Shown here piece by piece: positions 1 to 64,000 of a stretch of 64,000 nucleotides of DNA. The notes below the pieces were generated by a model. The model was not told where the DNA came from, ran no database searches, and worked only from the letters and a program-made list of their open reading frames with translations. This stretch comes from Nitrospirota bacterium (GTDB lineage: Bacteria > Nitrospirota > UBA9217): contig JAGVOT010000101.1 in assembly GCA_020052615.1 (NCBI GenBank), positions 57,592-121,591 on the forward strand, given 5' to 3'. Within the stretch, counting starts at the first letter, position 1. Each line of letters opens with the position of its first letter. A program made the translations under genes and the position numbers.

Positions 1-1312
1 ACAACAGGCGGACTGTAGGAACGTTGAGTGACTGCGCCAGTGCTTTGCGAAGTGTCACGTCACCCTGGTACGTTCGAGTGAAATTTTCAGGGGTCCAGGT
101 CTTCTTCGCATCGACCTTGATGCTCAGAGGGGTGTCGCTCAGCGTGTCGGTCGCGCTGAATCCGCGCTCGACAGCCGCAGCATACACAATGGGCTTAAAG
201 GCCGATCCCGGCTGGCGTAGCGCCTGCCATGCCCGGTTGAACTGGCTCCTGTTGAAATCGCGTCCCCCCACCATGGCAAGGATGTGGCTCGTAGCAGGGT
301 CCAGGACTACAATGGCCGCCTGGAGCGGCTGATGAGGGTGTTTTCGCTTCCGGACCAGCTTCGGCTCCAGCTTGCTCAACCCGGTGATCACTGCCTGTTC
401 AGCGTGAGCCTGGAGGGTGGTATTGATGCTGGTGTAGATGTTCAGTCCTCCGGAATAGAGGATGCTGGAACCGAAACGCTCCTCGACCTTCTGGCGTATA
501 TACTCGACGAAGTAGGGCGCGGGCGCCGGCTTCTCGTGCTGAACGGTCGGCTGGGTGGGAAGGGGAATGCGGGACGCTTCCCGGGCCTGCGCTTCGGTGA
601 TGGTCCCCGTTGCGACAAGACGGTTCAGAACATGTGCCCGCCTGCTGAAAGCGCTCTCACGCGACTTGAAGGGTGAATAGTACTTGGGAGAGCGAGGTAT
701 GCCCGAGAGAAGTGCGCATTCGGCCAGGGACAGGTCCTTTGCCTGTTTGCCGAAGTAGGTTTGCGCAGCAGATTCAACGCCGTATGCACCGCTGCCAAAA
801 TAGATCTGGTTCAGATAGAGGGTCAGGATCTCCTGTTTGGTATAACGCTGCTCGATCTTGAGCGCAAGCGCCATCTCCTTGATCTTTCTCAGATAACTAC
901 GCTCGGGTGTGAGGAAGAGAACCTTCGCCAACTGCTGGGTCAGGGTACTGCCGCCCTCCAGGATCTTTCCCGAGCGGACATTCCTGTACAATGCGCGAGC
1001 AATGCCGCGATAATCCAGGCCGCGATGAGAATAGAACCGGGTGTCCTCGGTGGCGACAAGCGCCTTGATCATCGCTTCGGGGACGTTGGAGAGGATCACC
1101 GGGGTCCGATTCTCAACAAAAAATTCCGCCAGAAGTTGATGTGAGTCCGAGTACACGCGGGTCGTGATGCTCGGCCTGTAGCTTTCGAGCGCCTGGACCT
1201 CGGGAAGGTCCCAGGCTGAATACAGAATGAAGCCCACGGAGCTTCCGATCAGCACCGCTGCTAGGAAAAGCGCCAGATAGGTTATGATGGTCCTGCCTGT
1301 CATGCGGTGCAT
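1..1312 (-). CDS. mrcA: Class A penicillin-binding protein (PBP1A-type, transglycosylase + transpeptidase). N-terminal part only, C-terminus runs off the window start. Alternative start at 1303.
   Basis: Minus-strand translation from 1312 gives MHRMTGRTIITYLALFLAAVLIG (signal anchor). GT51 motifs follow: ATEDTRFYSHRGLDYRGIARA, GGSTLTQQLAK, YLNQIYFGSGAYGVE. Later LDPATSHILAMVGGRDF...RQPGSAFKP is the transpeptidase SxxK region. The six-frame track shows only broken plus-strand ORFs here, consistent with a minus-strand gene. Confidence 0.85.
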   Translation of the reverse strand, partial: MHRMTGRTIITYLALFLAAVLIGSSVGFILYSAWDLPEVQALESYRPSITTRVYSDSHQLLAEFFVENRTPVILSNVPEAMIKALVATEDTRFYSHRGLDYRGIARALYRNVRSGKILEGGSTLTQQLAKVLFLTPERSYLRKIKEMALALKIEQRYTKQEILTLYLNQIYFGSGAYGVESAAQTYFGKQAKDLSLAECALLSGIPRSPKYYSPFKSRESAFSRRAHVLNRLVATGTITEAQAREASRIPLPTQPTVQHEKPAPAPYFVEYIRQKVEERFGSSILYSGGLNIYTSINTTLQAHAEQAVITGLSKLEPKLVRKRKHPHQPLQAAIVVLDPATSHILAMVGGRDFNRSQFNRAWQALRQPGSAFKPIVYAAAVERGFSATDTLSDTPLSIKVDAKKTWTPENFTRTYQGDVTLRKALAQSLNVPTVRLL

Positions 1313-1460
1313 TATACTAGGTTGACCGATGAAAAGCAAAATAGTGATATCAGCAGCGTCCGGGATGAGGAATCGCCCAAGAGATGCCTTGAGTTTTGTC
1401 GGAGTAGATGATATTATTGATCTACGAGTGATTTCATAAAGCGATCGACAGGAGGGACAT

Positions 1461-2039
1461 ATGCCGTACAGCGCCAAGGACTACAGTTCTTTGATCGGAC
1501 TGAAGGGATTCAGCGATACGCTCCTCAAGAACCATTTTACCTTGTATCAAGGCTATGTGACGAATACCAATAAATGCGCCGATACGCTGTCGCAGATGCT
1601 GAAGGACGGCAAAACAGGCGCTGCAGAGTTCTCCGAATTGAAGCGGCGTTTTGGCTGGGAGTTCAATGGTATGAGGCTTCATGAGCTTTATTTTGAAAAT
1701 CTCAAGGGCTCCGGCGGCATCGACAAAGCGGGAAAACTGGCGGGAAAGATGGTGAAGGACTTTGGCGGGGTGGATCTCTGGGAAAAGGACTTCAAGGCCT
1801 GCGGTACCATGCGAGGGATAGGGTGGGTCGTACTGTATTACGATGCCGTGGGAGACCGTCTTTTCAACTCGTGGATTAATGAACACGATGTGGCGCACCT
1901 TGCTGGGTGCACGCCGATCCTTATCATGGACGTTTTCGAGCATGCCTATTTCACCGACTATCAGTTGAAACGGGCCGATTATATCGAGGCTTTCTTCGCA
2001 AATATCAACTGGCAGGCCGCAGCGTCCCGTCTTACGTGA
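1461..2039 (+). CDS. Fe/Mn superoxide dismutase family protein. Three of four metal ligands are recognisable; the first His is shifted or substituted.
   Basis: Aligns to SodA/SodB: GYVTNTN vs QTYVTNLN, RLHELYFENL vs WNHTFYWNCL, GWVVLYY...MDVFEHAYF vs GWTWLV...VDVWEHAYY, and a C-terminal INWQAAASRL tail. RBS AGGAGGGA sits upstream of the ATG at 1461. Confidence 0.7.
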   Translation: MPYSAKDYSSLIGLKGFSDTLLKNHFTLYQGYVTNTNKCADTLSQMLKDGKTGAAEFSELKRRFGWEFNGMRLHELYFENLKGSGGIDKAGKLAGKMVKDFGGVDLWEKDFKACGTMRGIGWVVLYYDAVGDRLFNSWINEHDVAHLAGCTPILIMDVFEHAYFTDYQLKRADYIEAFFANINWQAAASRLT

Positions 2040-2572
2040 TGCAGAAGGGCCTGATCATTGTCTACACCGGGAACGGGAAAGGGAAAACGAGCGCTGCCCT
2101 GGGGATCGCCTTGCGTGCCAGCGGACATTCCCTGTACGTTTCCATGGTGCAGTTCGTCAAAAGTCCTACGGACAGCGGTGAGGAACGCGCCGCCGAGCGC
2201 CTGAAGCCTCAATTCGAGCTCATAACGACGGGGAGGGGGTTTGTGGACATCCCCGGGCATACGGCAACGCTCGCGGAACATAAACAGGCGGCTGAGAACG
2301 CTTTTGTTCTGGCACAACAGCGGGTCCTTTCAGGATACTGGGATGTGGTCATTCTTGACGAGATCAATGTCGCTGTCAAACTGGGGCTCCTGGATATAAC
2401 AAGGGTCCTTGATCTTCTCAAGAAAAAGCCGAAGAAACTGCATGTAGTCCTTACCGGCCGCGATGCACATGATGAACTGATCGCGCTGGCCGATCTGGTC
2501 ACGGAGATGCGGCTGGTCAAACACCCCTATGATGAGGACGGCATACCCGCCCAGAAAGGCATAGATTTCTGA
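2039..2572 (+). CDS. cobO: Cob(I)yrinic acid a,c-diamide / cob(I)alamin adenosyltransferase (CobO/BtuR family).
   Basis: MQKGLIIVYTGNGKGKTSAALGIALRASGHSLYVSMVQFVKS matches the P-loop core of the BtuR/CobA/CobO family. The start ATG overlaps the SOD-like stop as TGATG at 2037-2041. Confidence 0.8.
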   Translation: MQKGLIIVYTGNGKGKTSAALGIALRASGHSLYVSMVQFVKSPTDSGEERAAERLKPQFELITTGRGFVDIPGHTATLAEHKQAAENAFVLAQQRVLSGYWDVVILDEINVAVKLGLLDITRVLDLLKKKPKKLHVVLTGRDAHDELIALADLVTEMRLVKHPYDEDGIPAQKGIDF

Positions 2573-2643
2573 TCGCATTGACCTCCAAAATAATCCTATC
2601 AGGAAGCTCATGAGCTCTTGACAATGGTATCCCCTTGATTACC

Positions 2644-2672
2644 TTGACAATATCGATCATCTTAGGTATAGT
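2644..2672 (+). promoter_or_regulatory. Sigma70-like promoter upstream of the envelope operon: -35 TTGACA (2644-2649), 17-nt spacer, -10 TATAGT (2667-2672).
   Basis: Consensus hexamers with optimal spacing. The first downstream start codon is at 2898, giving a ~220-nt leader. A 12-nt perfect palindrome AGCTCATGAGCT (2605-2616) and a second TTGACA (2618-2623) lie just upstream. Confidence 0.5.
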
Positions 2673-2897
2673 CGTTTCTCAGTCTCGATATCGTCGCCAG
2701 GTGATGGTCTGTTTCATCAGCCCTCACGTATAGAGAGAAGTGAATAGTACCTTGACTTATCCCGCTTCCTATGGAATTCTGAACGGGACACAAATGTTCA
2801 GTCGTTCTATGAGGGAGGTGAAACCTCGGCAAGCATGATCGTCCCAATATTAAGGAACTGATAACTAAATATTCGTCATTCTCAAAGGAGGTATAAC

Positions 2898-3752
2898 ATG
2901 GGCAGTGGAAGAAGAGTTCTATTCGTTTTATCAGTAGCAGCCCTCCTGGCATTTATGGGCGGCAGTGCGTTCGCCCAACTCGTGGGCACGGTAACGGACG
3001 TTGAAACCTCCGTAGGATCGTCAGGCAAGGTCGACTGGACCACGGGGGTGATCACCGCGGTCGGCATCGGCGCCCCCCCTGCACAGCCGGCGAACGCAGC
3101 GCAGGCCAGGGCCATGGCAGAGCGCGCGGCGCAGGTCGTGGCATACCGCAACCTGCTCGAAGCGGTGAAAGGCGTCCGTATTGATTCAACGACGACCGTC
3201 GAGAACTTCATGGTAACGAGCGATGTCATCCGCACGCAGGTCAGCGGGTTCGTACAGGGCGCCATGGTCATGGACAAGAAATACATGTCCGACGGGTCCG
3301 TCGAGGTCACGGTCGGTATGAAGCTGACTGGTGCGCTTGCTGATTCGCTTCTCCCGAAGACCCCCCCGGCGCAGCCTACGGGTATCGTAACGACGCCGGG
3401 TGTTGCTGGACAGACATTCACCGGTCTCATTGTTGACGCCCGCGGTCTTGGTATCAAGCCGGCAATGGCTCCCAAGGTCCTGAACGAAGACGGCAAGGAA
3501 GTCTACGGTTCGGCCTGGATCAACAGGGATTGGGCCGTCCGCGAAGGTATGGCGGGCTATCTGAAGGACCCGCTGCAGGCACAGCAGAACCCCCGCGTGA
3601 CCGATAAGCCGCTCCTGGTGAAGGCCATCAAGGCCTCAGGTGACGCACGGGTGGATATGGTGATCTCCAACGCCGATGCATCGATGATCCACGGCGCCAC
3701 GCAGAACCTGAGTTTCCTGGAAAAGTGCAAAGTCATCATTCTGGTGGATTAG
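2898..3752 (+). CDS. Secreted two-domain protein: N-terminal LPP20-like lipoprotein-family domain plus a conserved C-terminal domain (paralog A).
   Basis: Signal peptide MGSGRRVLFVLSVAALLAFMGGSAFA. The core GIGAPP...NAAQARAMAERAAQVVAYRNLLEAVKGVRIDSTTTVENFMVTSDVIRT is typical of the LPP20/FlgP-like fold. It is near-identical to the N-domain of 6498..7553 and similar to 13639..14550. The C-terminal GLIVDARGLGIKPAMAPKVL...RVTDKPLLVKAIKASGDARVDMVISNADASM is shared with paralog B. Confidence 0.55.
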   Translation: MGSGRRVLFVLSVAALLAFMGGSAFAQLVGTVTDVETSVGSSGKVDWTTGVITAVGIGAPPAQPANAAQARAMAERAAQVVAYRNLLEAVKGVRIDSTTTVENFMVTSDVIRTQVSGFVQGAMVMDKKYMSDGSVEVTVGMKLTGALADSLLPKTPPAQPTGIVTTPGVAGQTFTGLIVDARGLGIKPAMAPKVLNEDGKEVYGSAWINRDWAVREGMAGYLKDPLQAQQNPRVTDKPLLVKAIKASGDARVDMVISNADASMIHGATQNLSFLEKCKVIILVD

Positions 3753-3840
3753 GGCATCCCAGAAGGGATCATTTCCCGGCCTGCAGGCGGGAAGACCGGC
3801 AACGCTGTTGCCGGTATATATTATAGATGCGGAGGTTAGA

Positions 3841-4998
3841 ATGGTTACCAACATTAAGCGTCTCGCGGTACTGATGCTCGTGATCGTTGCGCTGGTCGCT
3901 GTGGGATGCGGTCCCAAAGCAGCGCCTTCGACGTCGGTACTGGATACTCCTGAATACCATTACCAGCAGGGGCTCAAGTTCCTGGATAAGAACCAGATGG
4001 ATGATGCCATGAAGGAGTTCCAGCGGGCGGTTGACCTTGACCCGAAGTCACCGCTTGGCTACATCGGCAAAGGTCTTACGTTCGGCAAGAAGGGCGATTT
4101 CAAGGCGGCTTTCGAGAACATGGAGAAGGCAAAAGATCTGGAGACGAAGGGGATCGAATCCCGTATCGGGATGATCCGTCTCCATAGCCTGCAGCGCGGC
4201 AAGAACTTCAGTAAGGAATGTGAGGGCGAGTTCAAGGCTGCCAATGAGAAAGAGCCGAACAACGCCCGTCTTCACTATTTCATGGGTATGGCATATAAAT
4301 CGGCATTGGATTTCGACAAGGCCGCAGGCATGTTCCGCACGGTCTTGGACCTGAACAAGGACTTTACGGGTGAGGCCAACGCCGAATGGTCCGTGATCCA
4401 GAAGATCCAGCGCGCTGCGCCGGGCACCGAGATCGGCAAAAAGATCGCTCTGATCGATAAGATCGACCGGGCCGATGTAAGTGCTCTCTTCGACCAGGAA
4501 CTGAACCTGGAAAAGCTCTTCACCAAGCGGGGCACCAAGAACTACGATACGAGCTTCAAGGCACCGACGGAGTCTTCGACGCAGTTCTCGCCGGAGACGA
4601 CAGTGAAGATGGATGCCGCTACGGACATCAAGGACCACTGGCTCAGGCCGAGCATCGAAACCATCCTGAAACTTCAGGTGCGCGGACTTGAGGCAGGTCC
4701 GAACCACAAATTCGATCCCGACAAGGATATCACCAAGGGAGAATTTTCCGTCATGCTCGAGGATATCCTGATCAAGGTCTCGGGTGATGAAAAGCTTGCC
4801 ACCAAGTACCTTGGCGCGACCTCACCGTTCCCTGATATCCGGAACGACCAGTATTTCTTCAGCGCGGCCATGACCGTGACCACGCGTAACTTCCTTGAGG
4901 CGGACAAGGCGACAGGCGAGTTCAAACCTGGCGATTCGGTGTCGGGAGCCGACGCGCTGCTGTCCATTCGTGAGTTCAAGAACCAGCTGAAATTCTGA
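3841..4998 (+). CDS. TPR-repeat lipoprotein with a C-terminal SLH (S-layer homology) domain.
   Basis: MVTNIKRLAVLMLVIVALVAVGCGP has a lipobox (VAVGC). TPR-like helical repeats follow: AMKEFQRAVDLDPKSPLGYIGKGLTF..., ARLHYFMGMAYKS. C-terminal HWLRPSIETILKLQVRGLEAGPNHKFDPDKDITKGEFSVMLEDIL fits the SLH consensus. RBS GGAGG sits 7 nt before the ATG at 3841; the track ORF begins at a TTG at 3808. Confidence 0.6.
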   Translation: MVTNIKRLAVLMLVIVALVAVGCGPKAAPSTSVLDTPEYHYQQGLKFLDKNQMDDAMKEFQRAVDLDPKSPLGYIGKGLTFGKKGDFKAAFENMEKAKDLETKGIESRIGMIRLHSLQRGKNFSKECEGEFKAANEKEPNNARLHYFMGMAYKSALDFDKAAGMFRTVLDLNKDFTGEANAEWSVIQKIQRAAPGTEIGKKIALIDKIDRADVSALFDQELNLEKLFTKRGTKNYDTSFKAPTESSTQFSPETTVKMDAATDIKDHWLRPSIETILKLQVRGLEAGPNHKFDPDKDITKGEFSVMLEDILIKVSGDEKLATKYLGATSPFPDIRNDQYFFSAAMTVTTRNFLEADKATGEFKPGDSVSGADALLSIREFKNQLKF

Positions 4999-5014
4999 TC
5001 CCCTGTGACAAGGC

Positions 5015-5049
5015 AGGCCCGCCCCTTTAACGGGGCGGGCCTTTTTCTT
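5015..5049 (+). terminator. Intrinsic terminator or attenuator hairpin inside the operon, between the TPR/SLH gene and the transglutaminase gene.
   Basis: AGGCCCGCCCC-TTTAAC-GGGGCGGGCCT followed by TTTTTCTT. The downstream ATG is at 5053, only ~4 nt after the U-tract. Confidence 0.6.
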
Positions 5050-5052
5050 CCT

Positions 5053-6435
5053 ATGCCGAATAAATTTTATTTTCCTTTGACCGTCCTTTTCATCCTTATC
5101 ACTGCGTCAGGCTCCCAGGCAGGTCTCACGGTGCTTGAGGGCGAACACACGGTTATCTACGATATTGTAAATCCACGCGGGGTCGCGTTCATTCCGGATT
5201 ACGCGAACGAATCCTTTGTCCAAAAGGTACTCAGCCAGGACGAGTTCAGCAAACGGGTTCAGGTAACATCAAAAATGGCCCCCATGAAGACGCGCGTCCC
5301 GTTTCCCGTTCCTTCCGGTATGGTCAGGGGATCGCTCCAACAATATCTCTTGCCTGAACGGGACCGTCAGTCCGGTGATCCATCGATCGTCAAACTTGCA
5401 CGTGAGCTGGTCCAGGGCAGCAACTATGCGCATGAGGCGGCGAACGCTATTCTCACCTGGATCGCCGATAACCTGACCTTTGACTCCAGCATTACCGTTC
5501 CCTCCGATGCATCGTCAGCGCTCAAATACCGAAAGGCATACTGCGTCGGCTATTCCAATCTTGCCGTGGCCATGCTGAGGGCTGCAGGCATCCCGTCGCG
5601 GGTGGCTCATGGATATCTGCCCCCGGGATACGAATGGGGATTTTCCAGAGAGTACTGGGGTGTCAAGGTGAATGACGGCGGTTTTCACGCTTACCTGGAG
5701 ATCTATTATCCCGATACGGGCTGGGTATTCACCGATGCCGAACATTCCCATCATTTTGTAGATCCCTTCCATATCATTCTCCGTCTCGACGGGATGGAGA
5801 TGCCCGGGGTCTACAAGGGAGGGTACCTTGACGTTGACAAGGCCACCTTTTTCACGATCTTCCAGGAAGAGGACCGGACGGTCATGGTGGATGAGCTGGC
5901 GCTTCCCAAACAGAAACGGCTTGGCCGCAGGATGAACAAGCGGCAGTCCTCAGCGCTGGTTTCCGGCACCGTGAACGATACATCGGGCAAGCCGGTCGTG
6001 AAGGGGACTGCGGTCCTCTGGAAGGACGGCCGCGGAACGCAATTTCCGTTCAACGACGGGCGGTATACCATCGCGGTCTCCAATCCGGGGAAATACCGTA
6101 TTGATGTCAAAGGCCCCGGTTTCGCCAAGGCGACCTATGAGGTCCAGATCGAACAGGGCAAGGTCTATCGGAAGGACTTTACTCTGGCCTCGGGCGGAGT
6201 GATCAAGGGGAAGGTTGTCGATGGCGCGGGAAAGGCCCTTCAGGAGGGAGATGTGTTCTACCGTGACGGGAACACCAGCTTTGGCGTGCCTGTCGACCGG
6301 GACGGCACCTACCGGATCGAAGGCCTGATACCGGGCCAATACAAGATCTCGGTCATGGTAGGGGATAAAAATGTGTCTCATCAGGTAAAGGTGGAGGCCG
6401 CTAAAGAGAGCGTACAGGATTTTGTCGTAAAATGA
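5053..6435 (+). CDS. Secreted transglutaminase-like (Cys-His-Asp core) protein with C-terminal carboxypeptidase-regulatory-like beta-sandwich repeats.
   Basis: Signal peptide MPNKFYFPLTVLFILITASGSQA. Transglutaminase-like core: KAYCVGYSNLAVAMLRAAGIPSRVAHGY...GFHAYLEIYYPDTGWVFTDAE. CarbopepD_reg-type repeats: SGTVNDTSGKPVVKGTAVL, IKGKVVDGAGKALQEGDVF, YRIEGLIPGQYKISV. Confidence 0.7.
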   Translation: MPNKFYFPLTVLFILITASGSQAGLTVLEGEHTVIYDIVNPRGVAFIPDYANESFVQKVLSQDEFSKRVQVTSKMAPMKTRVPFPVPSGMVRGSLQQYLLPERDRQSGDPSIVKLARELVQGSNYAHEAANAILTWIADNLTFDSSITVPSDASSALKYRKAYCVGYSNLAVAMLRAAGIPSRVAHGYLPPGYEWGFSREYWGVKVNDGGFHAYLEIYYPDTGWVFTDAEHSHHFVDPFHIILRLDGMEMPGVYKGGYLDVDKATFFTIFQEEDRTVMVDELALPKQKRLGRRMNKRQSSALVSGTVNDTSGKPVVKGTAVLWKDGRGTQFPFNDGRYTIAVSNPGKYRIDVKGPGFAKATYEVQIEQGKVYRKDFTLASGGVIKGKVVDGAGKALQEGDVFYRDGNTSFGVPVDRDGTYRIEGLIPGQYKISVMVGDKNVSHQVKVEAAKESVQDFVVK

Positions 6436-6497
6436 GCGTTCGCGTTCCAATCCGTAGTTTTATTGTTGTCATTTTCTGGAAGGAAATGGAGTGAAAA

Positions 6498-7553
6498 ATG
6501 CGTTACCGTCTGTTGCTCTCGTTCACGATGCTGTATCTGCTGCTGTCCGTGGCAATGGGCCACGCGCAGACCGCTAATCCGACCGATGCCTTGGAGACCG
6601 TTGGTCAGGGCATGATCAATTGGACCACCGGTGAGGTGTACGCGACGGGCATCGGCGCACCGCCGTCGAACGCGGTGAACCCGGCGCAGGCGCGTGCCAT
6701 GGCGGAACGGGCCGCGCAGGTCGTGGCGTACCGCAACCTCCTGGAGATCGTGAAAGGCGTCCGGGTGGACTCTGAGACGGTGGTCGAGAACTTCATGACC
6801 AAAAGTGACATCATCAGGACGAAGGTCGACGGCATCATCAAGGGAGCAATGCCGGTCAAGAAACAGTACCTGTCCGATGGCTCCGTTGAAATAACCGTGG
6901 TCATGCGCATGAAGGGCGACTTTTTGAATGCGGTGGTCCCGGAAACATTCGGAAGTACGACGCTCCCGCCTCCGCCGTTGCGTCCCGCTCCATCGGTTCA
7001 GGTCCCTGCGCCCCAGCGGCCGGCTCCCGCACCTCAGGCGCCGGAGAAACGGCCCGAACCGCCGCGGATAGAACCGGCCAAGCCCGCCCCGCAGCAACCG
7101 GAGAAGAAGCCTGAGCCGCCCAAGGTCGTACCGCCCCAACAGCCGCTACCGGAGAAACCGGCCCAGTTGCCCCCCGTCCCGGTTCCCGACCAGTCGACGA
7201 CGAAATTCAAGGGCGGGAAGGCAACAGGTGTGGTGATCGACGGGAGAGGTCTCGGCTTGAAGCCTGCGCTGCTGCCGAAGATCATCGACCCCCAGGGTCA
7301 GGAGATCTACGTGGGACAGGTGGTGGCGAGAACCAATGCCGTCGAGCAAGGCGTGGCTGGATATGCCAAGGACGTTAACGCTGCCGCCAATAACTTCCGG
7401 GTCACCGATAATCCGGCGGTCATCAAGGGCGTCCGCGCATCAGGTGCCGCGCGAACCGATATCATGCTCAGCCAGTCCGATTCCTCGATGCTGCGCGATC
7501 TGGGCAAAAAGGGGGATTTCCTCCAGTATTGCAGGGTCATAATCGTTTATTGA
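6498..7553 (+). CDS. Secreted LPP20-like two-domain protein with a ~90-aa proline-rich linker (paralog B).
   Basis: Signal peptide MRYRLLLSFTMLYLLLSVAMGHAQ. N-domain GIGAPP...PAQARAMAERAAQVVAYRNLLEIVKGVRVDSETVVENFMTKSDIIRT is almost identical to paralog A. Pro-rich linker: PPPPLRPAPSVQVPAPQRPAPAPQAPEKRPEPPRIEPAKPAPQQPEKKPEPPKVVPPQQPLPEKPAQLPPVPVPD. C-domain GVVIDGRGLGLKPALLPKIIDPQGQEIYVGQVV... is homologous to the C-domain of paralog A. Confidence 0.55.
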   Translation: MRYRLLLSFTMLYLLLSVAMGHAQTANPTDALETVGQGMINWTTGEVYATGIGAPPSNAVNPAQARAMAERAAQVVAYRNLLEIVKGVRVDSETVVENFMTKSDIIRTKVDGIIKGAMPVKKQYLSDGSVEITVVMRMKGDFLNAVVPETFGSTTLPPPPLRPAPSVQVPAPQRPAPAPQAPEKRPEPPRIEPAKPAPQQPEKKPEPPKVVPPQQPLPEKPAQLPPVPVPDQSTTKFKGGKATGVVIDGRGLGLKPALLPKIIDPQGQEIYVGQVVARTNAVEQGVAGYAKDVNAAANNFRVTDNPAVIKGVRASGAARTDIMLSQSDSSMLRDLGKKGDFLQYCRVIIVY

Positions 7554-7628
7554 TGGTTCCCCGTGACGTGAATAGGGCCTATCGGTGCTCATTCACGGAA
7601 AGATTTCTCAGGGTCGTAAAGGAGGTTT

Positions 7629-8393
7629 ATGATGAGATCGAAGATGAGAAAAATGCTTGGCATCGCAGCGGCAATAATGTTGCTCACGGGATTTTCCGCA
7701 GGATCCGCTTCTGCGGACGATTCCGCCGCCATCGTGACCAGGCTTGAGGGAAATGCCTCCGTTTTCACCAAGGGCAGAAAGGCCGCGACGCCGCTCAAGA
7801 AGAACGACAGGCTCAAAAAAGGGCAGGAAGTAAAAGTGGGGGAAAAATCGCGGGTTGAATTGAAATACCCTGATGGGACGGTCATGCGGTTCGCGGAGCG
7901 CTCTACCATCAAGATCGACGACATAACCTATGATAGCAAGACGCAAAGCAAGAAAGTAAAGGTCGACCTGGGAGGGGGCAAACTCTGGGCAAATGTGAAA
8001 AAACTGGTCACTCCTGATTCCAAAGTCGAGGTAAAGACCGTGAATGCCGTAGCAGGGGTCAGGGGTACGGTATACCGTGTCAATGTCGAAGCGGACAACA
8101 GCGCCATGGTGAAAGTCTATGACGGAACGGTCGCCGTGGCGGGCGTTCCGAAAGAAGCGGCAAAACCCTCGGGACAGTTTACGGCTCCGGTGCAGGTACC
8201 TGGACCGCAGCCGGTCCCGCCGCCCTACCATGAGGTTTCCATGGAGGAATGGACGGTGATCGTCAGGGCGATGCAGCAGATGACCGTGTCGCCCGAGGGG
8301 GTCGCGTCCAAGCCGCAGGATTTTACCCCTCAGCAGGATATGGATGATTGGGTGCAGTGGAACCAGGAACGTGATAAGCAATTGAGCTTCTAA
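7629..8393 (+). CDS. Secreted FecR-domain protein, without an adjacent ECF sigma factor.
   Basis: Signal peptide MMRSKMRKMLGIAAAIMLLTGFSAGSASA. FecR-like beta region: RLKKGQEVKVGEKSRVELKYPDGTVMRFAERSTIKID...GKLWANV...KTVNAVAGVRGTVYRV. A perfect RBS AAAGGAGG precedes the ATG. Confidence 0.55.
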   Translation: MMRSKMRKMLGIAAAIMLLTGFSAGSASADDSAAIVTRLEGNASVFTKGRKAATPLKKNDRLKKGQEVKVGEKSRVELKYPDGTVMRFAERSTIKIDDITYDSKTQSKKVKVDLGGGKLWANVKKLVTPDSKVEVKTVNAVAGVRGTVYRVNVEADNSAMVKVYDGTVAVAGVPKEAAKPSGQFTAPVQVPGPQPVPPPYHEVSMEEWTVIVRAMQQMTVSPEGVASKPQDFTPQQDMDDWVQWNQERDKQLSF

Positions 8394-8423
8394 GCAGGGA
8401 AAGTCGTTGCGCTCTAGTCGAAG

Positions 8424-8460
8424 GCCGTTCCGGTTGCAACCGGAACGGCCTTTTGTCTTT
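8424..8460 (+). terminator. Rho-independent terminator closing the envelope operon.
   Basis: Perfect hairpin GGCCGTTCCGGTTG/CAACCGGAACGGCC followed by TTTTGTCTTT. Confidence 0.8.
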
Positions 8461-8474
8461 GGTGACAATAACCT

Positions 8475-8536
8475 TGACAACCTTCCGATCGGCGTGGTAT
8501 AAAACCCTGCAATTGAAAATGGTTATCAAAATCATC
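8475..8536 (+). promoter_or_regulatory. fur promoter: -35 TTGACA (8475-8480), 17-nt spacer, -10 TATAAA (8498-8503). A candidate Fur box overlaps the transcription start region (8511-8536).
   Basis: Consensus hexamers. AATTGAAAATGGTTATCAAAATCATC is an AT-rich hexamer array resembling GATAATGATAATCATTATC, placed between the -10 and the fur ATG (8545), consistent with autoregulation. Confidence 0.45.
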
Positions 8537-8544
8537 TGAAGACG

Positions 8545-8994
8545 ATGCACAAAGCGACAGAACAATTATCGGTTTATCTGGCAGGGCAAGGGCTCAAGTC
8601 CACGCGGCAGCGAGACAGGATATTGGATGTCTTCGTTTCGGCAGGACGCCACCTCAGCGCAGAGGAGCTGTACCTCCTGATCAGGAAGACCGACAGGAGG
8701 ATCGGTTATGCCACGGTCTACCGGACGCTGAAACTGCTCGCGGGAGCGGGATTGGCCCATGAACGGCGGTTCGAGGACGGCATCACCCGTTTCGAGTATG
8801 ATGCCGCCGAAGGACACCATGACCATCTGATCTGCACCCGTTGCGGCAGGATCATCGAATTCGAGAACGAACAGATCGAGGATCTCCAGCTGCGTGTGGC
8901 GAAGAAGAACAGATTTCAGGTCCAGACCCACAAGCTGGAGCTGTACGGGCTGTGCGAAGGATGTCAATCAAAAAAAGGGAAAACAGAACTCTAG
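8545..8994 (+). CDS. fur: Fur-family metalloregulator.
   Basis: N-terminal winged helix: TRQRDRILDVF...LSAEELYLLI. Metal sites HHDHLICTRCGRIIEF and LCEGCQ (structural CxxC pairs). Confidence 0.85.
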   Translation: MHKATEQLSVYLAGQGLKSTRQRDRILDVFVSAGRHLSAEELYLLIRKTDRRIGYATVYRTLKLLAGAGLAHERRFEDGITRFEYDAAEGHHDHLICTRCGRIIEFENEQIEDLQLRVAKKNRFQVQTHKLELYGLCEGCQSKKGKTEL

Positions 8995-9043
8995 CGGATC
9001 AACAGGTTTCCGCTGAAGGCTTCAGGAAGGGGAAGTTTGACGC

Positions 9044-11029
9044 ATGCATGACCATGGTTCCCAAGAGGGGATGAAGTATCGCGACTCGAACCAGTATAAG
9101 GTCCTTCTGATCGGAAATCCGAACGTGGGCAAGAGCGCCCTGTTCGGACTGCTCACGGGAACGTATGTCACTGTCTCTAATTACCCGGGCACTACGGTGG
9201 AAGTGACCTACGGCAATGCGTGGCTGAACAAGGCGCGCACATTGGTCATCGATACGCCGGGCGTGAACAGCCTGGTCCCCATGTCCGAGGATGAGAAAGT
9301 TACCCGGGACATGCTGCTTTCCGACCGCGCCGATGTGGTTGTCCAGGTCGCCGACACGAAAAATCTTCGACGGGGACTTTTGATCACCCTCCAACTGGCG
9401 GAAATGACGGTACCTTTCATCCTCGACCTCAATATGGATGATGAGGCAAGGAGCCGTGGTATCGTCATCGACCAGGAGAAGCTGTCAGCCCTCCTCGGGA
9501 TTGAGGTGGTCAAGACCGTGGCCATCCGCCGGAGCGGGATCGACAAGCTCCTGAAGGGCGTTCAGCATCCCCGCCCGTCGCAGGTCAAGGTGCAGTATGA
9601 CGCCGCGATCGAGGGCGCGATCAGGGACATCTCGTCCCTTCTCCCGGAGGCCAACATATCGCGGAGGGCGATCGCACTGATGGTGCTTTCGGGAGATGAG
9701 AGCCTCAAGGGATGGCTTCATGCGAACCTGCAGGATCATGTCGTCGCGGACATCGAGGAAATACGCCAGGCGACGCAATCCAAGTTCAATAATTCCCTGG
9801 GTTATCTTATCAACCAGCGCAGGATGAAAAAGGCCGACGAGCTCCTCGACGAGGTGTTGAGCCTCCATGAGGCCGGGAAGGGTTCTGCCATAGCCTTCAA
9901 TGTTGGCCGATGGTCAATGCACCCGGTCTATGGTCTTCCGATCCTCCTTGCGGTCCTGTATCTCGTCTATCAGTTCGTGGGTGTGCTCGGGGCCGGGACG
10001 GCCGTCGGGTTCCTGGAAGAGACGGTGTTCGGTGAGTACCTGAATCCCTGGATGACCAAGATCGTTCACTTCCTGATACCGGTTCCTTTTATTCAGGAAC
10101 TCCTGATAGGGGACTACGGGATCTTCACCATGGCGCTCACGTATGCCATTGCCATTGTCCTGCCGATCGTGGGATTCTTCTTTATCGCCTTCAGCTTGCT
10201 TGAGGACTCGGGTTACCTCCCCCGTCTTGCGGTCATGGTGAACAAGGTATTCAAGATCATGGGACTGAACGGGAAAGCGGTGTTGCCCATGATCCTGGGA
10301 TTGGGATGCGACACCATGGCAACGCTGACCACGCGTATTCTGGAAACCAAGAAGGAGCGCATCCTCGTGACGCTTCTGCTTGCCCTCGGCGTGCCCTGTT
10401 CCGCACAGCTGGGTGTTATCCTCGGGCTGGTCTCGGGGCTTTCGGGTCTGGCCACGTTCATCTGGCTGGGCACCCTGGTTGCCATGATGCTTCTCGTGGG
10501 GTATCTCGCGGCAAAGATCATCCCCGGAGATCCGTCCGATTTTGTTCTTGAACTGCCTCCGATCCGTATCCCTCAATTCAGCAACATCCTGATCAAGACC
10601 CTCGCCCGTGTGCAGTGGTATTTGAAAGAAGCGGTACCGCTGTTCATTCTCGGCACGTTCATCCTGTTCATTGGGCATAAAGTAGGTGCGCTTGCGTATA
10701 TTCAAAAGATCACCGACCCGATCGTGGTGAACTTTCTCGGTTTGCCGAGCCGGGCCGCAGAGGCATTCGTGATCGGGTTCTTGCGCAGGGACTACGGCGC
10801 CGCGGGTCTGTTCATGCTTTCCAGGGAGGGGCTCCTCGACCCGATCCAGATCGTCGTGAGCCTGACGGTGATGACACTATTTGTCCCATGCATCGCGAAC
10901 TTCTTTATGATGGTGAAGGAGCGGGGAACGAGGACCGCCTTGTATATGGCTGCATTCATATTCCCTTTTGCTTTTATAGTGGGTGGGGCCTTGAACTGGC
11001 TCCTCAGAGCGCTTCAGGTAGAGCTATAG
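9044..11029 (+). CDS. feoB: Ferrous iron transporter FeoB (GTPase plus membrane domain). Alternative start at 9071.
   Basis: G-domain motifs LIGNPNVGKSALFGLLTG, VSNYPGTTVE and DTPG. A long polytopic C-terminal membrane domain with Gate motifs follows; 661 aa. Confidence 0.9.
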   Translation: MHDHGSQEGMKYRDSNQYKVLLIGNPNVGKSALFGLLTGTYVTVSNYPGTTVEVTYGNAWLNKARTLVIDTPGVNSLVPMSEDEKVTRDMLLSDRADVVVQVADTKNLRRGLLITLQLAEMTVPFILDLNMDDEARSRGIVIDQEKLSALLGIEVVKTVAIRRSGIDKLLKGVQHPRPSQVKVQYDAAIEGAIRDISSLLPEANISRRAIALMVLSGDESLKGWLHANLQDHVVADIEEIRQATQSKFNNSLGYLINQRRMKKADELLDEVLSLHEAGKGSAIAFNVGRWSMHPVYGLPILLAVLYLVYQFVGVLGAGTAVGFLEETVFGEYLNPWMTKIVHFLIPVPFIQELLIGDYGIFTMALTYAIAIVLPIVGFFFIAFSLLEDSGYLPRLAVMVNKVFKIMGLNGKAVLPMILGLGCDTMATLTTRILETKKERILVTLLLALGVPCSAQLGVILGLVSGLSGLATFIWLGTLVAMMLLVGYLAAKIIPGDPSDFVLELPPIRIPQFSNILIKTLARVQWYLKEAVPLFILGTFILFIGHKVGALAYIQKITDPIVVNFLGLPSRAAEAFVIGFLRRDYGAAGLFMLSREGLLDPIQIVVSLTVMTLFVPCIANFFMMVKERGTRTALYMAAFIFPFAFIVGGALNWLLRALQVEL

Positions 11030-11072
11030 TCGTGCAGACCGTAGACGGACGCGGAGAGAAGGAGGATACAGT

Positions 11073-11780
11073 ATGGCTGAGATCAAGCGGATAATCGGGA
11101 TCGAGGGGCAGGCAGGCCATCCTGCATTGTGCGTCCTGCCGGAGATCGAGAAAGAAGATGAGCTTTTTGAGATCATCTGGACCTTGCGGGAGGACGGAAA
11201 GCTGACCCTGGAGCAGATCGTCCAGAACTGCACCATTTCGGAGTGCGAGAAGATCCTGCAGGATCTTGCGAAGAATGGATGGATCGACCTAAAGGGCCAG
11301 GCCGTGGAACTGCTCCCGAAGGGCGAAAAACGGGCGAGGGAACTCGTGCGGCGGCACCGGCTGTCACTCCGGATGTTCTACGATCTGTTCGCTCTCGACG
11401 GCGCTGAAGCGGAGGCGTGCAAGTTCGAACACATTTTATCGCCCGAGGTCACCGACAGCGTTTGCACCCTTCTCGGTCATCCGCCGAACTCACCCGACGG
11501 CAAGCCCATCCCCCGCGGTGAGTGCTGTGCCATGTTCCGTCAGGAGATGAAGCCTCTCGTAGCACCCCTTGCCGATCTAACACCGGGAGAGCAAGCAAAG
11601 ATCGTGTTCATCACGCCAGGTTCTCATTCGCGCCTCGACCGGCTTTCCGCGATGGGGGTGGTTCCCGGCAGCGTGGTGAAACTGCATCAGAAAAAACCAT
11701 CTTATGTCATCCAGCTAGGCGAGACCATGATCGCTGTTGACAAGGATATTACGAAAGAGATCTTCGTAAAAAAAATATGA
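11073..11780 (+). CDS. DtxR/MntR-family metal-dependent repressor with a C-terminal FeoA (SH3-like) domain.
   Basis: HTH: LTLEQIVQNCTISECEKILQDLAKNGWI. Metal-binding/dimerisation helix RRHRLSLRMFYDLF. C-terminal FeoA-like LADLTPGEQAKIVFITPGSHSRLDRLSAMGVVPGSVVKLHQKKPSYVIQLGETMIAVDKDIT. RBS AGGAGGA upstream. Confidence 0.7.
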   Translation: MAEIKRIIGIEGQAGHPALCVLPEIEKEDELFEIIWTLREDGKLTLEQIVQNCTISECEKILQDLAKNGWIDLKGQAVELLPKGEKRARELVRRHRLSLRMFYDLFALDGAEAEACKFEHILSPEVTDSVCTLLGHPPNSPDGKPIPRGECCAMFRQEMKPLVAPLADLTPGEQAKIVFITPGSHSRLDRLSAMGVVPGSVVKLHQKKPSYVIQLGETMIAVDKDITKEIFVKKI

Positions 11781-11897
11781 GCAGATGCCGCAGCCGGTTC
11801 ATTGCCTGCCCGAAGACACGCTGATCAGCGTCTGTTGCCGCTGATCGCCCGGCATGACCGTCGAGGAAATATCGATTGACAGAGTCATCGACAAATC

Positions 11898-11925
11898 TTG
11901 ACAATCAGTAAGGCTTGGGTATACT
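11898..11925 (+). promoter_or_regulatory. Sigma70-like promoter: -35 TTGACA (11898-11903), -10 TATACT (11920-11925).
   Basis: Consensus hexamers with a 16-nt spacer upstream of the response-regulator gene. Preceded by a 14-nt perfect palindrome ACGCTGATCAGCGT (~11818-11831). Confidence 0.4.
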
Positions 11926-12021
11926 TAGGTCGTTGTCCATATCCATGACAAAAACTCTTTTGTTTCGGAGTATTTCGCACCTCAACGAAGATCATGACAT
12001 GTGCGGGGTGAAGAAGAACCC

Positions 12022-12426
12022 ATGAGAACGATACTTCTCGTAGATGATGAGATAGAGATAGTAAAAAGCCTGGGAGAGATCCTGAACAGGTTCGGGTATG
12101 CCGTTATTGCCAGAACGGATGCCCAGGCAGCACTTGCCGTTGTCCGGGAAGGCGCAAAGATCGACCTTGTCATCACTGATTACCGGATGCCGGACATGGA
12201 TGGGCTCGAATTCCTGAATGTGTTGAGGCAGATGAATGCTACAGTACCGGTGATCGTTCTGACCGCCTATGGCGCGGTAGAATCATACCTGAAATCGCTG
12301 AGCCTCGGCGTGTATGAATATATCAACAAGCCGATCAAGGCAAAAGAACTGGGCAGGCTCGTCCAGGCGGCGATCGACGCTTCGGAACGGAACGATCCGA
12401 CCGTGGATCAATCTGCGGACAGCTAG
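12022..12426 (+). CDS. Stand-alone response-regulator receiver (CheY-like).
   Basis: MRTILLVDDEIEIVKSL...DLVITDYRMPDMDGLEFL...VIVLTAYG...YINKPIKAKEL. Phospho-acceptor Asp and conserved T/K are present; there is no output domain. Confidence 0.8.
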   Translation: MRTILLVDDEIEIVKSLGEILNRFGYAVIARTDAQAALAVVREGAKIDLVITDYRMPDMDGLEFLNVLRQMNATVPVIVLTAYGAVESYLKSLSLGVYEYINKPIKAKELGRLVQAAIDASERNDPTVDQSADS

Positions 12427-12536
12427 GCGACGAGTTATTCTTTGCCCACGGACACCGAGCAGGTACCGTTGCATAACACAGACTGGATTCCTCCCGCTGT
12501 TGATAAAAAATATCTATTGAGGTTAAATGGCGCTCT

Positions 12537-13067
12537 ATGAACGTACAATCGTCAGGCTTTAATTTGTATGATGCCCTTCTTCTGATTGGGCTGGAAGGAC
12601 GAACGGGAGAACTGGTCGTTGAGTCAGGGAACAATATCGGCTCACTGCTCTTTCACGAGGGCAGGATCCTTCTGGCATTTTCCCCCTATACGCGTGCCAT
12701 CGGCGATCTTCTGGTAGAGCAGGAAGTGTTGACCGATGCTGAACTGCTGGAAGTGCTGAAACAGCAGATGACCGGTCCCCATACGCCGGTAGGGACGCTT
12801 CTTCTCAAGACCGGCAAGGTCACTTTTCCGCTGATCGAAAAGATGGTCCAGGAGCAGATCCGCAAGGCGATAATGGATTTCAGCATATGGGATCCGCTCG
12901 ATTTTAGTTTCAACGATAAGGATGTTCAGCCGTTTGATTCGATCCATCTGCCGGTCTATGAGTTCATTCCTGCCAATGTCATAAATGCCGCCCTGGTCTT
13001 TGTTGCGGGCCTGTCGAACATTGATGGTCATTCAGTTCAGTCACACATGGCGGACCGAAAATCCTGA
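12537..13067 (+). CDS. DUF4388-like domain protein, a family associated with receiver domains.
   Basis: YDALLLIGLEGRTGELVVESGNNIGSLLFHEGRILLAFSP...AIGDLLVEQEVLTDAELLEVL matches the DUF4388 pattern recalled from PATAN-type response regulators. It lies immediately downstream of a single-domain REC gene. Confidence 0.4.
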   Translation: MNVQSSGFNLYDALLLIGLEGRTGELVVESGNNIGSLLFHEGRILLAFSPYTRAIGDLLVEQEVLTDAELLEVLKQQMTGPHTPVGTLLLKTGKVTFPLIEKMVQEQIRKAIMDFSIWDPLDFSFNDKDVQPFDSIHLPVYEFIPANVINAALVFVAGLSNIDGHSVQSHMADRKS

Positions 13068-13085
13068 TCTCGCCCGATACCTCGA

Positions 13086-13628
13086 TCATCGGCCCAACCG
13101 GGACCGCAAGTGCTTTCTCGCCTCAGTGAACAATCTCAAGCAGGGTTCTGTTCGGAAATCAGGATAGGTATGCTCGACAGGCTGGAAACTTCTGCTGTCC
13201 TTGTGGTAGTGGAGGGTCGATTCGGCGTAGATGCTTTCGCCGATGTATATCCGGTGGGGAAAGTCCTTCGTCGTCGCAAGGACAACCTTTGCCTCGGTCA
13301 GATAACCCGGATCAAGGTTGATCCTCCGTCGAGTTCCTGCCGATGACGGTTCAGAATAGGTCGCCTCGATCCTGATGGCATGGTGCTTTACTGCGGAGAG
13401 CAGTCCAGGATCGACCAGAGCATCGAAAAAAATGAACGACCTGAGCAGCCCCGACCCCATTTCTGCCTGATAATAATCCGAATGGTCCCAGGGAAGAACA
13501 ATGTTCACGAGATCAACGGGTCCGTATTCCTGAGCGAACAGCCGGGTGCATTCCGTGAACAGTTCCGGTTCGCGGGTGATCATGCCGAGGAACAGCTTGA
13601 CAGGTAGCGGAGCGTGGAAATTACCCAT
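13086..13628 (-). CDS. Conserved hypothetical cytoplasmic protein (possibly DUF4416 family).
   Basis: Start set at MGNFHAPLPVKLFLGMITREPELF (CAT at 13626-13628). The track ORF extends further upstream but that part overlaps the preceding gene. No signal peptide. Confidence 0.35.
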   Translation of the reverse strand: MGNFHAPLPVKLFLGMITREPELFTECTRLFAQEYGPVDLVNIVLPWDHSDYYQAEMGSGLLRSFIFFDALVDPGLLSAVKHHAIRIEATYSEPSSAGTRRRINLDPGYLTEAKVVLATTKDFPHRIYIGESIYAESTLHYHKDSRSFQPVEHTYPDFRTEPCLRLFTEARKHLRSRLGR

Positions 13629-13638
13629 GCGAGCCCAT

Positions 13639-14550
13639 TTACGGTTGCAGATGGGATGACAAACCGCCCGGTCCGGTGAGCGGCAGTTCCAGTTCGACCT
13701 CGATCTTTCCACCGTCCATGTCTCGCTCCGCAGCCATCCGGTACCCCTGCAGATAGCCCTGGAGCTTTTGCGTATAGGTCTTTTCCCCGAGCGCGGTGAT
13801 AAACTTCTGGTCCGGCCCAACCGTGATCAGTTCTATGATCCTGAGCAGATTGCGCTCTGCATCGGCGACTGCGGCACGCTTGGCCATTTCCCGCTTCACG
13901 GTAGGCGTGGGGGCCTGTTTGGGAGGAAGGCCGATCCCTCGCGCCCGGATCTTTCTTGCGTTCCAGTCAACCCCCTCGATCGCTGTGATATACAGCAGTC
14001 GGATGTCGCGGGTCGCCCGCTGGTCATCGGAAACGCTTATTGCGACGGAATCATCGGCATATCCCGGAGAAGTGACCTGAATGTCATAGCTTCCCGCAGG
14101 AATGCCTTCGAACTCATACCTGCCTTCGCTTGAGGCATTGACCGAGGCCCGTTCCACACCTTCGGCGAAGAGCGCCACGCGTGTTCCCGGGGCGGCTGCT
14201 TTAATGGTGCCGGTTATCACCGCAGATCCTTTAGAAGGGACAAGCATGATGGGCGCCAGCGATGTCGTCTCCGCGGGTTTCACGACGATGCCCGAAAGAG
14301 CAAGGGGAAAGGGGGATGAGGGAGCGGTCACTTTGATATCATAGGCGCCTGCCGGTAGTGCTGCTCTGAATTTCCCGTCCTGCGCGTTCACCTCAATCAA
14401 CGCAGCGGTCTTGCCTTGCTGCATCACGGCGATGTGTATCCCTGCGGATGGCGGGACGACAGCGCCCTCGATCGCTCCTTCCTTTTGAGCGGGGCAGGCG
14501 GTCAGTGAAACAAGCAGAAAGATAGAACAGCAGATGGAAAAAGGACGCAT
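13639..14550 (-). CDS. Lipoprotein: two carboxypeptidase-regulatory-like domains followed by a C-terminal LPP20-like domain (paralog C).
   Basis: MRPFSICCSIFLLVSLTACPAQ has a lipobox (LTAC). An RBS GGGAGGT sits 5 nt upstream. CarbopepD_reg-like: GAIEGAVVPPSAGIHIAVM...GAYDIKV, ITGTIKAAAPGTRVALF...GSYDIQV. LPP20-like: ARGIGLPPKQAPTPTVKREMAKRAAVADAERNLLRIIELI. Confidence 0.55.
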   Translation of the reverse strand: MRPFSICCSIFLLVSLTACPAQKEGAIEGAVVPPSAGIHIAVMQQGKTAALIEVNAQDGKFRAALPAGAYDIKVTAPSSPFPLALSGIVVKPAETTSLAPIMLVPSKGSAVITGTIKAAAPGTRVALFAEGVERASVNASSEGRYEFEGIPAGSYDIQVTSPGYADDSVAISVSDDQRATRDIRLLYITAIEGVDWNARKIRARGIGLPPKQAPTPTVKREMAKRAAVADAERNLLRIIELITVGPDQKFITALGEKTYTQKLQGYLQGYRMAAERDMDGGKIEVELELPLTGPGGLSSHLQP

Positions 14551-14654
14551 GGTTACCTCCCGGTTCAGTATGCGCATCAGTATAGCACAAATCATCAGCT
14601 GCGGTCATCCTCCTGCCGGATGTTTACCGGATAAATGTCATCCCGTATATTCAC

Positions 14655-14682
14655 TTGACAATATCGCGTGGTTTGCTATAGT
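14655..14682 (+). promoter_or_regulatory. Sigma70-like promoter producing a leaderless rrf2 mRNA: -35 TTGACA (14655-14660), -10 TATAGT (14677-14682).
   Basis: Only 6 nt separate the -10 and the ATG at 14689, and there is no RBS. Confidence 0.5.
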
Positions 14683-14688
14683 TTAACA

Positions 14689-15096
14689 ATGCAACTTACC
14701 CGGGAAGGCGATTATGGCATCCGCAGCGTTCTGTATCTGGCGCGTCAGCCCTACAAGAAGATCAGTTTTGTCGCCGAGATATCAGAACAATACAAGATCC
14801 CCCGCAGTTTTCTCGCAAAGATACTCCAGAAACTGGTAAAAGCGAAGATCGTCCGCTCCTATCGGGGCGTAAAAGGCGGCTTTTCCCTCGCTCGCCAGGC
14901 GAAGGACATCTCCGTTCTTGACGTTCTGGAGGCCATTGAGGGAAAAATGGCCTTGAACCTGTGCCTGTCCGATAAAAAGAATTGCGATTTCTCCCGCAAT
15001 TGCCCGGTCCATTCGGTGTGGGCAAGCGTTCAGTCAAAGGTCGTCGAGGTTTTGAAAAAGTCCAACTTCGAGGAACTTTCACGCCAGAAGAATTAA
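14689..15096 (+). CDS. Rrf2-family Fe-S transcriptional regulator (NsrR/IscR-like, three-Cys ligand set).
   Basis: HTH: GIRSVLYLARQPYKKISFVAEISEQYKIPRSFLAKILQKL. Cluster-ligand motif CLSDKKNCDFSRNCP. It sits directly upstream of ccoN. Confidence 0.8.
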   Translation: MQLTREGDYGIRSVLYLARQPYKKISFVAEISEQYKIPRSFLAKILQKLVKAKIVRSYRGVKGGFSLARQAKDISVLDVLEAIEGKMALNLCLSDKKNCDFSRNCPVHSVWASVQSKVVEVLKKSNFEELSRQKN

Positions 15097-15141
15097 ATCG
15101 ATTTAATTCTCCATTCATCTCACGGTACGAGGAACCAGCAT

Positions 15142-16539
15142 ATGGCGAACGAGATCAGGTACGAGTACGACGCGGTAAAAGGATTTGCACTTTCATCGCT
15201 CTTCTGGGCGATCGTGGGACTGCTCGTAGGGGTCCTCATTTCGCTCCAGCTTGTCTATCCGCAGCTCAATCTCACCTCATGGCTGACCTACGGAAGACTG
15301 CGTCCGGTCCATACGAACGCATTGATCTACGGATTCACGGTTCCTGCGGCCTTCAGCCTATTTTTTTATCTTGTTCAGCGCCTGGGGCGGGTCCCGCTTG
15401 CCTATCCCGGACTGGCGCGGTTCACGCTGTACCTGTTCAATGTCGCCATTGTTCTGGCAGCCCTGTCCCTGTTCGCCGGCATGAGCCAGAGCAAGGAATA
15501 TTCTGAGCTTGAATGGCCGCTTGACATAGGCGTTGTTATCCTGTGGGTCCTGTTCTCGATCAACATCATCGCTACGATCATGAAGCGGAAGGAAGAGCAG
15601 ATGTACGTGTCGCTCTGGTATATTCTCGCTACCGTGGTCGGCGTGGCGATCGTCTATATCGGCAACAACATTGCGGTCCCCGTGTCCCTGTTCAAGTCCT
15701 ATTCGGCATATGCGGGCGCCAATGATGCCAATGTGCAGTGGTGGTTCGGTCACAATGCCGTTGCGTTCGTGTTCACCACCATCCCCCTCGCTATTTTCTA
15801 TTACATTCTACCGAAGTCATCGGGAGCGCCGCTCTACAGCCACCGCCTCTCCATCGTCGGTTTCTGGTCGCTCGTATTCGCTTACCTCTGGACCGGCGCG
15901 CACCACCTGGTATACACGCCGCTGCCCGATTGGATCCAGACCGTCGCGATCGCCTTCAGCATTTTTCTCATTGCGCCATCCTGGGCATCGGTGATAAACG
16001 GGTATGGGACCCTGAAGGGCCAGTGGGAGCAGATGCGGAGCAATTATCTCGTCAAGTTCATTATTCTGGGGATAACATTCTACGGCCTCCAGACCATTCA
16101 GGGGCCAAGTCAGGCGATCCGGGCGTTCAGCGCGCTCATCCATTATACCGATTGGGTGCCTGGTCATGTACACATGGGCACCATGGGGTGGGTGACCATG
16201 ACCGTGTCAGCAGGGTTCTACTACATGCTTCCGCGTATCTATAATACCGAGCTCTACAGCATTAAGCTCGCGAACCTGCACTTCTGGCTTGTCCTGGTCG
16301 GTCAGCTGATCTACTCGGTGACCATGTGGATCACGGGCATCCGGCAGGGCGCCATGTGGCAGGCAGTGGACAATGACGGAGCTCTGGTCTATGCGAACTT
16401 CATTCATACCCTGACGCCGAATTATCCATTTTGGAACATGAGAACGCTCGGCGGCGTCATTTTCTTTGCCGGCTTCCTGGTGTTCGTGTACAACATCCTG
16501 AAGACCATTCGCAATGCTCCGGCCGCACGCCAGGCGTAG
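15142..16539 (+). CDS. ccoN: cbb3-type cytochrome c oxidase subunit I.
   Basis: 12-TM haem-copper oxidase: YGRLRPVHTNALIYGF, WWFGHNAVAFVFT, HHLVYTP, HYTDWVPGHVHMG (His ligands). Confidence 0.9.
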   Translation: MANEIRYEYDAVKGFALSSLFWAIVGLLVGVLISLQLVYPQLNLTSWLTYGRLRPVHTNALIYGFTVPAAFSLFFYLVQRLGRVPLAYPGLARFTLYLFNVAIVLAALSLFAGMSQSKEYSELEWPLDIGVVILWVLFSINIIATIMKRKEEQMYVSLWYILATVVGVAIVYIGNNIAVPVSLFKSYSAYAGANDANVQWWFGHNAVAFVFTTIPLAIFYYILPKSSGAPLYSHRLSIVGFWSLVFAYLWTGAHHLVYTPLPDWIQTVAIAFSIFLIAPSWASVINGYGTLKGQWEQMRSNYLVKFIILGITFYGLQTIQGPSQAIRAFSALIHYTDWVPGHVHMGTMGWVTMTVSAGFYYMLPRIYNTELYSIKLANLHFWLVLVGQLIYSVTMWITGIRQGAMWQAVDNDGALVYANFIHTLTPNYPFWNMRTLGGVIFFAGFLVFVYNILKTIRNAPAARQA

Positions 16540-16568
16540 CAGGACCGGACCATGAGTAGGAGACGAAG

Positions 16569-17141
16569 ATGAGCATCGATAAAAGACCCGTGACTTTCAT
16601 GCTGCTCGCTGTCCTGGCGATCATGGTGGGCACGCTCCTGACAACGTTCATTCCGCTCTTTGTCGGGACCGTCGTTCCTGCAACGGACAAGGTCGTTCCG
16701 TACAAGCCGCTTGAGGTTGAGGGCAGGGATATCTATATCCGGGAAGGGTGCAATAATTGTCATTCCCAGATCGTCCGTCCGCTTCCTTTTGAAACGGCCC
16801 GGTACGGCCCGCCATCTACCCTGGAAGAGTCAGCAATCGACCGGCCCCATCTCTGGGGGTCCAGGCGGACGGGACCGGACCTGGCGCGGGTCGGTAAAAA
16901 ATACCCCGCGGCCTGGCACTACCTGCACATGAAGAGCCCCCAGAGCATGTATCCTCAATCGAACATGCCGGCATATGCCTGGCTCGCCGACGCCAAGCTG
17001 GACAGTCGCGATGGAGAGAAGAAAATGAAGGTCCTGGGATATCCCTATACGTCCGAAGAGATCAACGCGCTTGAAGGCAAGACGGAGATGGATGCTCTGG
17101 TGGCTTACCTGCTGCGTCTGGGCAAGGAGATGAAACCGTAA
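16569..17141 (+). CDS. ccoO: cbb3 oxidase subunit II (monohaem cytochrome c).
   Basis: N-terminal TM, then GRDIYIREGCNNCHSQIVRP (CXXCH plus the typical CcoO context). Confidence 0.85.
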   Translation: MSIDKRPVTFMLLAVLAIMVGTLLTTFIPLFVGTVVPATDKVVPYKPLEVEGRDIYIREGCNNCHSQIVRPLPFETARYGPPSTLEESAIDRPHLWGSRRTGPDLARVGKKYPAAWHYLHMKSPQSMYPQSNMPAYAWLADAKLDSRDGEKKMKVLGYPYTSEEINALEGKTEMDALVAYLLRLGKEMKP

Positions 17142-17142
17142 C

Positions 17143-17286
17143 ATGACATTCAAGGCGTGGCTTTATTTCGGGTTCACGGTGGTCCTGGCGCTGGTCCTTG
17201 CCGGTCTTATGGTCTATTTCTTCCGCAGCAAGCGCAAGGACCGTGTGGAGTCGCCAAAGTATCGTATGCTGGAAGATGACGAATAA
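17143..17286 (+). CDS. ccoQ: cbb3 oxidase small subunit CcoQ/FixQ-like (47 aa); not in the supplied ORF track.
   Basis: MTFKAWLYFGFTVVLALVLAGLMVYFFRSKRKDRVESPKYRMLEDDE: one TM plus a basic/acidic tail. It starts 2 nt after the ccoO stop. Confidence 0.5.
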   Translation: MTFKAWLYFGFTVVLALVLAGLMVYFFRSKRKDRVESPKYRMLEDDE

Positions 17287-17317
17287 CCTCTGATTCAGCA
17301 TCAACAGGAGATGAACC

Positions 17318-17797
17318 ATGGGAGAATTCGACGGGATCAAGGAACGGGAAGCGGGAAAAAAGAAAATGCCTCTTGGCATGGCGGTCCTTTTCATGGCGCT
17401 GATCCTCTTTGGCATTATCTATTCGTACCGGTATATGCCGCAAACGACGGGGTGGACCCAGGCCGGACAATACGAGCACCGGATGGAGCAGCTCAAAAAG
17501 GCGGTCATCACCCATGAGGTGCAGGAGGTTGCCTCCGGCGCGGCCGAAGGGGGCAAGGCGGACAAGGGGCCTGATATTTACAAGTCGGACTGCGCCATGT
17601 GCCACGGTGATAATCTCGAAGGCGGGATCGGTCCGGCGCTCACAGGACCCAAGTTCATCTATGGCGGTACCCTTGCCGACCATGTCCGCGTTATAGCAGA
17701 CGGCACGCCGAACGGGATGCCTGGCTTCGGAAAACAGCTTGGAGCCGAAAAGGTCCGCGCTGTTGCTCATTACGTCTACTTCCGTCATACCAAGTAG
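17318..17797 (+). CDS. ccoP: CcoP-like membrane-anchored monohaem c-type cytochrome (cbb3 subunit III homologue with one haem instead of two).
   Basis: FixP-type N-terminus: GEFDGIKEREAGKKKMPLGMAVLF. Single CAMCHGDNLEGGIGPAL. RBS AGGAG upstream. Confidence 0.65.
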   Translation: MGEFDGIKEREAGKKKMPLGMAVLFMALILFGIIYSYRYMPQTTGWTQAGQYEHRMEQLKKAVITHEVQEVASGAAEGGKADKGPDIYKSDCAMCHGDNLEGGIGPALTGPKFIYGGTLADHVRVIADGTPNGMPGFGKQLGAEKVRAVAHYVYFRHTK

Positions 17798-17803
17798 GCA
17801 GGT

Positions 17804-19054
17804 ATGGGACGATTCACTTTCCGCGCCTGGCGCAGGGTGGCAGCGTGGACGCAGGCAGTCCTGATATTGGGACTGCCTTTTGTCCGTGTAGGGGGAGAGA
17901 GCGCCCTCCGGTTCGATGTCCCTACGCTCAAGCTGTACTTCTTCGGTTCGGTCGTCTGGATCAGTGAGGCCTATTTTTTCCTTCTCGTTCTCCTTCTGTT
18001 CGCCATTGGGGTCATGCTGTTCACGGTGCTCTATGGGCGGATCTGGTGCGGCTGGATGTGTCCCCAGACCGTTCTTTCGGACTACTCCCGGTCGATCGAA
18101 AGAATAGCCGCATGGTTCACCGGCCACCGATTCCTCCGGACGGCGTTCTCCCAGGGCCTCCTTGCGGTTTTTTCCACCCTTGTCGCATTCGACCTCGTGG
18201 CTTTTTTCGTATCCCCGTACGATCTTCTGGCCGATGTCCGGTCCCGGTCGATAGGCCCCTGGACCTTCTGGTCATGGATCTTTTTTTCGTCCCTTATCTA
18301 CCTGAATCTGGTATTTGTACGCCAGCGCTTCTGCGCTTCGATCTGTCCTTATGCGCGTTTCCAGAGCGCGTTCTTTGACCAAGACACGCTGACCATCGCT
18401 TTCGACGCATCACGTGCCGGTGAATGCATGGGATGTGAGGCCTGTGTGAGGACCTGTCCCGCGGAGATAGATATCCGGCAGGGCCTCCAGGTCGAGTGCA
18501 TTAATTGCGCCGCGTGCATCGATGCGTGCTCCCACCAGAGGGACCGATATGGAAAAGGATCTCTGGTGTATTATGCGAAAGGGAAAGGTGGTCATGACGG
18601 ACAGGCCGGGACCCGGCCGCGCGTGGTATGGCTTTCTCTCCTGCTATCCGTCATTGCGGTGCTGTTCCTGTACCAGATCTACAGCAGGATGCCTGTTGAT
18701 TTCTGGGTTATCCGGGACGAAAGGCAAAGTTATCACCAGATCGGGGTGCGGGGCAATATATTAAACGCTTACAGCCTGCTGATCGAGAACCGAAGCCTGA
18801 CGCCGGGGATCTATCAGCTCAGTATTTCAGGCATCAAGGATGCTGAACTTGTCATATCGCAGAACCCTGTTCGCATTCCACCGAACAGTTCCGCGCGCTT
18901 GCCGGTCTATGTCTTCGCAAAGAGGCAGAACCTTTCCGAGCGAATGACCCGGATCCGATTTACCCTGACGGATACTGTATCGAGTGAGATCAGGATCGAC
19001 CAGGAGGCGCCGTTCATCTATCCCGAACGATCTGACAAGGGAGTTGATATCTGA
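17804..19054 (+). CDS. ccoG: cbb3 oxidase accessory 4Fe-4S ferredoxin CcoG/FixG.
   Basis: GRIWCGWMCPQT, ASICPYARFQ, CMGCEACVRTCP, CINCAACIDAC, plus N-terminal TM helices. Confidence 0.85.
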   Translation: MGRFTFRAWRRVAAWTQAVLILGLPFVRVGGESALRFDVPTLKLYFFGSVVWISEAYFFLLVLLLFAIGVMLFTVLYGRIWCGWMCPQTVLSDYSRSIERIAAWFTGHRFLRTAFSQGLLAVFSTLVAFDLVAFFVSPYDLLADVRSRSIGPWTFWSWIFFSSLIYLNLVFVRQRFCASICPYARFQSAFFDQDTLTIAFDASRAGECMGCEACVRTCPAEIDIRQGLQVECINCAACIDACSHQRDRYGKGSLVYYAKGKGGHDGQAGTRPRVVWLSLLLSVIAVLFLYQIYSRMPVDFWVIRDERQSYHQIGVRGNILNAYSLLIENRSLTPGIYQLSISGIKDAELVISQNPVRIPPNSSARLPVYVFAKRQNLSERMTRIRFTLTDTVSSEIRIDQEAPFIYPERSDKGVDI

Positions 19055-19056
19055 CA

Positions 19057-21521
19057 TGGAGACTTCGACCGCTCACTCGGGGCGCTGTGACCATTGCCTG
19101 CTTCCGGTTGACGGACAGGATGCCCGGTATGATGATTATCCTACTGGTCGCAAGACCTTCTGCTGCAATGCCTGCCGGGCAATTTACCGGATGATCCAGG
19201 AGGAAGGCCTTGGTGAGTTCTATCGGAAACGGGACTGGCGATCCTCGGGCATACCCAAAACCCTCATCACAGCCGGTGATCGAGGCACGGAACCTGACGT
19301 TGAGGAACTCGAAGCGCTAGCGACCTTCATCCGGGGGGATGGCTTGGTAAAAGAGGCAAACCTCATGATCGACGGCATCAGGTGCGCTTCCTGCATCTGG
19401 CTGAACGAGAAGGTCCTTGAAAGAACACCGGGGATACTTTCAGCCCGGGTGAACTTTGCCACCCATCGTGCCCAGATACGCTGGGACAGTTCACGGATCA
19501 CGCTGGGGAGGATACTGTCGCGCATCAGGTCTGCGGGGTACATCGCCAGGACCTTCACACCTGATGCGCACGAGGCTTTGCTCAAACAGCAGAACCGCGA
19601 CCTGCTGCTTCGTTTCGGCACTGCGGCGTTCTTTTCCATGCAGCTGATGCTGTTCTCCTTCGGCCTCTACGCGGGTTTTTTTCAAGGCATCGATCCGGTG
19701 AGCAAACACTGGCTCGAATACGGCGCCCTGCTGGTCTGCACGCCGGTGCTCTTCTATTCCGGATGGCCTTTCCTGAAGAGCGCTGCTCGCGGCATACGGA
19801 ACAGGTCCCTCAATATGGATGTCCTGATAGTTCTGGGTGCGCTCTCCGCTTACGCTTTGAGCGTTCGTCAGATGCTCATGGGAGGCGAGGTCTATTTTGA
19901 CACCTCGGCGATGATCATTACCCTGGTGCTCCTCGGCAGGCTGCTCGAGAACGCAGCAAGGCACAAGGCGTCTGAGGCCGTAACGCGTCTTCTTGCGCTC
20001 CAGCCGCAGGAGGCACGGTTGGTCCAGGGTACGGACCGCGTGATCGTGCCTGCAGCAAGGGTTCTCATCGGGGACCTGATCGAGATCCTGCCCGGAGAAA
20101 AGGTCCCTCTGGACGGGATCGTTCGTCAGGGGACATCGGAAACCGATGGATCGCTCGTCACCGGTGAGTCAATGCCCGTCGACGTATCGGCGGGGTCAGA
20201 AGTTATCGGCGGTTCGTTGAACGGGCTTGGATCGCTGATCGTAGAGGTTACCCGTATCGGCCAGGATACGCTCATTGCCCAGATATCCCGGCTCGTGGAA
20301 CAGGCCCAGGCGGCGACAGCGCCGATCCAGAGGCTCGCCGACAGGATCTCGGCGTACTTCATCCCCGTTGTGCTGGCAGCTTCGGGAGCCACATTCTGGT
20401 ACTCCTATCACTATTTTTACGTCGACCACTCGCTGCTCAATGCCGTGTCCGTCCTGGTCATCGCCTGTCCCTGCGCTCTGGGCCTGGCAACGCCGGTTGC
20501 GGTCCTTGCCGGTACCGGGTTTGCTGCACGAAAGGGGATCCTCATCAAGGGCGGGGACATCCTTGAGCGCATACACAAGGTGCATACGGTCGTTTTGGAC
20601 AAGACCGGTACGATCACGACGGGAAAGATGAGCGTTGTTGAGATCAGGGGGCAGGGGTCAGGGGTCAGGGGTCAAGGGGAAGAAAAAGAAATAGTGCAGT
20701 ATGCCGCGTCAGCAGAGCAGGGATCCGAACATCCCATGGGGTCTGCAATCGTACGGCATGCCGAACAAGAGGGGATCCAACTCTATCCCTTTGCTGCATT
20801 CAAGGCAACTCCGGGACAAGGAGTGGAGGCCGCGGTCAATGGATCAGTCGTTGTTGTTGGCAAGAGAGCATACCTGGAAGCCAGGGGGGTCGCGCTTGAT
20901 CCAGCCATCGTCCAGGAAGCGGGACTGATCGAAAATACCGGAAAGACCGTTATATGGGTCGCTCGCGGAACAATGTCCCTCGGTTATCTCGCCTTGATGG
21001 ACATTCCCAAGGAAGATTCGGAGGCTGCAGTCGGTCTGTTGAAGAGCATGCGTATTGATGTTACGATGGTCACCGGAGACAATGCCGCGACGGCGCGGGC
21101 GATCGCGGACCGGACGGGAATTACTTCGGTCATTGCCGGAGTACTGCCGCGGGAGAAATCAGAAGAAATTGAGCGATTGAAAGCGCAGGGAAAGGTGGTT
21201 GCCATGGTCGGCGACGGGATCAACGACGCGCCGGCGCTCGCCGCTGCCGATATCGGCATGGCCATGGCCTCGGGTACTGATATTGCCATGGAATCGGCTG
21301 ATGTGGTGCTCATGCGGTCCGACCTGAAAAGCGTGGTCCAGGCCATTGAGCTGTCCCGAAAGACGTTCAGGATCATCAAGCAGAACCTTTTTTGGGCATT
21401 TTTTTACAATGTTGCGGCTATACCTCTCGCCATGGCAGGACTTTTAAACCCGATCATTGCAGCGGCGGCAATGGCGATAAGCTCGGTTACGGTGGTGATG
21501 AATTCACTTCGCTTAAGATAA
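19057..21521 (+). CDS. ccoI: Copper-translocating P1B-type ATPase CcoI/FixI.
   Basis: N-terminal Cys-rich CDHC...CCNACR. HMA: IDGIRCASCIWLNEK. CPC: VIACPCALGLATP. DKTGTITTGK, HP, VTGDN, GDGINDAPAL. Its ATG overlaps the ccoG stop. Confidence 0.9.
20645..20679 (+). repeat. Tandem 7-bp repeat (CAGGGGT x3 perfect plus flanking degenerate copies) inside ccoI, encoding RGQGSGVRGQGEE.
   Basis: agatcaGGGGGCAGGGGTCAGGGGTCAGGGGTCAAGGGGaag. Confidence 0.8.
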
Positions 21522-21644
21522 TGGTATGCCTCTGAGCAGCACGGATACGCTGAACCGTATCCAGTTCAAGAGAACATTGAAAAGGCGGCTTTGGGAACCT
21601 CGCTCTCATTGCTCGTAGTCCATTGATATTCGGGAGCTATTACT

Positions 21645-21788
21645 ATGCTCTGGACGATCATCGCGCTGATCATTCTTATGTTCTTCGTCGGTCTGGCAGG
21701 ATGGTTCATTTTCCTCTGGGCGGTCAAGTCGGGCCAGTTCGACGACATCGAGCGGCCCAAGCACCGCATGATGGATGACGACAGCTAG
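21645..21788 (+). CDS. ccoS: cbb3 oxidase maturation protein CcoS/FixS (47 aa); not in the supplied ORF track.
   Basis: MLWTIIALIILMFFVGLAGWFIFLWAVKSGQFDDIERPKHRMMDDDS: one TM plus the SGQFDD motif characteristic of FixS. Confidence 0.65.
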   Translation: MLWTIIALIILMFFVGLAGWFIFLWAVKSGQFDDIERPKHRMMDDDS

Positions 21789-21836
21789 AAACGAAAGATT
21801 GCCACGTTCGATCCGACAGAACGCCAAAACACTTGC

Positions 21837-22532
21837 ATGAACATTTCTGAACTTGTTGAAATATTCCTCATCGGTCTCCTCGGCAGCATGCACTGCATAG
21901 GCATGTGTGGCGGTTTTGTGGCGATGTATACGCTCAGGAAGCCTGCTCCCAGGCCGGCGCTGCCGTACCATCTGTTCTACAACATCGGCAGAATAACCAC
22001 CTATGCGACCATCGGCGGCGTCCTGGGATATATCGGGTCCTTTGCCATGACCCTTGGGAAGCATCGCGGTATCCCGGGAGCGGTCCTTCTTGTTTCCGGA
22101 GCTTTCATGATCCTCATGGGACTCGATCTTGCCGGTATAGGGGGAAAGAGAGGGCTCTTCGAATATACGGGGATAACTGCAATGACCTTCTTTCGGAGAT
22201 CGCTCCATCGAGTTCTTGCCCTGGAATCCGCCGGGGGAACGTTTTTGCTCGGGCTGCTGCTGGGCCTCCTGCCCTGCGGTCTGCTTTACCCCTTGTTCAT
22301 GCATGCAGCGGGAAGCGGAGGTTTTATCAACGGCATGCTTTCCCTGCTCGTCTTCGGTCTCGGCACCGTGCCTGCGATGTTATCCTTCGGGTACCTGGTA
22401 TCACGCATTCAGGCACATATGAAACTGCTCCTGTACCGTATCGCAGCCTTTCTGATCGTGCTGCTCGGCGTGCGCTCCCTGCTGCGCGGCATGGCGTTCA
22501 ATGGATGGATATCCTTCGGTACCTACTGGTAG
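21837..22532 (+). CDS. Polytopic membrane protein of the DsbD_2/TauE-like family with an HCxGMCGG motif (cco-cluster-associated).
   Basis: MNISELVEIFLIGLLGSMHCIGMCGGFVAMY plus about six TM helices. Confidence 0.45.
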   Translation: MNISELVEIFLIGLLGSMHCIGMCGGFVAMYTLRKPAPRPALPYHLFYNIGRITTYATIGGVLGYIGSFAMTLGKHRGIPGAVLLVSGAFMILMGLDLAGIGGKRGLFEYTGITAMTFFRRSLHRVLALESAGGTFLLGLLLGLLPCGLLYPLFMHAAGSGGFINGMLSLLVFGLGTVPAMLSFGYLVSRIQAHMKLLLYRIAAFLIVLLGVRSLLRGMAFNGWISFGTYW

Positions 22533-22562
22533 ATCTGTCCGCACCTGCCGAGGAATAATCGC

Positions 22563-22622
22563 TTGACAATACAGGGTAGTCGAGGTAATGTGGGCATTCA
22601 ATTTAATTAACCGAACGGTTAA
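22563..22622 (+). promoter_or_regulatory. tetR promoter and candidate operator: -35 TTGACA (22563-22568), -10 TAATGT (22586-22591); operator inverted repeat TTAACCG-AA-CGGTTAA (22607-22622).
   Basis: 17-nt spacer. A perfect 7-bp half-site inverted repeat lies between the -10 and the tetR ATG (22630). Confidence 0.5.
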
Positions 22623-22629
22623 TATCAGT

Positions 22630-23331
22630 ATGACAGCGCTCAAACAAAGATCTACAGGGACTGCAGTCGGCAGGCGGCGGAAATCCGCGAAACCCGACCG
22701 GGACTCCCGCGCAGCAATCTTGAACGCGGCCCGCTCAGTGTTCGCACAAAGGGGCTTCGAGGGCGCGTCGACCCGTGAGGTTGCCGAGGTTGCCGGCGTC
22801 AACAACGCCATGATCTATTACCATTTCAAGGACAAGGAAAAGCTCTATCGGGCCGTACTCTCCGATTCCTTCTCTGCATTCGAATGCATCTGGGATCATG
22901 CGATATTCCGATCGTTGGCTTCCACGAGGGAGAAGGTCCAGAAATATGTCGAGGAGTTCATACGGTTCCAGCATAGGAACGAAGAACTGCGGAGGATCAT
23001 GTCCATGGAGTTTGCGGCCTGTACGAAGAACTACAAGTGGCTGGCCGAAAATCATTTTATCCATAGTTATGATCGACTGGCAGCTCTCTTGAAAGAAGGG
23101 ATGAAGCGAGGCGAATTGAGGAAGGTCGATCCGGCGATGGCCATACCCAGCCTGGTCGGAATGATCATTCATAGCTTCATCATGAGGCCGATTGCCGAAC
23201 ATGTCACCGGCAAGAAACTGGACCTGACCGCCAGCAGGTTCGGGAACTTCGTAACGCGTATGTTCTTCGATGGTCTTGGTCTTGATCGTCATAAGGGAAA
23301 GAGCGCCGGTCACCGAGGGTATTCGCAATGA
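22630..23331 (+). CDS. TetR/AcrR-family transcriptional repressor.
   Basis: HTH: RAAILNAARSVFAQRGFEGASTREVAEVAGVNNAMIYYHFKDKEKLY. Confidence 0.8.
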   Translation: MTALKQRSTGTAVGRRRKSAKPDRDSRAAILNAARSVFAQRGFEGASTREVAEVAGVNNAMIYYHFKDKEKLYRAVLSDSFSAFECIWDHAIFRSLASTREKVQKYVEEFIRFQHRNEELRRIMSMEFAACTKNYKWLAENHFIHSYDRLAALLKEGMKRGELRKVDPAMAIPSLVGMIIHSFIMRPIAEHVTGKKLDLTASRFGNFVTRMFFDGLGLDRHKGKSAGHRGYSQ

Positions 23332-24620
23332 AAGAACGGTTTGTATCTATTGTTATGCTCCTTGCGGTGAGCGTTTCCGCAATCGCGGCTGAACAGTCCG
23401 TGTATACGCTCCAGGACTCCTATGAAGCAGCGCTGAGGTCCTACGAAGGGGTCAAGATATCCGAGGAGAATGTGGTGCAGGCGGACAGCAGGGTGGATCA
23501 GGCCTGGACCTACATCTATCCGCGCCTGACGGCCTATGGGGCCTATACCCGATACAACGATGTGCTGCCGCCCGGAGGCGGGGGCTTCATCTTTCAGCCG
23601 GAGGAGCAGATGCAGGCATCCCTGGTATTGACCCAGCCGCTCTATACCGGCGGCAGGACGCTTGCGGCGCTCAGGGCTGCGAAGACGATGCGGGAATCGA
23701 GCATAAGCGGTCTGGCCACGACAAATCAGGATATCATGCTGAGCGTCGCGGACGCGTACTACGCCGTGATCAGGGCTCAAAAGATCATCGAGGTAAGCAA
23801 GGGGGCCCTGGAGCGCATGGAGCGCCACAAAAAGGTCACGGAGCGGGAAGCATCGACCCGGAGGTCCAAGGCGAACGTATCTTCGCTCCTGCGAGCGAAT
23901 ACCCTGGTGGAGCAGGCACGGATCAATCTGCTCCTCGCCGAAGATGGTCTCAAGATCGCCCGTCGGAAGCTGGCACTTCTGACCCGATTGCCGGAGAACA
24001 GCGCCTTTGCCGAACCGTCGCCCTTGACCTTGCCGCAGGAGAATGTGGAATCACTTCTGGATACGGCGCTCAAATACCGCGACGACTACGCGAGCGCAAA
24101 ATTGAACACCCAGGTGGCGAAAGAGGTTGTGACCATCACCGAAGGGGGACATTATCCCCAGGTCTACGCCGAAGCCGGTGCCCGGTACCAGGACTCGGAT
24201 CCAAAGACCGGTTTGGACGCCACGACCTACTACGGCGGGGTCCGCCTGCAGATACCGATATTTGAAGGCGGCCTGATGAAGGCCGAGGTCTCAGAGGCGC
24301 GCTCCAAACAACGGCAATCGGAACTGTCGGCGGAGCTGTTGAAGCGGAACATCGAGAACGAGGTCCAGGAGGCCTACATCAACTGTCTGACGATCGATGC
24401 GGTGCTGGAAACGGCAAAGCGGCAGTTTGAATATGCGAAGAGCAACTTCGATACCGTGGAAAGCCTCTTTGCAGAGGGTCTGCTGCCCAGCCTGTCGGTG
24501 ATCGATGCCCAACAGGCCCTGTTCCTTGCGGAACGGGAAGTGACCTCGGCCGCCATCGGTCAGCAGCTTGCCATCCTGCGGCTCCAAAAGAGCCTGGGAG
24601 TGCTTGGAAAAAAGGTTTAG
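23328..24620 (+). CDS. Outer-membrane efflux protein (TolC/OprM family).
   Basis: Signal peptide MKERFVSIVMLLAVSVSAIAA. Two OEP repeats: LTQPLYTGGRTLAALRAAK..., IPIFEGGLMKAEVSEARSK... Confidence 0.75.
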   Translation: MKERFVSIVMLLAVSVSAIAAEQSVYTLQDSYEAALRSYEGVKISEENVVQADSRVDQAWTYIYPRLTAYGAYTRYNDVLPPGGGGFIFQPEEQMQASLVLTQPLYTGGRTLAALRAAKTMRESSISGLATTNQDIMLSVADAYYAVIRAQKIIEVSKGALERMERHKKVTEREASTRRSKANVSSLLRANTLVEQARINLLLAEDGLKIARRKLALLTRLPENSAFAEPSPLTLPQENVESLLDTALKYRDDYASAKLNTQVAKEVVTITEGGHYPQVYAEAGARYQDSDPKTGLDATTYYGGVRLQIPIFEGGLMKAEVSEARSKQRQSELSAELLKRNIENEVQEAYINCLTIDAVLETAKRQFEYAKSNFDTVESLFAEGLLPSLSVIDAQQALFLAEREVTSAAIGQQLAILRLQKSLGVLGKKV

Positions 24621-24719
24621 GACCTGGCCCGGATACCGGGGGGGGCGCAAGTGACGATGATCATCGTCCTGTACCCTGCCCGTTACTATCGTTTCGTTGC
24701 ATCAATACGCGAGGATACC

Positions 24720-27700
24720 GATGAGACTTCCTGAGATATCCATAAAACGTCCCGTGTTCATAACCATGGTCGGCCTTGCGCTCATCGTGTTCGGCCTCGT
24801 GGCCTTCCCCAAACTGGCCCTTGATCTCTTCCCGAAGATCGACTTTCCCGTCGTCAACATAACGACAAAACTGATCGGCGCGAGCCCGGAGATCATGGAA
24901 GTGGACGTCACGGACGTCGTCGAAGAGGCCGTGAACACCATCAGCGGCGTCAAGTCCATCACGTCGCGCAGCATGGAGGAGTTTTCCATCGTCACGGTGG
25001 AATTCTACCTCGAGCGGAACCTCGAACAGGCGGCGCAGGACGTTCGCGACAAGGTGGCTGCCGTCAAGAACAAGCTGCCCAAGGACACGGAACCGCCGGT
25101 GATCGAAAAAATCAGCCCCGAGGACCAGCCCATCATCTGGATCGCGGCATGGGGGGACCGGTCCATCAAGGACCTCACGCATTACGCGGACAAGGTCTTG
25201 AAACGGGAGATTGAGAAGATCCCCGGTGTTGGTTCCGTGACCATCAGCGGCGGCCGAATCCGTCAGGTGCGGATCTGGCTCGACCAGAAGAAAATGGACA
25301 ACCTCTCCCTTACCGCGGCGGATGTCAAGGCGGCCCTGGGGCTGGAACACCGCGAGGTCCCCGGCGGAAGGATCGAAAACTCCCGGACGGAGTATATCGT
25401 CAAGACCAAGGGAGAGTTCGAAACGCCCGAGGCCTTCAATGACATGGTGATCACGTATCGCCATGGAAGGCTCATCAAGCTCCGCGATATCGGCAAGTCC
25501 GAAGACGGCCTTGAAGACGAGCGCTCCCTGACCCGTTTCGACGGCAAAGTCTCCGTCGGTCTGTCCGTGAAGCGCCAGTCCGGAGAAAATACCGTCGCTG
25601 TGGCAGAACGGGTCAAGGCCGCGGTCGCCGCCGTCAAACCTCCTGAAGGCATCAAACTGAACATTACCTTCGACCAGTCGAAGTTCATCCGGCGTTCCAT
25701 CGAAGACGTCCAGATTTCATTGTGGCTCGGCGCCGGGCTCGCTGTTCTCATCATCTTTGTTTTCCTCAGGAGCGTCCGCAGCACACTGATCAGCGCCGTG
25801 GCCCTGCCGACGTCGGTCATAGCGACCTTTGCGTTCATACAGGTCTTCGGGTTCACCCTGAACATGATGACCATGCTGGCGCTTTCGCTTTCGATCGGCA
25901 TCCTGATCGACGATTCCATCGTGGTGCTCGAGAACATCTACCGGCGCATGGAGGAAGGGGAAGCACCGATGCAGGCCTCCCGGGAAGGTGCCTCGGAGAT
26001 CGGGCTGGCTGTCATGGCCACCACGCTGTCCATTGTGGCCGTGTTCGTTCCGGTGGCGTTCATGAAGGGCATCGTGGGCAAGTTCTTCTTCGAGTTCGGC
26101 ATCACCGTGACCGTGGCCGTCCTTGTTTCCCTCTTCGTTTCCCTGACGATCACGCCGATGATGACCTCGCGGTTTCTGAGCTACCAGCCGAAGCACGGCA
26201 AGGTCTACCTGTTCCTCGAACGGGTCTTCGACGCAGTGTTCGGCGTCTATCCGCCGCTCCTTGCCCTGGCGCTCCGGCACCGGTGGAAGGTCATCCTGAT
26301 CGCGCTGGCAAGCGTTGTCGCGGGCATCGCCCTCTTCCTGGTCCTGGGCAAGGAATTCCTGCCTGCCGAGGACCAGGGGCGATATCTCGTCAGGCTCGAA
26401 ACGCCCATCGACTATTCCTTGCCCCGCGCCGACAGCTCCATGCGGAAGATCGACGAGCAGCTTCGTCTGCGGCCTGAGGTGCTGAGCACATTCTATGTGA
26501 CCGGCTCCGATTTCTCACCCGATGTCAATAAAAGCAGGATCTTCGTGAATTTAAAGGAGCGAAAGGACCGGCAGATCGTCCAGATCGACTCGATGAAGCA
26601 GGTGCGGGAACTTGTTTCCGGAGCTCCTGATTTGAAGTCATCGGTGGAAATGATCGCCATGGTAGGGGGGGGCATGCGGTCGGTGCCCATTCAGCTCATG
26701 GTCCAGGGAAGGGACCTCGATGACGTGAACAGACGGACGATCGCCATGAAGGATGAATTCGCAAAACTGCCCGGCATTGTGGATGCGGATACCTCCATCG
26801 AGACGGGCAAACCCGAGGTGCGCATCCGGATCGACCGGGAAAATGCGGCCAACTTCGGCGTGAGCGCGGCGTCCATCGGCGGAACGGTCAACACCATGAT
26901 CGGCGGCGAGATCATCGGCAAGTTCAAGGATGAAAAAGAGGGGGAGCGATATGACATCACCGCGCGTTTGACCTCGGCGGAACGCGACCGGCCGTCGGCC
27001 ATAGAAGCTCTGTGGACCCGGTCCTTTACGGGAGAGCTTGTGCGTTTGAAGGATGTAACGACCGTTGAGACCGGCAAGGGACCAACGGTTATCATGCACT
27101 ACAACCGGCAGCGTGCCGCAACGCTCTTCGCGGGCACGGAAAAGACCAAGCCCATGGCCGAGGCCATAAACGACCTGAACGCGATCGTGAAGAAGAATAT
27201 CACTCCCGAGATATCAACCCGCTATGTCGGCATGGCGGACGCCATGCTGGATGCCTTCAAGAACATCGCTTTTGCACTCGTCATAGCCATCATCATGGTA
27301 TACATGATCCTGGCATCCCAGTTCGAGAGCTTTGTGCATCCTTTTACCATCATGTTCTCGCTGCCCGTCAGTTTTATAGGCGCCATGGGGCTTCTCCTTA
27401 TCACGGGGGAGCGTATCAGCATCTACAGCCTTATAGGCATCATCATGCTGATGGGACTGGTGACCAAGAACGCCATCCTGCTGGTGGACTATACCATTTC
27501 CCTGAGGAACAGGGGCATGTCACGAGAAGATGCCCTTATGAAAGCCGGACCTGTCCGGCTTCGGCCTATTGTCATGACCACGGCGGCGATGGTCTTCGGC
27601 ATGCTGCCTACGGCGCTCAAGATAGGGGAAGGGGCTGAGTCGCGTGCTCCCATGGCAATTGCCGTCATAGGGGGACTTATTACATCGACGCTTCTTACCC

Positions 27701-27777
27701 TGGTAGTTGTTCCCGTCGTTTATACGCTGATCGATGACCTTGAGATAAAGTTTAGGAAAGGCACTGTAATGCATTGA
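24720..27777 (+). CDS. RND efflux permease (HAE1/AcrB family, ~1019 aa).
   Basis: [26 protein letters not shown]... 12 TM segments with large periplasmic loops. Conserved AcrB motifs: [33 protein letters not shown]. Confidence 0.9.
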
Positions 27778-27864
27778 TTAAATGATATAAAATATGTTTT
27801 TTAAATACTTCCAGTGTCACTTGATGAATTTAAAGGTGTACTATACAATAGTGGTAATTCATAA

Positions 27865-28686
27865 ATGATCAAGCTCGGTCACATTGTTTTCTCGAATTGC
27901 TTCCCTGTCCATGCCGGTATTCTGACCGGGAAGATCGCTTGTCCTTTTCCGATCGTGGAAGGGATACCTTCCGAACTGAACCGGGCGCTCGTCGAGGGCA
28001 AGATTGATGTCTCTCCGTCGTCATCGATCGAATACGCCACGAACCCGGGCAAGTACCGCATTCTGCCGGGCCTGTCGATAACCTCACGTAACGAGGTAAT
28101 GAGCATTCTCCTCGAAAGCCGGGTACCCCTCGACGAACTTAACAACAAGACCGTCGCACTGACCACGGCGTCTGCCACGTCGGTCGTACTTCTCAGGGTG
28201 ATCCTCGAGCTCTTTACCGGTGTGAATCCGGACTTTATGCTGTACGAACAGGGTGTTGAAGACCCCTACGGCCAGGCGGACGCGGTCCTGACCATCGGTG
28301 ATCTTGCCCTCCAGCGCTCCCTCAGCCCCCGATTTCCTCAAACCTTTGATCTTGGTGCGATCTGGCATCGGCAGACCGGCCTGCCTTTTGTGTTCGCGCT
28401 ATGGCAGGTGAACTACCGCAAGACGATGGACAAGGATCTGGCGCGTCTTCTCGATATCCTCGGGAAGTCGAAACAGTATGGACTGTCCCGGCTGCGGGAA
28501 CTTGCTGCTGAGAATGCTGCGCGGTTCGGGATCCCCGCTGAGAGGCTTCTTCAATATTGGAGCTTGTTCAGCTACGATCTCGGTTCGGACGAACAGAAGG
28601 GGCTTCTTGCTTTCTACGGCTATGCGGCTGAACTGGGGGCCATCGATGCCGTACCGGAGCTTCGCTTCTGGGGGGGGCAGGCATGA
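27865..28686 (+). CDS. mqnA: Futalosine-pathway menaquinone biosynthesis protein MqnA (chorismate dehydratase family).
   Basis: MIKLGHIVFSNCFPVHAGIL...IDVSPSSSIEYA...VALTTASATSVVLLRVILE...VLTIGDLALQ is a periplasmic-binding-fold MqnA/MqnD signature. Confidence 0.65.
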   Translation: MIKLGHIVFSNCFPVHAGILTGKIACPFPIVEGIPSELNRALVEGKIDVSPSSSIEYATNPGKYRILPGLSITSRNEVMSILLESRVPLDELNNKTVALTTASATSVVLLRVILELFTGVNPDFMLYEQGVEDPYGQADAVLTIGDLALQRSLSPRFPQTFDLGAIWHRQTGLPFVFALWQVNYRKTMDKDLARLLDILGKSKQYGLSRLRELAAENAARFGIPAERLLQYWSLFSYDLGSDEQKGLLAFYGYAAELGAIDAVPELRFWGGQA

Positions 28687-29669
28687 CAACGTCATTTGGA
28701 CAAAAGGAACAGGAGGGTCATGATCACGAACACGACCATGACCATGACCACACCCACGCCCACCTTCACGGGTCAACAGGCGGGAGGCGAGGCCTCCTCA
28801 TAGCCCTTACGATCACGCTCTTCATGATGATCGCCGAGATCATCGGCGGTATCCTGTCGAACAGCCTTGCCCTCCTGTCGGACGCCGGCCATATGTTCAC
28901 CGACACCCTGGCGCTCGCGCTCTCCTTCTTTGCCATGAAGTTCGCGAGCATGCCGGCGACGGAGAAGAAGACCTTCGGGTTCTACCGTCTCGAGATCCTG
29001 GCGGCGCTCCTGAACGGCATCACCCTCGTCATCATCTCCCTGTACATCATGTATGAGGCCTATCAGCGCATCCTGAACCCCCAGCCGGTGGCAGGCACCC
29101 TGATGCTGATCGTTGCGGTCATCGGCCTGATGGTGAACATTATCGGCGCGCTGTTCCTTATGAAGCATCATGAGACGAACCTGAACATCAGGGGCGCGTT
29201 CCTCCATATCATCGGAGATGCCGTGTCGTCACTCGGCGTTATCATCGGCGGGATCATCATCCTCTATACCGGCTGGTACCTCATGGACCCGATCCTGAGC
29301 ATTCTCATCGCGCTGGGCATCATCGCCGGAGCCATTGGTCTGGTGTCCGAATCCGTGAGCATCCTGCTTGAATCCGCGCCTTCGCACATCAATGTAGCAG
29401 CAGTGTCGGAAGAGATCGCCAAGATTGCCGGCGTTCGGGAGGCATACCATGTCCATGTCTGGACCATAACCTCCGGCGTCTATGCCCTCAGCGCCCACGT
29501 CATCATTGATGACAGACCGGTCAGCGGGAGCAGGGAACTGCTTGATGCCATCAGGCAGCGTTTGACCGATCGGTTCAAGATCATGCACAGCACGATCCAG
29601 CTGGAGTGCGAACGGTGCGATGAGAGCGGTTCCTGTTCTCTCCCTGTCGATGTCAAAAACCACCGCTAA
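28683..29669 (+). CDS. Cation diffusion facilitator (CzcD/ZitB-type) metal efflux transporter with a His-rich N-terminus.
   Basis: HDHEHDHDHDHTHAHLHG; six TM with SDAGHMFTD and HIIGD metal-site motifs; C-terminal cytoplasmic domain. Confidence 0.85.
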   Translation: MTTSFGQKEQEGHDHEHDHDHDHTHAHLHGSTGGRRGLLIALTITLFMMIAEIIGGILSNSLALLSDAGHMFTDTLALALSFFAMKFASMPATEKKTFGFYRLEILAALLNGITLVIISLYIMYEAYQRILNPQPVAGTLMLIVAVIGLMVNIIGALFLMKHHETNLNIRGAFLHIIGDAVSSLGVIIGGIIILYTGWYLMDPILSILIALGIIAGAIGLVSESVSILLESAPSHINVAAVSEEIAKIAGVREAYHVHVWTITSGVYALSAHVIIDDRPVSGSRELLDAIRQRLTDRFKIMHSTIQLECERCDESGSCSLPVDVKNHR

Positions 29670-29682
29670 GTCCTCATAATTC

Positions 29683-29711
29683 TTGACAGAATACCCTGCT
29701 TTGGCTACACT
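29683..29711 (+). promoter_or_regulatory. Sigma70-like promoter for the sphingolipid cluster: -35 TTGACA (29683-29688), -10 TACACT (29706-29711).
   Basis: 17-nt spacer, ~30 nt upstream of the SDR gene start. Confidence 0.45.
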
Positions 29712-29741
29712 TACACGACCTTACAGCGCATTATCACTAAT

Positions 29742-30743
29742 ATGAAACAAACTGTTATCGGCTCGGTTCTGGTCACTGGCGGCACCGGTTTTGTGGGCAG
29801 CCATCTCGTTGAGCTCCTGGTCAACAGAGGCTACGAGGTGTCCTGTCTTGTGCGGGACCCGGGAAATGTCCGATGGCTCAAAGGCCAACGGGTGCGTCTC
29901 ATTCAGGGCAATTGCAGTGACCGGGAATCCCTGGAGGCCGCTGTCCGGAATGCAGGGACCGTTTATCATGTCGCAGGTCTGACCAAGGCGGCCCGACGGC
30001 GAGACTTCTATGAGGTCAATCATATCGGTACCAGGAACATTCTGGACGCTTGTGCCCGCCGGGGCCCGAACCTGCAGAAATTCGTTCTGGTCTCCAGTCT
30101 TGCAGCCGCCGGTCCGGCGCAGGCTGACCGGCCGGTGAGGGCCATGGACGCACCTCATCCGGTGTCCGATTACGGAAGGAGCAAGCTCCTTGCGGAGGAA
30201 GAAACGCTCAAGTTCAAGGACCGCTTCCCGGTGGTCATCCTCCGGCCGTCTGCTGTGTATGGCCCGCGGGATACGGACGTCTTCGAGCTGTTCCGTTGGG
30301 CGGCAAAGGGCTACATCCTTGACATGAGCGGCAGTGAGCGCTTCCTGAACTGGTGCTATGTAAAGGATCTTGCCGAAGCGCTGGTGACGGCCGGCGAACG
30401 ATCCGTGCCGAGCGGCAGCGTCTATTTCGTTGCCGAGGACCGGATACATTCCATGACCGGATTCCAGAGGGTCCTCCAGGAGTCAGGCGGAGTCGCCGCG
30501 AAGATCATCAAGGTCCCTGTATGGGCGGGTTACCTCGTCGGCCTTGCAGCGGAAGCAGCCGGTATCCTGCGCGGAAGGCCGTCCATCATAAATCGTCAGA
30601 AGGTGCGCGAGGCTGCACAGCAATACTGGACCTGCGACCTGGACACGATACGGGCAGACCTTGGGTTCCAAGCAGCAATGCCCCTGGAGAAGGGGCTGAC
30701 GGCGACCTGGAAGTGGTACCGCGAGAACGGCTGGATCGACTGA
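29742..30743 (+). CDS. NAD(P)-dependent epimerase/dehydratase-family SDR; candidate ceramide (3-ketosphinganine) reductase CerR.
   Basis: Rossmann motif [16 protein letters not shown]; YxxxK equivalent SDYGRSK. It lies immediately upstream of spt and the GNAT gene, the arrangement reported for bacterial CerR. Confidence 0.7.
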
Positions 30744-30787
30744 TACTGCCTGATAAACGACGGATCAGAGTCAAGGGAGGAAGAGCA

Positions 30788-31969
30788 TTGGATCTTTTCG
30801 AGAAATGTGGGAAGTTCACGGCTGCAAAAGAGGTGATGGCGGCCGGATTCTATCCTTACTTCCGCGTGGTGGAATCGGAGCAGAATCCCGAGGTGACCGT
30901 GGAGGGAAGGAGGATGGTCATGCTCGGTTCGAACAACTACCTGGGCCTCACCAGCCATCCGAAGGTCAAGGAGGCGGCGATCGCGGCGGTGAAGAAATAC
31001 GGAAGCGGATGCGCCGGCTCCCGGTTCCTGAACGGCACGCTCGATATCCATGTACAGCTCGAGGAGAAGCTGGCGAAATTCTTCCGCAAGGAGAACGCCC
31101 TGACCTTTTCCACGGGCTACCAGACAAATCTCGGCATTATCTCATCCATCGCAGGAAAGGACGATGTCGTTGTCATTGACAAGCTCGATCACGCGAGCAT
31201 CATCGATGCCTGCCGGTTATCCTTCGCCGAGGTCAAAAAATTCAAACATAACGATATGGGCAGCCTGGAATTCGTCCTCAAGGCGTGCGGGGACCGGGGC
31301 AAGCTCGTGGTCGTGGACGGCGTGTACAGCATGGAAGGGGACATTGCGCAGCTTCCGGAGATCGTCAAGGTCTGCAGGAAGTACGGCGCCCGGATCATGG
31401 TCGACGATGCCCACGGCGTAGGCGTGCTGGGGAGGACGGGCCGCGGCACGGCCGAGCATTTCGGGCTCGAGAAGGACGTGGACATCATCATGGGGACCTA
31501 CAGCAAGTCCATGGCGTCCATCGGCGGGTTCGTGGTCGCCAGCGAGGATGTGATCCATTATATCAAGCATACGTCCCGGCCGCTCATCTTCTCGGCCAGT
31601 CCGCCGCCGGCCTCGGTCGCGTCGGTCATCGCGGCCCTTGATATCATCGATGAGGAGCCGGAACGGCGGGAGCGTCTCTGGCATAATACGCACAAGATGA
31701 TGAAGGCCTGCAAACAGATGGGCTACGACACCGGAACGACCGAGACGCCCATCATTCCGCTGCTCATGGGTGACATGGAACGCGCCTTCATGATGTGGAA
31801 GATCCTGAGCGACGAAGGGGTCTTCGTGAATCCCGTGGTACCGCCGGCGACCCAGCCGGGACGCTGCCTCATCCGTACGAGCTACATGGCGACCCACACC
31901 GACGAAATGCTCGACCGGGTGCTGGTGATCCTGGAGCAGGCGGGGAAGAAACTGGGCGTAATCCACTGA
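30788..31969 (+). CDS. spt: Serine palmitoyltransferase (alpha-oxoamine synthase family). Probable TTG start with a strong RBS.
   Basis: [80 protein letters not shown] (PLP-Lys). C-terminal [20 protein letters not shown] closely tracks Sphingomonas SPT (VVLEGVYSMLGDIAPL, VGTFSKSVGTVGGFV, PPATPAGTFLLRCSICAEHT). GGGAGG sits 8 nt upstream of the TTG at 30788. The upstream ORF extension (30353..) runs into the SDR gene. Confidence 0.8.
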
Positions 31970-31977
31970 TCAAACCT

Positions 31978-33090
31978 ATGCGGATCGAGACGGTTTCCGA
32001 CAAAAAAGGCCTGGCGCAGTTCATCCGTTTCCCCTGGACGGTGTATGAGGGGAATGCGAACTGGGTGCCGCCGCTCATCAGCGACATGGAGTTCATCCTG
32101 GGCGAGAAGAATCCCTTCTTCCATCACGCCGAGGCAGCCTGCTTTCTCGCGAAAGAAGGGGAGAGCGTTGTCGGCCGCATCGCCGCCATCATCGACCGCA
32201 ACCACATCAACACCCACAGTGAACAGGCGGGATTCTTCGGCTTTTTCGAATGTCTTCCCGATCCCGCCATCGCCGGCGCCCTCCTGGATTCGGCGTCGGC
32301 CTGGCTGAAGGAACGGGACATCGAGGTCATGCGCGGCCCCATGAACCCTTCGACGAACGATGAATGCGGCTTTCTGCTCGAAGGGTTCGATTCACCGCCG
32401 ATGATCTTGATGACCTATACGCCGCCGTACTATCTCGATTATATGGAACGGTGCGGCATGGCCAAATCCAGGGACCTCTATGCATACCTGTCGATCATCA
32501 AGGACGTATCGGCTGGCGAACGGCTTGAACGGCTTGCAGCCGGGGTGCGGGCGAGGGTCCCCGGGCTGACCGTGCGTCCGGCGAATATGAAGGACTTTGC
32601 TCATGAATTGGCGATCGTAAAAGAGATCTATAATTCCGCATGGAGCCACAACTGGGGGTTCGTTCCCATGACCGACGAGGAGATCTCGTCAATGGCGAAA
32701 CGGCTCAAACCGCTTATCGTGCCGGAACTGCTCCTGATGGCGGAGGTGAACGGAGATCCCGCTGCATTCTATATGGCGGTGCCGGACTACAACCAGGTCC
32801 TCCGCCGGGTCAACGGCAGGCTCGGACCCATCGGGATCATGAAATTCCTGTGGTATGCACGGAAGATCAGCGACATTCGCGTCCTGACCATGGGCGTGAA
32901 GGAGGAATACCGGAAGAAGGGGATCGAAGGCCTTCTCTATCTCGAGTCCTTCAAGGCTGCCAGCAAAAAAGGCTATGCGCGGGCGGAGATGTCCTGGATC
33001 CTTGAGGACAATGTCCTGATGCAGCGCGGCTGCGAGCTCATGGGCGGAAAACTGTACAAGAAATACCGGATCTATGAAAAGAAGATCTAG
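31978..33090 (+). CDS. GNAT-fold acyltransferase; candidate bacterial ceramide synthase (bCerS-like).
   Basis: ~370 aa, no TM. Acyl-CoA N-acyltransferase-like C-terminal half: VLTMGVKEEYRKKGIEGLLYLESFKAASKKGYARAEMSWILEDN. Starts 9 nt after the spt stop. Confidence 0.5.
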   Translation: MRIETVSDKKGLAQFIRFPWTVYEGNANWVPPLISDMEFILGEKNPFFHHAEAACFLAKEGESVVGRIAAIIDRNHINTHSEQAGFFGFFECLPDPAIAGALLDSASAWLKERDIEVMRGPMNPSTNDECGFLLEGFDSPPMILMTYTPPYYLDYMERCGMAKSRDLYAYLSIIKDVSAGERLERLAAGVRARVPGLTVRPANMKDFAHELAIVKEIYNSAWSHNWGFVPMTDEEISSMAKRLKPLIVPELLLMAEVNGDPAAFYMAVPDYNQVLRRVNGRLGPIGIMKFLWYARKISDIRVLTMGVKEEYRKKGIEGLLYLESFKAASKKGYARAEMSWILEDNVLMQRGCELMGGKLYKKYRIYEKKI

Positions 33091-33093
33091 ATC

Positions 33094-33687
33094 ATGAAGC
33101 ATATCGGACGCAAGCTCTATCATCTGCTTGGCGGTCTCGCATTGCTGTCGCTCTATTACCTGCTGGGACGGCAGCGGGCGCTGATCTGCTACGGACTCCT
33201 TGTCCTGGTCGTTCTTGCCATCGACATCGCCCGCCTTCGCGTGCCCGCCCTCAACCAGTTCATCCAGACCCGATTCAGCAGTTTCATCCGCAAGAACGAG
33301 GCGAACAAGCTCACCGGGACCGCGCCCTATGTGCTGGGCATCGGGCTGTCGCTCCTGCTCTACCGGACCGATATTGCGACTGCGGCGGTCTGTTTCCTTG
33401 CATTCGGAGATGTCGCGGCGACAGCGGTAGGGGAGCGGTATGGAAGAACGAAGATAACGGGAGAGAAGAGCCTTGAGGGGACCCTGGCATTCGTTGCGGC
33501 TGCGGTGACCGTCGGCTTCCTGCTTCCTCTGACCGGAATCCCCATTACGCACGGCATTGTTCTGGCCGGAGCCGTTGCCGCCGCCGGCGTCGAGCTTGTC
33601 CCGCTGCCCGTGAACGATAATCTGGTCATCCCCCTGGTCTCAGGTGGGGTGATGGAGATGATCAGCCGGGCGACCGGCTGCGCGTGA
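33094..33687 (+). CDS. Small polytopic membrane protein of the CdsA / dolichol-kinase-like (CTP-dependent transferase/kinase) fold.
   Basis: Six predicted TM. C-terminal KSLEGTLAFVAAAVTVGFL resembles the CdsA-family catalytic C-terminus. Starts 4 nt after the GNAT gene. Confidence 0.35.
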   Translation: MKHIGRKLYHLLGGLALLSLYYLLGRQRALICYGLLVLVVLAIDIARLRVPALNQFIQTRFSSFIRKNEANKLTGTAPYVLGIGLSLLLYRTDIATAAVCFLAFGDVAATAVGERYGRTKITGEKSLEGTLAFVAAAVTVGFLLPLTGIPITHGIVLAGAVAAAGVELVPLPVNDNLVIPLVSGGVMEMISRATGCA

Positions 33688-34545
33688 CAGAAGTTTCGAA
33701 AGCCGAGGGGCAAGGTATATCGTCAGCACGGTGAGCACGATGCCGGCTATGACGTCAACGACGTAGTGGTAGCGAAGATAGACCGTTGAAATGATGAGCC
33801 CCGTGACCGCCGGGATGAGCAGGGCGACAAGGACCCGTTCCCGGAACTTCCCGGAATAATAGAGCGTCATCAGGGCGACGGCGGTATGTCCGCTGGGAAA
33901 GGCGTCGGTCTTGGTATTTTCCAGCGCGTTCAGCGTGTCCTGCAGGGCAACGACGAAGGGGCTTGCCGCGAGGTCCCGGGTCTGCAGGTGCGCGAGGGTG
34001 AAGCGGGGCCCCACGGCGGGGAACAGCAGGTAGCCGAGATAGGACAGGTAGAAGCAAAGAATGATGCCGAAGACCGCTTCGTCGAAAGCGGTCTCGTTCT
34101 TTTTCCTGAATAGCACGACGCCCAGGACGATGGCCATTGGATAATAGCTGATGTAGGCGAACTGCATTGCCGTGGTCAGCAGGGGATGGATGAACCGTTC
34201 GAACAGGACCGTGGGGTGACGGCCGCCGAAGAGCCAGAGATCGGCGCGGATGAGCAGGTCATCGAGGTACCGGGGCCAGATCCCGGGAATGATGTCGCCC
34301 ATGCTGTCGAACAGGACCGGGACGATCAGGATCGGCAGGAACGCATGGAACCGCCGGGACCACGCCGGGGACGGTGACCGCGGGGAATAGTGTGCGAAGA
34401 TGAACAGCGAAACAGCGATCGCGGCGAGGCGGGCAAGGAGCCATGGGGCGTGGGGCAGCCGGGGCCACGCGGCGAGCGTCACGGCGGCCAGGAGCGATAG
34501 GAACAACAGAGACAGCAGGTCGACAGGCTTGCAGGTCCCGCGCAT
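33640..34545 (-). CDS. PAP2-family lipid phosphatase/phosphotransferase (membrane).
   Basis: PAP2 motifs KTDAFPSGHTA and LRYHYVVDVIAG (SRxxxxxHxxxD-like). Multiple TM. Its 3' end overlaps the CdsA-like gene by ~48 bp, convergently. Confidence 0.65.
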   Translation of the reverse strand: MRGTCKPVDLLSLLFLSLLAAVTLAAWPRLPHAPWLLARLAAIAVSLFIFAHYSPRSPSPAWSRRFHAFLPILIVPVLFDSMGDIIPGIWPRYLDDLLIRADLWLFGGRHPTVLFERFIHPLLTTAMQFAYISYYPMAIVLGVVLFRKKNETAFDEAVFGIILCFYLSYLGYLLFPAVGPRFTLAHLQTRDLAASPFVVALQDTLNALENTKTDAFPSGHTAVALMTLYYSGKFRERVLVALLIPAVTGLIISTVYLRYHYVVDVIAGIVLTVLTIYLAPRLSKLLSRAAGRPADHLHHPT

Positions 34546-34603
34546 GACCTCTTATACAATACCTCTCTCCTAATTGCAAGGGCATCTGTGTTATACTCGA
34601 GCT

Positions 34604-35929
34604 ATGCATAAGAAGGCTTATTCACTCCTGATCGCACTATCGATCCTGTGTGCGACGGTCATTGCATGCGGTCACTGCCTCGCCGCAGAACGGATGTCTC
34701 TCGAGGAATGCATCAATACGGCGCTCAAAAGCCAGCCGACCATCAGGGCGGCACGGGAGAACGTCCGCGCAGGCCGGGGCCGGGAGACCCAGGCGGCATC
34801 GCCCTATTTCCCTCAGCTCACGGCAAGCACCGGCTATTCCGAGAGCCACTCCCCCATGGGCGGCGCGTTCTTCGGAGGCAGCATAACGAAAACCTATACA
34901 ACATCGCTGTCGGTCAACCAGACGCTCTATGACTTCGGAAAGACCGGCAACGCCTACGACGCGGCGAAATGGGGAACGCTGTCGTCGGAGCAAGATGCGG
35001 AACAGGTCAGCCAGGAGGTCGTGCTGAACGTCAAGCAATCCTATTACGGGCTGCTCGCCGCAACGAAGCTTGTCGAGGTCGCCCGGAAAACGGTCGAGCA
35101 GACCGAAAGCCACCTGCGCCAGGCAGAGGCGTTCTTTCGAGCGGGCTCCAAACCACGGTATGACGTTACGAGGGCCGAGGTGGAAGTGAACAATGCGAAA
35201 CTCGGTCTTATCAACGCAAGGAACAGTGTGCGCTTGCGGACCATTGCCCTGAACAATGCCATGGGCATCGATCCGGGAAGATCAACGGAGATCGTCGAAG
35301 CGCTTCCTGAGGTCCCGGCACTGCCGGCGCTGGGGCAGGCCCAGATCGACGCCCTCAAGAACCGCCCGGACATGAGAAGGACGGAGACCGACATCGAGGC
35401 AGCACGTTCCCGTGTCCAGGCCGAACGGTCGAACTATCTGCCGACGCTATCGGCGAATGCCGCCTACAACTGGGCGACCGGGTCCTCAGAGTTTGGCCAG
35501 TTCATGGGGACGACGCTCAAGGGGGATGTCCAGAACAGCTGGAACGCCGGGATCATGCTGACGCTTCCCCTGTTCCAGGGCGGCTTGACGAAAGGCCGGG
35601 TGAGCGAGGCGCGTGCGAATCAGCTCGCGCTCGAGGCCCAGCGGGACATCATGAAACAGTCGATCCTCTTCGAAGTGAACCAGGCCTTTGCGGATCTCGA
35701 AAGCGCGGCTGCCAGGGTGGATGTCATGGAGAAGACACTGCAAAAGGCCCGGGAAAACCTTGAGATCGCCCAAGGCAGATATAAAGCAGGGGTCGGGGCC
35801 TATATTGAGATCACCGACGCCCAGCTTTCCTCGGTCAATTCAGAAACGGACCATATCAAAGCGCTTTATGATTTTCACCTGTCGATAGCCCAGCTCCTGA
35901 AGGCCATGGGCCGGCAAAACGGCGATTGA
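34604..35929 (+). CDS. Outer-membrane efflux protein (TolC family) of the ABC-type tripartite pump.
   Basis: Signal peptide MHKKAYSLLIALSILCATVIA. OEP repeats: VNQTLYDFGKTG, TLPLFQGGLTKGRVSEARA. Confidence 0.7.
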   Translation: MHKKAYSLLIALSILCATVIACGHCLAAERMSLEECINTALKSQPTIRAARENVRAGRGRETQAASPYFPQLTASTGYSESHSPMGGAFFGGSITKTYTTSLSVNQTLYDFGKTGNAYDAAKWGTLSSEQDAEQVSQEVVLNVKQSYYGLLAATKLVEVARKTVEQTESHLRQAEAFFRAGSKPRYDVTRAEVEVNNAKLGLINARNSVRLRTIALNNAMGIDPGRSTEIVEALPEVPALPALGQAQIDALKNRPDMRRTETDIEAARSRVQAERSNYLPTLSANAAYNWATGSSEFGQFMGTTLKGDVQNSWNAGIMLTLPLFQGGLTKGRVSEARANQLALEAQRDIMKQSILFEVNQAFADLESAAARVDVMEKTLQKARENLEIAQGRYKAGVGAYIEITDAQLSSVNSETDHIKALYDFHLSIAQLLKAMGRQNGD

Positions 35930-35990
35930 TCGCGCATGCACGTCCGGGACGCATCCTTCGTTCACCATCCCGCACTTCGAGGAGTATTCC

Positions 35991-36449
35991 ATGCCGAAAG
36001 TTGAATCAGTGTTCACGGTGAAACTGCCCATCAGGGCAGTGTGGTCCTTTATGTCCGACCGGAACGAAGTGGGCTGTCTCTTTCCGGGATGCAAGGGCGT
36101 CAGGATCATCGACCATCTCGATGCGGTCTGGAAAGTACGCGTGACCTTCGGCCCCTTCGCCCGGACCGTGGAGCTGAAGACGCACACCACGGTGTTCAAG
36201 GAGTTCGAACAGCTCTCCTGGGTCGGAAGCGGAGGGGATATCCACATGTCGGGCGACGTCATCCTGAGAAGGATATCTGATGACGAGACCGAGGTTGTGT
36301 ATCACCTGGAAGGGCATGTGACCGGACCATTTGCCATGCTCCAGGACATCGTGGTGGCGGAGAAATTGCGTGAAGTAAAGAAGAAGTTCATCAGGAACAT
36401 CAGGGACGAACTGGAATGGCAGTTGGAAGAAGGCGGGGAGAAGAAATGA
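35991..36449 (+). CDS. SRPBCC-superfamily (CoxG / polyketide-cyclase-like) protein embedded in the efflux operon.
   Basis: MPKVESVFTVKLPIRAVWSFMSDRNEVGCLFPGCKG...~150 aa. Confidence 0.45.
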   Translation: MPKVESVFTVKLPIRAVWSFMSDRNEVGCLFPGCKGVRIIDHLDAVWKVRVTFGPFARTVELKTHTTVFKEFEQLSWVGSGGDIHMSGDVILRRISDDETEVVYHLEGHVTGPFAMLQDIVVAEKLREVKKKFIRNIRDELEWQLEEGGEKK

Positions 36450-37546
36450 CGCTGGCGCTGTTCAGGAACAAAAAGCTGTTGATAGCCCTTGCAGCCGCTG
36501 CGGCCGTTGTGCTCATTGTCCTGGTGTCAGGAAAAAAACCGGTCCCGGTCAGAGTGCTTGAACTCAAGCCTGGTGAACTGCGCGTCATCGTGAACGCCAC
36601 CACCACGTCGACGATCAAGTCGGAATACGAGGTCACCCTGTCAGCGCAGCGCACGGGGCGGGTCGTCAAACTGCCGGTGCGGGAGGGAGACCGGGTCCGG
36701 AAAGGCGACCTGATCGCGCGGCTCGATCTCTCCGAGGAGTCGGTCCAGTCGGAGAACATGCTTGCTCAGAGCAGGGCGACCTATGATGAGGCGGAAAAGA
36801 ACCTCAAACGTTCGGAGGACCTTTTCAACAAGGGAATGATCTCCCAGCAGGATTACGAGGGAACCAGGCGGGCCTACGAAGTGGCGAAGTCGCAGTTCGA
36901 GGCATCGCGCGAAGATGCCCGGGTGAAGAAGGATTACTCCGTCATCACGTCTCCGTTCAACGGCGTGATCTCCCGAAAATACACGGAGGTAGGCGAACTG
37001 CTCCTTCCGGGGAAACAGATCGTGACCATTGTGGATCCCGATCGGATCTACGTTCTCGCGACGATCGATGAGGTGGACGTCGGGAGGCTTCGTCTGGACC
37101 AGCCGGTGAACATTACGGTGGATGCATTCCCCGGTGAGCGGTTCTCCGGCGAGATCCGAAGGATATCACCCATCGTGAGCGGGGGAAAGCTGGAGACCCG
37201 GACCGCCGATGTATGGATCTATTTTTCTTCCAGGGACGCCAGGATCAAGCCGGGCATGTCCGCAGACATCGAGGTGCTCATCGCAACGGTGAAGGACGTC
37301 CTTGCATCACCTTCGCAGGCGATCGTAGAACGCGACGGGAAGAAGCAGATCTTTGTGGCTGAGGGAAAAGGTATTCGGCCGGGAGTCAAGACCCGCGTGC
37401 GGTTGCGGCCGGTGGAGATCGGAGAAAGCAACTGGATCAGTACGGAGATCAGGAAAGGCCTGGCGCCGGGAGAATTCGTCGTCACGACGCCCGAGTCGGA
37501 AGGATTGAAGGACGGCGTAACGATCAGGATCGAGGAAACCAAATAA
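36446..37546 (+). CDS. Periplasmic adaptor (membrane fusion protein, HlyD/MacA family).
   Basis: N-terminal TM; coiled-coil ESVQSENMLAQSRATYDEAEKNLKRSEDLFNKGMISQQDYEGTRRAYEVAKSQFEASRE; beta-barrel/lipoyl motifs. Its start overlaps the preceding stop. Confidence 0.75.
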   Translation: MTLALFRNKKLLIALAAAAAVVLIVLVSGKKPVPVRVLELKPGELRVIVNATTTSTIKSEYEVTLSAQRTGRVVKLPVREGDRVRKGDLIARLDLSEESVQSENMLAQSRATYDEAEKNLKRSEDLFNKGMISQQDYEGTRRAYEVAKSQFEASREDARVKKDYSVITSPFNGVISRKYTEVGELLLPGKQIVTIVDPDRIYVLATIDEVDVGRLRLDQPVNITVDAFPGERFSGEIRRISPIVSGGKLETRTADVWIYFSSRDARIKPGMSADIEVLIATVKDVLASPSQAIVERDGKKQIFVAEGKGIRPGVKTRVRLRPVEIGESNWISTEIRKGLAPGEFVVTTPESEGLKDGVTIRIEETK

Positions 37547-37578
37547 GCTCTCATCTCCCAACATCAGGTCGTTATGCC

Positions 37579-38256
37579 ATGATAGAACTTCGGGACATCA
37601 GCAAGAACTACCGCATGGGAGAACTGGATATCTGCGCGCTCTGCGGCGTGTCTCTTTCGGTGAAACAGGGAGAGCTGATCGCTGTCATGGGGCCGTCGGG
37701 TTCCGGAAAGTCGACGCTCATGAACGTCCTGGGCTGTCTCGACCGTCCGACGGGTGGTACCTACACATTTGAGGACCGCGAGATAAGCGCAATGTCCGAC
37801 GATGAACTTGCTCACGTGCGGAACGCCAAGATCGGTTTCGTCTTCCAGTCCTTCAATCTCCTTCCACGCTTTACGGCCCTGAAGAATGTGGAAATGCCGC
37901 TTGTCTACAGCGGTGTTCCCGGCCGGCTTCGCACCGAGCGGGCGATACCGGTCCTTGAAAAGGTCGGCCTGCAGGACCGCATGTTCCACAAACCCACGGA
38001 ACTTTCGGGCGGTCAGCAGCAGCGCGTGGCCATTGCACGGGCGCTGGTGAACAGGCCGCCGCTCCTGCTCGCCGACGAACCGACGGGCAATCTCGACAGC
38101 CGGTCCGGCGCGGAGATCCTGAACATCCTGTCGGACCTGAACCATCAGGGCGTCACGATCATGATCGTGACCCATGACCATGATGTTGCGGCACGTTGCA
38201 AGCGGATCATCAATCTCAAGGACGGACAGGTCGTCGGAGACCGGCTAAGAACGTGA
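37579..38256 (+). CDS. ABC transporter ATP-binding protein (MacB/LolD subfamily).
   Basis: Walker A GPSGSGKST, Q-loop, signature LSGGQQQRVAIARAL, Walker B LLLADEPTGNLD, H-loop. Confidence 0.9.
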   Translation: MIELRDISKNYRMGELDICALCGVSLSVKQGELIAVMGPSGSGKSTLMNVLGCLDRPTGGTYTFEDREISAMSDDELAHVRNAKIGFVFQSFNLLPRFTALKNVEMPLVYSGVPGRLRTERAIPVLEKVGLQDRMFHKPTELSGGQQQRVAIARALVNRPPLLLADEPTGNLDSRSGAEILNILSDLNHQGVTIMIVTHDHDVAARCKRIINLKDGQVVGDRLRT

Positions 38257-39461
38257 ACTTCCTCGAAACATTCAAGGTCGCACTCGAGGCGATCCTGTCG
38301 AACAAGATGCGCTCGGGCCTCACCATGCTCGGGGTGATCATCGGCGTTCTTGCCGTGATCCTGCTGGTATCAATCGGGGAGGGCGCGCGCGTCTATATCA
38401 CGAAGGAACTGACCGGCCTCGGTACGAACCTGCTCATCATTACACCGGGAAAGACCACGACCAGCGGCGGCTTCCACCCGCCTTCCGCGGGGACGGTCAG
38501 AAAGCTGACCTATGACGATGCCCAGGCGCTCCGTCGACGCGCCTGGCTGCTGACCGATGCGGTTCCCATCGTGCTCGGCACGGGAAGGATCAAGTTCAGG
38601 AACCTCGGCCGAGATACCATGGTCATCGGCACGACGCCGGAGTTCCAGCGTGTGCGGAATCTCTTCATCGGGATCGGAAACTACGTGTCCCAGAACGATG
38701 TCGATACCAAGGCAAAGGTGGTTGTGCTCGGAACCAAGGTCAAGGAGGAGCTGTTCGGTGATCAGAATGCACTCGGACAGGTTGTCATGCTTTCCGATGC
38801 CCGCTATCGCGTCGTCGGGGTGATGCAGAAGAAAGGAACGAGCCTGGGTTGGGACGTTGATGACGTTATTTTCATTCCGGTGACCAGCGGCCAAGACCTG
38901 TTCAGCACCGATTCCTTGTTCGAGATCCTTGCTTCGACGCCGCGCGCTGAAGACGTTGAACGGGCCATTGCCCAGATCAAGGACATCCTGATCAAGCGTC
39001 ACGCCCATAAGGAGGATTTCACCATCCAGACCCAGGGTGCCATGCTGTCCACCATGGACACGATCCTTGGCGTATTGACCGCCGTGCTGGGCGGGATCGC
39101 GGGGATATCGCTTCTGGTCGGAGGCATCGGCATCATGAACATCATGCTTGTCTCGGTGCGTGAACGGACCCGGGAGATCGGCATCCGGAAGGCCATCGGC
39201 GCCCGGAACAGCGACATCATGGCGCAGTTCCTGATCGAGGCCATCACGCTCTCCGGAGTCGGAGGGGTCATCGGCATCATCCTCGGCGTGGGGCTCGCTC
39301 TGTTGATCCCGCTCTTCGTTACCGTGCTCCCGACGAGCGTCTCGCTCTGGTCCATCGCCATGGCTTTCTCGTTCTCCATGGCCGTCGGGGTGTTCTTCGG
39401 CGTGTACCCGGCCCGCAAGGCATCGCTCCAGGACCCGATCACGGCGCTCCGGTATGAATGA
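38253..39461 (+). CDS. ABC transporter permease with an FtsX-like domain (MacB-type). Probable GTG start overlapping the ATPase stop.
   Basis: N-terminal TM, large periplasmic domain, C-terminal FtsX three-TM bundle: GIGIMNIMLVSVRERTREIGIRKAIGA. Confidence 0.75.
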   Translation: MNFLETFKVALEAILSNKMRSGLTMLGVIIGVLAVILLVSIGEGARVYITKELTGLGTNLLIITPGKTTTSGGFHPPSAGTVRKLTYDDAQALRRRAWLLTDAVPIVLGTGRIKFRNLGRDTMVIGTTPEFQRVRNLFIGIGNYVSQNDVDTKAKVVVLGTKVKEELFGDQNALGQVVMLSDARYRVVGVMQKKGTSLGWDVDDVIFIPVTSGQDLFSTDSLFEILASTPRAEDVERAIAQIKDILIKRHAHKEDFTIQTQGAMLSTMDTILGVLTAVLGGIAGISLLVGGIGIMNIMLVSVRERTREIGIRKAIGARNSDIMAQFLIEAITLSGVGGVIGIILGVGLALLIPLFVTVLPTSVSLWSIAMAFSFSMAVGVFFGVYPARKASLQDPITALRYE

Positions 39462-39553
39462 AAAAATGTGATGATGGACTACGTGCCGCGATTCTTTTGC
39501 TATAATGAAAGCGATAGAAGGGGAGAATCACTGAAACGTGGAGGATATGCTTA

Positions 39554-40057
39554 ATGGCGAAGCGGACAGGTGTCTTTATGGTCAAGACGAACTGGTGGTA
39601 TATTGAACGGCTGGTCTGGCTCATCGCCGGGACCGATGTTCTCGCCAGTTCCGTCCTGGCGGCAGCCCATCATCCGAACTGGGCGTTCTCGATCCTCTTC
39701 GTCGGCCTGTGCTCCATTTGTGTCGCACTGACGGGCTTTTGCATCGTCGGTAATGTCCTGTACTGGTGCGGCGTGCAGCCGTTGGTACCGGACAAGAAGA
39801 CCCTGCAGAACGGCAAATGGAGCGGCCTGTACTTCATGCAGACCGATGAGTGGTTCCTGGAGCGTTATATCTATATTTTCGTCGGCGTGAACCTCTCCCT
39901 GTCGTCGATGCTCTCCCTGTTCCTAAGCCCCGCCTGGCTGTATTTCACGGGATTCGTGGGCTCAGCCACCATCGTATTCGCTTTCACCGGGTTCTGCATC
40001 ATGGCGAACCTGCTCTATCGCCTGGGCGCGGAACCGAAGATGTGCCGCTTTATCTAG
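39554..40057 (+). CDS. Membrane protein with two tandem DUF2892 (YgaP-like) modules.
   Basis: Repeated pattern NWWYIERLVWLIAG...GLCSICVALTGFCIVGNVLYWCG and DEWFLERYIYIFVG...TIVFAFTGFCIMANLLYRLG. A -10 TATAAT lies upstream. Confidence 0.5.
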   Translation: MAKRTGVFMVKTNWWYIERLVWLIAGTDVLASSVLAAAHHPNWAFSILFVGLCSICVALTGFCIVGNVLYWCGVQPLVPDKKTLQNGKWSGLYFMQTDEWFLERYIYIFVGVNLSLSSMLSLFLSPAWLYFTGFVGSATIVFAFTGFCIMANLLYRLGAEPKMCRFI

Positions 40058-40070
40058 ACCGCGGGATCGA

Positions 40071-40523
40071 TCAGAATTTATCCGCGTGCCCTTCCAGCGC
40101 TGCAAGGGGAATGAGATAGTTTCCCTTTTCCATTCTGCCGCTGACCCGGATAGGATAGCACCCCCCCAGGCCCTTCTCCAATTTATACACCGAGAAACTC
40201 ATATCGCAGGCACGGCACACGACGTAGCCGTCCTTGTCCTGATACCCGCGTTTTTTCGGATAGCAAGTCACGCAGGCGTCGAGGAACGAAAAGACCTTGT
40301 CCTGGACCTTCAGGACGAAGAAATTCACGTTCCGGTCCTGATGACGGTAGGTAAAGAACCGGGGGACCTCGGGCGTGAGCGAAGCAACATCAATGACCGC
40401 GTAGGGGCCGGACTGCGGAGGGGCGGGGTAGCGCGGTTGCCGGGAACAGGACGTCACCGCGGTCAGGACGACCAAAAGCAGGAGCGTAATGCGGCACGGA
40501 TATGATCGAAGCACGTTGCTCAT
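40071..40523 (-). CDS. Cys-rich lipoprotein with CxxC-(x18)-CxxC (zinc-ribbon-like; possibly DUF2318-related).
   Basis: MSNVLRSYPCRITLLLLVVLTAVTSC has a lipobox. LDACVTCYPKKRGYQDKDGYVVCRACDM. Confidence 0.4.
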   Translation of the reverse strand: MSNVLRSYPCRITLLLLVVLTAVTSCSRQPRYPAPPQSGPYAVIDVASLTPEVPRFFTYRHQDRNVNFFVLKVQDKVFSFLDACVTCYPKKRGYQDKDGYVVCRACDMSFSVYKLEKGLGGCYPIRVSGRMEKGNYLIPLAALEGHADKF

Positions 40524-40607
40524 AAGGCATGATAACATGGAACCCATCGTACGACAAGGGAGACAGGTTCAGGAAACAGGTTCCGTTGAGTGTCGCCAAG
40601 GAAGTAT

Positions 40608-41084
40608 TTATTTACGCTCCCGGCCAAGATCCTCCCGGGCGGCAGCGAGGGCTTCGGGCCAGGTTGCAATCTGCCCTCCATAGCGGGCAATAAAAGCTTC
40701 GGCAACCGGCCTCGACCTGAAGGCCCACTTGGGCCGCTGGGTCATGACCCCGCGCTTGGTTCCTCCCATCACCCATACAGCCGATTCGGCCGGTGTGAGC
40801 GTCCGGTCACCACGGTCGGCTATGAACAGTGCCTTGACCGCGCGGTCCTTATGGGACTCGAGCTCTATGACGGCGCAGTGCAGGCTGCAGACCCCCGTTT
40901 CGGCGCCGTCCTCGTAGCGGATCAGCATCCTGCTGAACCCGTAGGCCTTCCGGTCCATCCCGCAGAATTCGCAGAAGCGGTGGTCATCGATGTCGCTGGT
41001 ACCGTCGCCTGCCAGTGCGGTGACCCCGAAAAGTACCGCGATTGCCAGCAAGACCGCTCTTCTCCCATGATGTCGTTCTCTCAT
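40608..41084 (-). CDS. NosL-like copper-chaperone family protein (secreted).
   Basis: Signal peptide. CEFCGMDRKAY...GVCSLHCAV resembles the NosL Cu(I)-binding CxxCGM region. Confidence 0.5.
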   Translation of the reverse strand: MRERHHGRRAVLLAIAVLFGVTALAGDGTSDIDDHRFCEFCGMDRKAYGFSRMLIRYEDGAETGVCSLHCAVIELESHKDRAVKALFIADRGDRTLTPAESAVWVMGGTKRGVMTQRPKWAFRSRPVAEAFIARYGGQIATWPEALAAAREDLGRERK

Positions 41085-41118
41085 TATGATCCGCTCCTTA
41101 TCGTTATGATGCCGACCG

Positions 41119-41676
41119 TCAGGGCAGAGCAGACAGCGAGGCTCTCAGCCGGGCACCGTCCTTGTAATCCTCGTTCAAACGGACGATGCCGGCCCGGTCG
41201 ATAACGACCGTGGTCCCCATCGTACCATGGAACAGGTCAAGAACTGCAAGGGTCGTATCTGCCAGGACCGTGAATCCGGAACCTGCATAGCCGTTCGAAA
41301 GCTCCGCGTTTCGCGCATTAACAACGCTTCCTGATACATAATCCACGAGAAAGAAGCGGACGTCGGGATAGTTGGGAAGTACGGTAGACCGCATGTTGCT
41401 CATATGCATATCGCAGACCGGGCACCACATGGTGAAATAAATCACCGTTCCTCTGACCCCGGGGGATGAAATAACGGACGAGAGGGTAACGATGTTTCCG
41501 AGGGTGTCGGTGAGCGTGAAGTCCGTTGCGATCTGGCATACATCCGGCCCGGTGATTCCGCATGTGACAGCGGGGCGCTTGTCGGCGCCCGACGGCGCGA
41601 TGTCGTCCATCATGCCGCCGCATCCGGCCATCAGGAACAGCAGGACCCACAGCGGTCGCGTCTTAACGGAAGCCAT
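41119..41676 (-). CDS. Thioredoxin-fold redoxin lipoprotein (TlpA/AhpC-like).
   Basis: MASVKTRPLWVLLFLMAGCGG (lipobox). Active-site context IYFTMWCPVC. Confidence 0.6.
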   Translation of the reverse strand: MASVKTRPLWVLLFLMAGCGGMMDDIAPSGADKRPAVTCGITGPDVCQIATDFTLTDTLGNIVTLSSVISSPGVRGTVIYFTMWCPVCDMHMSNMRSTVLPNYPDVRFFLVDYVSGSVVNARNAELSNGYAGSGFTVLADTTLAVLDLFHGTMGTTVVIDRAGIVRLNEDYKDGARLRASLSALP

Positions 41677-42646
41677 AGCTGACCCCCAGCGTATAGATAT
41701 CCGTGGTCGGAAAGTTTGAACCCCACCCATCGAGCAAGATCGCATGGCTCATGCTCACCCGGACGCTCCAGTCGTGATCGGTGCTCGAGTATGCCAGGGA
41801 ACCGCCTGCGGAGGTCTTCTTGAACCCGCTGGACGGGTCAGATACGCCTTCGATCGTCCCCTCGGCCTCGCTGATCTGCGATAGCGACGCGGTGCCGGTC
41901 AGTGCGTCTCCGCCGGTCCCGAGATAATAGATGTAGCCTATTGAGAGAACAGCGGAGCTCCGGTCGCCAAGCTTCCTGCGGTATGGTTCGACATAGTTGC
42001 CGTATTCCCTGTTGACCGACCGCTCGACATAGGCCCCGTATGACAGGGAGAGGGATGCGGTCCAGGGATGGATCGTTTTCGCTATCATGACGTTCCCGTC
42101 GACCCGGTAAAAGCCACGTCCGGTCACGTCGAAACTGCTGGTAACCTCATCGTACGGTGATATGCCCGTCGGGACGAGAAGCGACGGGCCAATAAGCACG
42201 GAGGGAGTCATATCCTTGAGGTTTCGTACCTTCCACGCGGATTCGTCGTCGAACGGCTCGTACCAGAGGTTCATGGTTATATCGCCCAATCCATCAGTTC
42301 GGGACGAAAAGTTGTTATAGGCATTATCGTTCCAGACGTACGGCACGACGATGCTTGCCTGCCAGCGAGGGGAAAATCGCTGTCCATATCCCAGGTTCAG
42401 ACGGTATTGTTGCAGGTCCGACCCGGGAGGGTCGGCCCGGTGGATCCCGCGCTGGTCCCAGTAGCCGTTGTATATTTCGATATCAGATGATACATCGACC
42501 ATGGCCGAATAGAATTTCGGCAAGACAAGGCCGGTACCGCCCGCTCCGCCGCAGCAGGATCCTGCATGAACGGAGAGGGGCGGGAATAGCGCGGCCCCCG
42601 CGAGAAGAACCGCCAGAATGCGAGACCGGTTTATCCGCTTGTTCAT
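41663..42646 (-). CDS. Putative outer-membrane beta-barrel protein.
   Basis: Signal peptide MNKRINRSRILAVLLAGAALFPPLSVHA. Alternating amphipathic beta-strands; aromatic C-terminus ...YTLGVSYGFR. Confidence 0.4.
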   Translation of the reverse strand: MNKRINRSRILAVLLAGAALFPPLSVHAGSCCGGAGGTGLVLPKFYSAMVDVSSDIEIYNGYWDQRGIHRADPPGSDLQQYRLNLGYGQRFSPRWQASIVVPYVWNDNAYNNFSSRTDGLGDITMNLWYEPFDDESAWKVRNLKDMTPSVLIGPSLLVPTGISPYDEVTSSFDVTGRGFYRVDGNVMIAKTIHPWTASLSLSYGAYVERSVNREYGNYVEPYRRKLGDRSSAVLSIGYIYYLGTGGDALTGTASLSQISEAEGTIEGVSDPSSGFKKTSAGGSLAYSSTDHDWSVRVSMSHAILLDGWGSNFPTTDIYTLGVSYGFR

Positions 42647-42668
42647 CAGCTGTCACCGGCGAGTTGCG

Positions 42669-43580
42669 TCATGGCGCAGGGGTCACTATGAAGGTCGCAT
42701 AGGTATTCGTAAGCGACGCATTCGACACCAGGCCATCGGTTGTTTTCACCTTGCTATTGACCGTCATGCGCACATAGACCGTGTTCGTCACCGCGCTGGT
42801 CAGTGTTAACCCTGAAACGATCCAGTGTCCGTCGCCCGCGGGATTGGTGCCGGTCAGCCAGGATGATAATGGGTTGGTCGTGGCTTCCACAAGAGCGGAA
42901 CTCACGGTAAAGGGCGTGTTCTGCTCATTCGTAAGCGTTGCGCCGGTGAATATGGCAGGATAGGACGTCATCATGTTGCCCTGCGCCGCAAGGAACAGAT
43001 TGATCTGTGTGGCTGATGCCGCGCCGTCACTGAACAGGTAATATGACCGCATTGCTGTCCCTGTCGTTAGGGATATCAGGTCGTCGTTTTGTCCCTTCAG
43101 GGCAGCACGCACGGTGTCGGTTCCCATGCCCATGCCTACAGATGGGTAGAACGTGGCTGTCTCTGAACCGATATTGACCTGCAGTTCCCAGTAACCACCC
43201 ATCGTGCCGGTCCCGGAAGCCATGAGGTAATAGACCGTGCAATCGTAAGTCCCATCCGCATTATCCGTGACGGCGTCCACAGGTGAGCTGTGGCTCTTGG
43301 AACTCATGTGCATAAACGGATAGACGGATAGGGATAGACCTGGTGCTGCCGCAAAGGTGCTTCTGTTGCGCACCCGCAGCTTGAAGGTCGTTTTTCCCGT
43401 TGTTGCGTCAGCCATCATCCCGCCCATCGTGGTCCCCGGGATATATTCCACCAGATAGGTACTCGCTGGGCTTGATGCCTGCACATACACTGTCTCTGTC
43501 TTTGTCTCTGTTCCGCAACCGGCCAGAAGAACAATTCCGGCACTCAACATCAAATAGGTTTTGATCTTTTGAAGCACCAT
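42669..43580 (-). CDS. Lipoprotein with several Met motifs (MGGMM, MHMSS, MGMGT, NMMT).
   Basis: MVLQKIKTYLMLSAGIVLLAGCG (lipobox). Met-containing motifs are reminiscent of Cu(I)-binding MxxM sites; no other recognisable domain. Confidence 0.35.
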   Translation of the reverse strand: MVLQKIKTYLMLSAGIVLLAGCGTETKTETVYVQASSPASTYLVEYIPGTTMGGMMADATTGKTTFKLRVRNRSTFAAAPGLSLSVYPFMHMSSKSHSSPVDAVTDNADGTYDCTVYYLMASGTGTMGGYWELQVNIGSETATFYPSVGMGMGTDTVRAALKGQNDDLISLTTGTAMRSYYLFSDGAASATQINLFLAAQGNMMTSYPAIFTGATLTNEQNTPFTVSSALVEATTNPLSSWLTGTNPAGDGHWIVSGLTLTSAVTNTVYVRMTVNSKVKTTDGLVSNASLTNTYATFIVTPAP

Positions 43581-43602
43581 AGCGCATTCTCCCCTGAACG
43601 GT

Positions 43603-44097
43603 TTATTTTAGATCCAGCAGATCGGCAATATCGGTTTCGTAATTCAACAATGACCTCTTCTCAAATCCCCAATAACGCTTCTGAACGACCCCGGTCCTGT
43701 CGATAAGGAAACTCGCAGGCAGGCCGGAGACCCGATATGCATCTGCAACTTGACTGCTTCCATCGATGACGGCGGGAAAGGTAACCGCAAATTTCTTCAG
43801 GAACGACGATACCCCGCTTGCCGATGTTTCCACGCTGATCGCGATGACGACAAACCCCTTGTCGCGGTATTTCACATATAGCCGCTCGAGATCGGGCAGT
43901 TCATCCCTGCAGGGAACGCACCAGGGCGCCCAGAAGACCAGATACAGGACCTTTCCCCGGAACTGCTGCAACGTGAGCTGTGTCCCGTGCAGGTCCGTGA
44001 GCGAGAATGCCGGGGCCGGATAAGTATCGTGAACGGCAAAGCCATCGCACGGCAAAAGGAATGTGAAAAGAAATGCTGTAATAGCGCGTCGCATCAT
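43603..44097 (-). CDS. TlpA/ResA-like periplasmic thiol-disulfide oxidoreductase.
   Basis: MMRRAITAFLFTFLLP signal sequence. Active site VFWAPWCVPCRDELP; thioredoxin fold. Confidence 0.7.
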   Translation of the reverse strand: MMRRAITAFLFTFLLPCDGFAVHDTYPAPAFSLTDLHGTQLTLQQFRGKVLYLVFWAPWCVPCRDELPDLERLYVKYRDKGFVVIAISVETSASGVSSFLKKFAVTFPAVIDGSSQVADAYRVSGLPASFLIDRTGVVQKRYWGFEKRSLLNYETDIADLLDLK

Positions 44098-44161
44098 ATT
44101 GTCTGGAGATAAAGGCGGGCGGGGGGAAAGTCTTCCACCCGCCCGGGTTGGATTTAGTGAA

Positions 44162-44974
44162 CTATTTCCTCGCGGTCGGCGGAGCCGGCACTTTCGCAGG
44201 GTGGCATTCGGCGCAGTTCTGCTGAGCCGTGATGCCGAAGGTCTTGCCTGGCGTCCACGTGGATTTAGGCTTAAAGGTCGCGTCTTTCCACGCATTGAGA
44301 TCGACAACGAGTTTGTGGGCGACGCTCGCCGCGACGCGTGCACAACGGTCTTTTCGTTCAGCACTTCCCAGGACGAAGCCTGATTTATCCATCCATTTGC
44401 CGACGGATACATGGCAAAGCGGGGATTCGCTCTTGGTCTGAATGATCGCGGTCTTCTGCTTCGGTTCCTTTGGCGTGTATGTGGGAAGAGGCGTATTGGA
44501 ATACCAATCCATCATGTCCGATCCGATCGTATGGCCATGCTCGCAATCCGGTCCCCCGATCCGGGGGCCGATGATCAGATTGCTCACGATATTGGCGCCT
44601 GCGTTGGATCCGCACACGGTGCCCCACCCCGCCATGCCGCCCTCCAGGAAGACGAAAGAGTCCGCCGGAAAGGATTTATAAGGCTCTCCGACCTTCTCCC
44701 TCAGCTGGCTGAACACGGCATTGATGACCGCGGCGCCGCAGAATACGCGGTACCATTCGTTGTAGGCGATCTCCGCGGTCTTGTCGGGATCGAGCTTTAC
44801 GTACGGCCAGGGCCATTTTTCCATGCTGGCGCCCACTGCATTGGCATCCTTGATGAATCCCGGGATCGACGTTGCCAGCGCCGTGATGCCGGCAGCGCCG
44901 AGGGCTGCGGTCCCGGCTCCTTTCAGAAAGTGTCTGCGAGAGCACTCCAGTTCGAACTGTCGATCTGTTTTCAT
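44162..44974 (-). CDS. Tat-exported protein with a cupredoxin-like C-x-H-x-H-x5-MM loop and a C-terminal CAECH motif.
   Basis: Twin-arginine signal MKTDRQFELECSRRHFLKGAGTAALGAAG. PDCEHGHTIGSDMMDW and QQNCAECHP. Start set at CAT 44972-44974 with a GAGAGGAA RBS. Confidence 0.4.
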   Translation of the reverse strand: MKTDRQFELECSRRHFLKGAGTAALGAAGITALATSIPGFIKDANAVGASMEKWPWPYVKLDPDKTAEIAYNEWYRVFCGAAVINAVFSQLREKVGEPYKSFPADSFVFLEGGMAGWGTVCGSNAGANIVSNLIIGPRIGGPDCEHGHTIGSDMMDWYSNTPLPTYTPKEPKQKTAIIQTKSESPLCHVSVGKWMDKSGFVLGSAERKDRCARVAASVAHKLVVDLNAWKDATFKPKSTWTPGKTFGITAQQNCAECHPAKVPAPPTARK

Positions 44975-45070
44975 AGGGTGTTCCTCTCTTATGATCGGAT
45001 TCCGGAACCAGGAAGGAACCGGTTTGGCGCACGTTGGGTGCGCATATTTCGGCACTGAGGCCATTTCAGC

Positions 45071-45135
45071 GAAAAATTGGCTCCGCTTCGGACAGAGTGA
45101 TCCGCGGGATGAGGCGATGTATCCGAAGCGGAGCC
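45071..45135 (-). terminator. Strong intrinsic terminator (minus strand) after the small Cys-rich peptide gene.
   Basis: 14-bp stem GGCTCCGCTTCGGA / TCCGAAGCGGAGCC with an inner palindrome ATCCGCGGGAT in the loop. On the minus strand it is followed by AATTTTTCG. Confidence 0.6.
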
Positions 45136-45255
45136 GAGCGTAAAGGGGAGATGCCTCTCACAGGATCATGCATCGGCTTGCAGGACAATGCACGAACGCA
45201 ATGAGAGCGCTGCTGCGCGCTGACTCGCTGTTACGGAACTGCAGGGATGTGGAAA

Positions 45256-45543
45256 TTACGACTGGGGAGGTTGCTCGTTGCGCGTGGAAAGGATCAATTC
45301 AGCAAAGACGGGGCAGGCTGTTTCGTGGATCGTGACGAACAGGAGAGGGATGATGCCGTAAGCGGTCATGTGTACGCAGGGCATTTCGCCGTTCGAAGAG
45401 AGGGCAGGGGCGGCTGAATTGCAGACATCGAGCGCGGTCAGCACCTCACATCCGTTGCCGGCAATGTTGAGCGAGAATGACGACAGGGGCGTCACAAGGG
45501 CGACCGCGATGACCATCAGGAGGATGATGGATATCCTTCTCAT
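45256..45543 (-). CDS. Small (95 aa) membrane/secreted Cys-rich peptide, hypothetical.
   Basis: N-terminal TM MRRISIILLMVIAVALVT; four Cys including MPCVHM; C-terminal hydrophobic segment. Confidence 0.3.
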   Translation of the reverse strand: MRRISIILLMVIAVALVTPLSSFSLNIAGNGCEVLTALDVCNSAAPALSSNGEMPCVHMTAYGIIPLLFVTIHETACPVFAELILSTRNEQPPQS

Positions 45544-45881
45544 GGGCGCACGGTAATATATTTAAAAAGAGATGTCAACGTAAAGTTGTAATTTGAGATA
45601 GCTGACGCATATTCCGAAAAGTAACGTTTTCTGATCGAACGGGCGAAAAAAACAGGACCTCGTCGCCGTCGGCCTGTCTTGCTGACCGTGCTGTTGCGAA
45701 AGACGGTCACGGCTGCGGCGGTTCCAGGAAAAGATGCTTCTCTTTGTTTGCCTCTCATCGGTCCATGCCAGCCAGGAGCACGTTCTTCCACGGCTGCTTC
45801 ATGACCGATATTGAGCTGAAAGGGCCGCAGGTCCGCTCAAATCGTTATTGACACCTCCCTGTAAATACGGTACTTTTACTC

Positions 45882-46475
45882 ATGACGGGCATCATTCTCG
45901 CCGGCGGTGAGAACCGGCGCATGGGCATGGATAAGGCTTTTCTCGAGATCAACGGCAGGCCGCTGATCGAGCATATCCTTGACGTGTTCTCACGTTTGTT
46001 CACAAGGACAATCGTCGTAACGAATACGCCCGACCTCTATCGGAAATATGACATTGAGCTGACGAGCGATGCCCTTGACATCCGCGGTCCCTTGACGGGC
46101 ATCTACTCGGGACTCCTCAAATCGACCGATGAATACAATTTCATCGCCGCCTGCGACATGCCTTTTCTGAACCCCCGGCTCATATCGTACATGGGGGAGA
46201 TCGCCGCTGGACAGGATGCCGTGGTCCCTAAGTTCGACGGTTTTCTGGAACCCCTCCATGCGGTCTACCGCAGGGGGATCCTCCCGGTCGTCGAGAATCA
46301 GATCCGGATGCAGGACCGCCGGATCCGGGGGCTCTTTGATCATATTCGGACCAGGTATGTAACGGAAGAAGAGATCAGCGGGTTCGACCCGCTGAAGCAG
46401 TCGTTCAGAAATCTAAATACCCCGAAGGAATATAAGGAGGCAGTATGTTCGGACTCGGCATGCCGGAGCTGTTGA
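45882..46475 (+). CDS. mobA: Molybdenum cofactor guanylyltransferase MobA.
   Basis: [31 protein letters not shown] is the MobA N-terminal signature. The end overlaps tatA by ~30 nt. Confidence 0.8.
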
Positions 46476-46627
46476 TCGTTCTCGTCATCGTGGTGATCAT
46501 CTTTGGCGCAAGCCGCCTCCCGCAGCTGGGCGAAGGGCTGGGCAAGGCGATCAAGGGATTCAAGAAAGGGATATCGGAATCCAACGAAGCGAACAAGGAC
46601 TCATCCAAGCCCGAGAACAAGTCATAG
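46445..46627 (+). CDS. tatA: Twin-arginine translocase subunit TatA/E.
   Basis: [42 protein letters not shown]. Confidence 0.85.
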
Positions 46628-46647
46628 CGACGAGCGCGGCGGCATCG

Positions 46648-48402
46648 ATGAAATGGGTACTCGCAGAACATGATGCGGGGGCCGTTTCGCGGCTCTCGGA
46701 CCAGGCCGGCGTTCACCCCCTCATCGCACGTCTGATGATAACCCGGGGGATCGCCGATGCTGCAGCTGCGCTCTCATTTCTCAGCAGCGATCTTCTCTCT
46801 CTCTCCAATCCTCATATATTCTGCGGCATGGATGCGGCGATCGGACGCATCCATGACGCGATCTCCTCGCGCCAAAAGATCGTCGTCTTTGGGGATTATG
46901 ATGTTGACGGCGTTGCCGGAGCGGCGCTTTTGTACCTGATGCTTCGTGACCTCGGCGCCGTCGTCGACTCCTACATTCCCGACCGCATCACCGAGGGATA
47001 TGGCCTGAATGCCGGCGCTCTCGGGAAGTTGCAGGAAACCGGAGCGCGCCTTGTCATTACCGTTGACTGCGGGATCAGTGCGGTCAGAGAAGCGGGGGCC
47101 GCCAGGTCCCTGGGGCTTGATCTCATCATCACGGACCATCACGAATCAGCGGCGGTCCAGGGCAACGGTTCGGTTCCTGCAGGGGAAAAGCTCCCTGACG
47201 CGCTCGCGGTCATTCACCCCCGCGTTCTCCTGCCCGATACTCCCGACGGGGTCAGGGCGAGCGTCGGCTGTCTCACGGGCGTGGGCGTTGCCTTCAAACT
47301 TGCGCAGGCACTGCTCGGCGCAGCAGCCGATGATGAGCGTCTGAAGAAGTATCTCGACCTGGTCACCCTCGGAACGGTGGCAGACATGGGGCGGATCACC
47401 GGTGAGAACCGGGTCCTGGTGAGGCACGGGCTGGACATCCTTTCGTCCGATCCCGCGTCGCTTCGCCCCGGCATCACTGCCCTGAAACAGGTCGCCGGCC
47501 TGAGCGGCAAACGGGTGAACGTGGGGAACGTGGGCTTCAACCTTGCGCCGAGGATCAACGCGAGCGGCAGGCTTGAAAAGGCCGATTCGGCATTCCGGCT
47601 CATGACCACCGATTCCGTCGATGAAGCGGCCCGCCTGGCAGCCCAGCTGGACACGGTCAACCGGGAGCGGCAGGCCGTCGAAGAGGGCATCTGGGGAAGT
47701 GCGCGCGAGCTCTGCCTCCAGGAGGACCTGGCGAACACCGGCGCGTTCATCCTGTCGTCCGCGGACTGGCACCCCGGTGTCATCGGCATCGTCGCGTCGC
47801 GGATCGTCGATGAGTTCTACCGGCCCGCTGCCCTGATTTCCGTGAAGGACGGCGTGGGAAAAGGATCTGCGCGCAGCATCCCCGGATTCGATCTCTATCA
47901 GGGGCTGACGGCGTGCTCTGATCTGCTGTTAGGCTTCGGCGGCCACAAGTACGCGGCCGGTCTTTCCGTTGCGGCGGACCAGATTCCCCGGCTCCGTGAC
48001 CGATTGAGCGCGGTGGTCCTGGAACAGTTCGGCGCCGGCGGTTTTGTGAGGACCATTACGATCGATTCGCCCGTAAGCTTTGATGAACTGACGTTCGATC
48101 TGATGCGCGACATCGAGCGAATGGCGCCCTTCGGCCAGGGAAATCCGGAGCCTCGGTTCGGCGCGAAAGGCATCGATGTCCAGTCGATCCGGCCGGTGGG
48201 GAACAACAAGCACCTGAAGCTCCGGCTTCGGCAGCGGGACGGCCAGTGCTTCGATGCGATAGCCTATAACAAGGGAACATCGATCGGAAGCTGGCTCAGG
48301 CGCGGTGCCCGGATCGCCGCGGTGTTCACGCCCCGCATCAATACCTGGAACGGGATGAAGAACATTGAACTGGATATCAAGGATGTTAAGATGGAGAAGT
48401 AA
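46648..48402 (+). CDS. recJ: Single-stranded-DNA-specific exonuclease RecJ.
   Basis: DHH motifs VVFGDYDVDGVAGAALL, ITDHH; DHHA1 GGHKYAAG. Confidence 0.9.
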   Translation: MKWVLAEHDAGAVSRLSDQAGVHPLIARLMITRGIADAAAALSFLSSDLLSLSNPHIFCGMDAAIGRIHDAISSRQKIVVFGDYDVDGVAGAALLYLMLRDLGAVVDSYIPDRITEGYGLNAGALGKLQETGARLVITVDCGISAVREAGAARSLGLDLIITDHHESAAVQGNGSVPAGEKLPDALAVIHPRVLLPDTPDGVRASVGCLTGVGVAFKLAQALLGAAADDERLKKYLDLVTLGTVADMGRITGENRVLVRHGLDILSSDPASLRPGITALKQVAGLSGKRVNVGNVGFNLAPRINASGRLEKADSAFRLMTTDSVDEAARLAAQLDTVNRERQAVEEGIWGSARELCLQEDLANTGAFILSSADWHPGVIGIVASRIVDEFYRPAALISVKDGVGKGSARSIPGFDLYQGLTACSDLLLGFGGHKYAAGLSVAADQIPRLRDRLSAVVLEQFGAGGFVRTITIDSPVSFDELTFDLMRDIERMAPFGQGNPEPRFGAKGIDVQSIRPVGNNKHLKLRLRQRDGQCFDAIAYNKGTSIGSWLRRGARIAAVFTPRINTWNGMKNIELDIKDVKMEK

Positions 48403-48436
48403 GAAGGTAAGAAGTAAGAAGTAAGAGAGCGAACCT

Positions 48437-50593
48437 ATGTCAAACGTCCGTCTTGAAGACATCGTGGAGCGGCTCCAGAGCAACAACCCCGAGGCCGATG
48501 TGGACCTGGTGAGGCGCGCCTATATCTTTTCCGCCAGGGCGCACCAGGGACAGACGCGACTTTCCGGAGAATCCTACCTGATCCATCCTCTCGATGTGGC
48601 AAAGATCCTGGCGGACCTCAAGCTGGATGCCGCGACCGTGGCCGCCGGCATTCTCCACGACACCATCGAGGACACGACCTCGACCACCGAGGAGATTCAG
48701 TCCCTGTTCGGCGACGAGGTGGCCAAGCTTGTGGACGGAATGACCAAGCTGTCCCGCATCGAGCTCCAGAGCCGTGAGGAGCGGGAGGCCCAGAACTTCC
48801 GCAAGATGATCGTTGCCATGTCCAACGACATCCGGGTGATCCTGATCAAGCTCGCCGACCGGCTGCACAACATGCGCACGCTGAAGTTCCTCACGCCGGA
48901 GAAGCAAAAGCGCACCGCCCAGGAGACCCTCGATATCTACGCGCCCCTTGCCAATCGCCTGGGTATTGCGAAGATCAAGACCGAGCTTGAGGACCTTTCG
49001 TTCCAGTATCTTCATCCCGGGGAATACCGGGAGATCGCCAACAAGGTCGCCCAGAAGCGGCTAGAGCGCCAGACCTATATCAATGAGCTCATCGAGATCG
49101 TAAAGCGCCAGCTCGCGGAGCACGGCTACAAGGGTGAAGTGAAGGGGCGTCCCAAGCATCTCTACGGCATCTGGCAGAAGATGCAGAAGCAGGGCATCTC
49201 CTTCGATGACGTCTACGATCTTATCGCGGTGAGGATCATTACGGACACAAAGGTCAACTGCTACGCAATCCTCGGCCTGATCCATTCGCTCTGGACCCCG
49301 GTCCCGGGCAGGTTCAAGGACTTCATCGGCGTTCCCAAGTCCAACCTCTACCAGTCGCTCCATACAACGGTCATCGGCCCCAAGGGAGAGCGCGTGGAGT
49401 TCCAGCTGCGCACCGAGGAAATGCACCGGCTCGCCGAGGAAGGAATCGCCGCCCACTGGCGATATAAAGAAAAGTCGGCCATGAGCCAGCGTGAAGAACA
49501 GCAGTTCGCGTGGCTCCGCCAGCTCCTGGAGTGGCAGTCCGACCTGACCGACGCCAAGGAGTTCATGGAGACGGTCAAGGGCGACCTGTTCCCTGACGTC
49601 GTGTATGTCTTCACGCCGAAAGGGGATGTCCGCGAGCTTCCCCAGGGATCGACGCCCGTGGACTTCGCCTATGCCGTGCATACCGACATCGGCCACCAGT
49701 GCGTGGGCGCAAAGATCAACGGCAAGATCGTTCCGATAAAGCATGTCCTCCGCAACGGCGACCGCATCGAGGTCATCACCCAGACCGGCCACACACCGAG
49801 CCGCGACTGGCTCAAGTTCGTCAAAACGTCCAAAGCGCGCACCAGGATCAAGGCCTGGGTCAAGACGGAAGAGCGCAGGAGGAGCATCCTGCTCGGGAAG
49901 GAACTGCTTGACAAGGACCTGCGGAAGCACGAGCTCAGCCCCGCAAAGGTGTTCAAATCGAACGACATTCACCGCGTAGCCCATGAACTGTCGCATACTA
50001 CGGTGGACGACATGCTCGCGGCCATCGGCTATGGCAAGGTATCGGCGCACATGGTGGCCAACAAACTCGCGCCGGACCGGCCCCACATCGAGCCCATTCC
50101 GAAAAAACCGCTGAAAAAGCCGGCGCCGGAGAAGAAGGGTGCCGGCGGCGGCATGAAGATCGGCGGCATGGACCAGATGCTCTTTCATCTTTCCAAATGC
50201 TGCAGCCCGGTTCCCGGCGACAAGGTCATCGGGTTCATCACGCGGGGCCGCGGCATCTCGATCCACACACTGGACTGCCCGAACGTCGCCGATATGACCG
50301 TCGACAAGGAGCGGATGGTTGAAGTGACCTGGGGCGAGTTCAAATCCGGCGCCCATGCGGTCAAGATCGCGGTCCTTACCCAGGACAAACCGGGCATCCT
50401 GGCAAGCGTATCGTCCTCGATCAGCGCCGCCGAGGCGAACATTTCCCACGCGGAGGTCACAACCGGCGCTGACAAGCAGGCTTCCCTGAACTTCACCATC
50501 GAGATCAGCGATGTAGAGCACCTGAACCGCATCATCAGGAGCATTGCGTCCGTGGACGGCGTCATGGATGTAAAGAGGGTGAAGGCTGGATAA
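48437..50593 (+). CDS. rel: Bifunctional (p)ppGpp synthetase/hydrolase (Rel/SpoT).
   Basis: HD: HPLDVAKILADL...HDTIEDT. RelA_SpoT synthetase, TGS and C-terminal ACT domains. Confidence 0.9.
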   Translation: MSNVRLEDIVERLQSNNPEADVDLVRRAYIFSARAHQGQTRLSGESYLIHPLDVAKILADLKLDAATVAAGILHDTIEDTTSTTEEIQSLFGDEVAKLVDGMTKLSRIELQSREEREAQNFRKMIVAMSNDIRVILIKLADRLHNMRTLKFLTPEKQKRTAQETLDIYAPLANRLGIAKIKTELEDLSFQYLHPGEYREIANKVAQKRLERQTYINELIEIVKRQLAEHGYKGEVKGRPKHLYGIWQKMQKQGISFDDVYDLIAVRIITDTKVNCYAILGLIHSLWTPVPGRFKDFIGVPKSNLYQSLHTTVIGPKGERVEFQLRTEEMHRLAEEGIAAHWRYKEKSAMSQREEQQFAWLRQLLEWQSDLTDAKEFMETVKGDLFPDVVYVFTPKGDVRELPQGSTPVDFAYAVHTDIGHQCVGAKINGKIVPIKHVLRNGDRIEVITQTGHTPSRDWLKFVKTSKARTRIKAWVKTEERRRSILLGKELLDKDLRKHELSPAKVFKSNDIHRVAHELSHTTVDDMLAAIGYGKVSAHMVANKLAPDRPHIEPIPKKPLKKPAPEKKGAGGGMKIGGMDQMLFHLSKCCSPVPGDKVIGFITRGRGISIHTLDCPNVADMTVDKERMVEVTWGEFKSGAHAVKIAVLTQDKPGILASVSSSISAAEANISHAEVTTGADKQASLNFTIEISDVEHLNRIIRSIASVDGVMDVKRVKAG

Positions 50594-50708
50594 CAACGAA
50601 GAAGGCAGAGGGTGCGAAGATGAGAAAGAACTGTCTTGCCGCTTCCTTCTTCGCGCGTTCTCACCTTCTCACCTTCCTTCCTTTATCGGTGTTTCAAAGG
50701 AGATCACG

Positions 50709-51095
50709 ATGTCCGCTAAACAAGTCATTAAAACCGATAAGGCCCCTCAGGCCATCGGGCCGTACTCCCAGGCGGTCGAAGCGAACGGGTTTGTGTTCGT
50801 TTCAGGACAGATTCCGCTCGATCCGAAGACCGGGAACATCGTCCCCGGGGACATCCGGGAACAGACGAAGCGGGTCATGGAGAACGGAAAGGCGATCCTT
50901 GCAGCGGCCGGCTGCGCCATGTCCGCCGTGGTCAGATCAACGATCTATCTGAAGAATATCGGCGACTTCGCAAGTGTGAACGAGATGTATGGAAGCTACT
51001 TTCCCGCGGATCCGCCGGCCCGCGCAACCGTCGAGGTGGCAAGACTGCCGAAAGACGCCGCGGTGGAAATTGATTTTGTAGCGGTCAAACGATGA
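50709..51095 (+). CDS. ridA: RidA/YjgF-family reactive enamine/imine deaminase.
   Basis: KAPQAIGPYSQAV...VFVSGQIPLDP...ARATVEVARLPKDAAVEID. Confidence 0.85.
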   Translation: MSAKQVIKTDKAPQAIGPYSQAVEANGFVFVSGQIPLDPKTGNIVPGDIREQTKRVMENGKAILAAAGCAMSAVVRSTIYLKNIGDFASVNEMYGSYFPADPPARATVEVARLPKDAAVEIDFVAVKR

Positions 51096-51173
51096 CCGGC
51101 CGCGCTGAACGAACAATGCCTCATTCGATAGAATGCGGGGAACGCCCGCTCGGGGAAACGTCCTGCGATCACA

Positions 51174-51743
51174 GTGAACATTCAACTTCCTCAGACAGAA
51201 AGGCTTAAGCGCTCCTTGAACAGCGCAGGCGCGCTCATAGCCCTGTTTGCCGCACTGGTCGCCCTGCCCGGATGCGGACAAAATATCAAAGCGACCATCA
51301 CCGTTTACCACACCCTCCCCGACAGCACGGCGCTGACCCGCTATGCCTTCGTCACCATGCAGGACCAGGATGAGAACAGCGAAAATGCCACGTACAAGAA
51401 CATCATCCGGCAGGAATTACTGAGATATCACTATATGGAGTCCGATGTCCCGAATGCATCGCTGCTTCTCTCCTTTAGCTATGGGATCAACGAAGGCAAG
51501 GAAGCGGAAAAGAAAGGAATATTCCTCACGTCAACGTATACTGAATACCGGCGCGGACTATGGATGTTCATATTCCAGAAGGGGGTCGCTGATGAGGAAC
51601 GGAAGGTCGTTTATGAAGGAAATGTCATGTGCGCCGGAACGTTGTTGCAGGTGTCCATGGTGATGCCGGCAATGATCAGGGAGCTCCTGAGGGATTTTCC
51701 CGGTGAATCGGCAACGACACGAAAGGCGTTCATTGAGCCGTAG
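51174..51743 (+). CDS. Hypothetical lipoprotein.
   Basis: Lipobox ALVALPGCGQ; no recognisable catalytic motifs. Confidence 0.35.
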   Translation: MNIQLPQTERLKRSLNSAGALIALFAALVALPGCGQNIKATITVYHTLPDSTALTRYAFVTMQDQDENSENATYKNIIRQELLRYHYMESDVPNASLLLSFSYGINEGKEAEKKGIFLTSTYTEYRRGLWMFIFQKGVADEERKVVYEGNVMCAGTLLQVSMVMPAMIRELLRDFPGESATTRKAFIEP

Positions 51744-51934
51744 CATCGGACCATTTCTCAGAGCGAGAAATCCTCAGCCGAGTCATCACTGTCAAAAGAA
51801 CGTTGTACGCATCGGGAGATTGCCGCTGTCAAGATCTTATGAACGAAAGAGATATTGTCTTGAAGTATCCGCAGATATCACAGCCGTTATCAGAGTCGTC
51901 AGCGTCAAAACAAGGGTTTAGGCACTTTGCATTC

Positions 51935-52723
51935 CTATTGCTTCCGGTGCGCATGACTATCGATGTGGTCCATGCAGTATCCCAGTCCGCCGCAGTCAGG
52001 ACAATAACGGAACTCCATATCGGGATGGGTAAGGTCGGTCTTGGCGCATGATGCGCAGCGGTGGAACGCTTCGCGAGTTCCCGTGAGGGTTCGTGCCTGC
52101 TCTGCCATCTTTCTCTTGCCCGTCTGCATCCTCCACCAGATGTCCCTGCCGAAGAACAGAAAAAAATTGCCGATCGAGGCAGCGATGAGCAGCCGCGTCG
52201 ACCAGTCGCCGGAAATGAACGATAACCCGTACCCGATCCAGGCGAGGAGCGCCAGCCATTTGACCTTCACCGGAAGGATGAAGAAGATGTAGAATTGAAA
52301 GTCGGGATAGAGTGCTGCGAAGGCAAGGAATACGGACCCCCCGACGAAGACATTGCTCGCCGCATGGAAGGGGAAGAGGAACGAAACCGCAACGGTCATC
52401 ACGTATCCGGTCAGGAGAAAGACGTTGTACCGGAACGCTCCCCAATGGCCTTCCAGCGCACCGCCCATGAGATAGAACGCATAAAGGGCGAAGAATACCC
52501 AGAAGAGGCTCGAGGCCGGCGGGATGAAGGGGAAGGTGAGGAGCCGCCACCATTCTCCGGCGAGGACCAAGCGAGGGATCAACAGCGCCCGGGTGATGTC
52601 CAACTGCCCCGAATACGAAAAGAGGTACAGGAAGGCCTGTCCGATCACGATCGCCATCGTGACGTTGGGGATCGCATACCGGCCGTATTTGCGTTCGAGC
52701 TTGTGTAATAACGCCATGATCAA
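51935..52723 (-). CDS. Polytopic membrane protein with a C-terminal zinc-ribbon (CxxC...CxxC). TM2 resembles rhomboid-like WRLLT but the catalytic Ser/His are not evident.
   Basis: ~6 TM; EWWRLLTFPFIP...; C-terminus HRCASCAKTDLTHPDMEFRYCPDCGGLGYCMDHIDSH. Confidence 0.35.
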   Translation of the reverse strand: MIMALLHKLERKYGRYAIPNVTMAIVIGQAFLYLFSYSGQLDITRALLIPRLVLAGEWWRLLTFPFIPPASSLFWVFFALYAFYLMGGALEGHWGAFRYNVFLLTGYVMTVAVSFLFPFHAASNVFVGGSVFLAFAALYPDFQFYIFFILPVKVKWLALLAWIGYGLSFISGDWSTRLLIAASIGNFFLFFGRDIWWRMQTGKRKMAEQARTLTGTREAFHRCASCAKTDLTHPDMEFRYCPDCGGLGYCMDHIDSHAHRKQ

Positions 52724-52729
52724 TTCCTT

Positions 52730-53104
52730 TCATATCGGTTTAAGCCGTACGATTGTTGCGCCCCAGCCGCCCGCCTGTTCATCGGCCAACCTGAAGGAGG
52801 AGACTTCCGGCAAACGGGCAAGGAGCGCATGGACGGTTTCCCTGAGCGTCCCGATTCCCTTGCCGTGAATGATCCGCACTTGCAGAATGCCGTGCTTGCG
52901 GCATTCGGCGATATAGTCCGCGACCACGTCCTTCACGTCCTCCGGCCTGAACGTATGCAGGTCGAGCGTTCCGCTGATTGGGATCTTTACGGGGCTTTCT
53001 TCGAACACGGGTCGCCGCTTTCCCGCGGGTCGCAGAACGTATCCTGGCGGTGTTGTCCGCCATCTGGACCCACTCAGGTGTGCCTCGTTCTCCAGCAGCG
53101 GCAT
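52730..53104 (-). CDS. Smr-domain protein.
   Basis: LDLHTFRPEDVKDVVADYIAECRKHGILQVRIIHGKGIGTLRETVHALL fits the Smr consensus (LDLHG...IIHGKG). Confidence 0.7.
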   Translation of the reverse strand: MPLLENEAHLSGSRWRTTPPGYVLRPAGKRRPVFEESPVKIPISGTLDLHTFRPEDVKDVVADYIAECRKHGILQVRIIHGKGIGTLRETVHALLARLPEVSSFRLADEQAGGWGATIVRLKPI

Positions 53105-53116
53105 AGGCGGGCCTCA

Positions 53117-53509
53117 TCAGGACTTCGATGTATTGAGGCCTTTTTTCTGCAGCGAGGAGAAGATCATATCCATCACTTCCTGCTGCCGGGCTTCGTACTT
53201 GTTCAGCACGCCGAGGCAACTCCCCATGGGGAAGCACTTGTGAAGATAGTCGGCGTCCCGGCCGGAGAGGATGACGATCCTGTTCTTATTGACCCCGATG
53301 GAGGTAGCGTAGGCCAGTATCTTGGCGCCGTCGAGTCCCGGCATCTCCAGATCGACCATCAGAAGGTCGAGATCTACCGTGATGGAGGCGAGACATTTTA
53401 TGGGATCGCTGCAGGTCGCGACATGAAGGGCCGGATAGTGCTCTGTCACGTATTCCTCGAGGCGCTTCAGGAATACCGCATCGTCATCGATCAGTAAGAT
53501 ATGCCCCAT
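53117..53509 (-). CDS. Stand-alone response-regulator receiver domain.
   Basis: MGHILLIDDDAVFLKRL...DLLMVDLEMPGLDGAKIL...IVILSGRDA. Confidence 0.75.
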   Translation of the reverse strand: MGHILLIDDDAVFLKRLEEYVTEHYPALHVATCSDPIKCLASITVDLDLLMVDLEMPGLDGAKILAYATSIGVNKNRIVILSGRDADYLHKCFPMGSCLGVLNKYEARQQEVMDMIFSSLQKKGLNTSKS

Positions 53510-53615
53510 CTCTTCTTCTACCTTGCGCAGTGCGACGGACGGAGGGAACGGGGGACCTGTTTCGCGATCCTGCCGCTCAAGCAGGAAGGCATGATGACCT
53601 CCGATGTTCGACCCA

Positions 53616-54282
53616 TCATGATAAAGATTCCCCGTTTATCGTTATCACCCGTCCCGCAGGATCGAACAGGGCAACGAATCGTTCTCCTCCAGCCAGTTCA
53701 GCGTTCACGGCATCGCCTGTGCCGGAGCAGGGGAGGTTTTTCATTCTGAAGTAGGACAGGAGGGCCTTCCGGTGATCGAAATCGTACCGGGAAACGATAT
53801 CTTTCATTGCGCCGATAAGGCCGGTACGGTCGAATTCAGGCCGGCGGCCGCTGTCTCCGCCGTAGAGCAGGATGAACAGCGCACCGCCCTCGTATGGATC
53901 ACGATAATAACCGCTCGCCGCGCAGATCCCGGAAGCGATGAGCGAGAGCATGGTACCGTCAGCTCGATTGAGATCGATCGATGGAGTGGTCAACTCGGTC
54001 ACGCCTTCCCGCGCACCCCATGTCCTGAGGTCCCGGGCGGACCTGAGCAGTTCCTCAGGGACCTCGGGCTGCTCGTCAGCCCACGCCCAAAGCCAGGTGA
54101 GCGAATTGTCCGACTCCGTGCCCAGGAACTGGAAGGGGAAGGCAACATCGGCGCTGAACCGCGCCATGCCGGTGTCAAGGTCAAGCTCCATGATATGTTC
54201 GCCGAGGCGCCTGAAAAGGCCATCCTGTTTTTCAAGAGAGACAAGGGCGATCTTTTCAAAGTGATCGATAACTGAGCTCATA
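53616..54282 (-). CDS. Hypothetical cytoplasmic protein.
   Basis: Start set at MSSVIDHFEKIALV (CAT 54280-54282) to avoid overlap with the upstream DGC gene. No recognisable domain. Confidence 0.3.
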
Positions 54283-54429
54283 GGCGTTTCACGAGGACGA
54301 AGCGGAACCGGAGACACTATAACGCCTCCATAGGGATTTTGCAAGGGACCGGTGATCACGAAGTACCCGGTCAGAGAGTGGTCTGCGCAGCGAACGTGCT
54401 CGAATATCTCCGAACCTGTGCCAAAGATC

Positions 54430-55359
54430 TTATGCTGATTCCACGCGGTTTCTCCCGTTCTTTTTTGCATGGTACATGGCAAGGTCCGCGGCATGGATCA
54501 GCTTGTCCTGGGAGTCGATGGAGGGATCCGGGATGCCGGCAACACCGATGCTAATCGTTGCTTTTTTAGTCTCTGTTCGGGTGAATTCGTGACCGGCGAT
54601 GGCCTTCCTCACCCGCTCAGCGGCCAAGAGTGCCTTGTCCTTGCTCGTGTTCGGGCTCAGGACCACAAACTCCTCTCCGCCCCAGCGGGCAAGCGTATCG
54701 ACCTCGCGGATGGTGGTCTGGATGATCCGGGCGATCTCCTTGAGCATCGCATCGCCCTCCTGGTGGCCGTGGGCATCGTTGACCAGCTTGAAACGGTCGA
54801 TATCGATCATCATGCACGTGAGCGGGAGCTGATACCGCATGGCCCGTTTGAACTCGTTGGTGAAGATGCTTTCGAAGCGCCTGCGGTTGTAGACCCCCGT
54901 CAGCGGGTCCATGATCGCGAGACTTTCGACGCGGGTGAGCATGTCCTCAAGCTGGCGGTTCTTCTTTTTCAGCTCATCCTGGTGCGTCTTGTTCCTCAGG
55001 CGGGCAAAGATGCGGACATTGAGCTCCGATTCGTCGAAGGGCTTGGGGAGGTAATCGTCCGCGCCGGCCTCAAGCCCGGATATCTTGTCGGTCATGGAGC
55101 CTTTGGCGGTCAACATGATGATGGGAATGTCGCGGGTGGATTGGTCGAGCTTGAGCCAGCGACAGACCTCGCTGCCATCCATGTCAGGCAGAATGCGATC
55201 GAGGAGAATGATGTCTACCGTACTTGTCTTGGCGGCCTTGAAGGCGGCCATGCCGTCCCCGACGCAGACAACATAGTACCCGTTCCTGTCCAGATAGTCC
55301 TTGATGATCTTTGCCTGGGTCTTGTTGTCTTCAACGAGCAGTATGTTGGCTTTTGTCAC
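54430..55359 (-). CDS. PleD-like response regulator diguanylate cyclase (REC + GGDEF).
   Basis: REC: ILLVEDNKTQAKII...DIILLDRILPDMDGSEVC...IIMLTAKG. GGDEF: RWGGEEF. RxxD I-site-like RRRFE upstream. Confidence 0.85.
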   Translation of the reverse strand: MTKANILLVEDNKTQAKIIKDYLDRNGYYVVCVGDGMAAFKAAKTSTVDIILLDRILPDMDGSEVCRWLKLDQSTRDIPIIMLTAKGSMTDKISGLEAGADDYLPKPFDESELNVRIFARLRNKTHQDELKKKNRQLEDMLTRVESLAIMDPLTGVYNRRRFESIFTNEFKRAMRYQLPLTCMMIDIDRFKLVNDAHGHQEGDAMLKEIARIIQTTIREVDTLARWGGEEFVVLSPNTSKDKALLAAERVRKAIAGHEFTRTETKKATISIGVAGIPDPSIDSQDKLIHAADLAMYHAKKNGRNRVESA

Positions 55360-55526
55360 GATAGTGTCGTCCTCATTGCGCTCCTGCTGCTCAACTTCCC
55401 TGGGAACGAAGGAAAGGGGCCTGACGCGCAGACCGGATAGTGAGTCCGCGAATTATGTCACAGGGGGCTGAAAAAAACAAGAATAAACATGATGGTTTTG
55501 GGATACCGGTCGTCGAGCGGCCAGGG

Positions 55527-55895
55527 TCAGCCATAACGATGGCCTGCAATGGTCCAATGGAGGAACTGATGGATCTCGTCGGCGGCAGAACAGGCGCTGC
55601 TCCGGACATACTCGTCGCGGTCATGGAGGGCGCGCTCAATGACCGGCCTGATGGATGTCTCGTCGAGACTGCGAAAGCGTCGCGCAAGATGACCGATGGA
55701 CAAGACCGCGTTGCCCCGCACCTTCGGGTCTTCGTGGGTAGTGAGCCGCAGACAGATGGAAGCCCCGCTGCCGGGGTCGGGTGACAAAAGTGCAGCGGTG
55801 ATCGGGACAAGCGGCAGCTCATCGGGCGAATCTCGGGAAACGGCGGCCTCTACATCGTCGGGTGTGAACGATTCAAGATCCTGAAATTTGATCAT
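55527..55895 (-). CDS. Hypothetical HEAT-like repeat protein.
   Basis: Start MIKFQDLESFTPDD (CAT 55893-55895). DPKVRGNAVLSIGHLAR...DRDEYVRSSACSAADEI resembles HEAT/PBS lyase repeats. Confidence 0.3.
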   Translation of the reverse strand: MIKFQDLESFTPDDVEAAVSRDSPDELPLVPITAALLSPDPGSGASICLRLTTHEDPKVRGNAVLSIGHLARRFRSLDETSIRPVIERALHDRDEYVRSSACSAADEIHQFLHWTIAGHRYG

Positions 55896-56040
55896 AGTAT
55901 GTTCGCATCCTACTGCATCCCGGCAGGGTGCGTCAAGGAGAAGGTCCTCTTTTCCCTCATTTCCGACGCTCACCCCGGCAAATGGCGAGGTTGTGCACTC
56001 TAATGAATGATGGGCATGTCAAGAAACTGAGGGAAGGGAC

Positions 56041-56451
56041 AGCGTGGGCATTTTGGACACCATTGCGCATCGTCGAAGCATCAGGGACTTCAAGGAACGC
56101 GCTGTTCCGCATGAGGCCTTGACATGCTGGTAGAGGCGATCACATCGCCCAAGCCCCCCTTGCCGTCGTTGCCTGTCTGGCCCGTCATATTGCCGTAAGG
56201 GTACGGCGACCGGGGCGTCAATCTGTACGGTATCCAGGACGTGTCCGCCAGCATTATGAACCTGCTGCTCGCGGCCCATGAACTGGGCCTCGGGACCTGC
56301 CGGGTGGGACGAGTTTGCTGTTGTGGATATCCTTGACCTGCCGGACCACCTGCGGCTGATCGCGATCGTGCCTGTTGGCTATCCGGGAAGGGTCCCGGAA
56401 GGGCGTCAGAAGAGGATCCCCAAGGAGGAGGCCGTGCAGATGGTGCGATGA
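56041..56451 (+). pseudogene. Decayed nitroreductase-family gene: at least two frameshifts, an in-frame stop and a large internal deletion.
   Basis: Three frames together give VGILDTIAHRRSIRDFKERAVPHEALT / MLVEAITSPKPPLPSLPVWPVILP* / GVNLYGIQDVSASIMNLLLAAHELGLGTC / WDEFAVVDILDLPDHLRLIAIVPVGYPGRVPEGRQKRIPKEEAVQMVR*. These match nitroreductase N-terminal (RRS.R.F), NLLLAA..GLG.C and C-terminal (PVGYP) regions. Total length is only ~410 nt versus ~550-600 nt for intact genes. Confidence 0.55.
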
Positions 56452-56543
56452 GCCCGCATCCCGGGGGCAGGTAAACTACCGGGAGACAACAGCGAAAACC
56501 ATTTGCTTTTCAGAGGATGATATCGTAATATCCTACTCAAATC

Positions 56544-57992
56544 ATGGGCCCTACCTACCTACCTCTCCTAGTTTCCCTCATAACGCTCTCCCTGTTCGGG
56601 ACGGGCTGTGCCTCGTTGTCGAGCGGCACGACGCCGGTGAACGACCCATCCGCGGCGGCTTCGTCTATATCTATATCCGGCGGTACCGATGAACCATCAG
56701 CGATCGTTTCGCAAAAGCAGGATATGGCGTTGAATGCCGGCGAGGCGGTTCCCGCGGTCCAGGAGGCAGGGGCTCCCGAAGAATCTGACGCCGAAGAGGC
56801 TGACGAAAACATCCTCGATGCCGCGATGGAACTGATCGATGCTTCCCAGGAGCACTGGTCTGCAGGGGACCGGGACCGTGCGATCGACGCGCTTGACCAG
56901 GCCTATGCCGTCATCCTGAAGCTTCCCGTTGATGCCGATCCCAAGGAGGTCCAGCAGAAAGAGGACCTTCGCTTCGTGATCTCCAAACGGCTGACGGAAA
57001 TCTACGCTTCCCGCTTCACGTCGGTCAACGGCAATGGGAAAGAGATACCGCTCACGGTCAATGACCATGTGGAACGGGAGATCAGGCTTTTTCAGACCGT
57101 GGAGCGCGATTTCTTCCTTGAATCGTACCAGCGTTCCGGCAGATACCATGATCAGTTCGCCAGGATGATACGTGATGCCGGCATGCCCGAGGACCTGGTA
57201 TGGCTGCCGCTCATCGAGAGCGGCTTCAAGGCAAAGGCACTCTCACGGGCCCGGGCGCTCGGGCTCTGGCAATTCATCCCGTCGACGGGCTACAAGTTCG
57301 GGCTCAAGCGGAACGATTGGGTCGACGAGCGGCTTGACCCGGAAAAATCCACGATGGCCGCCATCGCCTATATGACGGAACTGCATCAGATCTTCGGCGA
57401 TTGGGCAACGGTCCTTGCCGCCTACAACTGCGGCGAGGGCAACGTCCTGCGGGTCATACGACAGCAGAAGATCAACTATCTGGACAATTTCTGGGACCTC
57501 TACGAGCGGCTCCCGCGGGAAACGGCCCGGTACTATCCCCGGTTCCTCGCGGTGCTGGCCATCGTGAAGGACCCGGCCAAGTATGGATTTACGCTCGGAG
57601 AAACGGACAAGCCGCTGCTCTACGAGACGGTGACGATCGACCGGCCGGTCCATCTGCAGAAACTTGCCGAGAAGGCCGCGTGCGACTTCGAGGACCTTTC
57701 GGCCCTGAACCCGGAGCTGCGCCATGCGGCCACACCCGGCGCGCCCTACGACCTGAAGGTCCCGCCGGGATCGCGGGAGACCGTTCTGGCCGCTGCAGCG
57801 TCGCTGCCGAAGTGGTCCCCGCCGAAGCAGACCTACGTCGTCCATCGCGTGCGTCGGGGAGAGACCCTGTCGACCCTCGCGGTCCGGTATCGGACCAGCA
57901 TCGGTCGGATCATGGATGCGAACAACCTGAGGAGCGGCCGTATTATCCGCGCCGGCCAGAAGCTGAAAATACCCCTTCGGGAATCCACGTAG
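56544..57992 (+). CDS. mltD: Membrane-bound lytic murein transglycosylase (MltD-like: SLT domain plus C-terminal LysM), lipoprotein.
   Basis: Lipobox LSLFGTGCAS. SLT: WLPLIESGFKAKALSRARALGLWQFIPSTG...AYNCGEGNV. LysM: YVVHRVRRGETLSTLAVRYRTSIGRIMDANNL. Confidence 0.8.
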   Translation: MGPTYLPLLVSLITLSLFGTGCASLSSGTTPVNDPSAAASSISISGGTDEPSAIVSQKQDMALNAGEAVPAVQEAGAPEESDAEEADENILDAAMELIDASQEHWSAGDRDRAIDALDQAYAVILKLPVDADPKEVQQKEDLRFVISKRLTEIYASRFTSVNGNGKEIPLTVNDHVEREIRLFQTVERDFFLESYQRSGRYHDQFARMIRDAGMPEDLVWLPLIESGFKAKALSRARALGLWQFIPSTGYKFGLKRNDWVDERLDPEKSTMAAIAYMTELHQIFGDWATVLAAYNCGEGNVLRVIRQQKINYLDNFWDLYERLPRETARYYPRFLAVLAIVKDPAKYGFTLGETDKPLLYETVTIDRPVHLQKLAEKAACDFEDLSALNPELRHAATPGAPYDLKVPPGSRETVLAAAASLPKWSPPKQTYVVHRVRRGETLSTLAVRYRTSIGRIMDANNLRSGRIIRAGQKLKIPLREST

Positions 57993-58315
57993 GCACAAGC
58001 CGAACCTGCAAGGCGTCTCTCGCAGAGCACGCAGAGACGCAGGGTAAAATCAAAATGTGAGGTCTTGACGCAAATCAAAGATATTTATTTTCTTCCTTGA
58101 CTTAGCTTTTCTCTGCGAACTCTGCGCCTCTGCGAGGCATGACCTGAATTCTTTCCGTTGCTGTTTCTCGTTTCCAAACAATAATAGTAGAAATAGATTC
58201 TCTGTCTGAAGTCCGCTCATCATGCCTCTACGTCACGAGTTGACCGTTCGCGTGAATTTGCAGAGCTTTGATGGTTTTCCTGTTACGTCAGGGAGGGCGA
58301 CTGCAGGAGGAGCCT

Positions 58316-61300
58316 CTATGCCAATGACACCGACCCCGCGCCGAGGACGGACTCGATCTCGCTGATGAGCTGGTCGGAAGGGGCCACGCGGATGTCCCTG
58401 CCCACGGAGATGAGCGACTCCTTGCGGGAGGGATTCCGAAGGCGGAGATAGACGGGGATGTCGCCCTTGTACCGGAGAAGGATGTTCTTGACCTTGATGA
58501 GGTCGTCCTGGGTGAGGCCGGTTGCGTTCAGGAGGATGTCCACGCGGGTGGTGCCGCGTTTTTTCACTTCGGCGAGCAGATGGATCCGAACGGCCTTGAT
58601 CTTGTTTCCCTGTTCGCTCTTGTCGAGCTGTCCCGCCACGATGAGCGGCGTGTCGGTCAGGAGCATGTGGCTTGCCGTCGCGTAGAGGTCGGGAAAAACG
58701 ATGACCTCAACGGTCCCCGAGAGGTCCTCGAGGTTGATGATGGCCATTTTATCGCCCTTTTTGGTGATCTTTGGTTTCAGACCGGCAATGATCCCGCAGA
58801 TGGTGACCTCTTTCCCGTCCGCCGCCTGGTCCAGCGTCTCCGTCGTCACCGAGGCATAGCGCTTCATGTCCGCCTGGAAGGCCGCAAGGGGATGGCCGGT
58901 GATATAGAATCCGATGCTTTCTTTTTCAAATGCCAGCAGCTGGCTTTCCTTCCACTCCGGGATGTTCGGGAGCTCGGGCTCCTTCTTCTCCACGAGGGAA
59001 TCGAAAATATTGAACTGCCCGATCGCTTCCTGCTCCTGATGCCGCGCCGCCTGGTCGATCATCATGTCAATGGCTTCCATCATCTGGCTGCGCCGGCTGC
59101 CCGTCCCGTCGAAAGCGCCGGACTTGATGAGCGCTTCGACAACACGCCGGTTCACCCGCCGCTGGTCCACTTTGGTGCAGAAATCCGACAGCGAGGTGAA
59201 GGCCCCCTTGGCTTCGCGAGCCTCGATGATCGCTTCAATGGCGGAAAGGCCGATGTTCTTGACCGCGGCCAGTCCGAAGCGGATAGACCCGATGGCACTG
59301 CCGGGCTCGACCGTTTCGCGATCGTGTGCCTCGATGACCGTAAAATCCCACTGGCTCTCGTTCGCGTCGGGAGGAAGGACCTCGATCCCCATCTCTCGTG
59401 CTTCGTAGATGTATTTCACGACCTTGTCGGTGTCCTGGACCTCGCTCGAAAGCAGGGCGGCCATGTATTCCACGGGGTAGTGGGCCTTGAGGTAGGCCGT
59501 CTGGTAGGAGATGAGGGCATAGGCGGCGCTGTGGGACTTGTTGAAGCCGTAGTCGGCGAACTTGGCCATGAGGTCGAAGATCGCCCCGGCCTTTTTGGGG
59601 TCGATGCCGTTGTTCTTGGCGCCCTCCATGAACGTGTTGCGCTGCCGGGACATCTCGGCCTGGTCCTTCTTCCCCATGGCCCGCCGCAGAAGGTCCGCTC
59701 CGCCGAGCGAGTATCCGGCCAGGGTGCGCGCCATCTGCATGACCTGCTCCTGGTACACGATGACGCCGTAGGTGTCCTTGAGGATCGGTTCGAGAGCCGG
59801 CAGTTCGTAGGTGATCTTGGTGGAGCCTTTCTTGCGCTTGATGAAATCGTCCACCATGCCGCTGTTGAGCGGTCCCGGACGGTACAGGGCCAGCAGGGCG
59901 ATGATGTCCTCGAAGCACTGTGGCTTCATCTTGAGCACAAGGTCCCTCATGCCTGACGATTCGAGCTGGAAAATGCCGGCCGTATTGCCCCGTCCCAGGT
60001 ATTCATAGGTCTTCACGTCGTCCAGGGGGAGGCGGCTGACGGAAAAACGGACCGCCGAGGCGAGCGGCGCCTTCTGGAGGCGCTGGTTGATCATGTCCTC
60101 GGCCTTGCGGATCACCGTGAGGTTCCGGAGTCCCAGGAAGTCGAACTTCACGAGGCCGATCTTCTCGACGCCCTTCATGTCGAACTGCGTCATCACCTCG
60201 TCCTTGGCGGTCTTGTAGAGCGGTAGGTATTCGGTCAGCGGCTCCTGGGAGATGACCACGCCGGCGGCGTGCTTGGACGCGTGGCGCACCTGGCCCTCGA
60301 GGTTAAGGGCGATCTCCATGAGTTCCGCCATGCGCGGTTCCTTTTTCGTCAGCTCCTTGAGCTTCGGCTCCTGCTCCATGGCCTTTTCCAGGGTGATGTT
60401 CAGGACGTTCGGCACGAGTTTGGCGACCCTGTCCACCTCGGCATAGGGGATGTCAAGGACCCTGCCCACGTCGCGGATCACGCCCTTGGCCATCATGGTG
60501 CCGTAGGTGATGATCTGGGTCACGTGGTCCGGTCCGTACTTCTCCGTTACATACTTGATGACCTCGTCGCGGCGGTCCTGACAGAAGTCCACGTCGATGT
60601 CCGGCATGCTGATGCGCTCGGGATTCAGAAAGCGCTCAAAGAGCAGGTTGTAGGGGATGGGATCGAGATCGGTGATCCTGAGGCAGTAGGCCACGAGGCT
60701 TCCGGCTGCGGATCCGCGGCCCGGGCCGACCGGGATGCCGTGTTCCTTGGCGTAGCGGATGAAGTCCCACACGATCAGCATGTATCCGGGAAATCCCATC
60801 TTCTCGATCATCACGATCTCGGATTCGAGCCGTTTCTTGTAAGCCTCCCGGTCGATGCTGCCGGGACCGCGCACTGCTTCGATCTCCTCGAAGCGTTCCT
60901 CGAGCCCTTTCCGGGCAAGCTCGGCCATGTAGGTCTCGCGGGTATAGTTCTCGGGGACGGGAAAATTGGGGAGGTGGTATTTACCGAGTATCAGCTCGAT
61001 GTTGCACCGCTCGGCGATCTTGACGGTGTTCGTGATGGCCTCGGGAATGTAGGAGAAGGCCTTTTTCATCTCCTCGGGGGTCTTCATGTAGAAGGTTTCC
61101 GACGAGAACTTGAGGCGTTTTTCGTCCTTTACCAGCTTGCCCTGGTTGATGCAGAGAAGGGCGTCATGGGACTTGTGGTCCTCCATGTTCAGGTAGTGGC
61201 AATCGTTCGTCGCGACGACGGGGATGCCTGTGTCCCCGCTCAGGCGGATGAGCTCGCGGTTGACCGTCTCCTGTTCGGGGATGCCGTTATCCTGCAGTTC

Positions 61301-61840
61301 GAGGTAGAAGTTGTCCTTGCCCAGGATATCCTGGTACTCGAGGGCCGCCTTTTTCGCGTCGTCATACCGCCCGGCGTTCAGGAGGCGCGGAACCTCGCCG
61401 CCGAGGCACGCGGACATCCCGATGAGCCCCTCGCGGTGTTTGCGGAGCAGGTCTTTGTCGATGCGCGGTTTGTAATAGAAGCCTTCAAGGTAGGCCGACG
61501 TGACGAGCTTCACCAGGTTCTTGTAGCCCTGGTTGTTCCGGGCGAGGAGGATGAGATGGTAAGCGTAGGTGTCTTCGTCCTGCGAGCCGGCGGCGACGGA
61601 CTTCTCGAACCGCGAACCGGGCGCCACATAGGTCTCGCAGCCGATGATCGGCTTGATGCCGGCCTTCATCGCTTTTTGGTAAAAATCCAGGACGGAGAAC
61701 AGGTTGCCGTGGTCCGTGACGGCGACGGCCGGCATCTTCAGCTCGATGGCCTTCTTGACAAGGTTGTCGATGCTGATGGCGCCGTCGAGCAGGCTGTATT
61801 CCGTATGGAGGTGAAGGTGGACGAACTCGGCGTGATGCAT
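58316..61840 (-). CDS. dnaE: DNA polymerase III alpha subunit.
   Basis: PHP domain MHHAEFVHLHLHTEYSLLDGA...VTDHGNLF. Polymerase core, OB-fold. 1174 aa, typical of replicative DnaE1. Confidence 0.95.
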   Translation of the reverse strand: MHHAEFVHLHLHTEYSLLDGAISIDNLVKKAIELKMPAVAVTDHGNLFSVLDFYQKAMKAGIKPIIGCETYVAPGSRFEKSVAAGSQDEDTYAYHLILLARNNQGYKNLVKLVTSAYLEGFYYKPRIDKDLLRKHREGLIGMSACLGGEVPRLLNAGRYDDAKKAALEYQDILGKDNFYLELQDNGIPEQETVNRELIRLSGDTGIPVVATNDCHYLNMEDHKSHDALLCINQGKLVKDEKRLKFSSETFYMKTPEEMKKAFSYIPEAITNTVKIAERCNIELILGKYHLPNFPVPENYTRETYMAELARKGLEERFEEIEAVRGPGSIDREAYKKRLESEIVMIEKMGFPGYMLIVWDFIRYAKEHGIPVGPGRGSAAGSLVAYCLRITDLDPIPYNLLFERFLNPERISMPDIDVDFCQDRRDEVIKYVTEKYGPDHVTQIITYGTMMAKGVIRDVGRVLDIPYAEVDRVAKLVPNVLNITLEKAMEQEPKLKELTKKEPRMAELMEIALNLEGQVRHASKHAAGVVISQEPLTEYLPLYKTAKDEVMTQFDMKGVEKIGLVKFDFLGLRNLTVIRKAEDMINQRLQKAPLASAVRFSVSRLPLDDVKTYEYLGRGNTAGIFQLESSGMRDLVLKMKPQCFEDIIALLALYRPGPLNSGMVDDFIKRKKGSTKITYELPALEPILKDTYGVIVYQEQVMQMARTLAGYSLGGADLLRRAMGKKDQAEMSRQRNTFMEGAKNNGIDPKKAGAIFDLMAKFADYGFNKSHSAAYALISYQTAYLKAHYPVEYMAALLSSEVQDTDKVVKYIYEAREMGIEVLPPDANESQWDFTVIEAHDRETVEPGSAIGSIRFGLAAVKNIGLSAIEAIIEAREAKGAFTSLSDFCTKVDQRRVNRRVVEALIKSGAFDGTGSRRSQMMEAIDMMIDQAARHQEQEAIGQFNIFDSLVEKKEPELPNIPEWKESQLLAFEKESIGFYITGHPLAAFQADMKRYASVTTETLDQAADGKEVTICGIIAGLKPKITKKGDKMAIINLEDLSGTVEVIVFPDLYATASHMLLTDTPLIVAGQLDKSEQGNKIKAVRIHLLAEVKKRGTTRVDILLNATGLTQDDLIKVKNILLRYKGDIPVYLRLRNPSRKESLISVGRDIRVAPSDQLISEIESVLGAGSVSLA

Positions 61841-61990
61841 AGATTAAAACCAGGAAATGCAGATACTGGAACCACAGATGAACACAGATGGACTCGGGAA
61901 GGAAAGAATAAAAGAACTGAAGAGGGGCAGTTCATCCAGCTTTTATCTGTGTTTATCAGTGTTAATCTGTGGTTGCTTGTTGTAAATAGT

Positions 61991-62066
61991 TGGAGGCGGC
62001 GATCGGATTTGAACCGATGAATGAAGGTTTTGCAGACCTCTGCCTTAGCCACTTGGCTACGCCGCC
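61991..62066 (-). tRNA. tRNA-Cys (GCA).
   Basis: The reverse complement folds into a cloverleaf: acceptor GGCGGCG/CGCCGCC; D-arm GCC-AAGTGGCTAA-GGC; anticodon stem GAGGT/ACCTT with loop CTGCAAA; T-arm ATCGG-TTCAAAT-CCGAT; discriminator U plus encoded CCA. Confidence 0.85.
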
Positions 62067-62316
62067 CTGGAAACAAACGTTGTGAAATCGCGGGGATGCG
62101 TTCTCCCGCGAATGCTGCACAGGCAATAAAATACGAGAAATGAGGGGGTAAGTCAAGCGTTTTCACGGCTATCAAAGATCGCAAAATCGAACTTGCCGCG
62201 GTTCCCACAAGGCGTCATTTCCGCGACGGGTTTGAGCGGGAATCCAGTCTTAGCCTTATACCCTTAGCTGGATCCCCGATAAGAGCACTCGGGGATGACG
62301 GGCAGTGGCATGTAAT

Positions 62317-63630
62317 TCACACCTTGATATGCAGCATCGGCAGGCCCAGCCGCTGCCGTTTGTTCTCGCCTTTGAAGAGATCTCCTTTCCGCACCGGCAC
62401 GTCGCCCCGTTCTCCCTCGTGCTGGGCCTGCGTTTTCGTGGGCAGGCTCGCGCCGTGCTGGACAGCGTGCTTGCCGTACTTCCGCGACAGTTCGTCGATG
62501 CTTTCGTAGACCTTCGCCATCTTCGCGATCTTCGCGGTGTCCTCGAAGAGACCGTACTGGACGCTGCTCTCGGCGACCAGGCCGGACAGGACGACGCCGG
62601 TCTGGCGGTAGGGGGTAGCGGGCAGGTACAGTTCCCGGAACCCTTCCCGCAGGAGCGTGTAGAGCTCCGACGGGAACGCCGTGGGCCGGCTCAGCTTCAG
62701 CTCCGCGCCGGTGCTCCGGTAATCCTGCTGCCTGAGGAAGACGATCAGCCGGTTCGCCGCAAGGTGATAGCGCCGGGCCTTGATGCAGGCATTCTCCAGA
62801 TTCTTGGACAGCTGGGCGAAGACGAAGGCCTCGTCATCAGAGGGAGGGGTGAAGGTCTTTGCCTTGCTGATGGACTGATAGGCGCTCTTGGTCTCGGTGG
62901 TGACGGGATAGACGCTCCTGCCGTTCAACTCGTGCCAGATCTCCCGGTAGGGCTTGGACAGGTATTTGGTCACGAACTCCTCGTCCTTCCTGGCGAAGTC
63001 CAGGGCGGTCCTGATGCCATGCTTGTTCAGATAGGACGCGGTGTTCGGCCCGATGCCCCAGACCTTCTCGACGGGCAGGCTCCCGAGGAACAAGTGAATG
63101 TCCCGGCCGGGGATCATGGTGAGACCGTCCGGTTTCCGGTGTTTCGAGCCGATCTTCGCGAGCACCTTGGAGAGGGAGACGCCGGCGGACACGGTGATGC
63201 CGAGCTCCTGCTTGATTGTAGCTCGCATCTTCTCGGCGATCATTTCGTACGAACCGTGGTAGGTCCTCCTGAGGCCCGTGAGGTCCACGAAGGCCTCGTC
63301 AATGGAATATTCCTCAACGTCCGGCGAAAAGCGTCTTACTATTTCGAACATGCGTACGGAAAAGAGGCTGTAGGTCTCGTAGTCCGAAGGGAGGATGACG
63401 GCGTCGGGACAGAGCTTCTTCACGTCCGAGAGCCGCACCCCGCGCGAGACGCCCCTGGCCTTGGCCTCGTAGGAGGCCGCGGCCACGATGCCGCGCTCCT
63501 TGCCGGTGATGACCGGGCGGCCCTTTAACTCGGGGTGAATGGCCTGCTCGCAGGACGCGAAGAAGGCGTCGGCGTCGATATGCATGATGGCCTGGGGCCA
63601 GGAGGAGATGATAAGAGGCTGGTTGGTCAT
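62317..63630 (-). CDS. Y-family DNA polymerase (UmuC/DinB-like; catalytic residues present).
   Basis: MHIDADAFFASCEQ (UmuC-type ASCE), SIDEAFVDLTG (catalytic D-E), little-finger region. 437 aa. The 3' end is followed on the minus strand by hairpin TCGCGGGAGAACGCATCCCCGCGA plus a T-rich tract. Confidence 0.8.
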   Translation of the reverse strand: MTNQPLIISSWPQAIMHIDADAFFASCEQAIHPELKGRPVITGKERGIVAAASYEAKARGVSRGVRLSDVKKLCPDAVILPSDYETYSLFSVRMFEIVRRFSPDVEEYSIDEAFVDLTGLRRTYHGSYEMIAEKMRATIKQELGITVSAGVSLSKVLAKIGSKHRKPDGLTMIPGRDIHLFLGSLPVEKVWGIGPNTASYLNKHGIRTALDFARKDEEFVTKYLSKPYREIWHELNGRSVYPVTTETKSAYQSISKAKTFTPPSDDEAFVFAQLSKNLENACIKARRYHLAANRLIVFLRQQDYRSTGAELKLSRPTAFPSELYTLLREGFRELYLPATPYRQTGVVLSGLVAESSVQYGLFEDTAKIAKMAKVYESIDELSRKYGKHAVQHGASLPTKTQAQHEGERGDVPVRKGDLFKGENKRQRLGLPMLHIKV

Positions 63631-64000
63631 AGGTCAATACCGACAAGGAGACAAGGAAGGGGACATGGAACACTAAGATCTCGACACGGGGACACGGGGC
63701 CAAAAGTAGGCGCTTCTAAGCGACGCGGAGACACGGTGAAAGACCAAGAGCAATTGGCCAAAAGCCGGCGCCTCACACACCGCGAAGCGCGAGTCAAGTG
63801 TCTTGCCGGGACTACTGACAGGGAAACTGTACCTTTACAGCAGAATTACACATGGATTGAGCAAAGCCGGACAGGCGTTTGCAACCCTCCAGAGCCACAC
63901 TTTGGGCCGCACAGTTGGCAAGCGCCTCTTCGGGAGATGGACCATATCCCGCCGGTGCCTGGGCCGGCTGCTGTTCTCCCGACGAATACCTCTCGTCGCG

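Follow-up and report, generated by a model that had tools for sequence, protein, structure and literature searches.

A five-gene envelope cluster of Nitrospirota built on a Tp0624-type D1-D2 protein and a TPR-SLH lipoprotein, and its possible role as a periplasmic scaffold

What could be the function of five consecutive genes that all encode exported proteins, and among which two paralogous two-domain proteins are joined by a TPR lipoprotein, an enzyme of transglutaminase-like type and a protein with a FecR domain? This question is raised by a locus in a 64,000-nucleotide stretch of Nitrospirota DNA (hereafter the window), which the initial annotation, made from the sequence alone, took for a dedicated cell-surface or matrix assembly system. 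We examined the genes, their transcription signals and their domains, and surveyed the neighbourhoods of 85 related loci. Our main finding is that the locus represents a reduced form, specific to Nitrospirota, of an envelope gene cluster that is widespread and has the first gene pair as its invariant core. As to function, we tentatively favor a wall-anchored periplasmic scaffold at the interface between outer membrane and peptidoglycan. The locus had not been recognised as a described system, and our literature search likewise found no publication that describes the cluster as a system.

Layout and transcription signals of the cluster

The features of the locus are listed in Table 1. The genes and domains reported initially were all found to be real, as were the export signals, which were read by eye at the N-termini of all five products (in gene order AFA/Q, the lipobox VAVG/C, SQA/G, GHA/Q and ASA/D, the slash marking the cleavage site); T is the only one of the five proteins with a lipobox. 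The remaining content of the window consists of housekeeping genes and, apart from a third LPP20-like domain, no other copies of the cluster families were found within its 64 kb.

Table 1. Positions of genes and sequence signals in the window
Feature	Position	Strand	Description
Sigma-70-type promoter-like site	2644-2672	+	TTGACA, 17 nt, TATAGT; about 225 nt upstream of gene A
5' leader motif	2739-2759	+	GTGAATAGTACCTTGACTT; conserved in 7/8 aligned relatives
Gene A	2898-3752	+	Exported, non-lipoprotein, Tp0624 D1-D2 type; D1 FlgP/Lpp20-like, D2 Tp0624-specific fold
Gene T	3841-4998	+	Lipoprotein (lipobox VAVG/C), TPR array and C-terminal tandem SLH module
Intrinsic-terminator-like hairpin and T-run	5015-5052	+	11 pairs (10 G-C), directly 3' of gene T, between genes T and G
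Gene G	5053-6435	+	Exported transglutaminase-like (Cys-His-Asp) enzyme, two CarboxypepD_reg beta-sandwich domains
Gene D (A')	6498-7553	+	Second D1-D2 paralog, 94-residue Pro-rich spacer between domains
Gene F	7629-8393	+	Exported stand-alone FecR-domain protein, conserved C-terminal EEW...WVxWNxxRD segment
Terminator-like hairpin closing cluster	8420-8453	+	15 pairs; followed by fur
Third LPP20-like domain, unlinked	13639-14553	-	Lipoprotein (LTA/C) with two CarboxypepD_reg domains (Pfam)

The promoter-like site matches 11 of 12 consensus positions, and its elements TTGACA and GGTATA are invariant in all eight aligned relatives. The 225-nt leader that follows was also considered as a possible riboswitch, an idea that we rejected: Rfam gave no match at the gathering score, and relaxing the threshold produced only a chance-level match. 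At the other end, the fur gene located 3' of the cluster is preceded by a separate promoter-like site and by a site that resembles a Fur box. A single promoter and one strong terminator had been proposed for the whole set. The promoter-like site and the closing hairpin were borne out, but the claim of one strong terminator was not confirmed: the hairpin and T-run at 5015-5042 lie between genes T and G, and each of the 11 relatives examined has a GC-rich counterpart of this hairpin behind gene T, the stems being of differing sequence. As read from these signals, the cluster is not a simple one-promoter, one-terminator unit, and a conserved predicted terminator punctuates the five genes internally.

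The D1-D2 module and its TPR-SLH partner

Proteins A and D share both an N-terminal domain (53% identity) and a C-terminal domain (41% identity), in agreement with the initial annotation, which had called the former LPP20/FlgP-like. Pfam does name LPP20 (PF02169) for the two proteins, but with scores of 25.5 bits for A and 17.8 bits for D, both below the cutoff of 25.9 bits. The 'near-identical ~60-aa core' ascribed to this domain was slightly overstated: the alignment shows an uninterrupted run of about 21 identical residues, and by our count an identity of about 73% over the wider core. The C-terminal domain was rightly called distinct, because a profile-profile comparison (hhalign) finds no relationship between the two domains (probability 2.6%); the possibility that the second is a diverged copy of the first is thereby rejected. 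The Pro-rich spacer that separates them in D, previously estimated at about 90 residues, comprises 94 residues, 33% of which are proline. No DNA repeats are common to the two paralogs, which therefore result from an old duplication, and recent gene conversion is rejected on the same ground.

The two-domain module is already known: it is the D1-D2 unit of Tp0624 from Treponema pallidum, the crystal structure of which exists (PDB 5JIR). A phmmer search aligned residues 35-284 of A with chain residues 6-263 of Tp0624, covering both domains (E 8e-5), and in A the two domains are contiguous and structurally superposable on 5JIR. D1 and D2 are reported always to occur together, and D1-D2-only proteins to occur outside treponemes (PMC5104382). 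The export signals of A and D are of the signal-peptidase-I type, with no cysteine near the N-termini, and a lipobox-like motif was found in only 1 of 65 members of the A family. Judged by its sequence, A is a soluble periplasmic protein with the two domains of Tp0624 D1-D2. Its family is large (713 clusters at 50% identity, E up to 1e-30); the only domain fusions seen in long members involve additional repeats of LPP20, a Hint domain or a trypsin-like domain, and no wall-binding domain is among them. The unlinked third LPP20-like domain of the window is 32% identical to D1 of A (BLASTP, E 2e-12), and Pfam verified the reported fusion to CarboxypepD_reg, of which two copies are present.

D1 of A also matches FlgP of C. 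jejuni (E 1.6e-11), including the region of the FlgP ring-building insert (PMC12222027). This relationship to ring-forming flagellar proteins is a point that we count against a scaffold. It would fit a flagellar-motor accessory, namely a disk or collar of the FlgP/FlgT type that includes a TPR scaffold, comparable to those of Campylobacter, Vibrio and spirochetes; the presence of FlgT_N-like proteins in related clusters and the MotB-like role that is one of two models proposed for Tp0624 (PMC5104382) are consistent with this. However, no recurrent flagellar gene families were seen across the 85 surveyed neighbourhoods, the A family is unlipidated and has the extra D2 domain, and the insert of A is modelled as two helices, like that of Tp0624, and not as the beta-hairpin that forms the FlgP insert (PMC12222027). 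A flagellar role for the cluster is, in our estimation, improbable.

The protein encoded immediately 3' of A had been described as a TPR lipoprotein with an SLH domain, and the description holds. Pfam detects both TPR and SLH (PF00395), and the SLH score exceeds the cutoff of 20.8 bits whether the whole protein (23.0 bits) or only its C-terminal part (26.1 bits) is searched. The profile of this C-terminal part matches the SLH structure of B. anthracis Sap (3pyw, E 9e-6). SLH was detected in 8 of 8 diverse members of the T family, and the first TRAE-like motif has an invariant Arg and an invariant Asp. Given a two-membrane bacterium, the SLH part is most plausibly periplasmic and would face the wall rather than an S-layer. 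In the AF2 model of T, the TPR part reaches pLDDT values above 90 and the SLH part is of low confidence; matches to the TPR fold are of a generic kind. [quoted passage not shown] The low-confidence SLH model, the generic TPR matches and this reported absence are likewise counted against a scaffold.

Within the close clade, 27 of 29 testable loci have T directly 3' of A, as do 8 of 9 other Nitrospirota loci and 24 of 39 loci from other phyla; among these 39, T is within 8 kb of A in 34. The invariant core of the cluster is the pair formed by A (D1-D2) and T (TPR-SLH), which both Nitrospirota and Desulfobacterota retain. A fortuitous grouping of unrelated genes for exported proteins, one of the outcomes that the initial annotation had named as defeating its proposal, could draw on the fact that the LPP20 matches have only weak Pfam scores. 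It is refuted by these synteny counts and must be considered extremely improbable: gene order over two phyla, the promoter and the internal terminator are all conserved.

Accessory genes and the roles they suggest

The transglutaminase-like gene G and the second paralog D are specific to Nitrospirota loci. As initially described, G combines a transglutaminase-like domain with carboxypeptidase-regulatory-like repeats: Pfam detects Transglut_core (PF01841, 83.5 bits) and two CarboxypepD_reg domains, and gives 71.3 bits as a further score for the protein. The triad consists of Cys180, His228 and Asp244, numbered on the 476-aa ORF, and shows no variation among 21 orthologues; the 16 residues upstream of the ATG at 5053 are unconserved. 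Relatives of G in the PDB are 6g49 and 3isr. The fold would suit a cysteine peptidase and a cross-linker equally, two activities that are inseparable at the level of sequence. Gene G is limited to the close Nitrospirota clade, where an orthologue of D also exists; G therefore cannot be the heart of the system.

F usually accompanies the A-T core, and the alignment of its family covers both phyla. As had been proposed, it is a stand-alone FecR-domain protein: FecR (Pfam, 56.8 bits) is the only domain detected in its 254 residues, which include the cleavable signal. NCBIfam gave sub-threshold matches to Lsa33 and LipL45, and profile searches for a solved structure returned chance-level matches only. 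CHASE2 cyclase genes occur in 12 of the 85 related loci, and tblastn with family members found no CHASE2 gene in the window.

The FecR domain raises the idea of iron-responsive signalling, in which F would work with the adjacent fur-feoB; these genes, and a DtxR/FeoA-type gene, do lie 3' of the cluster in the close Nitrospirota clade. We hold this to be highly improbable on several counts. F has a cleavable signal peptide and lacks a cytoplasmic anti-sigma domain and a membrane span, and no sigma-factor or TonB-dependent-receptor Pfam matches were found within about 10 kb in two annotated relatives. Moreover, F stays with A and T in Desulfobacterota loci, where fur-feoB is absent. Lastly, the best Fur-box-like site of the window (15/19) is located past the cluster terminator and before fur, while the promoter region of the cluster does not rise above background (11/19), and Fur control of the cluster was rejected.

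Between D and F, the full-flank loci of sister genomes frequently contain CsgG-like (12/18) and GNA1162-like (11/18) genes, and in A. baumannii a cluster of CsgG and two lipoprotein genes affects matrix phenotypes (bioRxiv 10.1101/2021.05.19.444899). Both observations are consistent with surface or matrix assembly and secretion, in which the cluster would supply periplasmic accessory proteins to an outer-membrane channel of the CsgG type, serving to export or anchor a polymer of the surface, and the transglutaminase-like enzyme would cross-link the product. The ties of the neighbourhood to CsgG-type channels are equally strong, could mean transport rather than tethering, and are counted among the points against a scaffold. 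Nevertheless, we find matrix assembly rather unlikely. Both genes are missing from the cluster in the window, where tblastn with the L001 proteins found no copies in 64 kb, and from the cluster in its three nearest relatives (L002, L008 and L010); in Desulfobacterota, nearly every locus has the A-T core unaccompanied by CsgG; none of the neighbourhoods encodes a secreted protein of curlin-like or repeat-rich type, or any other candidate for a substrate; and the transglutaminase-like gene is clade-specific. What stands of the original proposal is a dedicated envelope system, supported by conserved synteny, and not its surface or matrix product, to which nothing points. In other lineages, the same clusters include wall-related neighbours, which we count in favor of a scaffold: genes for TPR-Amidase_3, TPR-SpoIID and SLT products, and also for GNA1162-like, CsgG and FlgT_N-like lipoproteins.

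A putative wall-anchored scaffold and its relation to known systems

We consider secretion of a matrix, a flagellar accessory role and iron signalling less likely than a wall-anchored scaffold, for which we infer the location, partners and ligand of the cluster proteins as follows. The lipid anchor of T would sit in a membrane, probably the outer one, its SLH repeats would grip peptidoglycan or a wall-linked polymer, and its TPR array would recruit D1-D2 proteins into a joint wall-anchored scaffold. The spacer of D, about 25-30 nm long if fully extended, could put the two domains in different periplasmic layers. G may trim or cross-link some component, and F would be an adaptor, perhaps one that signals to sensors of the CHASE2 type. 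Sister lineages would encode the scaffold along with lipoproteins of the CsgG-like and GNA1162-like types or, alternatively, with wall hydrolases fused to TPR (Amidase_3, SpoIID). It is also conceivable, if doubtful, that the D1-D2 and TPR-SLH proteins make up an unrecognised wall-attachment system of Gracilicutes, that is, an SLH-based, lipid-anchored connector between outer membrane and wall on which CsgG-like channels or wall hydrolases dock. If true, this would provide the first function for Tp0624 D1-D2. The cluster is a pointer to wall attachment by way of SLH in the very group for which the survey had reported SLH and CsaB to be nearly missing. It also defines a large uncharacterised family, the core of which is carried by cultured Desulfobacterota; the idea can therefore be tested by genetics and cryo-tomography.

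Among known systems, the CsgG/GNA1162 (DUF799) lipoprotein cluster of Gram-negative bacteria is represented by genes of both types inside most sister Nitrospirota loci, and is missing from the window. The A. baumannii cluster is called widespread, with its role unassigned; D1-D2, TPR-SLH and FecR partners are unmentioned in its description (bioRxiv 10.1101/2021.05.19.444899). In a Burkholderia operon, a LysM-FecR protein is encoded together with a CHASE2 kinase (PMC5192318). In this protein, too, the FecR domain is exported, lacks any anti-sigma part and is associated with wall binding, but F has no LysM domain, and no CHASE2 gene was found in the window.

The OmpM/SlpA SLH tethers resemble T in that a membrane-anchored protein carries a non-covalent wall-binding module, but OmpM-type tethers belong to Terrabacteria and have a beta-barrel in place of the lipid anchor. 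Pal shares with T a lipid anchor and a wall-binding module, and CpoB a TPR platform; Pal, however, binds the wall through an OmpA-like domain, whereas tethering by T is a prediction. Compared to FlgP/Lpp20 (PF02169; SHS2-like fold), A is devoid of a lipid anchor and of a flagellar context, its Pfam score is just under the cutoff, and its D1 is fused to D2.

The closest likeness is to Tp0624, which has the same D1-D2 tandem as A in both fold and sequence. In Tp0624 the tandem is fused to a C-terminal OmpA-like wall-binding domain, D3, an arrangement reported only in treponemes (PMC5104382). In contrast, A ends after D2, without any OmpA match in Pfam, D adds its spacer between the two domains, and it is lipoprotein T, encoded next to A, that carries SLH as the candidate wall-binding module. 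By analogy, Treponema may apply the same logic within a single chain, D1-D2 being joined there to the OmpA-like domain. The D1-D2 unit of Tp0624, for which a structure has been available since 2016 and no function, thus gains a genomic context, a conserved partnership with a wall-binding (SLH) lipoprotein, and the pairing of A with T repeats across two genes what Treponema fuses in one chain.

Gene cluster and transcription signals

Gene calling placed five genes, designated A, T, G, D and F in that order, in one direction (see table), and the domains initially annotated for them are borne out by Pfam: LPP20 in A and D (the first and fourth genes, with scores just below or below the cutoff), TPR repeats and SLH in T, a transglutaminase core and two CarboxypepD_reg domains in G, and FecR in F. 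As had been proposed, the products are all exported, 5/5 starting with an export signal, and a lipobox occurs in T only. Elsewhere the window contains ordinary chromosomal genes, and the nearest relatives are metagenome-assembled Nitrospirota genomes.

Features in and around the cluster
Feature	Position	Strand	Observation
Promoter	2644-2672	+	Conserved in 8/8 aligned relatives
5'-leader motif GTGAATAGTACCTTGACTT	2739-2759	+	Kept in 7/8 relatives
Five genes, same direction	2898-8393	+	Gene calling
GC-rich hairpin and T-run	5015-5042		After gene T
Pro-rich spacer of D	7025-7156		Imperfect repeats, 51-57 nt spacing
D-F gap	7554-7628		75 nt, intergenic only
Promoter-like TTGACA...TATAAA and Fur-box-like site	8470-8545		Between cluster terminator and fur
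Highest-scoring Fur-box-like 19-mer in the window	8515-8533		15/19
Third LPP20-like domain	13639-14553	-	Within a lipoprotein

The long 5' leader matched no Rfam family, and its conserved motif may act as an additional promoter or bind a regulator. The single terminator initially proposed for the operon did not hold, as a further hairpin follows T; an equivalent lies 3' of this gene in 11/11 relatives examined, with differing stem sequences. G most likely starts at ATG 5053, directly 3' of the T-run, with no ribosome-binding site visible; the longer GTG-5005 open reading frame adds 16 residues that are not conserved (window 5005-5055). Because this start codon adjoins the T-run, G, D and F probably depend on read-through, in which case expression of A and T would exceed that of G, D and F, in agreement with A-T being the conserved core. 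A role for the cluster in iron signalling is a weaker explanation than the wall-anchored scaffold discussed below, since the sole good Fur-box-like site lies beyond the cluster terminator, before fur, and the adjacency of fur-feoB is limited to close Nitrospirota relatives (the close clade). The fur-feoB-dtxR/feoA genes, found next to the cluster in this clade only, look like a separate, self-regulated unit.

Conservation of the neighbourhood

Eighty loci from species-representative genomes, and six obtained by exact protein look-up, were compared by clustering their open reading frames and mapping gene families back with tblastn. The A-T pair proved syntenic across Nitrospirota and other phyla: T lies directly 3' of A in 27/29 testable close-clade loci and in 8/9 other Nitrospirota. 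In the remaining phyla, chiefly Desulfobacterota, it does so in 24/39 loci and lies within 8 kb in 34/39. An odd arrangement, itself conserved among Syntrophales-type genomes, places the housekeeping genes mutL-miaA between A and T (loci L005, L058, L071, L073, L077, L080, L081 and L086). The FecR-domain gene is present in 19/23 close-clade loci and in 11/18 from other phyla. The transglutaminase-like gene is confined to the close clade (15/18 full-flank loci), and extra D1-D2 paralogs, related to A and D, were seen in Nitrospirota loci and one other-phylum locus, L067.

The typical close-clade order is A, T, G, D, GNA1162-like, CsgG-like, F; neither the GNA1162-like nor the CsgG-like gene occurs in the window or in the three relatives closest to it. 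In sister genomes, the D-F interval holds a GNA1162-like/DUF4412 gene together with a CsgG-like one (locus L001, 14734-17110). Secretion of a matrix through CsgG is thus also weaker than the scaffold reading, the window cluster lacking the channel gene and no surveyed neighbourhood containing a substrate gene. Desulfobacterota loci add instead a GNA1162-like protein fused to a beta-helix, TPR-Amidase_3, TPR-SpoIID, a FlgT_N-like protein, a DUF4384 protein and CHASE2 cyclases. Genes for CHASE2-domain adenylate/guanylate cyclases recur in the extended cluster (L004, L038, L040-L042, L057, L061, L062, L074, L075, L082 and L085); in other systems, exported FecR-domain proteins are paired with CHASE2 sensors (PMC5192318).

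The D1-D2 module and its partners

The paralogy of A and D is confirmed, both domains being common to the two proteins (53% and 41% identity), as is the Pro-rich spacer of D (94 residues, 33% proline). D1 and D2 are unrelated to each other. No DNA repeats common to A and D were found, so the duplication is old. Among solved structures, protein A matches Treponema pallidum Tp0624 over both domains, and its N-terminal domain alone matches Campylobacter jejuni FlgP (E 1.6e-11). A flagellar accessory role is nevertheless weaker than a scaffold, as flagellar gene context, lipid anchor and hairpin insert are all absent. The D1-D2 family comprises 4910 clusters at 50% identity (E up to 0.001) or 713 (E up to 1e-30), and is almost never lipidated, so the database name 'LPP20 family lipoprotein' misfits it. 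Some members (P0173, P0256) are fused to a Hint/intein-type or trypsin-like peptidase domain. The third LPP20-like copy, also confirmed, belongs to a protein that, in contrast to A and D, is a genuine lipoprotein (LTA|C) and that shares CarboxypepD_reg domains with G.

The SLH assignment in T, made from sequence, is sound: a profile of the C-terminal part of T matches the SLH structure of Bacillus anthracis Sap (E 9e-6), Pfam detects SLH in 8/8 diverse members of the family (best E 1e-14), and three successive SLH-like repeats are visible by eye in the alignment, with Arg and Asp invariant in the first TRAE-like motif. The catalytic Cys-His-Asp of G is invariant across 21 orthologues. F lacks an anti-sigma part and is kept in both phyla, C-terminal segment included.

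A proposed wall-anchored scaffold and known systems

The best-supported reading is that the cluster encodes a wall-anchored periplasmic scaffold, in which the SLH repeats of lipoprotein T would attach it to the wall and its TPR array would recruit D1-D2 proteins. Neighbouring genes for wall hydrolases and for TolB-N-like or CsgG-like lipoproteins agree with a place at the outer-membrane/peptidoglycan interface. A caveat concerns the ligand of these repeats, since SLH and CsaB have been reported as practically absent from Gracilicutes.

We found no paper that treats the cluster as a system. All its domains are already known, and the D1-D2 module has a crystal structure; according to the Tp0624 study, D1 and D2 are inseparable, have no known function and in treponemes are fused to an OmpA-like wall-binding domain (PMC5104382). 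Tp0624 would do in one chain what the cluster would spread over two genes, A and T, and we rate the cluster as a variant among known wall-attachment and envelope-lipoprotein systems.

Follow-up and report, generated by a model that had tools for sequence, protein, structure and literature searches.

The question raised by this locus is whether a Nitrospirota bacterium carries, side by side, the genes for a ceramide pathway and for an enzyme that would give the ceramide its head group. In the window, by which we mean the whole 64-kb stretch of DNA that was analysed, an ORF check of positions 29683–34545 yielded four tightly packed co-directional genes and one convergent gene. All five reading frames lie where the sequence-only reading had placed them. 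The features are the following.

29683–29711, + strand: sigma-70-like promoter candidate (TTGACA-17 nt-TACACT), about 30 nt upstream of the SDR gene
29742–30743, + strand: SDR, 333 aa, extended short-chain dehydrogenase/reductase, candidate ceramide reductase (CerR-like)
30788–31969, + strand: Spt, 393 aa, serine palmitoyltransferase, predicted Bacteroidetes/delta-proteobacterial subtype
31978–33090, + strand: GNAT, 370 aa, ATG start, tandem-GNAT N-acyltransferase of the bCerS / CC_1154 / YghO family
33094–33687, + strand: 197-aa polytopic membrane protein, SEC59/DGK1/VTE5-like (CTP-dependent lipid kinase branch of the CdsA superfamily)
33640–34545, − strand: PAP2, 301 aa, AUR1-like PAP2_3 membrane phosphotransferase, candidate phosphosphingolipid synthase, convergent

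The four co-directional genes are separated by 44, 8 and 3 nt. An operon of three genes had been proposed; the tight co-directional packing stands, but the number of genes is four, since the gene for the 197-aa protein starts only 3 nt past the GNAT stop codon and is thus a member. The 3' overlap between this gene and PAP2, previously given as about 48 bp, measures exactly 48 nt tail-to-tail and is retained in three relatives (L001, L004 and L093). The promoter candidate was obtained by a consensus scan (10 of 12 matches), which found four sigma-70-like sites in the region with 1.9 expected; it is a pattern only and does not establish function.

The sphingolipid clusters of Escherichia coli and Sphingomonas include a full-length homologue of each core protein, with identities of 40–42% for Spt, 33–37% for GNAT and 26–30% for SDR, and each core protein of these two clusters matches a single window gene, its own counterpart. 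For bCerS and CerR, it was the E. coli and Sphingomonas proteins, rather than CCNA_01212 and CCNA_01222 themselves, that served for comparison. SPT activity was demonstrated for E. coli B, and yghO was paired with CC_1154, the bCerS gene, and ECD_02852 with CC_1164 (PMC9386255). The Spt, bCerS and CerR proteins of Caulobacter crescentus (CC_1162, CC_1154 and CC_1164) belong to the same three enzyme families, and their genes are likewise clustered. Unlike Caulobacter, the window locus has no specialised ACP (AcpR), acyl-ACP synthetase (AasR) or LptF/G paralogues and its trio forms a single compact operon; the Caulobacter Spt represents another SPT subgroup. Bacteroides fragilis knockouts of homologues of CCNA_01212 and CCNA_01222, identified by homology search, build up 3-KDS and keto-dihydroceramide.

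The true start of Spt is the TTG codon at 30788, preceded by the ribosome-binding site AGGGAGG, and an NCBI record exists for the identical 393-aa protein. Its assignment to SPT rather than BioF/Kbl was borne out by NCBIfam scores of 576 bits for SerpalmtaseCFB (SPT-CFB; below the equivalog cut-off of 640), 435 bits for the beta-proteobacterial SPT and 434 bits for the best BioF/Kbl subfamily model. Among PDB structures, the SPT of Sphingobacterium multivorum (3a2b) scored 436 bits and the best non-SPT protein (BioF/KBL) 334 bits. The PLP-lysine motif GTYSKS...GGF is present as described, with K240 as the PLP lysine; H135, D206, H209, K240 and R363 align with H159, D231, H234, K265 and R390 of SpSPT, and the C-terminus is indeed collinear with Sphingomonas SPT, the alignment reaching residue 392 of 393. 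The soluble Bacteroidetes-type SPT (3a2b, NF047600) is the top match in both PDB and NCBIfam and is collinear over the full length. Judged by these comparisons, Spt is of the Bacteroidetes/delta-proteobacterial subtype and not of the Caulobacter type, although its score stays under the equivalog cut-off of 640 and its host is a member of the Nitrospirota. The spt, cerS and cerR genes of Bacteroidota are unclustered, unlike those of the window locus.

The subtype of Spt also accounts for the lack of an adjacent ACP or acyl-ACP synthetase, which had been noted as a departure from Caulobacter. The absence is real, as a homology search found neither an ACP nor a fatty acyl-AMP ligase homologue anywhere within the 64 kb, but it is normal rather than anomalous for this subtype: the ACP partner is described as absent from the Bacteroidetes-type SPT subgroup.

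The scores of Spt bear as well on whether the core makes an N-acylated amino lipid from an amino acid other than serine, for example alanine, giving 1-deoxyceramides, or cysteate, giving sulfonolipid-type capnoids. Amino-acid specificity is not readable from sequence, the Spt score is under the equivalog cut-off, and 1-deoxyceramides, which are plentiful in anoxic waters, are products of this same set of enzymes. Still, we regard such a product as improbable: in the PDB search the match to cysteate-C-fatty acyltransferase reached 247 bits versus 436 for the characterised SPT, the SPT catalytic residues are conserved, and the linked AUR1-like transferase would require a C1 hydroxyl, expected only in a serine-derived base.

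GNAT belongs to the bCerS family, as had been suggested, with 37% identity to E. coli YghO over the full length (E 3e-89). The protein is a tandem GNAT, and FemX matches it in fold only and distantly. The family is wider than sphingolipid clusters: of the 51 loci whose flanks were long enough, 12 have no Spt nearby, and copies from Roseomonas adjoin an NTP transferase. For SDR, the CerR call is backed by full-length matches and linkage, but the identity to the CerR-position proteins is just 26% in the E. coli cluster (E 2e-31) and 30% in the Sphingomonas cluster (E 5e-27). SDR matches the Pfam families Epimerase (4e-39) and 3Beta_HSD (1.5e-28) and carries GGTGFVG at residue 13 and YGRSK at residue 144; HpnA and OleD rank first in NCBIfam, HpnA at 140 bits being far under its cut-off of 368. 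A periplasmic location is reported for Caulobacter CerR, whereas the window SDR opens straight on its Rossmann motif. With this identity (26–30%) and linkage, SDR is a candidate CerR-like ceramide reductase.

We infer the core-pathway steps from homology and linkage together with what has been published on these families. Spt would form 3-ketosphinganine from L-serine and acyl-CoA, the tandem-GNAT bCerS would N-acylate it, and SDR would then reduce the 3-keto group to give dihydroceramide; acylation followed by reduction is the order proposed for Caulobacter. A three-gene ceramide pathway is well supported here and mostly expected. The two extras are PAP2 and the 197-aa protein.

Linkage was surveyed in 80 species-level loci from about 20 phyla. 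GNAT, Spt and SDR occur together in most of them: a Spt homologue adjoins GNAT in 56 loci, and an SDR homologue lies at most 4 kb from it in 51. Two natural fusions of Spt with GNAT, sharing 42% identity, were also found. In 24 of the 80 loci a PAP2 homologue is situated at most 3 kb from GNAT, in at least four gene orders including SDR-PAP2-GNAT-Spt (8 loci), Spt-GNAT-SDR-PAP2 (5 loci) and SDR-Spt-GNAT-PAP2< (3 loci); in Nitrospiraceae L004 the last order has the 197-aa gene inserted between GNAT and PAP2. Such neighbours are found in Acidobacteriota, Gemmatimonadota, Desulfobacterota, Eisenbacteria, Verrucomicrobiota and Actinomycetota, and in the actinomycete Nonomuraea SDR, Spt, GNAT and PAP2 are likewise clustered.

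PAP2 itself matches Pfam PAP2_3 (1e-21, 78 bits versus a cut-off of 27). With a profile of 11 cluster-linked homologues, the top PDB match is the yeast IPC synthase AUR1 across the membrane core, a similarity so low that its E of 2.5e-7 is reached with the profile only; phosphatases align over the last 70 residues only. FPSGHT and STVYLRYHYVVD of PAP2 correspond to FPSLHS and STMYLTHHYFVD of AUR1, and the His-His-Asp motifs are present. An AUR1-type S/A-T-x-Y-L-R-Y-H-Y-x-x-D block was seen in 9 of the 11 homologues, and the phosphatase motifs KxxxxxxRP (C1) and SRxxxxxHxxxD (C3) in none. PAP2 shares an above-threshold PAP2_3 domain and the catalytic blocks PSxH and S-T-x-Y-L-x-x-H-Y-x-x-D with AUR1 and the PI-dihydroceramide synthase BT_1522 of Bacteroides thetaiotaomicron, while lacking phosphatase C1. 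However, it scores just 35 bits with the validated BT_1522 PI-DHC synthase model (cut-off 480), and its gene lies inside the ceramide operon itself and not in an inositol cluster. The window genes scanned included neither an inositol-phosphate synthase nor a PI synthase, so inositol is not necessarily the head group. The relation to IPC synthases proposed earlier is upheld by domain, motifs and linkage in many phyla, and an AUR1-like protein recurring beside ceramide genes (24 of 80 loci) is likely a phosphosphingolipid synthase.

The 197-aa protein has several hydrophobic segments, no Pfam or NCBIfam match above threshold and no significant match to any solved structure. Weak CTP_transf_1 matches were seen in 13 of 14 members of its family (best E 0.0011), and hhalign aligned the family over the full length with an NCBI-named SEC59/DGK1/VTE5 family protein (99% probability, E 2e-18). 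Its invariant motifs are GD...G...G.K.LEG and DN..IP, and it shares the blocks GD...G..xG..K...K(S/T)LEG and DN..(I/V)P with the SEC59/DGK1/VTE5 kinases (dolichol, diacylglycerol, phytol). Of the earlier CdsA/dolichol-kinase-fold assignment, the kinase branch was retained and CdsA proper dropped. The eukaryotic enzymes are much longer, the window protein is under all curated thresholds and, unlike in those kinases, its gene is tied by operon to a ceramide synthase gene. We know of no member of this family that acts on sphingolipids. A second clade, 37% identical, is also encoded directly 3' of GNAT, and across the two divergent clades the gene starts 3 nt past GNAT or overlaps it. A distant homologue stands in a housekeeping context.

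This homologue, together with the labels of dolichol kinase or diacylglycerol/polyprenol kinase given to the 197-aa protein in various sources and weak NCBIfam scores of PAP2 (23 and 18 bits) with undecaprenyl-diphosphate phosphatases, would fit a housekeeping envelope pair unrelated to sphingolipids, e.g. a polyprenol kinase and a BcrC/PgpB-type undecaprenyl-diphosphate phosphatase that recycle undecaprenyl phosphate and are neighbours of a ceramide operon by chance. We find this very unlikely, given that a PAP2 homologue sits between SDR and GNAT in 8 loci, that such homologues stay beside ceramide genes through several rearrangements, that their architecture is AUR1-like, and that the 197-aa gene abuts or overlaps GNAT in both clades.

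The proposed CdsA/PAP2 pair did not hold up as a conserved unit: 23 of the 24 PAP2-linked loci lack the 197-aa gene, the second clade has no PAP2 nearby, and the two occur together solely in the window's own lineage. Unlinking of the pair in related genomes, named beforehand as counting against it, is largely what was found. Within that lineage the genes are adjacent and their overlap is conserved, which would suit a couple in which a CTP-dependent ceramide kinase of 197 aa is opposed by PAP2 dephosphorylating ceramide-1-phosphate, controlling a ratio with no head-group transfer. PAP2 is of phosphatase-superfamily origin, with LpxE and PgpB the next PDB matches after AUR1, and Caulobacter makes ceramide phosphate via a dedicated kinase. 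Nevertheless, such a couple appears unlikely, as the C1 motif and the C3 arginine are missing from all 11 cluster-linked PAP2 proteins, most of which have the AUR1-type block, and each of the two genes is found near ceramide genes without the other. In Caulobacter, CpgA, CpgB and CpgC build the head groups, and an AUR1-like enzyme is not reported there; none of the window's annotated genes was recognised as a ceramide kinase of the CpgB type.

Returning to PAP2 as a head-group transferase, it would move a phospho-alcohol from a glycerophospholipid donor, which could be PE, PG or PI, to the C1 hydroxyl of ceramide, giving a phosphosphingolipid and releasing diacylglycerol. The 197-aa gene would be co-transcribed, and probably translationally coupled, with the bCerS gene. 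For its product, CTP-dependent lipid kinase is the likeliest function; the substrate could be ceramide or a long-chain base, or the enzyme could recycle diacylglycerol released as by-product. This is the least certain step. Overall, the locus probably serves sphingolipid biosynthesis in its Nitrospirota host, comprising the core pathway and a head-group enzyme.

Five real genes were found in the region, four of them co-directional and one convergent. They are listed here together with the promoter-like site preceding them, which is a pattern match only.

29683-29711, forward strand: promoter-like site TTGACA-17-TACACT
29742-30743, forward strand: extended SDR, candidate CerR
30788-31969, forward strand: alpha-oxoamine synthase (Spt), 393 aa, TTG start behind AGGGAGG
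31978-33090, forward strand: GNAT protein of the bCerS family, 370 aa
33094-33687, forward strand: polytopic membrane protein, SEC59/DGK1/VTE5-like, 197 aa
33640-34545, reverse strand: AUR1-like PAP2_3 protein (PAP2), 301 aa, convergent

The sequence-only reading had described three tightly packed co-directional genes. The packing and the direction stand, whereas the count becomes four, given that the gene of the 197-aa protein follows the GNAT gene after 3 nt (the SDR/Spt and Spt/GNAT gaps equal 44 and 8 nt, respectively). The 393-aa product of the TTG start is the Spt protein on record at NCBI. The 3’-overlap of the membrane-protein and PAP2 genes, previously estimated at about 48 bp, measures exactly 48 nt. 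The same overlap length is retained in relatives whose proteins are 49–85% identical, and hence the ends of both genes are real. The window is ordinary chromosome with genes for DnaE, RelA/SpoT, RecJ and FeoB. It also contains a COX1-family haem-copper oxidase subunit gene along with FixG-like and P-type ATPase genes, and the nearest relatives in the databases carry Nitrospirota names.

Spt is a fold-type I PLP enzyme (Pfam Aminotran_1_2, E-value 2.5e-60). Its residues H135, D206, H209, K240 and R363 are aligned with H159, D231, H234, K265 and R390 of the Sphingomonas SPT, the lysine being the Schiff-base one. Among the NCBIfam models, the Bacteroidetes-type SPT (SPT-CFB) scored highest (576 bits), followed by the beta-proteobacterial SPT (435), the BioF/Kbl subfamily (434) and the alpha-proteobacterial SPT (379). 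The best PDB match was the Sphingobacterium multivorum SPT (3a2b, 436 bits); the scores of BioF/KBL, the Sphingomonas SPTs, Kbl and cysteate-C-fatty acyltransferase were 334, 317–328, about 269 and 247 bits, respectively. A BioF/Kbl identity was rejected on the margins of 576 vs 434 bits in NCBIfam and 436 vs 334 bits in PDB. The protein resembles characterised SPTs more than it does BioF, Kbl, HemA, CqsA or cysteate acyltransferase, in agreement with the SPT call made from the sequence. It scores under every curated SPT equivalog cut-off (576 vs 640 for CFB, 435 vs 500 for beta, 379 vs 670 for alpha), these models being lineage-specific and none existing for Nitrospirota. We therefore place it in the Bacteroidetes/delta-proteobacterial SPT subgroup on the strength of its best match and its context, and not by threshold.

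Two SPT subgroups have been described, and a dedicated ACP and acyl-ACP synthetase accompany only the alpha/beta/gamma-proteobacterial one (PMC9386255). The assignment of Spt to the other subgroup explains why tblastn searches of the 64-kb window with E. coli ACP and ligase and Sphingomonas ACP as queries yielded no ACP or fatty acyl-AMP ligase homologues. The absence of adjacent ACP and acyl-ACP synthetase genes noted earlier thus extends to the whole window. In the Caulobacter-type (Rhodobacteria) five-gene dihydroceramide system, in contrast, AcpR and AasR lie beside spt.

For the GNAT protein, Pfam gives only a weak C-terminal Acetyltransf_1 match and NCBIfam gives none; its fold is that of a GNAT acyl-CoA N-acyltransferase and not of FemAB. 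Full-length homologues were found by tblastn in plasmid records, two of which are chromosomal-type sphingolipid clusters. The cluster from E. coli PN43 comprises lptF, lptG, an aminotransferase gene (spt in RefSeq), ACP, an epimerase, a fatty acyl-AMP ligase and yghO, and that from Sphingomonas parapaucimobilis comprises an NAD(P)H-binding SDR, ACP, SPT, lptF, lptG, a desaturase and an N-acetyltransferase. The GNAT protein aligns end to end with YghO (37% identity, E-value 3e-89) and with the Sphingomonas N-acetyltransferase encoded beside lptF/lptG (33% identity, E-value 6e-70). The published gene list reads "aca: CC_1154, yghO ECD_02850, Swit_3908..." and "epi: CC_1164, ECD_02852..." (PMC9386255), and CC_1154 of Caulobacter adjoins the LptF2/LptG2 genes (PMC11324152). 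Taken together, the homology, the list and the gene placement make a solid family link, drawn via YghO and its Sphingomonas counterpart, between the GNAT protein and the genetically validated Caulobacter ceramide synthase. The protein may accordingly keep the bCerS-like label given to it from the sequence, YghO being the literature counterpart of CC_1154 (PMC9386255).

The E. coli PN43 record (NZ_MG591698.1, locus L084) carries a complete Caulobacter-type set adjoining glcC. Most complete E. coli genomes (4,068 of 5,426) share the 4-kb spt-ACP-epimerase-ligase block next to yghO, and according to the literature B/BL21 are among the carriers, which bears on the choice of an expression host. Of the 51 loci flanked by 4 kb or more of sequence, 12 have no Spt near the GNAT gene (e.g. 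L011, L014, L018, L022, L029, L035). Spt is likewise missing nearby in Roseomonas plasmid records (H4–H16), where the GNAT-family gene adjoins an NTP-transferase gene and is itself sometimes annotated as dATP pyrophosphohydrolase. The family may include N-acyltransferases for other substrates. One further member of the bCerS/YghO family, P0256 (784 aa), is a tandem double-GNAT protein, and two others (P0359, P0404) are PilZ-domain–GNAT fusions, which hint at c-di-GMP control.

The SDR carries the NAD(P) Rossmann motif GGTGFVG at residue 13 and the catalytic YxxxK motif as YGRSK at residue 144, and matches Pfam Epimerase (E-value 4e-39) as an extended SDR. It is similar over the full length to the SDRs in the CerR position of E. 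coli (26% identity, E-value 2e-31) and Sphingomonas (30% identity, E-value 5e-27). Generic NCBIfam models, HpnA (140 bits) and OleD, give comparable scores far under their cut-offs. We consider the SDR a candidate ceramide reductase (CerR-like), mainly because of its conserved linkage to the GNAT gene.

This linkage was measured across genomes. The GNAT family was collected by an exhaustive HMMER search (8,675 representative clusters). One genome per species was then scanned with a profile of 13 GNAT sequences, a broader alignment of 48 sequences being too diverse as a scan query. The resulting 80 loci (43–69% identity) come from Nitrospirota, Zixibacteria, Desulfobacterota, Acidobacteriota, Gemmatimonadota, Ignavibacteria/Bacteroidota, Planctomycetota, Anaerolineae, Verrucomicrobiota, Eisenbacteria, Latescibacterota, Elusimicrobiota and others; Caulobacter loci were absent from the scan results. 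At 56 loci the GNAT gene has an Spt homologue within 2.5 kb, at 51 an SDR homologue within 4 kb, and at 46 both. Two proteins of 777 and 780 aa (P0288 and P0305, 42% identical to each other) are Spt-GNAT fusions, and the N-terminal halves of both again score highest with SPT-CFB. Clustering of spt, bcerS and cerR in many phyla has already been published, so the core of the window locus is another member of a known system. At four loci from other Nitrospirota lineages (L019, L020, L062, L078) a convergent gene for a beta-ketoacyl-ACP-synthase-like protein of about 420 aa lies just 3’ of the GNAT gene, in the place of the 197-aa and PAP2 genes.

The PAP2 protein matches Pfam PAP2_3 (PF14378) with 78.1 bits (cut-off 27), over positions 3–190 of the 190-position profile. 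In NCBIfam the model for the Bacteroides PI-dihydroceramide synthase (NF052609) ranks first with 35.3 bits, so far under the equivalog cut-off of 480 that the protein is not an orthologue of that enzyme. With a profile built from 11 cluster-linked homologues, the best solved relative was yeast AUR1 (E-value 2.5e-7), profile positions 75–287 being aligned with AUR1 residues 86–311, whereas the phosphatases LpxE and PgpB matched over the last 70 residues only. The blocks FPSGHT and STVYLRYHYVVD correspond to FPSLHS and STMYLTHHYFVD of AUR1. H220, H260 and D264, invariant in all 11 homologues, are aligned with the AUR1 motifs PSLH and HHYFVD; these His-His-Asp blocks and the PAP2_3 domain are common to the window protein and the AUR1/IPC synthases. 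A regular-expression search for the phosphatase motifs C1 (KxxxxxxRP) and C3 (SRxxxxxHxxxD) retrieved none of the 11 proteins.

A PAP2 homologue lies within 3 kb of the GNAT gene at 24 of the 80 loci, in several gene orders. The order SDR-PAP2-GNAT-Spt is found at eight loci (Acidobacteriota, Verrucomicrobiota) and Spt-GNAT-SDR-PAP2 at five (Gemmatimonadota, Eisenbacteria). SDR-Spt-GNAT with a convergent PAP2 gene occurs in Desulfobacterota and Acidobacteriota, as well as in the Nitrospiraceae relative L004, where the 197-aa gene separates GNAT from PAP2. In Nonomuraea gerenzanensis (L087; NZ_LT559118.1, 5,687,700–5,692,500), Spt on the reverse strand, GNAT and SDR on the forward strand and a convergent AUR1-like PAP2 gene fall within 5 kb; the region carries no annotation in the PLSDB gene table. 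The persistence of the linkage through rearrangement is strong evidence that PAP2 and the ceramide genes share one pathway. It also disfavours reading the 197-aa and PAP2 proteins as a housekeeping pair for undecaprenyl-phosphate recycling, since the PAP2 gene sits inside ceramide operons elsewhere. By analogy with AUR1, the sphingomyelin synthases and BT_1522, the PAP2 enzyme would be expected to use a glycerophospholipid as the donor of a phospho-head group for ceramide, with the release of diacylglycerol. Such an enzyme needs a C1 hydroxyl, and hence a non-serine amino-lipid as the product of the core enzymes fits poorly. A clue to the head group was sought in the neighbouring genes and dropped, as no inositol-phosphate synthase or CDP-alcohol transferase gene was found among the 28 flanking window genes scanned.

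The 197-aa protein had no significant match to curated models (Pfam CTP_transf_1 E-value 0.15; NCBIfam none), and neither the single sequence nor the family profile matched PDB. Source annotations name it dolichol kinase or diacylglycerol/polyprenol kinase. Weak CTP_transf_1 matches were seen in 13 of 14 relatives (best E-value 0.0011), all under the gathering score; Pfam scans of distant relatives gave nothing, and tblastn against plasmid records gave nothing useful. The family profile A4 aligned by hhalign over the full length (171 columns, probability 99%, E-value 2.2e-18) with P0497, named by NCBI as a SEC59/DGK1/VTE5 family protein. The invariant residues of the family form the blocks GD...G...G.K.LEG and DN..IP.

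Among the 80 loci, the 197-aa gene was found by tblastn and HMM searches only at L004 and at L077. In the clade of L077 the protein is 37% identical to that of the window and its gene overlaps the GNAT stop codon, with azlC/azlD next; no PAP2 gene lies within 7 kb in any of three different contexts, and in one complete genome only the GNAT and 197-aa pair is kept. Therefore the conserved partner of the 197-aa gene is the ceramide synthase gene and not PAP2. Of the earlier proposal that a CdsA/PAP2 pair could make the head group, the PAP2 part is supported (AUR1-like and cluster-linked), whereas the pair itself is a lineage-specific juxtaposition. A ceramide kinase/phosphatase couple formed by the two proteins is likewise disfavoured, because their genes are distributed independently and PAP2 carries AUR1-type motifs. 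A distant homologue (about 34% identity; L094, 5001-5621) is encoded among the housekeeping genes def-fmt-rsmB-PASTA-rpe, where sphingolipid genes are absent, so the wider family is not limited to sphingolipid loci.

We favour the 197-aa protein as a CTP-dependent lipid kinase, whose substrate would be either a lipid of the pathway or the by-product diacylglycerol. This is the weakest step of the scheme, and confidence in any specific substrate is low. Recycling of diacylglycerol as its sole role is weakened by the L077 clade, where PAP2 is absent within 7 kb. A bolder version, which we regard as distinctly unlikely in its entirety, would make the 197-aa protein an unrecognised CTP-dependent kinase or cytidylyltransferase acting on ceramide, or on a keto or long-chain-base precursor, received directly from bCerS. 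In this version the protein and the AUR1-like enzyme would constitute a pathway particular to Nitrospirota that leads to a new phosphosphingolipid. On a wider scale, the PAP2_3 clade embedded in the clusters would fill the place of the general phosphosphingolipid synthase still missing for bacteria, among them Acidobacteriota, Gemmatimonadota, Desulfobacterota and Actinomycetota.

Adjoining the start of the PAP2 gene, the forward strand (34574-39461) encodes an outer-membrane efflux protein (OEP), a small protein of the CoxG/SRPBCC type, a HlyD/MacA-like adaptor, a MacB-type ABC ATPase and a MacB/FtsX permease. Among the 80 loci, homologues of CoxG and MacA were confined by tblastn to L001–L004, the relatives from the same lineage; MacB-type ATPase homologues occur additionally at six loci from other phyla. 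All four tested genes recur at L093, whose core proteins are 49–76% identical to those of the window. These genes could encode an exporter of lipids or lipoproteins that is linked with the sphingolipid genes, or could reflect mere lineage synteny. Further along, two adjacent reverse-strand ORFs of 327 and 303 aa (41663-42646 and 42669-43580), with no Pfam match at an E-value of 1e-5, adjoin a redoxin/AhpC-family gene (43603-44412).

Predictions of bacterial sphingolipids now extend to dozens of phyla. Given the published work, a ceramide core in one more phylum was to be expected and is unsurprising to specialists. To our knowledge, the enzymes that add ceramide head groups have been identified solely in Caulobacter (CpgABC) and, for the inositol lipid, in Bacteroides. 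In the literature searched we found no description of an AUR1-like/PAP2 gene in bacterial spt clusters outside Bacteroides, of a bCerS-coupled SEC59/DGK1/VTE5-like gene in Nitrospirota, or of sphingolipids in Nitrospirota. An AUR1-like PAP2_3 gene lies inside or beside spt-bcerS-cerR in several rearrangements and in at least ten phylum-level groups, and this retention makes it a concrete candidate for a general bacterial phosphosphingolipid synthase that is cheap to test. The Nitrospirota pair of GNAT and kinase-like genes is a second testable lead, both being directly accessible to heterologous expression. The locus predicts sphingolipids in Nitrospirota, which are environmentally abundant and mostly uncultured, and thus bears on environmental lipid biomarkers.

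Follow-up and report, generated by a model that had tools for sequence, protein, structure and literature searches.

The minus-strand gene cluster at positions 40071-45543 of the window, which is the whole 64,000-nucleotide stretch of Nitrospirota DNA analyzed here, probably encodes a modular system for handling copper(I) in the cell envelope, organized around a conserved three-protein outer-membrane unit. The genes of this trio, encoding a Met/His lipoprotein, an outer-membrane β-barrel, and a redoxin lipoprotein, were adjacent in this order on one strand in 79-80 of 80 non-duplicate loci from Nitrospirota, Desulfuromonadales, Gammaproteobacteria, and Zetaproteobacteria. Such an arrangement goes far beyond what chance would produce: the core order was found again across four lineages in these 80 loci. 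The trio would represent an uncharacterized copper-relay unit with no earlier description.

Gene content of the cluster

The eight minus-strand open reading frames proposed by a first-pass annotation of the sequence were all present, and most of its family guesses were backed by profile searches (Table 1). Its reading of the cluster as having a copper-trafficking flavor stood, as the NosL protein exceeded the Pfam threshold with its ligands kept, the lipoprotein was YtkA/CtaK-like, and Sco, CopD, and Csp1 occurred in relatives, but the assignment of the barrel to the NosA/OprC type and the treatment of the eight genes as one module did not. The NosL-like protein belonged to PF05573 and the Met-motif protein to the YtkA/CtaK-like group, and the genes co-occurred strongly across lineages in related genomes; the copper hypothesis survived on both counts.

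Table 1. Features of the cluster and of its convergent neighbor in the window
Feature	Position	Strand	Evidence
FtrD-like/DUF2318 lipoprotein	40071..40547	-	PF10080, 60.1 bits (cut-off 26.3)
NosL-family copper(I) chaperone, soluble periplasmic	40608..41084	-	PF05573, 39.9 bits (cut-off 24)
Core 3, thioredoxin-fold lipoprotein, very divergent	41119..41676	-	AhpC-TSA, E=2e-7
Core 2, outer-membrane β-barrel, FapF/COG4313 type	41663..42646	-	
Core 1, lipoprotein, YtkA/CtaK-like	42669..43580	-	Lipobox LLAGC
Membrane-anchored ResA/TlpA-family thiol-disulfide oxidoreductase	43603..44097	-	Redoxin, E=2.6e-27
Tat-exported C_GCAxxG_C_C redox protein	44162..44974	-	PF09719, TIGR01409
Intrinsic-terminator-like hairpin, between small peptide gene and next gene	45071..45135	-	16-bp stem and U-run
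Small peptide of 95 aa, exported or in the membrane	45256..45543	-	ORF and 37 homologues
Convergent neighbor operon	34574..40057	+	Pfam

The conserved trio

The lipoprotein gene lay upstream of the barrel gene in 79-80 of the 80 loci, and the redoxin gene was directly 3' of the barrel gene in all 80. Two distant barrel relatives (L084 and L086, 25-30% identity) were likewise flanked by a YtkA-like lipoprotein, which in L084 has a PF13115 match on record, and by a CxxC thioredoxin-like protein; a third (L083) adjoins a YtkA-like lipoprotein.

The lipoprotein, described earlier as carrying several Met motifs, has its lipobox and shares invariant Met/His residues with a YtkA/CtaK-like group. Its AlphaFold2 model (pLDDT 88) contains two Ig-like domains, the first of which is YtkA/CtaK-like and carries M90, M92, H97, M120, M150, and M152. 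Across the four lineages, M90, M92, and M120 were found in all 74 sequences and H97 in 70 of 74. The window protein is a short form, most relatives being about 530 aa long with an extra N-terminal region. In the Pfam profile search it had no match of its own above threshold, and 12 of 41 homologues matched PF13115 (YtkA), with a modest best E-value of 7e-5. YtkA/CtaK has been implicated in CuA assembly, and added copper rescues the defect (PMC13344008).

By structure, the barrel belongs with the small FapF/COG4313-like barrels rather than with the NosA/OprC or PcoB types. Its nearest structural relatives do not handle metal ions: FapF moves unfolded peptides, and COG4313 proteins pass hydrophobic molecules. 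A flexible N-terminal tail bears S30-C31-C32-G33-G34 straight after the signal peptide, and this S-C-C-G-G stands at the mature N-terminus in 80 of 80 sequences. Alternatively, the Cys-Cys pair could comprise a lipidation site and one free Cys.

The redoxin lipoprotein was borne out by its profile match and WCPVC motif. Its start was placed at 41676 (M24 is kept in 80 of 81 sequences), where it overlaps the barrel gene at the stop codon by 14 nt. In the motif M106-W-C108-P-x-C111, M106, C108, and C111 were present in 81 of 81 sequences, as was M176, and H114 in 74; the lipobox residue C42 was conserved in the same alignment. The sole match in the PDB was 3kcm (E=0.003).

Lineage-dependent accessory genes

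Beyond the trio, the gene content depended on the lineage; in the 80-locus census, lipoprotein, barrel, and redoxin were the only universal part, which contradicts the idea of a single eight-gene unit.

The predicted NosL-like copper chaperone was confirmed by the PF05573 match. It has a signal peptide, without a lipobox, and the motif C38-x2-C41-x-M43 ... C66-x3-C70 ... M114, the residues of which were kept in 49-51 of 51 sequences. The NosL of Shewanella denitrificans has the same ligand set (C59, C62, M64, C88, D92, and M145; PMC8457098). The window protein retains counterparts of the three copper(I) ligands that are strictly conserved in the family and of the cysteines of the zinc site, and its M114 is matched to Met109 in the alignment with Achromobacter cycloclastes NosL (2hpu). 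The gene occurred in 49 of 80 loci and was common in two lineages only, with none in the 24 gammaproteobacterial loci or the single zetaproteobacterial locus, where a cytochrome c comes after the redoxin instead. Therefore, the trio does not require NosL.

Handling of another thiophilic species, such as mercury(II), arsenic(III), silver(I), or sulfane sulfur/polysulfide, through capture by the barrel Cys pair and the CxxC proteins is very unlikely. Vicinal Cys pairs and CxxC motifs are well suited to the chemistry of mercury, arsenic, or persulfides, Cys-Cys pairs being typical of mercury(II) handling, and Met/Cys/His sites bind silver(I) too. The hosts belong to the sulfur- and iron-cycling bacteria of sediments, among them an arsenate-respiring Geobacter, and the passage of hydrophobic molecules through COG4313-type barrels would fit such cargo. 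NosL also shares a common fold with MerB (PMC8457098). However, the invariant Met sites and the Cys/Met/Met site of NosL are characteristic of copper(I)/silver(I) rather than of mercury, arsenic, or sulfur, the accessory Csp1, Sco, and CopD are copper-specific families, and mer, ars, and sox genes were not seen in the locus censuses.

The lipoprotein with two CxxC motifs was assigned to the FtrD-like/DUF2318 family; it has a fifth Cys, and C92, C95, C111, C114, C130, and the lipobox C34 are conserved. This accessory gene was found in 21 of 80 loci, exclusively in Nitrospirota. The TlpA-like thioredoxin, present in 41 of 80 loci, was supported by its Redoxin match and WCVPC motif, with its start at about 44097 rather than 44412. 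Among NCBIfam models it scored 123 bits for ResA and 73 bits for TlpA, both under the equivalog cut-offs, and in the PDB it was closest to ResA (E=1.3e-27), followed by TlpA (7.6e-14). For the Tat-exported protein, the twin-arginine signal was recovered (TIGR01409, 17.5 bits, cut-off 16.7), together with PF09719 (29.9 bits, cut-off 27), a below-cut-off NF047622 match (132 bits, cut-off 400), and a single C-terminal CxxCH heme motif, CAECH, and we regard it as split-Soret-like and only distantly related to split-Soret cytochrome c. Its start is probably 44974, not 45064, because a ribosome-binding site was seen there. This lineage-specific accessory occurred in 6 of 80 loci, and in L017 and L028 its gene is paired with a small-peptide gene elsewhere.

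Such partners could point to a periplasmic thiol-redox or electron-transfer system for c-type cytochromes, in which the redoxins would act in maturation or electron transfer, the metal-like motifs would be incidental, and the clients would be the split-Soret-like protein in the window and dihaem cytochromes elsewhere. The proximity of the TlpA-like protein to ResA, a cytochrome-maturation reductase, the cytochrome c immediately 3' of the redoxin in 22 loci, the multihaem NHL cytochromes adjoining 3-4 gammaproteobacterial loci, and the Tat heme protein within the cluster are in line with this. Nevertheless, we consider it very unlikely, since it leaves unexplained the invariant Met/His site, the Cys-Cys pair of the barrel, a NosL whose copper ligands are intact, and the Sco, CopD, and Csp1 neighbors; moreover, the split-Soret-like gene is restricted to those few loci, and a cytochrome partner would equally suit as electron donor for copper(II) or thiol reduction.

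The small-peptide gene is genuine and conserved; 37 homologues were found, and no Pfam domain or known family was recognized either in them or in the peptide itself. Its N-terminal hydrophobic segment agrees with the first-pass annotation, but "Cys-rich" was an overstatement, as only C41 and C56 of four Cys are invariant. It has the invariant core LDVC(N/H)SAAPALSSNGEMPC and the C-terminal motif NE(Q/H)PP(Q/K)(S/A). The gene, an accessory in Nitrospirota, was present in 43 of 80 loci, and Desulfuromonadales have, at the same position, a longer Cys-rich version ending in (D/E)PPDPPPK. The strong terminator attributed to this gene proved real and conserved in relatives: the stem arms GGCUCCGCUUCGGA...UCCGAAGCGGAGCC are followed by AAUUUUUC, and the fold of 45065-45260 gave z=-3.9. 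At least 14 Nitrospirota loci have the same arms 3' of this gene, the GC-to-AU changes between them being compensatory, and the hairpin had no family match in Rfam. It is probably a leaky or regulated terminator.

Genomic neighborhood

The convergent operon encodes a TolC-like OEP, a CoxG-like protein, MacA, an ABC ATPase, a MacB permease, and a tandem YgaP-like (DUF2892) membrane protein; any functional connection with the cluster is uncertain. An FtsX-type ABC transporter, distinct from MacB, lies on the core strand in Desulfuromonadales and some Nitrospirota. Additionally, ccoN, ccoG, and a CcoI-type P1B ATPase were located at 15-21.5 kb of the window, with ccoG and ccoI adjoining the cbb3 oxidase. 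The first-pass annotation suggested that the cluster might serve this oxidase, which already has these two assembly genes of its own at hand. Among the ORFs that were profile-scanned, the reported absence of nosZ, sco, pcuC, and ccoA from the window holds.

Copper accessory genes were found in relatives, namely Csp1 (L053, E=1.5e-18 against PDB 8r4l/5fjd, and L075), SCO1/SenC in four loci (L015, E=6e-23), CopD in three (L011, E=7e-17), and additional NosL and YtkA-like copies. No recurring cuproenzyme appeared beside the trio in the neighbor census of the loci.

Proposed copper(I) relay

The lipoprotein, barrel, and redoxin, with a NosL-type chaperone, most likely serve the passage of copper(I) through the cell envelope. 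This model builds on gene identities, trio co-location, soft-ligand conservation, the barrel fold, the NosL ligands, and copper accessory genes, all computed directly. From these we infer that copper is the metal handled and that the two trio lipoproteins reside at the outer membrane; the individual transfers, the part played by the Cys-Cys tail, and the direction of flow are likewise deduced from sequence. The barrel would offer copper a route over the outer membrane, and its Ser-Cys-Cys-Gly tail might capture copper(I) on the periplasmic side. The lipid-anchored YtkA/CtaK-like lipoprotein could then accept copper(I) through its M-x-M/His/Met site, while the lipid-anchored thioredoxin-like protein, with its CxxC and conserved Met/His, would maintain reduced thiols and possibly reduce copper(II) or carry copper. 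Electrons may reach the latter from the ResA/TlpA-type reductase, which a small c-type cytochrome may replace in Gamma- and Zetaproteobacteria. Soluble NosL would then hand copper(I) to clients in the periplasm or the membrane; in relatives, Sco, CopD, Csp1, and a Fet-like FtsX-ABC/DUF2318 module may be among them. Overall, supply or acquisition seems a more likely direction than detoxification.

Comparison with known systems

The FtrD-like lipoprotein is the counterpart of the periplasmic domain of Campylobacter FetA (PMC10783030), and a loose echo of the Fet arrangement had been noted. This echo holds for DUF2318, the thioredoxins, and an FtsX-type ABC transporter, but FetMP was absent from the annotated loci and DUF2892 lies outside the Fet system. 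An accessory role in Fet/Ftr-type iron uptake, as in FetMP-FetABCDEF, would match the DUF2318 protein to FetA, the two periplasmic thioredoxin-like proteins to FetE/F, and the FtsX-type transporter to FetB-D, the set being clearest in some relatives in which genes for FtsX, the ATPase, a multi-TM protein, and the FtrD-like protein stand in a row. We judge this role extremely unlikely: neither L001 and L002, two 20-kb loci annotated with Pfam, nor the neighbor census showed Ftr1/FetM or P19/FetP, the FtrD-like gene is confined to Nitrospirota, and the universal trio is without a Fet counterpart.

In a copper(I)/silver(I) detoxification module comparable to PcoB/PcoC or CusCFBA, the lipoprotein and NosL would instead sequester copper(I) in the periplasm and pass it to the barrel or to MacAB-TolC for expulsion. 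Soft-ligand chemistry suits sequestration equally well, the TolC-MacA-MacB pump is convergent to the cluster, exporters of the RND and CDF families lie 10-17 kb away, and the FtsX-type transporter is tied to the core in two lineages. Even so, this alternative is unlikely, as MacAB synteny was limited to closely related Nitrospirota and the efflux hallmarks CopA, CusF, multicopper oxidase, and CusRS/CueR-type regulators were not seen in the loci. The characterized homologues (NosL, CtaK, Sco, CopD, Csp1, and TlpA) all act in copper supply, import, or storage, which favors the relay.

Gene content and organization of the cluster

The ORF check and the Pfam and NCBIfam scans confirmed the eight consecutive minus-strand genes that the first-pass annotation, made from the sequence alone, had singled out at 40071-45543 of the window. 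The start of the Tat-exported protein at 45064 was rejected for one at 44974, which has a GAGAGGA ribosome-binding site upstream, and the start of the TlpA-like protein at 44412 was likewise rejected for one at about 44097. The redoxin lipoprotein starts at 41676, at a Met kept in 80 of 81 homologues, and this start overlaps the stop codon of the barrel gene. A plus-strand MacAB-TolC operon converges on the cluster. Its tandem YgaP-like (DUF2892) gene lies between the MacB permease and FtrD-like genes, 14 bp from the stop codon of the latter, and is kept in only 5 loci. Exact copies of the window's NosL and barrel proteins were not found on public contigs, and the comparisons rest on homologues.

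Features of the window and of related loci (L handles), with coordinates
Feature	Position	Strand	Remarks
Small peptide	45256-45543	-	95 aa; hydrophobic N-terminus; no known family
Terminator hairpin	45135-45071	-	3' of small-peptide gene; 16-bp stem, then U-run
Tat protein	44162-45064 (first-pass start)	-	Twin-arginine signal; PF09719 C_GCAxxG_C_C, 29.9 bits (cut-off 27); one CAECH haem motif
TlpA-like protein	43603-44412 (first-pass start)	-	ResA/TlpA-type redoxin, E=2.6e-27; WCVPC
Lipoprotein (trio)	42669-43580	-	No family match
Barrel (trio)	41663-42646	-	No Pfam family
Redoxin lipoprotein (trio)	41119-41745 (first-pass start)	-	Divergent AhpC-TSA type; WCPVC
NosL	40608-41084	-	PF05573, 39.9 bits (cut-off 24)
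CxxC lipoprotein	40071-40547	-	FtrD-like/DUF2318; PF10080, 60.1 bits (cut-off 26.3)
TolC-like, CoxG-like, MacA, ABC ATPase, MacB permease, tandem YgaP-like membrane protein	34574-40057 (YgaP-like, 39554-40057)	+	Convergent on cluster; Pfam
ccoN (cbb3 oxidase)	15142-16539	+	
ccoG/FixG	17804-19054	+	Ig-like FixG_C domain
CcoI-type P1B ATPase	18984-21521	+	
Small-peptide family members	L037:7800-8285, L063:7421-7933, L053:7447-8010 and others		
Long-form lipoproteins	L001:8426-9982, L034:8206-9810		
Tat-exported Csp1 copper-storage protein	L053:12338-12895	+	Zetaproteobacterium; directly downstream of trio; E=1.5e-18 to PDB 8r4l/5fjd
Tat-exported Csp1-type protein	L075:2196-2693	+	Groundwater deltaproteobacterium; directly upstream of lipoprotein; found via similarity to that of L053
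SCO1/SenC	L015, 3' of NosL		Four loci in total; E=6e-23
CopD-domain membrane protein	L011, L019, L024		E=7e-17
Second NosL copies, small YtkA protein, second barrel	Desulfuromonadales loci		
NosL/FtsX sub-operon	L010:12313-16857; L015, L018, L022, L025, L042, L045, L074		Eight loci, two lineages
Second small-peptide gene, split-Soret-like gene and tatA	L017:5398-7085; L028:2229-3874	- (L017); + (L028)	Module away from trio
Multihaem cytochrome fused to NHL beta-propeller	L064:5531-7999; L067, L070	+ (L064)	Gammaproteobacterial; directly upstream of trio

Conservation and distribution of the trio

The barrel had more than 840 close homologues, every one unnamed, and a scan in which a single genome stood for each species found it in 191 species; when 1.84 billion representative proteins were searched exhaustively, only 324 relatives were returned. 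We fetched 80 non-duplicate loci from Nitrospirota, Geobacteraceae/Desulfuromonadales, Gammaproteobacteria (Chromatiales, Sedimenticola and Thiohalomonadales) and one Zetaproteobacterium, searched their ORFs with the proteins of the window, and clustered all neighbours. The genes for the lipoprotein, the barrel and the redoxin lipoprotein adjoined in fixed order on the same strand in 80 of 80 loci (the lipoprotein itself in 79). Similar partners recurred beside distant barrel relatives: a YtkA lipoprotein (recorded PF13115 match), the barrel and a CxxC lipoprotein in L084, a YtkA-like lipoprotein and the barrel in L083, and a redoxin, a YtkA-like lipoprotein and the barrel in L086. Because the three genes are constant in the 80 loci, the accessory genes vary, and the partners recur beside distant barrels, the trio is the evolutionary unit. 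The first-pass annotation had presented all eight genes as one cluster; this stands for the trio, and the distribution of the remaining genes, which are accessory, rules out a single obligatory unit of eight.

Accessory genes in the 80 trio loci (counts are lower bounds because contig ends cut many loci)
Accessory	Loci	Distribution
NosL (phmmer)	49	Nitrospirota 21/24; Desulfuromonadales and others 28/31; Gammaproteobacteria 0/24
Small or Cys-rich peptide	43	Nitrospirota, Desulfuromonadales
TlpA-type redoxin	41	Nitrospirota 18; Desulfuromonadales/other 6; Gammaproteobacteria 16; Zetaproteobacteria 1
ABC ATPase	30	Nitrospirota, Desulfuromonadales
FtsX/MacB-type permease	27	Nitrospirota, Desulfuromonadales
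c-type cytochrome directly 3' of redoxin	22	Mainly Gammaproteobacteria and Zetaproteobacteria
FtrD-like protein	21	Nitrospirota only
Split-Soret-like protein	6	Nitrospirota only

In literature searches that paired DUF2318 and NosL, or COG4313 and copper, or that combined NosL, YtkA, Csp1 and CopD, neither the trio nor the barrel family turned up, and database names of the trio and small-peptide homologues are all 'hypothetical protein'. The parts are of known kinds, namely metallochaperones, periplasmic reductases and small outer-membrane channels. What is new is their combination, the Cys-Cys barrel family, and the constant pairing of that barrel.

Proteins of the trio

In the model (pLDDT 81) the barrel is closed and its N-terminal tail disordered, and the fold search assigned it to the FapF/COG4313 type of outer-membrane channel, giving a predicted small channel with a flexible Cys-Cys tail. 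All 80 sequences carry the residues S30-C31-C32-G33-G34, which immediately follow an A-x-A signal-peptidase site; since they also suit a lipobox, Cys31 might be lipidated. The window's barrel had no Pfam match, and searching the PDB with a profile of its alignment returned FapF only (E=0.42). Relatives at only 25-30% identity (P0315, P0317, P0323, P0325, P0331, P0333, P0369 and P0385) retain Cys-Cys immediately C-terminal to the signal peptide, apart from one in which Ser-Cys-His takes its place, an amino-terminal X-X-His arrangement. The motif seems to mark out a broader barrel family, unnamed and with about 300 representative sequences.

The proposal of the first-pass annotation that the barrel is an OprC/NosA-type importer was not borne out, as the fold is FapF/COG4313-like. 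The barrel has 327 aa, lacks a plug domain, and is not a 22-strand TonB-dependent receptor. PcoB/CopB (PF05275) was also rejected, being neither a profile match nor the closest fold.

The lipoprotein (lipobox LLAGC) was modelled as two Ig-like sandwiches (AlphaFold2, pLDDT 88), for which Foldseek returned only generic, uninformative immunoglobulin matches in the PDB (TM about 0.2). The window's protein fell below every Pfam threshold, with no PF13115 match at E<=0.1. When homologues were scanned singly, 12 of 41 matched PF13115 (YtkA-like; best E=7e-5) and one matched FixH. M90, M92 and M120 were invariant in 74 of 74 sequences from all four lineages, H97 was present in 70, and M150 and M152 in 68. 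At 303 aa the window's protein is a short form. The long form, which is that of most relatives and has about 530 aa, adds a CarboxypepD_reg-like and helical N-terminal region, and both forms (about 300 and 530 aa) coexist within one lineage.

The redoxin lipoprotein is too divergent to have a close PDB relative. Its lipobox Cys, M106-W-C108-P-x-C111 and M176 were invariant, and H114 was found in 74 of 81 sequences. All three proteins of the trio carry conserved thioether, thiolate or imidazole residues. Judged by sequence alone, the trio could possibly handle silver(I), mercury(II) or sulfur species instead of copper.

The TlpA-like protein encoded beside the trio matched Redoxin (95.8 bits) and has an N-terminal hydrophobic segment in addition to its WCVPC motif, combining a thioredoxin fold with a membrane anchor. 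It matched ResA in the PDB (E=1.3e-27) and scored below the NCBIfam equivalog and subfamily cut-offs for ResA (123.3 bits versus 170) and TlpA (72.9 versus 230). In the Gammaproteobacterial and Zetaproteobacterial loci, the gene 3' of the redoxin encodes a cytochrome c. Multihaem cytochromes fused to an NHL beta-propeller are encoded directly upstream of the trio in a few Gammaproteobacterial loci.

The copper(I) site of NosL

The window's NosL matched PF05573 at E=6.6e-10 over profile positions 3-124 of 131 and carries C38-x2-C41-x-M43, C66-x3-C70 and M114. In the crystal structure of Shewanella denitrificans NosL, C59, C88 and D92 are the zinc ligands, and the copper(I) ligands are C62 (bridging), M64 and M145, all three essential and strictly conserved (PMC8457098). 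Residue spacing in the window's NosL agrees with this metal-site arrangement, and in a HMMER alignment M114 falls on Met109 of Achromobacter cycloclastes NosL, which corresponds to M145. The metal-site residues were kept in 49-51 of 51 homologues, and the copper(I) ligands C41, M43 and M114 in 49-50; the copper(I) site is intact. The signal peptide ends in ...TALAGDG with no lipobox and no Cys before C38, and the 51 homologues share no conserved N-terminal Cys; because it is without a lipobox, the protein is probably soluble in the periplasm.

The small peptide and its terminator hairpin

The strong terminator attributed to the small-peptide gene in the first-pass annotation is real. Its arms, GCTCGGCTCCGCTTCGG ... 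CTGAAGCGGAGCC followed by a T-run, are nearly identical among relatives, with compensatory changes at three positions of the stem. In at least 14 Nitrospirota loci the hairpin lies about 140-190 nt past the small-peptide stop codon (among them the window, L001-L005, L016, L017, L019, L024, L025, L028, L050 and L065). An Rfam scan of 39.5-46.6 kb found no family matching the hairpin, the sole match being a spurious microRNA. Many relatives also carry an ACCGAAG box just past the stop codon, complementary to the 5' arm of the hairpin and not evident in the window; this box is a possible antiterminator.

The peptide family ends in NE(Q/H)PP(K/Q) or QDERPPK in Nitrospirota, in (D/E)PPDPPPK in a Cys-rich version of 160-250 aa in Desulfuromonadales, and in ESPPPKYI in the Zetaproteobacterial counterpart. 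This conserved polyproline C-terminus suggests a docking motif or translational stalling. Taken together, the hairpin, the ACCGAAG box of many relatives and the conserved Pro-Pro-Lys/Gln end suggest either over-production of the first gene's product or control by arrest or attenuation.

The Tat protein scored 132 bits versus 400 for split-Soret cytochrome c (NF047622) and has one CxxCH motif (CAECH) where two are expected; it is best described as only a distant relative. A second small-peptide gene stands with a split-Soret-like gene and tatA away from the trio in L017 and L028. The arrangement in the window looks like a fusion of two modules.

Accessory copper and Fet-like genes

Genes of copper-supply families accompany the trio in related loci, including Sco, CopD, YtkA and Csp1 genes. 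The Csp1-type four-helix-bundle proteins of L053 and L075 were missed by Pfam, and that of L053 was matched in the PDB sequence search. Eight loci from two lineages share a sub-operon encoding a second NosL, a 106-aa protein, an FtsX permease, an ABC ATPase and a multi-TM Cys protein of about 330 aa, and an FtrD-like gene comes after it in L010. Campylobacter FetA has eight transmembrane helices with DUF2318 and YHS domains, and the system also includes FetBCD and FetEF (PMC10783030). From this list of parts, the window holds the PF10080 protein, two redoxins, and a MacB_PCD/FtsX permease with an adjacent ATPase. FetM (Ftr1) and FetP (P19) were not linked to the trio in the annotated 20-kb loci or among 130 neighbours. 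The sub-operon resembles a split Campylobacter FetA-D that has no FetMP. It is a hint that modules of the Fet(A-F) type act on copper or thiols and not on iron as such.

A census by Pfam of those neighbours (130 otherwise unlabelled proteins from 54 non-Nitrospirota loci) revealed no recurrent client cuproenzyme: it yielded 169 families, each in at most 5 proteins and none of them a cuproenzyme. Because of this, the trio is considered self-contained, without a client enzyme in cis. The link to the cbb3 oxidase of the window drawn in the first-pass annotation needs correction. It is possible that the cluster serves this oxidase; ccoG and the CcoI-type ATPase lie next to ccoN, and this oxidase therefore has standard copper-insertion genes alongside.

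A putative copper(I)-handling system of the envelope

The copper interpretation of the first-pass annotation is substantially supported by the co-location of the trio, its conserved soft-ligand residues, the NosL site and the copper-family accessories. From this comparative evidence, the trio-centred system is probably a copper(I)-handling envelope module; we hold the direction of copper flow and the individual transfer steps with less confidence. Copper would enter through the barrel, be taken up by its Cys-Cys tail, and be passed by the Met/His site of the lipoprotein to NosL or its equivalents, with onward delivery to Sco, CopD, Csp1, the FtsX-ABC/DUF2318 module or cuproenzymes. The lipoprotein thioredoxin would keep thiols reduced or reduce copper(II), and might be fed by the TlpA/ResA-type reductase, or by cytochrome c in Gammaproteobacteria and Zetaproteobacteria.

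We retain as an alternative that the cluster serves efflux or detoxification, since the MacAB-TolC pump adjoins it. However, supply is favoured because no efflux hallmark is linked to the trio and every characterised homologue serves supply, import or storage.

We also considered, as a rather unlikely reading, that the trio is an unrecognised TonB-independent machine acquiring copper(I) across the outer membrane. Here the Cys-Cys 'fishing line' of the FapF-like barrel would hand copper to the lipid-anchored Met/His chaperone, and the dedicated lipoprotein thioredoxin would keep the line reduced. The upstream small peptide would be a secreted copper-binding peptide made in excess or, alternatively, a translation-arrest leader gating read-through into the operon. 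On a wider view, DUF2318/FtsX/thioredoxin modules of the Fet(A-F) type would then serve copper and thiols in the periplasm generally and would not be iron-specific.

The passage of copper across the outer membrane to periplasmic chaperones is among the least understood steps of bacterial copper homeostasis, and, unspecific porins aside, only the TonB-dependent OprC and NosA receptors are described as routes (PMC7558416). The trio is a compact three-gene unit of about 190 species with recognisable residues for mutation. Its hosts take part in iron, sulfur and nitrogen cycling in sediments and groundwater, habitats in which binding by sulfide makes copper scarce. Should the trio supply copper, it would influence how active copper enzymes such as cbb3 oxidases and N2O reductase are in those habitats, give a function to barrel and lipoprotein families now annotated only as hypothetical, and suggest a role for the enigmatic Fet(A-F)-type modules. 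The proposal can be tested in two hosts that are in culture, Geomonas silvestris (L063) and Geobacter sp. OR-1 (L031).

Comparison with known systems

The window's NosL resembles known NosL proteins (PF05573; PDB 2hpu, 7og7) in its C-x2-C-x-M motif, a second Cys pair 22 residues on, and a Met in a G-x-M loop, but has Cys at the position of the zinc-site Asp92 of the Shewanella denitrificans protein. Unlike canonical NosL, it is partnered with an outer-membrane barrel/lipoprotein trio; nosZ and nosDFY were absent near the trio in the Pfam-annotated neighbourhoods of L001 and L002 and among the 130 neighbours of the census.

YtkA/CtaK of Bacillus subtilis and the YtkA domain of YcnJ have been implicated in CuA-site assembly, and the YtkA/CtaK-linked defect is rescued by added copper (PMC13344008). 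The trio's lipoprotein is likewise a lipoprotein with an Ig-like domain and a conserved Met-x-Met ... His/Met motif. It differs in its second Ig-like domain, in the N-terminal region of about 230 aa of most relatives, in its diderm host and in the constant pairing of its gene with a barrel.

The barrel shares only 14-16% sequence identity with FapF, an amyloid secretion channel, and COG4313, the 'meta-pathway of phenol degradation' channels. Unlike theirs, its partners are metal and redox proteins, and the same two Pfam-annotated neighbourhoods and the census contained no fap operon or aromatic-catabolism genes. Its Cys-Cys-Gly tail is missing from the descriptions of both families. In its proposed role as an outer-membrane copper route it resembles OprC/NosA and PcoB/CopB. 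OprC binds copper via Cys/Met/His/Met (PMC7558416), and in the trio this ligand chemistry is spread over the barrel tail and the lipoprotein.

Finally, the cluster pairs a periplasmic thiol reductase with metallochaperones, as do the TlpA-ScoI-PcuC triad and Campylobacter FetABCDEF. It differs from the triad in that the window has neither Sco nor PcuC, Sco being present in 4 relatives, and it shares with FetABCDEF a DUF2318 protein, two thioredoxin-like proteins and an FtsX-type ABC transporter.
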